The position numbers and the translations under genes were made by a program. Below are positions 1 through 26,487 of a stretch of 26,487 bases of DNA, one piece after another; the stretch's first letter is position 1, and every line of letters starts with the position of its first letter. This stretch comes from an uncultured bacterium (GTDB lineage Bacteria > Abyssobacteria > SURF-5). The notes below the pieces were generated by a model, which searched no databases, was not told the DNA's origin, and worked only from the letters and a program-made list of their open reading frames with translations. The stretch spans positions 1 through 26,487 of the forward strand of contig CAZSKP010000053.1 of the NCBI GenBank assembly GCA_964607485.1. Direction: 5' to 3'.

Positions 1-1
1 G

Positions 2-280
2 GAAATCGCGGGACCGGAACAAATGTCGTTCGACGAGCTGCTCGACCGGATGGCCGACGTATTGAATCTTGCGCCGAGGCTGAAGCTGCATATTCCCGTA
101 GGCGTCGTGAAGCCGTTCGCCCAACTCATGGAGGCGATTCTGCCCAGGCCCCCGCTCACGACCGACCAACTGAAGATGCTTTCCATAGACAACGTGACGA
201 ACTCGAACGCCCTCACCGAAGTCTTCGGCGTCGAGCCGCGCTCATTCCGCGATACCGCTGGCGAGTACTGGAAAAAGTAG
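2..280 (+). CDS. NAD(P)-dependent epimerase/dehydratase (NDUFA9-like atypical SDR), C-terminal part; gene begins before the window
   Basis: Frame is open from nt 2: EIAGPEQMSFDELLDRMA...LHIPVG...PPLTTDQLKML..DNV, the typical C-terminal pattern of this family. Stop TAG ends at 280. Confidence 0.7.
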   Translation, partial: EIAGPEQMSFDELLDRMADVLNLAPRLKLHIPVGVVKPFAQLMEAILPRPPLTTDQLKMLSIDNVTNSNALTEVFGVEPRSFRDTAGEYWKK

Positions 281-384
281 GATCGCTGTAAGAACCGCTC
301 CCGCGAATATCGAATCCGCCCGCCCTATCGAAAAAAGTATTCCGGTGTTGCCAACTCCGTGTACTGAAGCGTCGGAGAATTCTC

Positions 385-2319
385 TTAATTCATATAACCT
401 AACGCCCTCAGGTTATCAATCAGCTCTCCGTCAATTTCTTTCTTCGTGTGCTCGACCGGTTCGTAATTTTGCCTCAAGGCCTTGCCAATAGAAAGAGATT
501 CTTGCAGTTGTTCTTCGAGCATTCCATGGTATTTCTCAGCCAGTTCCCGATTCTCTCCACAAATGTCATGCTTCTCACCGGGGTCTTTTCTGAGGTCAAA
601 GAGCTCATGTCGACGAATGCCGCGGAAAGTGTACATGTGTATCTCGTTCGGCTTCTCTATCCATATGTATTTGTACCCATCCTTGCGGATCGACCTTCGC
701 TCCGGACCGACCACCGTGGACTCGCTTATGGCCGGCGGGTCCTCGTCCCTTTCGCCGGTTCGCATCAGCTCCAGTAGGCTGGTTCCCTGCACAGGGCCGT
801 CATATGTTACGTTCAGAATATCCAGAATTGTCGGCATGATGTCGATGAGCCGAACCTGATTTTCCACAGTCTTTTTCTTTGCCTCCAGACCGGGCACATA
901 AAAGATCAGGGGAACGTGAACCAGTTCGTCATAGAGGGAATGAGCGTGGTCTACATCGGAGAGCTGCGGAATAATCTGCTTGGTGTATGGCGGAATGATG
1001 TCCGCTTCCCGGTAGTGATCGTAGAAGTCCTCTCCATGATCGCTGAGGAAAATGATTATCGTATTCGACATGAGGCCCAATGAACGAAGCTTCTCCATCA
1101 GTTCCCCGAAGCAGGAATCGGCATATCTGATGTCCCCGTCATAGAGCGCCTTCCTGTGTTCAATCAGGCTGTCAGTAACCTTTTCAGAAACGAAGAAGGT
1201 GTGCTCATATGGAATATGACACTCAAACGTATGCAAGAACATGAAGAACTTTGTGTCGCCATTTTCCTCCAGCCACTTGGTGGCTTCGCCGAATATCTTC
1301 TTCGAATCATATTCATAAGTCCACTGCCGTTCGGGAGACAGGATTTCCATTATGCTCAGGTATTCCTTATACATATTGAAGCCGTTCCCGAACCCGAACT
1401 CTGAGCTGACGTAGCCTCCGTTCGTAATGCCGATGGTGTAATACCCGTTCTTCCTCAGTGCTCCAGCCAGCGTCTTATGAGAATACAGGAAATGATAATA
1501 TTCGCTCCATCCATCGTTTTGATGAACCGTAGGGTAGTCGTTGTTCTGATGAGCCGAAGGATAAAGCGAGGTGAACAAGCTGTAATGTGCGGGAATCGTC
1601 CAGCACGATGGACTGATCGCCTGGGTAAACAGAATGCCTTGTTGAGCGAACTTATCGACGTTTGGGCTGGTGTCGCGCTCATATCCATAGCAGCCCAGGT
1701 GATCCGCTCGGAGCGTATCGAAGGAAACGAGGATCACGTTGAACTCGCCCGGCCTTCTCTTGTTGCGCACACTGGGAACCAGAAATGCGAAATCTCTGTA
1801 CGGCTCGTATCCTTTTGCCTCGCCTCGTTCCTCCTTATCGACTTCGACGGTAATTTCCCGGGGCGTATCCCCTCCGCCAAGCCTGGCGCCATCGATCTCG
1901 AAGCTCACCCGTTCGCCGACGGCAACTTTGCGGACCGATTCGAGAAGTATCTCATTTCGCGGCCATTTCTCGCGATACACCCTGAATCGAATCTTTCCCG
2001 AAAAGGGAGCATAATAAGAGCTGGTGTCAGCGGTACGAATAAGTCCGACCTCAATCGTCTCCCCCTCCCTTACGGGAACCTCGAACCTCATCCGTTTCTT
2101 GCCGACGGGATGAGCCACCTGGAACGTCTGATATGCATGATCTTCCCCATAGACGGGAAAGCGCTCGTAATCGAAAACGACCTTCCGCTCCGGTTGGAAC
2201 AATCTCCTGATACGATTACGCGAATTGAACAGCGTCAATGCGCCGAGAACGGCCAACAAGACCGCCGGCGCGAGCACCTTGTGACGATTAATGAACGACC
2301 TTACTTTTGCGGAGGACAT
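385..2319 (-). CDS. Membrane-anchored sulfatase-like (alkaline phosphatase superfamily) hydrolase/transferase
   Basis: N-terminal hydrophobic anchor; NVILVSFDTLRADHLGCYGY; SCWTIPAHYSLFTSLYP; FLHTFECHIPY; YDGDIRYAD; IIFLSDHGE; HVPLI; ELFDLRKDPGE; C-terminal LRALGY. Confidence 0.9.
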   Translation of the reverse strand: MSSAKVRSFINRHKVLAPAVLLAVLGALTLFNSRNRIRRLFQPERKVVFDYERFPVYGEDHAYQTFQVAHPVGKKRMRFEVPVREGETIEVGLIRTADTSSYYAPFSGKIRFRVYREKWPRNEILLESVRKVAVGERVSFEIDGARLGGGDTPREITVEVDKEERGEAKGYEPYRDFAFLVPSVRNKRRPGEFNVILVSFDTLRADHLGCYGYERDTSPNVDKFAQQGILFTQAISPSCWTIPAHYSLFTSLYPSAHQNNDYPTVHQNDGWSEYYHFLYSHKTLAGALRKNGYYTIGITNGGYVSSEFGFGNGFNMYKEYLSIMEILSPERQWTYEYDSKKIFGEATKWLEENGDTKFFMFLHTFECHIPYEHTFFVSEKVTDSLIEHRKALYDGDIRYADSCFGELMEKLRSLGLMSNTIIIFLSDHGEDFYDHYREADIIPPYTKQIIPQLSDVDHAHSLYDELVHVPLIFYVPGLEAKKKTVENQVRLIDIMPTILDILNVTYDGPVQGTSLLELMRTGERDEDPPAISESTVVGPERRSIRKDGYKYIWIEKPNEIHMYTFRGIRRHELFDLRKDPGEKHDICGENRELAEKYHGMLEEQLQESLSIGKALRQNYEPVEHTKKEIDGELIDNLRALGYMN

Positions 2320-2415
2320 TAAGGAATCAGTCTCGTCTGTTGGTGGGGACCAGATGGCTTAAACTCTTTACACACGTTATCATCCACTCCAAACGTCTCC
2401 TCGGGAACGGAAGAG

Positions 2416-2424
2416 ATTATATCA
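2416..2424 (-). promoter_or_regulatory. Candidate extended -10 promoter for the sulfatase-like gene
   Basis: Minus strand reads TGaTATAAT (TGn + TATAAT) about 97 nt upstream of the ATG at 2319. No clear -35. Confidence 0.5.
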
Positions 2425-2587
2425 CAACTTGGCGGGCGAACGAGACACTCAGGGACACGACCGGACAGGTTGAAAATCTTCCAAGACGATCTCAACGTGT
2501 CCTATGGAAGGGGATTTGCTGTGCCCAAATCTGAGACCACCTGCAGAATGCAGGCAGCAAGCTTCTTTCTTATGGAGAGTTATAGAA

Positions 2588-3124
2588 TCAGCCGCCCTCG
2601 AACATCCAGCCTTCGTTTTTCATAAACCAATTGCTGCTGTCATTCAGATATTCGAGCGTCTCCTGTAGCAATTCGTAATGCTGCTTCTCCATCAGGGTCA
2701 GGTGCTTGAAAGCGTTCCTCTCTATCTCCCCCTTGGACTTCTGTTGGGCCTCGTTGTATAGGTCGTAGCCCCGCTTCTCGAAGTCCAGCGCTATCTTCAT
2801 CGCTTCGGTATCGCTCGGGTCGGCCTCAGTTCGCTTCCGGGCTTCCTCCCCCGCCTGCTGGAATATCGTCTTGAATCGCTGCCGCATCGGCTGACCGTGC
2901 ATCTCCTCAAGCACCCGCTCCACCTCTTTGACGCCGGACTTGCTGTATATCTTTCGAAGCAGCTCCGCATGACGCTGCTCGTCCTCGGCAAGTCCCTCGA
3001 ACGTTTTCTTGCCGAAGGGGTCTTTCGATTTCTCGGCGAACTCGCTGTACATTCGCAAGCCGTCCTCTTCGAGCTGCAATGCGAATTTCACTATGTCTTC
3101 CATCTTTTCGGGAAGTTCCGTCAT
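2588..3124 (-). CDS. Ferritin-like diiron protein (rubrerythrin family, no C-terminal rubredoxin domain)
   Basis: Duplicated helix pairs ALQLEEDGLRMY...LAEDEQRH and ALDFEKRGYDLY...LTLMEKQH (two E...ExxH sets). AGGAGG RBS; ATGA overlap with the upstream gene. Confidence 0.85.
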   Translation of the reverse strand: MTELPEKMEDIVKFALQLEEDGLRMYSEFAEKSKDPFGKKTFEGLAEDEQRHAELLRKIYSKSGVKEVERVLEEMHGQPMRQRFKTIFQQAGEEARKRTEADPSDTEAMKIALDFEKRGYDLYNEAQQKSKGEIERNAFKHLTLMEKQHYELLQETLEYLNDSSNWFMKNEGWMFEGG

Positions 3125-4563
3125 TTACTCTTCCTCCTTTTTGCGGACCGAGCGGCGGGCTTTCTCGATTTCCCTCCGGCGGTCTTCTTCGGCCCGTCGC
3201 TTGTGAGGGGGTTTGTAATCCTTTCAAACTCGGACTTCGACAATATGCCTTTCTTTGTCGCAAGGTTCTTTATCGATTCGCCCGAACTGCGCGACTCGTG
3301 AACGATCTCGGCGGCCTTCAGGTATCCGACATAGGGGCTCAGTGCGGTCGCAAGCCCGACGCTGCGCTCGAAATACTGCCGGCAGCGAGCCTTGTCTGCG
3401 GTGATGCCGTCGACGCACCTTTCGACAAAATCGGGAATGTAATTGGCGAAAAGTCGAATCGACCGAAGCAGGTTCAACGCCATCACGGGCATCATCACGT
3501 TCAGGTCGAATTGGCCGGCCTGCACCGCTAGCGCCACCGCGAGGTCATTCCCCACGACCTGAAAGGCCACCATGTCGAGACATTCCGCCATCACCGGATT
3601 CACCTTGCCCGGCATGATGGACGAGCCGGGCTGAACAGCGGGCAGTGTGATCTCGGAGATGCCGGTCGTGGGGCCCGAGTTCAGAAGCCGCAGGTCGTTC
3701 GCAATCCTGATGAGCTCGAGCGCGAGGTCGCGCAGCGCGCCCGACAGAGAGGCAATCCGATAGTTGCACTGAACCGCGAAGATGAGGTTCGGCGCAGGCC
3801 TCAGTTTGAGGTCGGAAATGCGGCTGAGATGCCTCGCCACGGTTCGCGCAAACCTCGGGTGCGCGTTCAATCCCGTCCCGACCGCCGTTCCTCCGAGCGC
3901 GATCTCATGCAAGAGCGCCGCTCGACGGGAGATTTCCCTGCGGCCGACCTCGACGGCCTCGGCCTGCGCGTCGAATTCCTGTCCGAGCGTTATCGGCACG
4001 GCGTCTTCCAGGTGGGTTCGGCCCGATTTCACGACCCGCCTGAACTGTCGCCCCTTTGAACGGAGAGCGGAAACAAGTTTCTTGAGCGCCTCGTCCAGCC
4101 GCGGAAGCTCAAGAAGCGCCGCCACGTTCATGGCCGTCGGGAACGTGTCGTTCGTGGACTGCGCCATGTTCACATGGTCGTTCGCGCTGAGGTAGTCGTA
4201 ATCGCCACGCTTCTTGCCCAGCCTCTCGAGCGCGAGGTTGGCGAGCACCTCGTTCACGTTCATGTTGTAAGAAGTGCCCGCGCCCGCCTGGTACGCGTCC
4301 AGCCTGAACTGGTCGTCGTGCTTGCCCTGCAAGACCTCGTCGCACGCCCAAACGATGGCCCTCGCCCGACGCCGGTCGAGCACGCGCAGCTCCTGATTAG
4401 CCAGGGCGGCGGCCTTCTTAATCATGACGTACGCGTGGAGAAGCGACGCGGGATGCGTCTCGCCGCTGGCCCGAAAATTTTCCAGCGCTCGCAGCGTCTG
4501 GATTCCGTAGTAAGCGTCGGCGGGCACTTTGCGCTCGCCGAGCGAATCCCGTTCGATTCGCAC
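3121..4563 (-). CDS. aspA: Aspartate ammonia-lyase (aspartase/class II fumarase superfamily)
   Basis: RIERDSLGE, YYGIQTLRA, QAGAGTSYNMNVNEV, QSTND, KSGRTHLEDAVP, GSSIMPGKVNPV. GAGTS and DAVP are more AspA-like than FumC-like. Start reassigned to GTG at 4563 (AGGAGAG RBS) instead of ATG at 4605. Confidence 0.85.
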   Translation of the reverse strand: MRIERDSLGERKVPADAYYGIQTLRALENFRASGETHPASLLHAYVMIKKAAALANQELRVLDRRRARAIVWACDEVLQGKHDDQFRLDAYQAGAGTSYNMNVNEVLANLALERLGKKRGDYDYLSANDHVNMAQSTNDTFPTAMNVAALLELPRLDEALKKLVSALRSKGRQFRRVVKSGRTHLEDAVPITLGQEFDAQAEAVEVGRREISRRAALLHEIALGGTAVGTGLNAHPRFARTVARHLSRISDLKLRPAPNLIFAVQCNYRIASLSGALRDLALELIRIANDLRLLNSGPTTGISEITLPAVQPGSSIMPGKVNPVMAECLDMVAFQVVGNDLAVALAVQAGQFDLNVMMPVMALNLLRSIRLFANYIPDFVERCVDGITADKARCRQYFERSVGLATALSPYVGYLKAAEIVHESRSSGESIKNLATKKGILSKSEFERITNPLTSDGPKKTAGGKSRKPAARSAKRRKSK

Positions 4564-4573
4564 GCCTGCTCTC

Positions 4574-4759
4574 CTACTGCGTCTGGATTTGCCAGTCGAT
4601 GTCATAGGTCTGCCTACAGTTGGGACACATCAACACGATCTTATGTGTCTTTTGTTTTCTCGTCTTCTTGAACGTCACGTGGAAGCCGCCCGCATAATCG
4701 CACGATTCACAGGCGTAGAAATGTTTTTCCATTTCCTTCTTAATAGGTCGTTTGGGCAT
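4574..4759 (-). CDS. Small (61 aa) zinc-ribbon/rubredoxin-like metal-binding protein
   Basis: MPKRPIKKEMEKHFYACESCDYAGGFHV...VLMCPNCRQTYDIDW has two CxxC pairs. AAGGAG RBS before ATG at 4759. Fills the gap between operon genes. Confidence 0.75.
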   Translation of the reverse strand: MPKRPIKKEMEKHFYACESCDYAGGFHVTFKKTRKQKTHKIVLMCPNCRQTYDIDWQIQTQ

Positions 4760-4879
4760 ATGAAACTCCTTCCCTGCAAGAGAATTCGCAGCGTCCGCGG
4801 AATCGTGCTCCTTCAATCGAGTTCGCAGAATTCATCCTCTTCTACTTTACACATTGACGCTGCGGTTTGCCACCCCGAG

Positions 4880-5044
4880 CTAATCAAGCATCTCCTCAAA
4901 GACGTCCTTCCCAGCGCCACAGAGAGGACAGACCCAATCGTCCGGCAGGTCCGCAAACGCCGTCCCCGGCGGGATGCCGCCCTCGGCGTCCCCCTCGGCC
5001 GGATCATAAATGTAGCCGCACACGCTGCACGAATATCTGTTCAC
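4880..5044 (-). CDS. rub: Rubredoxin (54 aa; not in the ORF track)
   Basis: Manual translation from GTG at 5044: [54 protein letters not shown]. Canonical CxxCGY...PDDWVCPxCG signature; GAGGAGG RBS. Confidence 0.97.
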
Positions 5045-5095
5045 GCCTCAATCCCCTCCTCGAAAAACTTGCTCGTTTCTCCTCGTCGTGAAGCG

Positions 5096-6088
5096 CTAAA
5101 ATCTTTCCGTGGCTCTCGCCCGCCGCATGGACAGATTGTAGCTGACAATGAACAGGGCCGCAAACGCCGCAGTGACCACCGGATATATCCAGCCAAGCCC
5201 CAATTCGTCCGGACTGAGCGAGGGCACGACCAGCATGTATCTTTCAAGAAACAGCCCGACGACCACGCACAGGGCCGCCAGCAGAGGCGCTGCTCCTATC
5301 AGCTTGGCGCGCCGCGTCATCAGGATAAAAAACGGAAGCACGAACGCAAGCGCGAGCACCAGCAGTGTCACCCAACTCCACGGCGAATAGTAAAAGCGCA
5401 GGTAAACGAATTGCGTCTCCTCCGGCATGTCGCCATACCAAATGACGATATATTGGCTCCACAGCAGAGAGACCCAGAACAGGGCCATGCCGAATATCAA
5501 CTGGCAGAGCTTACGCCGGTCTTCCACAGGCACGCCCGCCCTCAGAAAGCCGGCAAGACACAGTCCCCCCATGCCCAGGTAGAAAGAGCTGACGGCGTAG
5601 TACGCTCCAAGCAGAGTGCTGTACCAGTGCGGCTGCAGGGACATGATCAGGTCGAACGCGAGGTAGCTGTACACCGCCATGAAGGCTATTACCAACACCA
5701 CAGCCCACGGCGAAGCGGCCGACCGCCCTGCTTCGCGCGCCTCCCTCGCCCCCGACAGGAATTTCCAGCTCAGCCCCGCCAAAACAGTCAGCCCCAGCAG
5801 GCCCCGCACCGCGAGGAACGGCACGTTCAGGTATGCGGCCTTCTCGGGAACCGGCTCGGCTATCCATGGGAAGACGTGGCTGCGCCCGAGCAGCAACACC
5901 GCGAACAGCAAAATGCAAACTGGGAGAAACCCGGCGAAATGTTCAGCCAATTGTACATAGCGCCGTCCCCAACGAGCGCCGGTGATGTTGAGCGTCGCGG
6001 CGAATATCACACCGCCCTGGGCCAACCCGGCCCAGAACAGGAAATTCACCAAGTACGCCTGCCAGAACGTGTCGCCAAAGTCGCTCAT
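5096..6088 (-). CDS. actF: ACIII subunit F-like (ActF/QrcD-like, NrfD-fold membrane protein)
   Basis: WQAYLVNFLFWAGLAQGG, ARWGR, FDLIMSLQPHWYSTLLG, WSQYIVIWYGDMPEET, LERYMLVVPS. Multiple TM helices; ATG at 6088 overlaps the actD stop (ATGA). Confidence 0.85.
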   Translation of the reverse strand: MSDFGDTFWQAYLVNFLFWAGLAQGGVIFAATLNITGARWGRRYVQLAEHFAGFLPVCILLFAVLLLGRSHVFPWIAEPVPEKAAYLNVPFLAVRGLLGLTVLAGLSWKFLSGAREAREAGRSAASPWAVVLVIAFMAVYSYLAFDLIMSLQPHWYSTLLGAYYAVSSFYLGMGGLCLAGFLRAGVPVEDRRKLCQLIFGMALFWVSLLWSQYIVIWYGDMPEETQFVYLRFYYSPWSWVTLLVLALAFVLPFFILMTRRAKLIGAAPLLAALCVVVGLFLERYMLVVPSLSPDELGLGWIYPVVTAAFAALFIVSYNLSMRRARATERF

Positions 6089-6627
6089 AACCAGACAGAC
6101 TCCTCGTCCGAAGCGACCGAGCCCGCCGGACGCACCTCTCGCGCGCCCGTCTCGCGCAGCGCGGCCTCGACCGAAGCGTATTCCGACGGCTCGTGCCAGA
6201 CCACCAGAGCGAAATCGCTCCGCGAGCAGCCGGCGTGATAACATTCCTTCGCAACCGGCGGCAGCTTGGCATTCAGCATCAGCCCCAGCATCGTCGCCAG
6301 TCCTCCGAATAGAATCGTCATCTCAAACGCGATCACCACAAACGCCGGAAGCGAAACGACCGGCTTGCCGCCCACCAGCAGTGGCCAGTCCAGGACGGTC
6401 ATCACCTGTAATCCCATCCCGAAGAATGCTCCCGCGATGCAGCCGACCAGCGCGAACCAGCGCACCTGGCTGGGGCGTTCCGGGAGCAGCTCATCCAACT
6501 CCGGCAGAGGAATCGGGCTGAGCACTTCCAGCCTGTCGTTGCCCCGACGCTGCATCGCCCTGATGGCGTCGGCCAACAGCCCGGGATCGACAAAGACAGC
6601 CAACAACGGCTTGCGTTTGTCAGGCAT
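6085..6627 (-). CDS. actD: ACIII subunit D (DUF3341 family)
   Basis: LAVFVDP...LEVLSPIP, two TM helices flanking DWPLLVGGKPVVSLPAFVVIAFEMTILFG. Position directly after actC. Confidence 0.9.
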   Translation of the reverse strand: MPDKRKPLLAVFVDPGLLADAIRAMQRRGNDRLEVLSPIPLPELDELLPERPSQVRWFALVGCIAGAFFGMGLQVMTVLDWPLLVGGKPVVSLPAFVVIAFEMTILFGGLATMLGLMLNAKLPPVAKECYHAGCSRSDFALVVWHEPSEYASVEAALRETGAREVRPAGSVASDEESVWL

Positions 6628-7954
6628 GGCTGGCTCCTTCCGAGTTCGATCGGGTCGCCGCTTTTACCTCGCCCATCGCCACCACCGGCAATATCTTGGA
6701 GAACATCGCGAACAGGAAGAAGAACATGCCAAAACTGCCCAGCATGATGCCCCATTCATAAATGGTGGGCGTATATGTGCCCCACGCGTACGGGTCGTAA
6801 TCGCTCGACAGGCTGGTCACGATGATGACGAACCGCTCCACCCACATCCCTATGAGAACGCAGACCGCCACAAAATAGACATAGCCCATCTTCAAGCGCA
6901 GCCGCGCGCTCAGAAGAGTCAGCGGAAGAATCGAGTTGCACGCAACCATCAGCCAGAACAGCGGGCCGTACACCCCGAACGCCCGGTTGTAGAAGCTGTG
7001 CTGCTCAAACGTGTTCCCCGTGTACCACGCGATGAAAAACTCCGCAAAGTATGAATACGTGATGATGAGACTCATGAAAACCAGCATCTTGGACAGCATG
7101 CCGAAGTGTCTGTGCGTGATCAGCCCTTGAAGGCCGAAGAATCTGCGCATCGGCAAGAGTATCACGACTATCATCGCGCACCCCGAGAAGATGGCGCCCG
7201 CGACGAAGTACGGCGCAAAGATGGTGCTGTGCCACCCCGGAATGATGGAAACCGCGAAGTCCCAACTGACCACGCTGTGCACCGATATGACAAGCGGCGT
7301 GGCGAGGGCAGCGAGCAGCAGGTACGCCATCTCCTGATGACGCCACTGCCGATGGCTCCCGCGCCAGCCCAGCGAAAGCGCCGCATAAGCCTTCCTGGCA
7401 AGCCCCGTCGAGCGGTCGCGGACCGTGGCGAGGTCGGGGATCAATCCGACATAAAAGAACATCCCGCTCACGAGCATGTATGTCGTTACCGCAAACACGT
7501 CCCACAGCAGTGGGCTGCGGAAGTTGGGCCAGAGTCCTCGATAGCTCGGATATGGAATCAGGTAGTAGGCGATCCAGACCCGACCCAAATGAATCAGCGG
7601 AAACAGCCCGGCGGTCATGATGGCGATCACGGTCATGGCTTCGGCGATTCGATTGATGCTCGTCCGCCACCTGGCCTGAAACAGATACAGAATCGCCGAA
7701 ATGAGCGTGCCCGAATGCGCGAGCCCGACCCAGAACACGAAGTTGGTGATGTACACTCCCCAGTGTACCGGATTGTTGATGCCGGCCACCCCGATGGCGA
7801 CGCGGAGCTGGTGCAGATAGCATAGGCCTCCTATTCCGAGGCACACCAGCGCCGCCAGCACGAATGCAATGTACAACTTGCCTGGACGAAACATTCCGCT
7901 CAGCACGGTGTGTTCTACCTGCTCGAAATCGGCTGGGACGGGTTTTCCGTTCAT
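6620..7954 (-). CDS. actC: ACIII subunit C (NrfD/PsrC-family quinol-binding membrane subunit)
   Basis: WGVYITNFVFWVGLAHSGTLISAIL, WRTSINRIAEAMT, IHLGRVW, NFRSPLLWDVFAV, HSVVSWDFA, GWHSTIFAPYFVAGAIFSG, GMWVERFVII. Start at ATG 7954 (GTG at 7969 is an alternative). Confidence 0.93.
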   Translation of the reverse strand: MNGKPVPADFEQVEHTVLSGMFRPGKLYIAFVLAALVCLGIGGLCYLHQLRVAIGVAGINNPVHWGVYITNFVFWVGLAHSGTLISAILYLFQARWRTSINRIAEAMTVIAIMTAGLFPLIHLGRVWIAYYLIPYPSYRGLWPNFRSPLLWDVFAVTTYMLVSGMFFYVGLIPDLATVRDRSTGLARKAYAALSLGWRGSHRQWRHQEMAYLLLAALATPLVISVHSVVSWDFAVSIIPGWHSTIFAPYFVAGAIFSGCAMIVVILLPMRRFFGLQGLITHRHFGMLSKMLVFMSLIITYSYFAEFFIAWYTGNTFEQHSFYNRAFGVYGPLFWLMVACNSILPLTLLSARLRLKMGYVYFVAVCVLIGMWVERFVIIVTSLSSDYDPYAWGTYTPTIYEWGIMLGSFGMFFFLFAMFSKILPVVAMGEVKAATRSNSEGASHA

Positions 7955-7961
7955 GGCGTTC

Positions 7962-10892
7962 TCACACACTCTCCACAGCGACGGCGTCGGGATGATAGAT
8001 TCGCTTGAGATAGACTATAGACGGCTGGGTGTTCAGCTCGGCGAAGATGGTGTACCCTCGCGGGTCGTCGAGCAGCTTCGACACGCGGCTCGTCGCGTCG
8101 TTCAAATCGCCGAAATGGATCGCTCCGGTGGGACAGCTCTGGGCGCACGCCGGAATAATCTCGCCGTCCCGCAACGCGCGCTCTTCATCCTTGGCGATCT
8201 CCTTGTGCTCTCGGATACGCTGCACGCAGAAGGTGCATTTCTCCATAATGCCGCGGGTTCGAATCGATATGTCAGGATTGAACTGCCTGTCGAGGGGCGG
8301 CTCGGCTTTGTATGTGTACCAGTTGAATCGGCGCACCTTGTAGGGGCAGTTGTTCGCGCAATATCTGGTTCCGACGCACCGGTTGTACACCTGCACGTTG
8401 AGGCCCTCGCTGCTGTGCACCGCGGCATACACCGGGCAGACGGTCTCGCACGGGGCGTGCTCGCATTGCTGGCACAGCATCGGAAGAAACACGATGCGCC
8501 CCCTGTCGATGAACCTCTCGATGCGCAGCCACGACATCTCCCGGCCAATCAGACACTGCTGCTTGCCCACGACCGGCACGTTGTTCTCCGCCTGACAGGC
8601 GACCGCGCACGCGCCGCAGCCGATACAGGCCGAGAGGTCGATCGCCATCGTCCAATCATGCACGGGATGCTCGTGTTTCGGGTAAAGGTCAACATGACGT
8701 TCAACGGCGCGCTCATCGCGTTCCGCCGTCGGCTTGCCAAGTTCGTTGAGGGCCACAGCCCGGGCTATGCGGCGGTGGTCTTGAAGGTCGTAGCCCTGCA
8801 TGCGGGCCAGCCTGGTCCGTCCCACGACCTCCTTGAAGGTCACCGTCGTACCCATCCACGACAGCGCGCCCGACTTTTCGTCCACGGCGCCTTTCAGTCG
8901 GTGCAGGGGATGACTGTCGGCGGCATAGTGAAACGGAGCGTACGCATCGCTCGGCGCGCCCAGCGGCACGGCGACGACCGCATCGTTTGTGCCGGCCTGC
9001 ACGTACACGGGCGTCTCAATCGTGCTTTCGCCGCATGCAAGCCGGACCACGTCGCCGGAGCGGCACTTCCATTTCCTGGCTGTCGCGGGTGAGATGCAGG
9101 CGGGCGTGTCCCACACGATCGTGGTGACGGGGTCGGGAAGCTCGTACAGCCATGGCCTGCCCGTCTGGCGTCCGTCCCCGTAACGCACGGTCGTGATGGG
9201 CAGGAGGGCCTGCTGACCGGCGTCCGAAATTATCGGCTGCACTCCTTTGAGCGCCTCGGCGGCTTTCGCGTTGAGACCGACTTTCTGCGGCACAGGCTCC
9301 AGCCAGCATCCACCTGTGGCGAGAACCCCGCGCCAGAAATCCTCGAAGGAGTCCGAGATAGAAGCGCTCTGTCGAATCTTCTCCCATCTGTCGTGAAGAA
9401 ATTCTTCGTAATCCGAGGCCGACTCGCCCGACGTACCCGACAGGACGAACAGGATGTCGAGCAACACCTGTCCCGAGCCGCGCGAGTCGTACAACGGCTC
9501 GACGACAGGCTGTTGCACGCAGTTCAGCCCGCTGCGGGGTTCCAGCCAATCCCAACGCTCGAGCCAATGGTGAACGGGCAACGCGACGTCGTACAACTCA
9601 GACGCATCGTCGCGCACCGAGGCAAGCTGCACCTTGAGCGGCACACGTTTCAGCGCCGCCCTCCAGCGGTCGGGCTGTGGGAACGTAAACTCCGGGTTAG
9701 TCTCGTGCACGATCAGCGCCCCGACTCGTCCCGCCTCCATGTCCTCGACAAGTTGGAGCAATTCCGTGTATGTTCCCGTCGGAGCGTTCTCGACGCGGTC
9801 AAACGTCAGCGTTTTGCCGTAGCCCCCCGCGACAACGTTTATGAGGTTTACCGCCACCTGAATCGCCGTCGCGTTTTCGGTCCGAGAGGTCGGCCCGCCG
9901 GCGACGGCGAGGCTAGGCGTCTGCGTCCGCAACCTATCGGCAACCACCTTTATCGCCTCGGGTGGGATACCGCTCGCCTCGGCCGCCTGCTCGACGCTGA
10001 ACGGCTCCAGTGCGAGGCGCCACGCCTGCAATTGCTCGGGTGGCAGTGCCCCGTCGGTCAGCATCAGCGACGCTATCGCCATCGCGACCAGTGTTTCGGC
10101 TCCGGGCGGACATGAGTATCTGTCGTCGGCATTGGCGCCGGTGAGCGACAGGTGCGACTCGAATTGGACGAGCCTGCTCATGGAATCGGGCCGCCGGGAG
10201 GCGGCGAAGCCGTGTGCGTTGCTGACCGGTGAGAGCCATGTCTCGAACATGTCCGCGCCGAACGAGACAATGGTACGGGACTGGTCGATTGCATACGTCG
10301 GCACGGCGTCGATTCCGAAACACAGCCTGTTGGCCTCGGCCATGGGCGCGTAATCGAGCGGCTCGTGCACGACCACGCTCAGGCGCGGCAGCCGGGCCTT
10401 GTGCCCATCCAGCACGGCGCGCAGACCGCCGGTGACATGACTGGTGACGACGGCGATTTTCTCCGAAGACGCGGGCGCCGCCGTCCGCAGCCGCTCGATT
10501 TGCTGAATCGCACTCGACCAGTCGGTCGGCTCGAGCCGGCCGTCGCTGTTTCGTCGCAGAGGTGAGCGTATCCTGGCGGGGCTGTACAAAGCCTGGAGCG
10601 CCGATTGGCCGCGCGTACACAGTCCGCCGTGATTGATCGGATGCAGCTCGTTGCCCTCGATTTTGACCGCGTTGCCTTCGCGCACGCGCACTTTCACGCC
10701 GCAGCCTGCGGGACATTCGCCGCACGTCGAATACAGCCAATATGACACGCCGGGGATAATCTCGTCGTCGGGTATCAGCTTCTTGAGTATCACACCGGTG
10801 CGCGACCGCCCGAGCGGCAGCAGCGCTCCGGCGCCCACAAGCCCCGTGTGTTTGAGAAAACTTCTCCGGCTCAGCTTATCCATTTCGGTCAT
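7962..10892 (-). CDS. actB: ACIII subunit B: Tat-exported molybdopterin-oxidoreductase-like domain fused to a multi-Fe-S domain
   Basis: Tat motif SRRSFLK; CGECPAGC...C; DMSO-reductase-family fold motifs (KIEGNELHP, SFGADMFETW). C-terminal CIGCGACAVAC, CQQCEHAPCETVCP, CVGTRYCANNCP and CTFC...CAQSCP. Confidence 0.93.
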   Translation of the reverse strand: MTEMDKLSRRSFLKHTGLVGAGALLPLGRSRTGVILKKLIPDDEIIPGVSYWLYSTCGECPAGCGVKVRVREGNAVKIEGNELHPINHGGLCTRGQSALQALYSPARIRSPLRRNSDGRLEPTDWSSAIQQIERLRTAAPASSEKIAVVTSHVTGGLRAVLDGHKARLPRLSVVVHEPLDYAPMAEANRLCFGIDAVPTYAIDQSRTIVSFGADMFETWLSPVSNAHGFAASRRPDSMSRLVQFESHLSLTGANADDRYSCPPGAETLVAMAIASLMLTDGALPPEQLQAWRLALEPFSVEQAAEASGIPPEAIKVVADRLRTQTPSLAVAGGPTSRTENATAIQVAVNLINVVAGGYGKTLTFDRVENAPTGTYTELLQLVEDMEAGRVGALIVHETNPEFTFPQPDRWRAALKRVPLKVQLASVRDDASELYDVALPVHHWLERWDWLEPRSGLNCVQQPVVEPLYDSRGSGQVLLDILFVLSGTSGESASDYEEFLHDRWEKIRQSASISDSFEDFWRGVLATGGCWLEPVPQKVGLNAKAAEALKGVQPIISDAGQQALLPITTVRYGDGRQTGRPWLYELPDPVTTIVWDTPACISPATARKWKCRSGDVVRLACGESTIETPVYVQAGTNDAVVAVPLGAPSDAYAPFHYAADSHPLHRLKGAVDEKSGALSWMGTTVTFKEVVGRTRLARMQGYDLQDHRRIARAVALNELGKPTAERDERAVERHVDLYPKHEHPVHDWTMAIDLSACIGCGACAVACQAENNVPVVGKQQCLIGREMSWLRIERFIDRGRIVFLPMLCQQCEHAPCETVCPVYAAVHSSEGLNVQVYNRCVGTRYCANNCPYKVRRFNWYTYKAEPPLDRQFNPDISIRTRGIMEKCTFCVQRIREHKEIAKDEERALRDGEIIPACAQSCPTGAIHFGDLNDATSRVSKLLDDPRGYTIFAELNTQPSIVYLKRIYHPDAVAVESV

Positions 10893-10905
10893 CGTCCGTG
10901 AGGCT

Positions 10906-11415
10906 CTACTTGTGGCACGTGACGCACTCTCGCGACGCGCCTCTGCTGTTGTGACATTCGAGACACCATCCCATGCCGAGGTCGGTGACGCGCTGCACGG
11001 TGGTCATCAGTTCGACCGGCCCGTGACACTCCTGACACTTTACGCCGCTCAGCACGTGCCGCTTGTGCGTGAAATACACGTGCGGCTTGACTCGATACAC
11101 CCGCACCCATTTTATGGGCTCACCTGCCTTGTACATCGCCGCAAGCTTGACCACCTCGGGCTTATCCGTGGCGACGCCCGCGTGGCATGCCATGCAGAAA
11201 TCCGCATGGGGAAGGCCCGCATGAATCGACTTCTCAGCGTACTGATGGCAGTCCGTGCATTCCATGCCTATCCTTGTCACGTGGATGAAATGCGGAAACT
11301 CGATGGGCTGCGCCGGGCGCATGGAGGGCCTCTGCCTGAGACCGAGGGCGACAACCAGCGCCGCCACAGCGGCGAACCACGCCGCCACCATCCCGAAGAT
11401 CGCCACGGTCTTCAC
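10906..11415 (-). CDS. actA: ACIII subunit A: membrane-anchored pentaheme cytochrome c
   Basis: One N-terminal TM helix, QPIEFPHFIH, and five CxxCH motifs (CTDCH, CMACH, CQECH, CLECH, CVTCH), plus VYFTHKRH and MGWCLECH. Confidence 0.93.
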   Translation of the reverse strand: MKTVAIFGMVAAWFAAVAALVVALGLRQRPSMRPAQPIEFPHFIHVTRIGMECTDCHQYAEKSIHAGLPHADFCMACHAGVATDKPEVVKLAAMYKAGEPIKWVRVYRVKPHVYFTHKRHVLSGVKCQECHGPVELMTTVQRVTDLGMGWCLECHNSRGASRECVTCHK

Positions 11416-11418
11416 AGT

Positions 11419-12677
11419 CTATTGGCTCCCGCTCAGAATATATCCGACGATTTTTTCGGCCTCTTCCCTGTCTATCGGAGGCTTCGGCATGTTGGGAAGC
11501 TCGGGGTTCACCTTCGTGGGATTGAGGACGAACTCCGTCATCTGCTCCGGCTTGCCGCCGTATTTCTGCGTCATATACTCAACGGGCGGGCCGACCAGCG
11601 TGCTCCCGCGCGTATGACAGCCCGTGCAATAGCGCTTGAACAATTCCTCTCCGGTCAGCGTCACACTGCCTTCAGGCGTGTGCGTTTGGAGGAACGACGC
11701 AAGCGACGCCCGGTATTCCTGCGTCCGCCGCTCGGCTACCTTCTGGGGTTCGCGCAACAGGTTCTCCCGCACGATGTGTCTGATGGTGCTCATCAAGAGA
11801 GCAATGACGCCGAGCAGCACGACCGCCGTCACGATGGACGCTCCCGACGTCTTTTGCAGCGCGCGTATCAAGACCATGCACACCAGGGCTATCAGCGCCA
11901 GAGCCGCGCCGATGTGAATGAGCAGGACGGTTGAATATGACCCCGCGGGCAGCGAGACGAAGTTCAGCGTCCCGAATATCCCCTGCAGGAGCGTCGCCGT
12001 CAGGGCCCATTTCAATCCCAGCCGCTGCGCCCGCATGTAGAATGGATCGTCGGATTTCCTTCCGCGAAATATATCGCGGCGAAGAACCCGATCATCGCAA
12101 ACACCGCCACCATGAAGTGCATGTACCTAAAGAGCACGTTTGGCAGGAGCAGCGCCCGGATGAACCCATGCGTTGTATCCCATCGGAACGGGAGCAGCAT
12201 CAGATTGATGTTGGTCAGGAAAATCAGCGGCACGACCGTAAAGATCGCGCAGCCCAGCGCTCCGAATGAGAGGTGCACGAACGGCCGGTCAGCGAGGGCG
12301 TCCCACGTGTATTTGTACGCATACAGCGCGAGGAACGCAACTATCACCAGCCAGATAATCGACAGAAACGCGGAGAAGGTCATGATGTTGGCGGTGTACC
12401 AGTAACGCGTATATGCCAGGCCTATCAAGAGCAGCGGCGCCACTCCCAACACCACCGCGAGGCTCTTGTTGACCGTCACCGTGGAGAGCGTTTCCCTCGC
12501 AAGACGCTCATAGAAAGGGTCTTCCCTGCCGAGCAGCTTGAAAATCACACTCCAATAAGCCCCGCCGACCATCATGCCCACAAATAGGATGTGCACGATG
12601 AACGTGACCACCAGAAGCAGTTTGAGCGCCCCCTCGGGCCCCGGCAAAGGAAGCGGTATGTCTATCGGAATGCTCAT
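11419..12677 (-). CDS. CydA-like membrane protein with C-terminal class I cytochrome c; one gene interrupted by a 1-nt frameshift near 12066 (track ORFs 12012..12677 and 11419..12036)
   Basis: 5' part: TFIVHILFVGMMVGG, SLAVVLGVAPLL, RYMHFMVAV. 3' part: TM helices, then GEELFKRYCTGCH...VGP...NMP. Frames join as AAIYF|RGRKSDDPFYMRAQRLGLKW if one base is restored. Confidence 0.75.
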
Positions 12678-13981
12678 TGTTGTGCCGCTACTCCTTCGGC
12701 CAGAAACTTCGCCAGCGCCTCTTTCTCATCCTGCGTGCCCGCAAACGGCGGCATATACGGGTGGGAAAACTGATAAGTGTCGAGAAAGGTCAGAGCCGCT
12801 TCCTCGCTGGACAGGATTGGCCGTTTATTGAATATTCCGTTGACGCCCCGGTATGTGTGACACGCCGAGCATTCGAGGCGGAACAGCATGTGGCCAAGGG
12901 CGCCTTCGCCGCCCTTCGGGTCGAGTCCCCGCCAGGCCCACGTGGAGTATCGCTCCGCTCCGGTGTCTGAGATGAACGGCAGCTCCGCCTCCCGGAAGCC
13001 ATTGCTGTACAAATAGTTATTTATCACGTACGGCTTACGCGAGAATTCGCGGACCCGCTCAAACTGGGCGACGGCGAGAATCAGCGTAAGAATCGGCACT
13101 ACCGACAGGATGCCGTACGTCTTCCGCCTGAAGAACAACACCGCCCCGACGGCCAGCATCACCCCGACAACCGCGAAAAAGAAAACCTTGCTCCACTCGG
13201 CGTATTGTGTCAACTGGAGCGTGACGAGCGCGACCGATATGAATTTCTCCGCGCTTGCCGGCAGGGCCCGGTAGTATGCGTAGGTCGCGAAAAGGTAGAT
13301 GGGACTCGCGATGAGGAGGTACAAGCCCGTAAACCTCAGGAACCGCTCGCGCACGTCGCGCATATTGCGCATAAACGCAAAAATGAACAAACTGAATGCG
13401 CAGGCCAGAAGCCCCGCCAGTGCCGCTCTGCTGAAAAATTGCGGGAAATATGTGGGGTTGAAGAATGCGTCCCAGAACGACCGGCTGCTTATCCACTTGC
13501 CGGGCGTGAGCTGGAATCCCAGAATGCCCACTATGATCACGAGCGTCTGGAGCGACGCCGCGAGATAAACGATGCCGAGCTTCAGATGTTTGCCGGGCGA
13601 CATCCGATGCCACGACAGGTAGTAAACAGAGACGAGCCCTATCTCGGTCATAAAAATGACCCACTCAACAAACCAGGCCCAGAAGAACACCCGCAGGAGC
13701 GACCCGATGCCCACGGGAGAGAACATGTTGGTGGTGAACCAGATTCCCACACCGGTCAGCGCTCCGATGGAGGTGGTCAGGACAAAGAACCAGCGCGCCA
13801 GCCGATATGCCACTTCGTTCAGACGTTCGTCTGCCTCACGGATGGATTTGTATTCGAGCAGGACAAGAAAGAGGGATCCGCCGACGGCGCAGCCGTGGCT
13901 GATGAGCACGTGGATAACGCCGACAATCGCAATGAGCAACCGGCTGCCTATCAGAGGCACTTCAGCAATTGGGAAGTCCAA
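12674..13981 (-). CDS. Cytochrome bd subunit I (CydA)-like protein fused to a C-terminal cytochrome c
   Basis: IHVLISH; GALTGVGIWF (cf. CydA GVATG); WFVEWVIFMTE (two Glu of the CydA channel); FQLTPGKW...AFFNP; ERVREFSRKPYVI (cf. E.GRQPW); CSACH...YMPPF. TTG start with GAGGAG RBS. Confidence 0.85.
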   Translation of the reverse strand: MDFPIAEVPLIGSRLLIAIVGVIHVLISHGCAVGGSLFLVLLEYKSIREADERLNEVAYRLARWFFVLTTSIGALTGVGIWFTTNMFSPVGIGSLLRVFFWAWFVEWVIFMTEIGLVSVYYLSWHRMSPGKHLKLGIVYLAASLQTLVIIVGILGFQLTPGKWISSRSFWDAFFNPTYFPQFFSRAALAGLLACAFSLFIFAFMRNMRDVRERFLRFTGLYLLIASPIYLFATYAYYRALPASAEKFISVALVTLQLTQYAEWSKVFFFAVVGVMLAVGAVLFFRRKTYGILSVVPILTLILAVAQFERVREFSRKPYVINNYLYSNGFREAELPFISDTGAERYSTWAWRGLDPKGGEGALGHMLFRLECSACHTYRGVNGIFNKRPILSSEEAALTFLDTYQFSHPYMPPFAGTQDEKEALAKFLAEGVAAQQ

Positions 13982-14118
13982 ACAGAGTTCTCCTCCGCCT
14001 CACAGTTCCGACACTTGGACCGCTGACATCCGCCGGCCAATCTCGCCCATGAGTTCACAAAGCCATGAGAAACGGCTCGCGTCCACTCTTTTGGAAAATG
14101 CAGAAAAGGGGTTTTTAT

Positions 14119-14147
14119 ATTATAATCGCCAGCACAAGGCGATGCAA
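14119..14147 (-). promoter_or_regulatory. Sigma70-type promoter of the cydA-like/act operon
   Basis: Minus strand TTGCAT (14147-14142), 17-nt spacer, TATAAT (14124-14119). Confidence 0.7.
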
Positions 14148-14168
14148 TAGTCGATGCACATCGCTTCC

Positions 14169-14200
14169 TTGACAGCCCATCGGGGGTCAGGTAATATAAT
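14169..14200 (+). promoter_or_regulatory. Sigma70-type promoter of the mlaF cluster
   Basis: TTGACA (14169-14174), 17 nt, TAATAT (14192-14197), with an overlapping TATAAT (14195-14200). Confidence 0.7.
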
Positions 14201-14256
14201 TTGGCCGAAAACTTAACCGAAAACGATACCCGAGCGCGCGGGCAGAGGCTCCCAAC

Positions 14257-15003
14257 GTGATAGAAGTCCGTAATCTAACCTTCAGATACAACGCCCAGTT
14301 CATCCTGAACGACGTCTCATTCAGTCTGAATGAGAACGAGACCACCGTTGTCATCGGACGAAGCGGCGTCGGCAAGAGCACGCTGTTGCGCTGCATCCTC
14401 GGCCTTGTGAGGCCCGAATCGGGCAGCATACACGTCGAAGGAACCGACATCACGAAGATAAGCGAGAAGGAGTTGAACTTGATCAGACGCGACTTCGGCA
14501 TGCTCTTTCAGGGGGCCGCGCTCTTCAATTCCATGACGGTCGGGGATAACATCGCCTTCCCCATACGCCAACACCGCAACTACGATGAGGAAAAGGTTCG
14601 TTCGATAGTCCAGGAAAAGCTCAAGCTGGTCGACCTCGAGGGCTGCGAGAACATGATGCCGGCGGAGCTGAGCGGAGGCATGAAGAAGCGTGCCGGGCTT
14701 GCCAGAGCCCTGGCCCTCGATCCCAGGTGCATCTTCTTTGATGAACCCATCGCCGGCCTGGACCCCATCATCGCGAGCGGCATCGACCAGCTCATATTGA
14801 AGCTGAAGAAAGTCTCCGGCATGACCATGATGATAGTGACCCATGAGTTATTGCACGGATTCAGAGTGGCCGACAAGGTTATCATGCTCCACGAAGGCAG
14901 GATAATAGCGAAGGGCGCACCGTCAGAGATAGTACTGAGTGAAAACGGGCACGTGCAGCAGTTCTTGCGGGGCCTCCCCGACGTCGATTCGGTATCAGAA
15001 TGA
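14257..15003 (+). CDS. mlaF: MlaF/Mkl-type ABC transporter ATP-binding protein
   Basis: Walker A GRSGVGKS, GMLFQGAALFNSMTVGDNIAFP, signature LSGGMKKRAGLARA, FFDEPIAGLDP, VTHE. Confidence 0.92.
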   Translation: MIEVRNLTFRYNAQFILNDVSFSLNENETTVVIGRSGVGKSTLLRCILGLVRPESGSIHVEGTDITKISEKELNLIRRDFGMLFQGAALFNSMTVGDNIAFPIRQHRNYDEEKVRSIVQEKLKLVDLEGCENMMPAELSGGMKKRAGLARALALDPRCIFFDEPIAGLDPIIASGIDQLILKLKKVSGMTMMIVTHELLHGFRVADKVIMLHEGRIIAKGAPSEIVLSENGHVQQFLRGLPDVDSVSE

Positions 15004-16517
15004 CTATTCCCGCTTCGCCGCTCTCTCTGCCGAGAAGGTTACGCGAGGGGCGCCTCTGTCGCGGAGGCGGGCGTGGTCTGTCACGGTTGCTCGCGCTTTC
15101 TGTTGTGGCCTTTCTGCTATCGGCTTTCGGCTGCGCCACGCCGACCGGGGACAGGTCCAAGGGTATCGACCCCTGGCCGGCCTATTCTCCCTCGGGCGAA
15201 GAGCGAGCGACTCGACGGTCGGGCCTCTGGCCGTTCGTGGCCGTCGAGGAGACGCCCTCGTGGCGCCAGTTTTCTCTCAGGCCGTTTTATGTCGAGCGCG
15301 AGACGCCCGACGGCTCGGAAAAGAAGGTGCAGTTCCTATGGCCCATATACCTGTACAGGCGCTCCGACGAGGATATTACCATACGCGTGCTCCCCTTATA
15401 TACATACCGGAAGGACGTTTACGCATACAAGGACGAACGTGAAATTGATACCGAGTACATGCTGTTCCCGTTCCTGTTCGGAGGCAAATCGACCGAATAC
15501 GGAGGACATTTCGCAGTGTTTCCCGTGGCGGGAAGCCTCAAGAATTTTCTGGGTCGGGACGAAATCCGATTCTTCCTGTTCCCTCTCTACATGGAATATT
15601 CCAAGGACGAGCTTCACCAGCGAAACTATGTCTGGCCGGTGTTGTCGTTCTCGGAGGGGGGCGATTACGACGGCTTCCGCCTGTGGCCCCTGTTCGGGCA
15701 CTTTGAAAAACGCGGCGAGTATCGCAAAGAATTCTTCCTTTGGCCCATCGTTCATCACCAGACATTCGACCTCGACAAGGAAGAGAGCGGCGAACGCCTG
15801 CTCGTGTTTCCATTTTATGCCCGGGAGGACAGCTCCAGGAGACGGTATCGTTCGATTATCTGGCCGTTCTTTTCTCACGAGCAGAACTATGCGAAGAACT
15901 TTGACGAGCGCGCTATGCCCTGGCCCTTTATCGTAAGGGCGAGGGGCGAAAATATCTATAAGACGCGGTTCTGGCCGCTCTACGGCTATACGCGGACGGA
16001 GGGAAGCGAGAAGAGGTTTGTGCTGTGGCCCTTCTACTATCGCAACACCATCACTCTGGACGACGACTTGACGCGGTACGAGACGCTGCTCCTGCCCTTC
16101 CTGTCGTCGAAAACCGAAGTCTCGGAGGAACAGGGCGTTGTGAAACACAGGTTCAGGTTCTGGCCGCTCTGGCGATTCCGCCGGTTCGAGGACGGCTCGA
16201 CGTATTTGAGGATGCTCTCGCTCTTGTGGTTCGACGACGAGCAGGGATTCGAGCGGCAATACTCCCCGCTGTGGACGATATATGAACGCGGTACCAGCCC
16301 CGACGGCTCAGGCCACACGTATGCGCTCTGGCGGCTGTTTCGCCAGCGGCATACCGCCACGGGCTCCGAGGCTCACATCCCGCTCCTGTTCTCTCACATC
16401 GAGGACATGGAGCAGGACTCGGAAGAGACGAGAATACTCGGAGGACTGCTTGGAACCAGCCGCGAGGGAGACGAACGCAGGCTTAGGCTGCTGTTTTTCT
16501 TGGATATCCCGTACTGA
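15000..16517 (+). CDS. Putative lipoprotein of unknown function built from aromatic (W/F/L)P repeats
   Basis: ATGA overlap with mlaF. Hydrophobic stretch ending in LSAFGC (Cys45). About 18 recurrences of hydrophobic-(W/F/L)-P-hydrophobic-aromatic, roughly every 17-25 aa. Confidence 0.8.
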   Translation: MTIPASPLSLPRRLREGRLCRGGGRGLSRLLALSVVAFLLSAFGCATPTGDRSKGIDPWPAYSPSGEERATRRSGLWPFVAVEETPSWRQFSLRPFYVERETPDGSEKKVQFLWPIYLYRRSDEDITIRVLPLYTYRKDVYAYKDEREIDTEYMLFPFLFGGKSTEYGGHFAVFPVAGSLKNFLGRDEIRFFLFPLYMEYSKDELHQRNYVWPVLSFSEGGDYDGFRLWPLFGHFEKRGEYRKEFFLWPIVHHQTFDLDKEESGERLLVFPFYAREDSSRRRYRSIIWPFFSHEQNYAKNFDERAMPWPFIVRARGENIYKTRFWPLYGYTRTEGSEKRFVLWPFYYRNTITLDDDLTRYETLLLPFLSSKTEVSEEQGVVKHRFRFWPLWRFRRFEDGSTYLRMLSLLWFDDEQGFERQYSPLWTIYERGTSPDGSGHTYALWRLFRQRHTATGSEAHIPLLFSHIEDMEQDSEETRILGGLLGTSREGDERRLRLLFFLDIPY

Positions 16518-16559
16518 AAACATTGCAGGGGCGTGGCGAGCGGGTACGGAGGATAACGC

Positions 16560-17345
16560 ATGAGGATGCTTCTGAAATTTCTGGGCGCTCGACTCATCTA
16601 CTTCTTCGAGACGACGGGCGAGGTTCTCATCCTCTTTGTGCGAACGCTCAGATGCTGCAGGAAAGCGCTTCAGAACCGCGCGAACATATTCAAGCAGATG
16701 GCGTTCATGGGAGTCGGCACGCTTCCGATAGCCCTGTTGATGGGCTTCTTTGTGGGAATGGTGCTGGCCCTGCAGACGGGCTACCAACTGCTCAGGTTCA
16801 ATCTCGAGGGCATCATCGGCGCGATAGTGGGGCTGTCGATGGCGAAGGAGCTTGCGCCGGTGCTGACCGGCTATCTGGTAGCCGGCCGTGTCGGGGCGGC
16901 CATCACGGCGGAAATAGGCACGATGGAAATCTCGGAGGAGATAGACGCGCTCCGTGTCATGGGAGTTGACCCCGTCTACTATCTCTCGATGCCCCGCCTT
17001 GTGGCCGCAGTCTTCATGGTCCCGATCATCGTGATCTATGTAAACCTCATCGGCATCATCGGAGGCGCCATCATATCATCGACGTACGTGAACATCAGTA
17101 TGAAGAGCTACTTTGACAACCTGTTCGATTCGCTCACGTTTAACGAGGTGTTTCGAGGCCTCATAAAGGCCATGTTCTTCGGCGGCATCGTCGCGATAGT
17201 CGGCTGTTACAAAGGGTTCAAGACGAGCGGAGGAGCCGAAGGCGTCGGCCGGTACACGACCCAATCGGTCGTGCTTTCATTCATCCTTATCGTTGTGTTC
17301 GATTACTTCTTGTCCAGAATCTTGTTGGTCAGCTTCATTCCGTAA
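16560..17345 (+). CDS. mlaE: MlaE-family ABC permease
   Basis: GMVLALQ, KELAPVLTGYLVAGRVGAAITAEIGTMEISEEIDALRVMGVDP, GGAEGVGRYTTQSVV. GGAGG RBS. Confidence 0.95.
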   Translation: MRMLLKFLGARLIYFFETTGEVLILFVRTLRCCRKALQNRANIFKQMAFMGVGTLPIALLMGFFVGMVLALQTGYQLLRFNLEGIIGAIVGLSMAKELAPVLTGYLVAGRVGAAITAEIGTMEISEEIDALRVMGVDPVYYLSMPRLVAAVFMVPIIVIYVNLIGIIGGAIISSTYVNISMKSYFDNLFDSLTFNEVFRGLIKAMFFGGIVAIVGCYKGFKTSGGAEGVGRYTTQSVVLSFILIVVFDYFLSRILLVSFIP

Positions 17346-17388
17346 TGAACGTGAACCACCGCGCTGTTGAAAGGGAGGTCAGGAGCTC

Positions 17389-18426
17389 ATGTCAAGAGAA
17401 ATGAAGGTCGGGATCTTCTTCGTGCTCGGTATGCTCATACTCGGGGGGCTGACGTTCTACGCCGGAGGCTTCGAGAACTGGCTGAAGCATCGGTACACAG
17501 TCCGCGCCTACTTCGACAAGGTGGACGGACTCGACGAGGAGGACGCCGTCACGCTTGCGGGCGTAGAGGTGGGCAAGGTCAAGGGAATGAAGATTTCCGA
17601 CAGCCGGGTCGAGGTTACGCTGCTCATAGACGGCGACGCCGTTATCCACGAGGACTCGGTCGGGCGCATCGAAAGCGAGAGCCTGCTCGGCGGCAAGTAC
17701 GTCGGCATAAGCGTCGGTTCGCCAAAGGCGCGCCGGCTCGGGGAGGGAGACACGCTGCGCACCGAGGAGGCGGCCGACATCACAAAGATGCTCCAGAGCG
17801 TCGCCGACGTCGCCGGAGACCTGCGCACCATGGTGAGAAGCTTCAACACGAACCAGGAAAAGCTCGTCTCGCAGATCGAGGACATCCTGGGCGAAAACCG
17901 GGAGAACATCCGCACGAGCTTTGAGACTCTCTCTCGAATAGTCACGGAGAATGAGGACGGCATCAGGGAAACCATCGCCGCACTGCGCGATGCCGGGCCT
18001 CAGCTCAAGGAGGCCATGGAAAGCGTGAACGCGATTGCGAAGAAGATAGAGAGCGGTGAGGGTACCATCGGTAAGCTGGTTCAGGACGACACACTCTACA
18101 CCGACATGAAGGAACTCTCCTCCAGCCTGCATGAGGCGTCGACTACTCTCACCCGTATAATGGGCGATAACGAGAAAGACATCCGGACAATCGTCGCCTC
18201 GCTCAGGGAGGCCACGCCCAAGCTGGAACAGAGCATGGACAGGATAGACCGGATCTCGCAAAAGATAGAGAACGGCGAGGGCACCATCGGCAAGCTTGTG
18301 CAGGACGATACCCTTTACAAAGAGGCGACCCGCATGCTCAAGGAGTCGCGGCATGCGGCGGAGGACGTGCGCGAGCAGGTGCCCATCATCACGTTCACGA
18401 GTGTCATCTTCGCCGCGTTTCGGTGA
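17389..18426 (+). CDS. mlaD: MCE/MlaD-family protein with long helical C-terminal extension
   Basis: EMKVGIFF TM anchor; FDKVDGL...VTLAGVEVGKV...SLLGGKYVGISVG (MCE domain); about 210-aa helical tail. Confidence 0.92.
   Translation: MSREMKVGIFFVLGMLILGGLTFYAGGFENWLKHRYTVRAYFDKVDGLDEEDAVTLAGVEVGKVKGMKISDSRVEVTLLIDGDAVIHEDSVGRIESESLLGGKYVGISVGSPKARRLGEGDTLRTEEAADITKMLQSVADVAGDLRTMVRSFNTNQEKLVSQIEDILGENRENIRTSFETLSRIVTENEDGIRETIAALRDAGPQLKEAMESVNAIAKKIESGEGTIGKLVQDDTLYTDMKELSSSLHEASTTLTRIMGDNEKDIRTIVASLREATPKLEQSMDRIDRISQKIENGEGTIGKLVQDDTLYKEATRMLKESRHAAEDVREQVPIITFTSVIFAAFR
17947..18327 (+). repeat. Internal duplication (219 nt, 73-aa period) in the MCE protein helical region
   Basis: ENEDGIRETIAALRDAGPQL...KIESGEGTIGKLVQDDTLY versus DNEKDIRTIVASLREATPKL...KIENGEGTIGKLVQDDTLY. 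DNA similarity in the core, differing mostly at synonymous sites. Confidence 0.85.
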
Positions 18427-18483
18427 GAACAAAGACGTTATTCAGCCCTCTTGGGACGCATACATCTCAGCCGGGGGAGAACT

Positions 18484-19452
18484 ATGGATAAGCTGACAAA
18501 GGCGGTCGTCAACGAATTGTTGGATTGGGGGGCGGATCTCGTCGGAATCGCGCCCGTAGAACGTTTCGCCAACGCTCCGGAGGGTCACAGGCCGACGGAT
18601 TTTCTGCCCGAATGCAAGTCGGTCATCTCGATTGCTCTGCATATCTTTCAAGGCATGGCCGACGTGTGGGGACAATACGACGAACCGGGCAAGACGATTA
18701 CCCCCTACCTTTTCTACGGCTACGGGCTGACCAACCTCGAAAGCTCGCGCATCGTCAACCGAATGGCCAGACTGCTTGAGTATCGGGGATACAAGACGCT
18801 GTGCTTCATGCCGACATGGGTGAGCAGCTTCTACAAGTACCTGGAAGAGACCTTGGCGACGAGCAAAGTTCGGGCGGAATTCTCGCACCGACACGCCGCA
18901 GCGGCGGCAGGGATCGTCGATTTGGGCTGGAACGGCCTTGGTCTGTCGCCCGAGTTCGGGTCGATGCAGCGGTTCAATTCGATACTCACCTCGGCCGAGC
19001 TCGAGCCCACGCCGCTCTACAACGGCCCCGCACTGTGCCGGCCTGATGAGTGCGGCATGAGGTGCGTGCGCCTCTGCCCCGCCCAAGCGTTCTCCGAGAC
19101 GGAAAGCCAGTCGCTGACCATCGACGGCAAGACCATCACCTACTCCACTCACGACAACATTCGGTGTGCCTACGGGATTCACGCGATGGTCAAGGGCTCG
19201 GGCGGCCGCACCGACATCAAGATTCCCGACGGCCCGGGCCAGCCCATGCACTTCTACTCCGAACTGCACGGCGACAACATCCACATGTTCGACCGCGGCA
19301 TGTTGGAGAACTGCTTCGGGATTATCTGCGGCGATTTCTGCGGAAAATGTCTGCACAAATGCCCTTCCAAAAAGCTGACGGCGAAAGATATGCGGGGCTT
19401 CGACCTGTCGAAGCGATACAGCTCGGTCAACAGAAAGGTCTTGGGCGGATAA
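18484..19452 (+). CDS. Epoxyqueuosine reductase/reductive dehalogenase-like Fe-S protein
   Basis: GADLVGIAPVERF, PTDFLPECKSVISIA, FSHRHAAAAAG..DLGWNGL..SPEFG..QRFNSILT, CRPDECGMRCVRLCP, CGDFCGKCLHKCP. ATG at 18484 with GGGGAG RBS. Confidence 0.75.
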   Translation: MDKLTKAVVNELLDWGADLVGIAPVERFANAPEGHRPTDFLPECKSVISIALHIFQGMADVWGQYDEPGKTITPYLFYGYGLTNLESSRIVNRMARLLEYRGYKTLCFMPTWVSSFYKYLEETLATSKVRAEFSHRHAAAAAGIVDLGWNGLGLSPEFGSMQRFNSILTSAELEPTPLYNGPALCRPDECGMRCVRLCPAQAFSETESQSLTIDGKTITYSTHDNIRCAYGIHAMVKGSGGRTDIKIPDGPGQPMHFYSELHGDNIHMFDRGMLENCFGIICGDFCGKCLHKCPSKKLTAKDMRGFDLSKRYSSVNRKVLGG

Positions 19453-19525
19453 ACCCCTCTTGCATAGCGGCTAGATTCGACTCGTGAAGCTTGGAACGAA
19501 CGGCGTCTTTCCGTCGCGGACCGCC

Positions 19526-19555
19526 TTGACACGACTTCTCTCGCTGCGATATAAT
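19526..19555 (+). promoter_or_regulatory. Consensus sigma70 promoter
   Basis: TTGACA (19526-19531), 18 nt, TATAAT (19550-19555). Confidence 0.85.
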
Positions 19556-19659
19556 TCGACTCGTCCCTCATATTCCGGAGTGCCGGACACACCACCCATG
19601 AGGCGCCGCCTGAATGGGTGACGACGCGCCATTTTCGGAGCGAGAGAAGGCCATTATCC

Positions 19660-20379
19660 GTGTCATCGCGCAGGCCCCTGGTCATAATACCGACATACAA
19701 CGAAGCCGAGAATATCGAGAAGCTCATCCTGGAGGTTATCCGCTCCCTCGAGGGAACCCGCGTGCTCGTCGTGGACGACAATTCCCCCGACGGAACGAGC
19801 GATATAGTGAGGAAGATGGCCGAGGACAATCCCGCCGTTCTGCTGGAGACGCGTCCCGGCAAGCTCGGCCTCGGCACCGCGTACATACACGGGTTCAAGC
19901 GGGCTCTTTCGGTTCCCGACGTGGACTGCATTCTGGGAATGGACGCCGATTTTTCTCACAGCCCTCAGTATTTGCCCGATTTTATCCAGGCCCTCGATAA
20001 ATTCGACGTCGTCGTCGGCTCCCGATACCTCGACGGCATAAGCGTGGTCAACTGGCCGATACGCAGGCTGTTCATAAGCTTCTTCGCGAACAACTATGCG
20101 CGGTTCATCACAGGGCTGCCGGTGAGAGACTGCACGAGCGGCTATTGCTGCTACAAGCGCGAGGTGCTCGAACGAATCAACCTCGATGCCGTACGCACGC
20201 GCGGCTACTCATTCCTCGTGGAGATGAAATACCGGGCGCACAAGCTCGGTTTCAGGGTTGGAGAAGTTCCGATAGTCTTTTTTGAGAGACGCTCGGGCAA
20301 AACGAAAATGTCGAAACTCGACATACTCGAAGCCGTCTTCACGGTATGGAAACTGCGTCTGGGGCTGTACGCGAAATGA
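19660..20379 (+). CDS. Polyprenol monophosphomannose synthase-like glycosyltransferase family 2
   Basis: VIIPTYNEAENI, VVDDNSPDGT, GKLGLGTAYIHGF, MDADFSH, VVGSRY, DCTSG, EVPIVFFERRSGKTKM. GTG start at 19660 inferred (track start 19618). Confidence 0.9.
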   Translation: MSSRRPLVIIPTYNEAENIEKLILEVIRSLEGTRVLVVDDNSPDGTSDIVRKMAEDNPAVLLETRPGKLGLGTAYIHGFKRALSVPDVDCILGMDADFSHSPQYLPDFIQALDKFDVVVGSRYLDGISVVNWPIRRLFISFFANNYARFITGLPVRDCTSGYCCYKREVLERINLDAVRTRGYSFLVEMKYRAHKLGFRVGEVPIVFFERRSGKTKMSKLDILEAVFTVWKLRLGLYAK

Positions 20380-20389
20380 GGCGCAGGGA

Positions 20390-21331
20390 ATGACGACCGA
20401 AAATTTTCGCGCAAAATTTATCGTCAACCCCCGTTCGGCAAACGGGTCAACCGAGAGGCTCTGGAGCCAGCTCGGAGAGACGATAAGAAAGAACATCGGA
20501 GGTCCGCTCGACGTCTCTTTCACCGCCGCCTCCAATCATGCCACGAAGCTGGCCCGGGAAGCGTTGCTTGAGGGATTCGAGATGGTCGTCGCCGTCGGCG
20601 GAGACGGCACCGTCAACGAGGTTGTCAACGGGTTCTTCGATTCCGGCTCGCCCATCAACCCCGACGCCGTCCTCGGCGTCCTGTCTCGCGGCACCGGAAG
20701 CGATTTCATAAAAACGATGGGCATTCCCAAGGAAATCGAGGCCGCCTCACGCGCGCTGTGCGGCCGGGCCGTCAGGAAATGCGACGTGGGCCATTTCGTC
20801 AGCGCAGACAGCAATGGCGGGCAAATGGAGCGTTACTTCATCAACATCGCCGACTTCGGCATCGGCGGTGAAGCCGTCGAGCGCGTGAACAGCGTCACGA
20901 AGGCGTTCGGCGGATTCGTCTCATTCCTCTACGGCACGATCAAGACCCTCTTGACATACAAAGGCAAGAGAGTTAAGGTCACAGTTGACGATTCCTACGA
21001 ATGCGAAAAGTTGATCAATAACGTCGTTGTCGCAAACGGACAGTATTTCGGAGGCGGCATGTGGATCGCTCCGCAGGCTCAGGTCGATGACGGCCTGTTC
21101 GACATCCTGATAATCGAAGACGTCAATCTGCTGACATCTCTGACAAGCATTCCGAAACTGTACAAGGGTACCCACATCGAGAATCCCAACGTCGAGTTCC
21201 TGCGAGGGAAAACCGTCGTCGCCGAATCTTCCGAAGTCGTTCTCCTCGACGTCGAGGGAGAACACGGCGGCAGATTGCCCGCGAAGTTCGATATTCTGCC
21301 AGCAGCGATAAACGTCAAAATCGGAGGTTAA
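20390..21331 (+). CDS. Diacylglycerol kinase family lipid kinase (YegS/DgkB-like)
   Basis: IVNPRSANG, AVGGDGTVNEVVNG, GTGSDF, NGQYFGGGM..AP.A.VDDG.FD, DVEGE. Confidence 0.92.
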   Translation: MTTENFRAKFIVNPRSANGSTERLWSQLGETIRKNIGGPLDVSFTAASNHATKLAREALLEGFEMVVAVGGDGTVNEVVNGFFDSGSPINPDAVLGVLSRGTGSDFIKTMGIPKEIEAASRALCGRAVRKCDVGHFVSADSNGGQMERYFINIADFGIGGEAVERVNSVTKAFGGFVSFLYGTIKTLLTYKGKRVKVTVDDSYECEKLINNVVVANGQYFGGGMWIAPQAQVDDGLFDILIIEDVNLLTSLTSIPKLYKGTHIENPNVEFLRGKTVVAESSEVVLLDVEGEHGGRLPAKFDILPAAINVKIGG

Positions 21332-21335
21332 CCAT

Positions 21336-22481
21336 ATGCCGGTTCGCGACTACCTTGAAGGTCTCTGCAGATGGAATCACCGCGGGTCGACCACCGAAAA
21401 CGAGAAACAGGCTGCCGAATACCTGCGCGAACAGATGACCGGGCTGGGGCTGGACGCCAGGTGCGAACACTTCGTCTCACACACTTCGTTCTCTTGGGTG
21501 TATCTGGTGATCTACGGCGGCTTCTTCATCGCGGGCTGGGTGGGGTGGAACCATCCGTTCTGGGGAGTGCTCCTGTGCGGGCTGATGCTCGTCTTCTTCT
21601 ACGGGGAATGCACCTCAAGATGGAAAGCGGTGGCCAACATGCTGCCCAAGAAGCCGTCGCAAAACGTCCTCGGCGTCCTGAGAAACGAGGACGCCAGGAA
21701 AAAGGTCGTCTTCGTGGCCCACTACGATTCCTCGAAGAGCGGCTTGAGCTTTCATCCATCCGTAGTCGGCTCGTTCCGGAGCTCGTTCATCACCTCCGTC
21801 GTGCTGATGCTGGTTTTGACGCAAACGCTCATCATCCGCTACTTCGGCGGCGGAGGCAGTCTGCTCTATCTCCTCAGGTTTGTTTGCACCGCGTACATGC
21901 TCCTGCCGATAATACTCCTCGCGCACCGGGAGATGTTCGGCCACTACGTGCAGGGCGCCGCCGACAACGCATCGGGCGTGGCGGCCATGCTCGGCGTGGC
22001 CGAGAAGCTGGCGAACAATCCCCCGAAGGCGCTCGAGGCGTGGTTTGTCGCCACAGGATGTGAAGAGGTAAACCTGATGGGCATGGTGGCGTTCCTACGC
22101 GCCCATCAGTACGAGCTCAGTCACGGCACAACCTATCTCATCAATTTCGATAACATGGGCAAGGGTTCGCTGAGATACATAACGGGAGAAGGCATGCTCC
22201 GGGTGTATCCCTCCTCGCCCGAGCTCATCTGTATCGCCGAAGGTCTCGCGGCCAAGAAGGAATACGCCGACGTTCGGCCATATGTTTATAAACGCGCAAC
22301 GCTCGACGCGCTCGTGGCGTCGAGCCGGGGATACAAGGTGCTCAGCCTCATGGCGCTCGACGAGGCCGACAACATCGCCCACTGGCACTGGCCGACCGAC
22401 ACCATCGAGAACGTGGACCTCGCCCTCGTCGAGGAGGCGTCTAACTTCGCCCTGGAAATCGCCTCGGCCCTGGATGAATGA
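21336..22481 (+). CDS. Membrane-embedded M28 family metallopeptidase
   Basis: AHYDS, GAADNASGVA, GCEE, INFDNMG, HWHWPTD, with inserted TM hairpins. GGAGG RBS. Confidence 0.85.
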   Translation: MPVRDYLEGLCRWNHRGSTTENEKQAAEYLREQMTGLGLDARCEHFVSHTSFSWVYLVIYGGFFIAGWVGWNHPFWGVLLCGLMLVFFYGECTSRWKAVANMLPKKPSQNVLGVLRNEDARKKVVFVAHYDSSKSGLSFHPSVVGSFRSSFITSVVLMLVLTQTLIIRYFGGGGSLLYLLRFVCTAYMLLPIILLAHREMFGHYVQGAADNASGVAAMLGVAEKLANNPPKALEAWFVATGCEEVNLMGMVAFLRAHQYELSHGTTYLINFDNMGKGSLRYITGEGMLRVYPSSPELICIAEGLAAKKEYADVRPYVYKRATLDALVASSRGYKVLSLMALDEADNIAHWHWPTDTIENVDLALVEEASNFALEIASALDE

Positions 22482-22536
22482 GCCGTGGCATCGTCACGTG
22501 GAGGAACAAGTGGAAGGAGCAAATGAGGTGGTCGAG

Positions 22537-23478
22537 ATGGGAGACAAACTGAAGGTCTTCTCAGGCAGCGCGCACCCGGAACTGGCACAGGAGATATGCG
22601 GCCTTCTCGAAATCAATCTTGGTAAGCTGAGCATTCACAAGTTCGCGAACGATAACATCAAGGTGAAGGTCGAGGAGAACGTCCGAAACGCCGACGTGTT
22701 CGTCGTGCAGCCCTCCACGATCCCCGTCAACGAGGGCCTGATGGAGCTTCTCATAATCATCGACGCCATAAAGCACGCCTCGGCCAACCGAATCACCGCC
22801 GTGCTCCCCTACTATCCCTACGCCCGCTCCGACAAGAAGGACGAGCCGCGAATCTCCATAACGGCACGGCTGGTCGCTGACCTGCTCGACACGGCGGGCG
22901 CAAACAGAATCCTCACGATGGACCTCCATTCCCCACAGATACAGGGTTTCTGCAGGATTCCGGCCGACCAGCTCCTCGCGCTCCCGATACTCTGCGACTA
23001 TTTTCAAACCAAGCTCGAGGACGATTACGTCGTGGTCGCGCCCGACGCCGGCGGCGTGAAGATGGTCGCGGGCTACGCGTCGCGCCTCCACCTGCCGCTC
23101 GCGATAATAGACAAGCGCCGCTTCGCCGACGACGACAAGGCGGCCGTGCTCAACATCGTGGGCGAAGTCGCGGGCAAGAAGGCAATCATCTTCGACGACG
23201 AAGTAAGCACGGGAGGCACGTTGGTCGAGGCGGCCGAGGAGCTCTACAGCTTCGGCGCGACGGAAGTTTCGGCCGGCATCGTGCATCCGGTCCTCGTGGG
23301 GAAAGCCATACAGAACCTGTCCGGCTCGAAGCTCAAGGAACTCGTCGTCACCAACACGCTGCCCGTTCCGCCCGAAAAGAAGCTGGACAAGATCACCGTC
23401 CTCTCGGTCGCGCCCCTGTTTGCGGAGGCCATAAAGAGGATTCATGACGGCGAGTCCGTCAGCGCCCTGTTCCGCTGA
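22537..23478 (+). CDS. prs: Ribose-phosphate pyrophosphokinase
   Basis: LKVFSGSAHPELA, VLPYYPYARSDKK, MDLHSPQIQGF, APDAGG, DDEVSTGGTL. ATG at 22537 with GAGGTG RBS. Confidence 0.96.
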   Translation: MGDKLKVFSGSAHPELAQEICGLLEINLGKLSIHKFANDNIKVKVEENVRNADVFVVQPSTIPVNEGLMELLIIIDAIKHASANRITAVLPYYPYARSDKKDEPRISITARLVADLLDTAGANRILTMDLHSPQIQGFCRIPADQLLALPILCDYFQTKLEDDYVVVAPDAGGVKMVAGYASRLHLPLAIIDKRRFADDDKAAVLNIVGEVAGKKAIIFDDEVSTGGTLVEAAEELYSFGATEVSAGIVHPVLVGKAIQNLSGSKLKELVVTNTLPVPPEKKLDKITVLSVAPLFAEAIKRIHDGESVSALFR

Positions 23479-23506
23479 CGTTCCGCCCAACGTGCAGGCC
23501 TCGAAC

Positions 23507-24457
23507 ATGAGAGCGGTACTTTTTGACGGGAATCTGAAGCTGTCCAGCGACTATCCCGCCCCCAAACGACAACCCGGCGAATCGCTCATCCGCGTGAAGC
23601 TTGCCGGAATCTGCAACACCGACCTCGAAATAACAAAAGGCTACATGGGATACAGCGGCGTGCTCGGCCACGAGTTCGTCGGCGTCGTCGAAGAGAGCGA
23701 CGAGCCCCGGCTCAGGAACAAACGCGTCGTCGGAGAAATCAACATCGGCTGCAACGAATGCGAAGCCTGCACCTCGGGCATGCGCACCCATTGCTCCAGC
23801 CGGACCGTGCTGGGAATCATGGGTCGCGACGGAGCGATGGCCGACCTGTGCGCGCTCCCCGACTCCAATCTCCACGAAGTCCCCGAAGCCGTGCCCGACG
23901 AGGCCGCCGTTTTCTGCGAGCCTCTTGCGGCGGCGTTCGAGATTCTTGCACAGGTGCCCGTCGAGCCCGACCAGAAAACTGTCGTGCTCGGCGACGGCAA
24001 GCTCGGGCTCCTCGTCGCCCAGGTTCTGAAAACGACGGGCGCGGATGTGCTGCTGCTCGGTCACTCTTCCGAGAAGCTCTTGCTCGCCCGAAACTGGGGG
24101 GTCCGCACCGCACTGGCAGATGAATTGAGGGCCGAGACGGCGGATGTGGTCGTCGATTGCACGGGCTCCACCGACGGGTTCGCGACGGCGCTGGGCATCG
24201 TCAGGCCGCGCGGAACGATAGTCGTCAAGACGACCGTCGCGGAAAGGTTCTCCATAAACCTTGCGCCGCTCGTGATAAACGAGATAACGGTCGTCGGCTC
24301 GCGGTGCGGCCCGTTCGAGCCGGCGCTCAACGCGCTCGCCGACGGCAGCGTGCGCGTGAGAGAGATGATAACCGACATTTTCCCCTTGGTACGAGCGCCG
24401 GAAGCCTTCGAGCGTGCCTCTCGGCGAGAGGCGATAAAGGTTCTCCTGAGGATGTGA
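23507..24457 (+). CDS. Zinc-dependent alcohol dehydrogenase (MDR family)
   Basis: GICNTD, GHEFVG, structural Zn motif CNECEAC...C, EPLAAA, GDGKLG, GSRCG. Confidence 0.9.
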   Translation: MRAVLFDGNLKLSSDYPAPKRQPGESLIRVKLAGICNTDLEITKGYMGYSGVLGHEFVGVVEESDEPRLRNKRVVGEINIGCNECEACTSGMRTHCSSRTVLGIMGRDGAMADLCALPDSNLHEVPEAVPDEAAVFCEPLAAAFEILAQVPVEPDQKTVVLGDGKLGLLVAQVLKTTGADVLLLGHSSEKLLLARNWGVRTALADELRAETADVVVDCTGSTDGFATALGIVRPRGTIVVKTTVAERFSINLAPLVINEITVVGSRCGPFEPALNALADGSVRVREMITDIFPLVRAPEAFERASRREAIKVLLRM

Positions 24458-24464
24458 TGAGCCC

Positions 24465-25925
24465 TTGACGGAATCGATAGCCGATATTGCGCTCAACCTC
24501 GCCCAGCTCGCCGGGGCCGAATATGCCGACATCCGGGTCCTCGACATGCTCGAGGAATCGTTCGTAACGAAAAACGAGCGCGTCGAGTCGGCGTACCGCG
24601 CCGGTTCGGCCGGATTCGGTGTGCGCGTGCTTCTCGGAGGCGCATGGGGCTTTTCGAGCAGCCATCGAACATCGGCCCGCGAGGCGGAACGCGTGACGAA
24701 CGAGGCAGTCGAAATCGCGCGCGCAAGCCAGAAGGCGCAACGGAAGAAGGTGAGACTCGCTCCGGCGCCGACCGCGCGCGACACGTGGGCAACCCCGGCG
24801 GCAAAAGACCCGTTCGCGGTCCCGTTTGAGGAAAAGCTTTCGCTGCTCGAGGCTGCCGTCTCAGGCCTGCGCGCGGTTTCGGGAGTAAGCATCGCTGAGG
24901 GCTCGATGCATTTCTGGAGACGGAACCAACTTTTTGCAAATTCCGAGGGCAGCCGCATAGAACAGACGACTGTCCACAGCGGCGCGGGAATCAGCGCCAC
25001 CTCGATAAAGAATGGCGAGATACAGGTGCGCTCGTATCCGAACTCTTTCCGCGGCCAGTATCAGGCGGGCGGATACGAAATAGTTGAGGCGATGAAGCTC
25101 GCGGAACATGCCGAACGGGTGGCCTCCGAGGCCGTAGCTCTCCATTCGGCCCGCCAATGTCCCTCCGGCACGATGACCCTGATACTCGACGGCTCTCAGC
25201 TCGCGCTCCAGGTTCATGAATCGTGCGGCCATCCGGCAGAGCTCGACAGGGCGCTCGGCTCGGAAATCAACTTCGCGGGCACAAGCTTTCTCACTCCCGA
25301 GATGCTCGGCCGATTCCGCTACGGCTCCGACATCGTCAACCTCGTGGGAGACGCGACGCAAAGCTCCTCGCCGGACGGCCTCGGCACGTTCGCATACGAC
25401 GACGAGGGCGTGCCCGCCCAGCGCGTCCACATCGTCCGCGACGGCGCCTTCGTCGGATACCTTTCCTCTCGCGAGACAGCGGGCGAAATAGGTTTGCAGT
25501 CAACCGGCGCGATGCGCGCATCGAGCTGGAGCCGCATTCCGCTCGTGCGGATGACAAACGTGAGCCTCCTGCCGGGCGACTCCTCGCTGGAAGAGATGAT
25601 CGCCTCCACCGACAACGGAATATTCATGAGCACAAACAGAAGTTGGAGCATCGACGACAAGCGTCTGCACTTTCAGTTCGGCACCGAAATCGGGTGGCTC
25701 ATCAAGAACGGTAAGCTTGCCGGTATGGTCAAGAATCCCACCTATTCCGGCGTCACACCCCGCTTCTGGGGAAGCTGCATCGCGATTGCCGGCCAGGACG
25801 AATGGGCGCTGTGGGGAACGCCCAACTGCGGCAAAGGACAGCCCGAGCAGATAATGCACACCGGACACGGGGCCTCGCCCGCCCGCTTTGAAAACGTTTC
25901 GGTCGGAGTCGCGTATGGTGGATGA
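24465..25925 (+). CDS. tldD: TldD metalloprotease subunit
   Basis: GAEYADIR, GFGVRVLLGGAWGF, HESCGH (HExxGH), YDDEG, PLVRMTN, CGKGQP. TTG start uncertain. Confidence 0.92.
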   Translation: MTESIADIALNLAQLAGAEYADIRVLDMLEESFVTKNERVESAYRAGSAGFGVRVLLGGAWGFSSSHRTSAREAERVTNEAVEIARASQKAQRKKVRLAPAPTARDTWATPAAKDPFAVPFEEKLSLLEAAVSGLRAVSGVSIAEGSMHFWRRNQLFANSEGSRIEQTTVHSGAGISATSIKNGEIQVRSYPNSFRGQYQAGGYEIVEAMKLAEHAERVASEAVALHSARQCPSGTMTLILDGSQLALQVHESCGHPAELDRALGSEINFAGTSFLTPEMLGRFRYGSDIVNLVGDATQSSSPDGLGTFAYDDEGVPAQRVHIVRDGAFVGYLSSRETAGEIGLQSTGAMRASSWSRIPLVRMTNVSLLPGDSSLEEMIASTDNGIFMSTNRSWSIDDKRLHFQFGTEIGWLIKNGKLAGMVKNPTYSGVTPRFWGSCIAIAGQDEWALWGTPNCGKGQPEQIMHTGHGASPARFENVSVGVAYGG

Positions 25926-26487
25926 ACTTCGGCTCAATGTGCGCGACAGAGACTCGACGCTCGACCTGCTTCAAGAAATTCTCGACATGTCCCCCGCCTC
26001 ACAGACCGAGGTGATGCTCGAGGCCGAACGGCGGTCGCTCACGCGGTTCGCGCGCGGCCAGATACATCAGAACGTGAGCGAATCGGACTGCCAGCTCTCG
26101 ATTCGCTCAATCGAAAACGGTTGCGTCGGTCATGCTTCCACCAACCGTTTCGACACCGAGTCGCTGCGACAGGCGCTTGAATGGTCGCGAAACGTCGCTG
26201 GCAGCGGCAAGATTCCGGCGGAACCTTCCGAATTGGCCGGCCCGCAGGAATACGCTCCCATCAACAATTATTTTCAAGCAACCGCCGACATGTCTCCCGG
26301 CGCGCGTGCCGAGATGGCCGCCCGTCTGATAGAGGAATGCTCCACAAGGGATGCGGAGGCGGCGGGAGCGGTCTCGAATTCGGACTCCGTACTGGCGATT
26401 GCCAACTCCAACGGCCTCCGCGCATACCACGCCGGCACCGACGCGAACTTCACGGCCACCGTGTCCGCGAACGACTCGACGGGATGT
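25915..26487 (+). CDS. pmbA: TldE/PmbA family protein, N-terminal part (runs off the window; not in the ORF track)
   Basis: Manual translation: MVDELRLNVRDRDSTLDLLQEILDMSPASQTEVMLEAERRSLTRFARGQIHQNVSE...GHASTN...AIANSNG. GGAG RBS; overlaps the tldD end; no stop before the window end. Confidence 0.85.
   Translation, partial: MVDELRLNVRDRDSTLDLLQEILDMSPASQTEVMLEAERRSLTRFARGQIHQNVSESDCQLSIRSIENGCVGHASTNRFDTESLRQALEWSRNVAGSGKIPAEPSELAGPQEYAPINNYFQATADMSPGARAEMAARLIEECSTRDAEAAGAVSNSDSVLAIANSNGLRAYHAGTDANFTATVSANDSTGC

Follow-up and report, generated by a model that had tools for sequence, protein, structure and literature searches.

Alternative Complex III genes headed by cytochrome c-fused CydA-like genes, and lacking actE, on a contig from an uncultured Abyssobacteria bacterium

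Eight successive minus-strand frames fill positions 5096-13981 of the window (the whole stretch of DNA analysed, 26,487 nt, which is an entire contig) and are listed with neighbouring features in Table 1. The gene order and tight spacing described in an earlier, sequence-only reading hold: by their coordinates, the OR-C1a/OR-C1b junction is a 4-nt ATGA overlap, the OR-C1b/actA and actA/actB gaps are 3 nt and 13 nt, and actB/actC and actC/actD each overlap by 8 nt, so that no overlap exceeds 8 nt and no gap exceeds 13 nt. All of the operon genes except OR-C1b are intact. If actF begins with the ATG at 6088, it overlaps the actD stop by 4 nt (ATGA); a longer actF frame from 6244 was rejected, as its N-terminus is non-membrane, Arg/Gly-rich and lies inside actD. 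Window ORFs of at least 50 aa contain 7 CxxCH motifs in total, 5 in ActA and 1 each in OR-C1a and OR-C1b, so that the 26.5-kb contig, the actD/actF junction included, encodes no ActE-like cytochrome. Both the direct actD/actF overlap and the lack of actE proposed earlier were therefore upheld; the absence of actE and of a heme-copper oxidase applies to the contig, as distinct from the whole genome.

Table 1. Features of the locus (feature, position in the window, strand, description)
OR-C1a	12674..13981	-	CydA-like with fused C-terminal monoheme cytochrome c domain
OR-C1b N-terminal fragment	12012..12677	-	221 aa, about 5 TM helices; premature stop after frameshift
OR-C1b frameshift point	12066..12069	-	7 nt missing relative to L001-L004
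OR-C1b C-terminal fragment	11419..12036	-	205-aa ORF from ATG 12036; about 3 TM helices and class I cytochrome c domain (CTGCH)
actA	10906..11415	-	169-aa pentaheme cytochrome c; N-terminal TM anchor
actB	7962..10892	-	976 aa; fused molybdopterin-like and 4Fe-4S subunit; Tat signal
actC	6620..7969	-	449-aa NrfD-like membrane subunit, quinol-interacting
actD	6085..6627	-	180-aa membrane subunit
actF	5096..6088	-	330-aa second NrfD-like membrane subunit, about 8 TM helices
rubredoxin gene	4880..5044	-	GTG start with GAGGAGGGG before; Pfam Rubredoxin 1.2e-25
possible promoter	14119..14147	-	TTGCAT, 17-nt spacer, TATAAT; about 138 nt upstream of OR-C1a start; weak

The assignment of the act genes to an Alternative Complex III (ACIII) was confirmed, as ActA, ActB, ActC and ActF all match chains of solved ACIII structures best (ActA: 8k9e_A (8e-33), 6f0k_A, 6lod_A, 6btm_A; ActB: 6lod_B (3e-127), 6f0k_B, 8k9e_B, 6btm_B; ActC: 6lod_C (2e-132), 6f0k_C, 6btm_C, 8k9e_C; ActF: 6f0k_F (3.5e-25), 6lod_F, 6btm_F, 8k9e_F) and ActD is called by Pfam (PF11821 ActD, E = 1.1e-40, 139.5 bits). 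ActA carries exactly the five CxxCH motifs that had been claimed for it, all invariant in 9/9 aligned ActA sequences; ActB has the Pfam families TAT_signal, Molybdop_Fe4S4, Molybdopterin and Fer4, ActC has NrfD (7.4e-28), and the N-terminus of ActF (330 aa) is shorter than those of the solved ActF chains (411-464 aa).

That the head genes are CydA-like was likewise supported, by profile, hhalign and fold matches. OR-C1a (435 aa, 8 predicted TM helices, heme c motif CSACH and Met410-Pro-Pro) gave a profile (A1) matching Geobacillus CydA 5doq_A over residues 12-212 (E = 4.9e-12), and the top 10 PDB matches of its AlphaFold model (pLDDT 83.4, pTM 0.82) were all subunit I chains of cytochrome bd oxidases (E 4.7e-7 to 2.1e-5, TM 0.52-0.58). 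At E<=0.01, none of the window's proteins has a Pfam match to PF01654, so the relationship to CydA rests on this profile and fold evidence; PF01654 is a precomputed annotation of close homologues of OR-C1a. H24, E106, E113 and E312 are invariant in 20/20 sequences, the first three aligning with the His of TVHI and the two Glu of FMETFAFFFEA in 5doq_A; in a second, weak stretch of that alignment E312 falls on the Glu that precedes GRQPW. An invariant Arg185 stands at the position of the heme b558 His ligand. We take the four conserved residues to be the equivalents of E. coli CydA His19, Glu99, Glu107 and Glu445, and the Arg to replace His186 (quinol site and heme b558 ligand), in the E. coli numbering of the bd-oxidase literature. 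The OR-C1b profile (A2) matches that of OR-C1a over 391 columns (hhalign 99.6%, E = 1.6e-23), with the His aligned with H24 kept and both Glu absent, and its C-terminal fragment matches Cytochrome_CBB3 (4e-7) and Cytochrom_C (1.4e-5) in Pfam. The head genes match the OR-C1a/OR-C1b family of Murali, Gennis and Hemp (2021).

Linkage of these genes was followed in 80 fetched OR-C1a loci, the 8 closest being compared with the 72 others. The search for the same order in other genomes, which had been suggested earlier, showed it to be conserved: actA directly follows OR-C1b in 8/8 of the closest loci, and actB-C-D-F come in the same order in the 6 of these with enough sequence. All 8 lack actE, and up to 10 kb around them holds no further CxxCH gene; the motif otherwise occurs just in an overlapping frame inside the OR-C1a of L001 and in a Fur-family regulator at L005. 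With the window, these loci form one clade (SH-aLRT 100 in a quick tree) made up of two subclades that share about 50% identity, the MAGs bearing the labels of different phyla (Abyssobacteria, Poribacteria, Zhuqueibacterota, KSB1 and Gemmatimonadota), and one of them, L003 (SURF_17), matches the window on both flanks. A separate adjacency occurs at L044, an Acidobacteriota contig, in a different order (actF, cytochrome c, OR-C1a, OR-C1b), and at 71/72 OR-C1 loci outside the clade the retrieved DNA shows no ACIII gene (some contigs being short upstream), so OR-C1 does not depend on ACIII in general. The ACIII and OR-C1 pairing is kept in a few uncultured phyla and is near to arrangements of Nitrospira relatives already in print. 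The Abyssubacteria paper describes SURF_5 and SURF_17 as being without cytochrome c oxidase, and coxABC is described in some Zhuqueibacterota MAGs.

From the gene spacing, the operon genes may be co-transcribed. Their dependence on one promoter, as had been proposed, could not be shown: a consensus scan returned no promoter-like sites on the minus strand, and the candidate at 14147-14119 was spotted by eye, having been missed by the scan because its -35 hexamer matches at only 3/6 positions. OR-C1a has a TTG start preceded by GGAGGAG. At the other end, the rubredoxin gene starts 51 nt past actF with no terminator-like site found between them by the consensus scan, and is possibly co-transcribed with the operon. 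In the window, L002 and L003, actF is followed by genes for rubredoxin and rubrerythrin, and the rubredoxin gene is not found after actF in L005-L008; the L005 cluster has its Fur-family regulator just upstream and an Rrf2-family regulator downstream.

We consider it probable, though by a modest measure, that the cluster is a self-contained menaquinol-to-oxygen branch of two modules. Quinol would be oxidised at ActC of the ACIII (ActABCDF), with the iron-sulfur clusters of ActB relaying electrons to ActA, the pentaheme cytochrome on the periplasmic side, a path taken from that shown for homologous ACIIIs. The acceptor would be the periplasmic monoheme c domain on OR-C1a and/or OR-C1b, in place of ActE and a heme-copper oxidase, as gene linkage and the consistent lack of actE suggest. 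The electron may then move on to OR-C1a, where a four-helix core houses the di-heme site and O2 would be reduced with cytoplasmic protons, electrogenically by analogy with cytochrome bd, OR-C1b being a CydB-like paralogous partner without the proton-channel glutamates. O2 reduction by OR-C1 is itself an analogy, since no OR-C member has been characterised biochemically, and the chain from quinol through ACIII, fused heme c and bd-type site to O2 is plausible; the feeding of a bd-type active site by the heme c domain, which the sequence-only reading also envisaged, has been proposed for OR-C by Murali et al. A physical ACIII:OR-C1 supercomplex may exist, and O2 rather than NO may be the acceptor. 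A likely role would be respiration or scavenging of trace O2, beside the rubredoxin and rubrerythrin genes, in hosts that would be strict or facultative anaerobes apparently without heme-copper oxidases. The idea that the fused domains replace ActE stands as a functional analogy only: no ActE chains are among the 60 best PDB matches of the OR-C1a or OR-C1b profile, and sequence comparison shows no homology of the fused heme c domains to ActE. In F. johnsoniae, ACIII is reported to pass electrons to aa3 without needing ActE (PMC8552683).

It is rather unlikely that the modules are co-located and loosely coupled, with no ActA-to-OR-C1 contact or supercomplex, the ACIII reducing a periplasmic c-type cytochrome pool shared by other reductases (nitrite, NO, metals) and OR-C1 drawing from that pool. 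OR-C1a/b usually stand alone, as at the 71/72 outside loci, where other electron donors are therefore needed, and reduction of periplasmic acceptors is reported for ACIIIs whose genes lie apart from oxidase genes (PMC9386147), but the strict adjacency with 3-nt to 13-nt junctions, conserved across both subclades, the second, independent adjacency in L044 and the consistent loss of actE, the gene for the usual exit cytochrome, with ActA left to carry all heme c of the ACIII, all argue for direct coupling. An acceptor other than O2 (NO, H2O2 or peroxynitrite), making the system a detoxifying quinol:oxidant reductase, would fit the rubredoxin and rubrerythrin genes, the regulators flanking the L005 cluster and the reported part of canonical bd oxidases in O2 and NO detoxification (PMC10839748). 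We think this improbable, as every residue defining the O2-reducing di-heme site of CydA is kept, no nitrogen-oxide gene lies within the window, and the rubredoxin/rubrerythrin context is limited to the closest relatives, being absent in L005-L008, and so may be plain synteny. A complex that runs backwards, reducing menaquinone from cytochrome c as Qrc does, with the heme c domains collecting periplasmic electrons, is very hard to credit: in NCBIfam, ActA and ActB do match QrcA, QrcB and QrcC best, but with scores far under the curated cut-offs (83.5 against 180, 220 against 440 and 210 against 400), ACIII chains are the best structural relatives, and the scheme gives the bd-type di-heme site no role. 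ActD and ActF are also present here, while Qrc is not known to have either.

The state of OR-C1b bears on whether such a branch would still work. Its earlier description as a second cytochrome c-fused CydA-like gene was right as to a CydA paralog with heme c, but it is not a single ORF, being split into 221 aa and 205 aa in different frames. Homology of the C-terminal frame extends upstream of ATG 12036 to about 12069, tblastn with 8/8 intact relatives switches frame at 12066-12069, and DNA alignment with L001-L004 shows the window to be short by Trp-Tyr/Cys codons plus 1 nt; the C-terminal fragment is 73% identical to the C-terminal half of P0124, an intact protein of 422 aa whose source label gives Abyssobacteria SURF_17. 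The module in this contig is either damaged, or expressed as a split subunit, or mis-assembled. Inactivation by a 7-nt deletion, leaving a decaying module and an operon that is no longer a working oxidase branch, is a possibility to be taken seriously, though we lean against it. The deficit is seen against 4/4 of the closest loci, all 16 homologues of at least 360 aa are single chains, the 112-359 aa range yielded, besides the product of the window itself, a single homologue of 242 aa, and there is no clear Shine-Dalgarno sequence at the usual distance before ATG 12036. Against decay, the remaining operon genes are intact, the break falls in a predicted cytoplasmic loop after TM5, so that the halves could hold the correct topology (as judged in part from the loop positive charges), and a metagenomic assembly error could also produce the 7-nt deficit.

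The nearest known proteins are the OR-C1a/OR-C1b pair (bioRxiv 10.1101/2021.01.16.426971), likewise adjacent CydA paralogs of about 8 TM helices each with a C-terminal periplasmic heme c and no quinol site, in which, as here, the His19 equivalent is in both and the proton-channel glutamates in 'a' only. Cytochrome c is their likely donor according to those authors, whose main text makes no mention of ACIII linkage for OR-C. At the loci sampled, OR-C1a and OR-C1b mostly occur by themselves (71/72 outside the clade); in the window they stand at the head of ACIII genes, and OR-C1b has a frameshift. Two bd-like paralogs without a quinol site are likewise clustered with ACIII in Nitrospirales (OR-N5 CydAA', PMC12342949) and in Ca. 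Manganitrophus noduliformans TO_3 (10.1101/2021.11.15.468770), and a path from quinol through ACIII to a bd-like O2 reductase was already proposed by the authors of both. An ACIII with a two-paralog bd-like oxidase has thus been described genomically, and in none of these sources biochemically, while the OR-C1 form was not found in the literature available; the earlier question of whether the architecture is already characterised is answered to that extent. The Nitrospirales and Manganitrophus proteins differ in being OR-N5 ('clade V', about 10 TM helices by Murali et al.) rather than OR-C1, in lying downstream rather than upstream of the act genes, and in accompanying an ACIII described as actAB1B2CDE, with a split ActB, with ActE and without ActF/ActG, in contrast to actABCDF with fused ActB and without ActE. 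In Pelobacter carbinolicus, one act-cluster gene encodes a monoheme cytochrome c for which 8 TM helices are predicted, the gross architecture of an OR-C1 subunit; a single gene of this kind is described, and its authors read it as a variant ActE with a cysteine-lined channel (PMC3543383). A relation to OR-C is conceivable.

ACIII-caa3/aa3 superoperons (PMC8407424) and the F. johnsoniae ACIII-aa3 (6btm; PMC8552683) have the same ACIII core with an oxidase encoded adjacent. In both this is a heme-copper oxidase, downstream, with actE present, whereas here it is bd-like, upstream and without actE, and the F. johnsoniae supercomplex was shown by structure (6btm) while the present system is known from its genes. 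Canonical CydAB(X) shares with OR-C1a the subunit I fold and the residues of the di-heme site and proton channel, but its Q-loop and heme b558 His ligand are absent from OR-C1a, CydB is replaced by a CydA paralog, a heme c is fused to each subunit, and the donor, quinol in CydAB(X), is here presumably cytochrome c.

Eight consecutive reading frames occupy 5096-13981 of the minus strand of the window, which is an entire contig of 26,487 bp (table). They begin with OR-C1a and OR-C1b, two CydA-like, heme c-fused genes named after the families of Murali, Gennis and Hemp, and continue with the act genes for subunits of an Alternative Complex III (ACIII). The sequence-only reading had taken this stretch for an operon with one promoter and two cytochrome c-fused CydA-like head genes; the operon observation is real, except that the second of these genes is broken and the promoter is unproven. 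From OR-C1a to actF the junctions are a 4-nt overlap, a frameshift within OR-C1b, gaps of 3 nt and 13 nt and overlaps of 8 nt, 8 nt and 4 nt. For the minus strand of the window a consensus scan returned no promoter-like site, and co-transcription of 5096-13981 is accordingly predicted from the gene spacing. TTGCAT-17 nt-TATAAT was spotted by eye at 14147-14119 of the minus strand. The next gene upstream of OR-C1a (14257-15003, plus strand) encodes an ABC-transporter ATPase and is divergently oriented. The window gave 0 matches in Rfam and 0 in a tRNA scan.

Reading frames of the OR-C1/ACIII operon and of its flanks
Feature	Coordinates	Strand	Remarks
OR-C1a	12674-13981	minus	435 aa
OR-C1b N-terminal frame	12012-12677	minus	221 aa
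OR-C1b C-terminal frame	11419-12036	minus	205 aa
actA	10906-11415	minus	169 aa
actB	7962-10892	minus	976 aa
actC	6620-7969	minus	449 aa
actD	6085-6627	minus	180 aa
actF	5096-6088	minus	330 aa, from ATG overlapping actD stop as ATGA
rubredoxin	4880-5044	minus	51 nt downstream of actF; Pfam 1.2e-25
zinc-ribbon ORF	4574-4759	minus	61 aa
class II fumarase/aspartase-type lyase	3121-4605	minus	after zinc-ribbon ORF
rubrerythrin	2588-3124	minus	after lyase
Mla-like lipid transporter set	14257-18426	plus	ABC ATPase, MlaE permease, MlaD

When compared with all PDB sequences, ActA, ActB, ActC and ActF each had as top matches their counterparts in the four ACIIIs of solved structure (6lod/6loe, 6f0k, 6btm and 8k9e). 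ActA, which has five CxxCH motifs and one N-terminal transmembrane (TM) helix and falls into multiheme cytochrome families in Pfam, matched ActA chains at 8e-33 to 5.5e-24, and ActB matched ActB chains at 3e-127 to 6.9e-109, with Pfam domains (TAT_signal, Molybdop_Fe4S4, Molybdopterin and Fer4_7/11) that give the fused molybdopterin-like and 4Fe-4S architecture. ActC (NrfD in Pfam at 7.4e-28; 6lod_C at 2e-132) and ActF (6f0k_F at 3.5e-25) make up the two NrfD-like membrane subunits, and ActD was recognised by PF11821 (E = 1.1e-40; 139.5 bits, where 25.7 is the cut-off). The nearest NCBIfam names of the act proteins were QrcA, QrcB, QrcC, DsrO and DsrP, all far under their cut-offs; a Qrc menaquinone reductase was rejected on the scores of QrcA (83.5 bits, cut-off 180), QrcB (220.3 bits, cut-off 440) and QrcC (210.3 bits, cut-off 400) and on the presence of ActD and ActF. 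ActF of the window and its relatives is about 330-340 aa long compared to 411-464 aa in the solved ACIIIs, with some 80 residues fewer at the N-terminus, and may have two fewer TM helices. A longer actF ORF of 382 aa, starting at 6244, was dropped in favour of the ATG at 6088, as the match to ActF sets in at residue 7 when counted from that ATG and the stop-to-stop frames of relatives are about 340 aa.

For OR-C1a, Pfam returned a weak cytochrome c domain alone and no bd family. Neither CydA-like protein of the window matched PF01654 at E<=0.01 in Pfam, or a bd family in NCBIfam, so the relationship to cytochrome bd had to come from profile and fold. Among 8000 candidates scored, 839 OR-C1a homologues were found at E<=1e-3 (the closest 91% identical), and these often carry a precomputed PF01654. 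A profile built from 20 of the homologues (A1) matched Geobacillus CydA (5doq_A) over residues 12-212 (E = 4.9e-12), with its invariant H24, E106 and E113 aligned with the His and two Glu of the CydA core. In a weak second aligned stretch the invariant 'RVREF..RKPY' of A1 lies opposite the CydA 'E.GRQPW' motif. The alignment with 5doq_A also places the invariant Arg185 opposite the His in 'kvaHvl', the heme b558 ligand of CydA. No insertion of Q-loop length is present in OR-C1a. The AlphaFold model made from A1 (pLDDT 83.4, pTM 0.82) has eight TM helices leading directly into a helical C-terminal heme c domain, and in the PDB subunit I chains of cytochrome bd oxidases take the first ten places (E 4.7e-7 to 2.1e-5, TM 0.52-0.58), with CydB chains ranking next. 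Between A1 and the corresponding OR-C1b profile (A2), hhalign shows homology across 391 columns (99.6%, E = 1.6e-23); A2 keeps the His24 equivalent and has no Glu at the two Glu columns.

A canonical CydAB quinol oxidase was rejected, there being no PF01654 match at that threshold and no CydB-like gene in the operon, where a CydA paralog occupies its place. The available text of Murali, Gennis and Hemp (10.1101/2021.01.16.426971) describes OR-C1a and OR-C1b as adjacent paralogs of about eight TM helices with a C-terminal heme c and no quinol site, with proton-channel glutamates in OR-C1a and none in OR-C1b, His19 always kept, and cytochrome c as the likely donor. The head genes of the window fit this description, by which they are matched to the two families: they are adjacent paralogs with about eight TM helices and a C-terminal CxxCH (OR-C1b being frameshifted here), with a four-helix core holding the His19 equivalent, Glu99/Glu107 equivalents in OR-C1a alone, and neither a quinol-binding site nor heme b558 ligands. 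Relatives of OR-C1b vary in their heme c content, some (in locus L004 at 7307-8872, and the proteins P0121-P0123) having two or more cytochrome c domains in 522-625 aa and others, in 6 of the 25 loci examined (L009, L017, L020, L023, L038 and L066), being about 350 aa long and free of CxxCH.

The second cytochrome c-fused CydA-like gene of the sequence-only reading is not one ORF here, its frames being split by a 7-nt deficit. Unbroken OR-C1b proteins from eight relatives, used as tblastn queries, all placed the frame switch at 12066-12069, and a DNA alignment with the four closest loci (L001-L004) showed that the missing 7 nt are the codons for Trp-Tyr/Cys plus one base. All 16 OR-C1b homologues of at least 360 aa are single chains (368-625 aa, the closest 73% identical), and the only homologues found between 112 and 359 aa were a 198-aa product, which is that of the window itself, and a single protein of 242 aa. 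The break falls in a positively charged loop after TM5; TM counting suggests that this loop is cytoplasmic, and the half-proteins could thus in principle retain correct topology. No good ribosome-binding site precedes the ATG at 12036. The deficit (window 12040-12100) is of a size unlike a single-base homopolymer slip; the 7 nt may have been lost in the genome itself or through faulty assembly.

Linkage of OR-C1 with ACIII was examined using one genome per species, which gave at least 594 stretches with OR-C1a relatives, of which the best 80 were kept. OR-C1b follows OR-C1a in 79 of these 80 loci (L075 having one long open frame), and actA follows OR-C1b in exactly the eight closest (L001-L008, 48-77% identity). 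Two of the eight, L001 and L004, end after actA, and all six with enough DNA have actB, actC, actD and actF in the order of the window. A quick maximum-likelihood tree, built from 81 OR-C1a sequences, groups the window with these eight loci in one clade (SH-aLRT 100) of two subclades, one with the window and MAGs labelled Poribacteria, Abyssobacteria SURF_17 and two further bacteria, the other with MAGs labelled Zhuqueibacterota, KSB1, Gemmatimonadota and one further bacterium. The search for the same gene order in other genomes that had been proposed for the window thus bore out a conserved OR-C1a/b-act order in all eight loci of the clade, as far as the DNA of each extends.

In 71 of the other 72 loci, several of them on contigs that are short upstream, no ACIII gene was found near OR-C1. 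An Acidobacteriota MAG contig (L044, 1-4543), whose OR-C1a lies far from the window clade in the tree, carries a 5'-truncated actF cut by the contig end (6f0k_F at 2e-58) and then a gene for a monoheme cytochrome c of 302 aa, both ahead of OR-C1a and OR-C1b, opposite to the window in gene order and in the canonical 'ACIII first' arrangement; it is a second ACIII/OR-C1 association and probably an independent one. Clustering of the neighbouring ORFs of the 80 loci, with Pfam searches on 13 representatives, revealed no recurrent electron-donor gene beside OR-C1 outside the clade. The largest cluster was a response-regulator family and most of the recurrent clusters had no Pfam family.

No actE lies between actD and actF. 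All seven CxxCH motifs in contig ORFs of at least 50 aa sit in ActA (five) and in the head genes (one each), so there is no ActE anywhere on the contig, and the absence of actE from its usual position, already noticed from the sequence, is upheld. Within up to 10 kb no further cytochrome c gene was found in L001-L008, where the other CxxCH-bearing ORFs were only an overlapping frame inside OR-C1a of L001 and a Fur-family regulator in L005; because this holds for all eight loci, being without actE characterises the clade as a whole. Since the available text of PMC12342949 describes ACIIIs in which other subunits (ActF, ActG) are missing, the predicted complex is classed as an ActE-less ACIII variant. 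Such a variant is functionally plausible in that deletion of actE in F. johnsoniae is reported to leave electron transfer to aa3 unimpaired (PMC8552683, available text). The fused heme c domains had been suggested to replace ActE; in the PDB the OR-C1a domain is closest to CcoP, cytochrome cy and a bc1 cytochrome c subunit and that of OR-C1b to c551, c552 and c555, making neither ActE-like by sequence, and they could stand in for ActE solely as functional analogues.

Downstream of actF, the genes at 2588-5044 are an oxidative-stress-type context typical of anaerobes, after which comes a sulfatase gene. L002 and L003 likewise have the rubredoxin, lyase and rubrerythrin genes after actF, joined in L003 by the zinc-ribbon ORF, and none of the four follows it in L005-L008. 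In L005 (Zhuqueibacterota) a Fur-family regulator immediately precedes OR-C1a, and actF has an Rrf2-family regulator downstream (9362-9817 and 19585-20022), and in L008 (KSB1) actF is followed by an HMA-domain protein and a SCO1/SenC protein (11031-12143). On the other side of the operon, a 505-aa protein with no Pfam family lies between the Mla-like ATPase and permease, as it does in L003, and a TldD/PmbA-type metallopeptidase pair ends the contig (24465-26487, plus strand), its second gene running off. With genes on both sides of the operon shared with L003, the DNA probably comes from an Abyssubacteria-like organism.

From the homology-based subunit assignments we infer, as the best-supported reading, that the operon encodes a menaquinol-to-O2 branch. 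ActC would oxidise quinol, ActB and ActA would bring the electrons to the periplasm, the fused heme c domain of OR-C1a or OR-C1b would take them from ActA, and the di-heme site of OR-C1a would reduce O2 with protons supplied via the conserved Glu channel. The homology of the subunits is shown, and beyond it we infer the step from ActA to heme c, O2 as the acceptor and any stable supercomplex. A complex prediction of ActA residues 30-169 with the two fused heme c domains, folded without hemes, scored 0.00 and carries no weight either way. A lasting menaquinol:O2 supercomplex in which ACIII is dedicated to OR-C1, with the fused heme c domains docked on ActA in place of ActE and the caa3 cytochrome c domain, is a tentative idea that we consider rather unlikely. 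If it were true, complex III-IV supercomplexes would gain a third structural type, one without a heme-copper enzyme; the uncharacterised OR-C branch would have its first defined electron donor and its first route to biochemistry; and subsurface anaerobes such as Abyssubacteria would have in it their sole O2-reducing respiratory branch.

Two widespread branches of the cytochrome bd superfamily, OR-C and OR-N, have no characterised member in the available texts of 10.1101/2021.01.16.426971 and PMC10839748, with the electron donor and even the substrate deduced from sequence. Direct joining of OR-C1 to an ActE-less ACIII in one operon names a concrete candidate donor, ActA, and the seven genes are a compact unit for expression and purification, so that donor and substrate of the c-type bd oxidases become directly testable; the operon is valuable mainly because it makes the OR-C oxidases, so far uncharacterised, accessible to tests in a compact system. 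It also bears on the role of ActE, and on O2 respiration or scavenging where cytochrome c oxidases are reported to be missing, as in Abyssubacteria, for which the available text of the lineage paper records that cytochrome c oxidase was not found in SURF_5 or SURF_17.

The interpretation of the sequence-only reading, an ACIII that may feed a cytochrome c-fused bd-like oxidase, is reasonable and partly anticipated in print. Clusters of ACIII with a two-paralog bd-like oxidase are described for Nitrospirales in the available text of PMC12342949, making the conceptual step small, and Ca. Manganitrophus TO_3 is described as having two bd-like 'clade V' proteins with ACIII (10.1101/2021.11.15.468770, available text). 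In the available texts of the literature searched, which included Murali et al. and papers on Abyssubacteria, KSB1 and Zhuqueibacterota, no report of OR-C1 heading an ActE-less actABCDF was found. The act cluster of Pelobacter carbinolicus, as given in the available text of its 2012 genome paper (PMC3543383), includes a single-heme c protein called 'ActE' for which eight TM segments are predicted, which resembles an OR-C-type subunit in gross architecture and by this analogy may be an unrecognised OR-C-like subunit.
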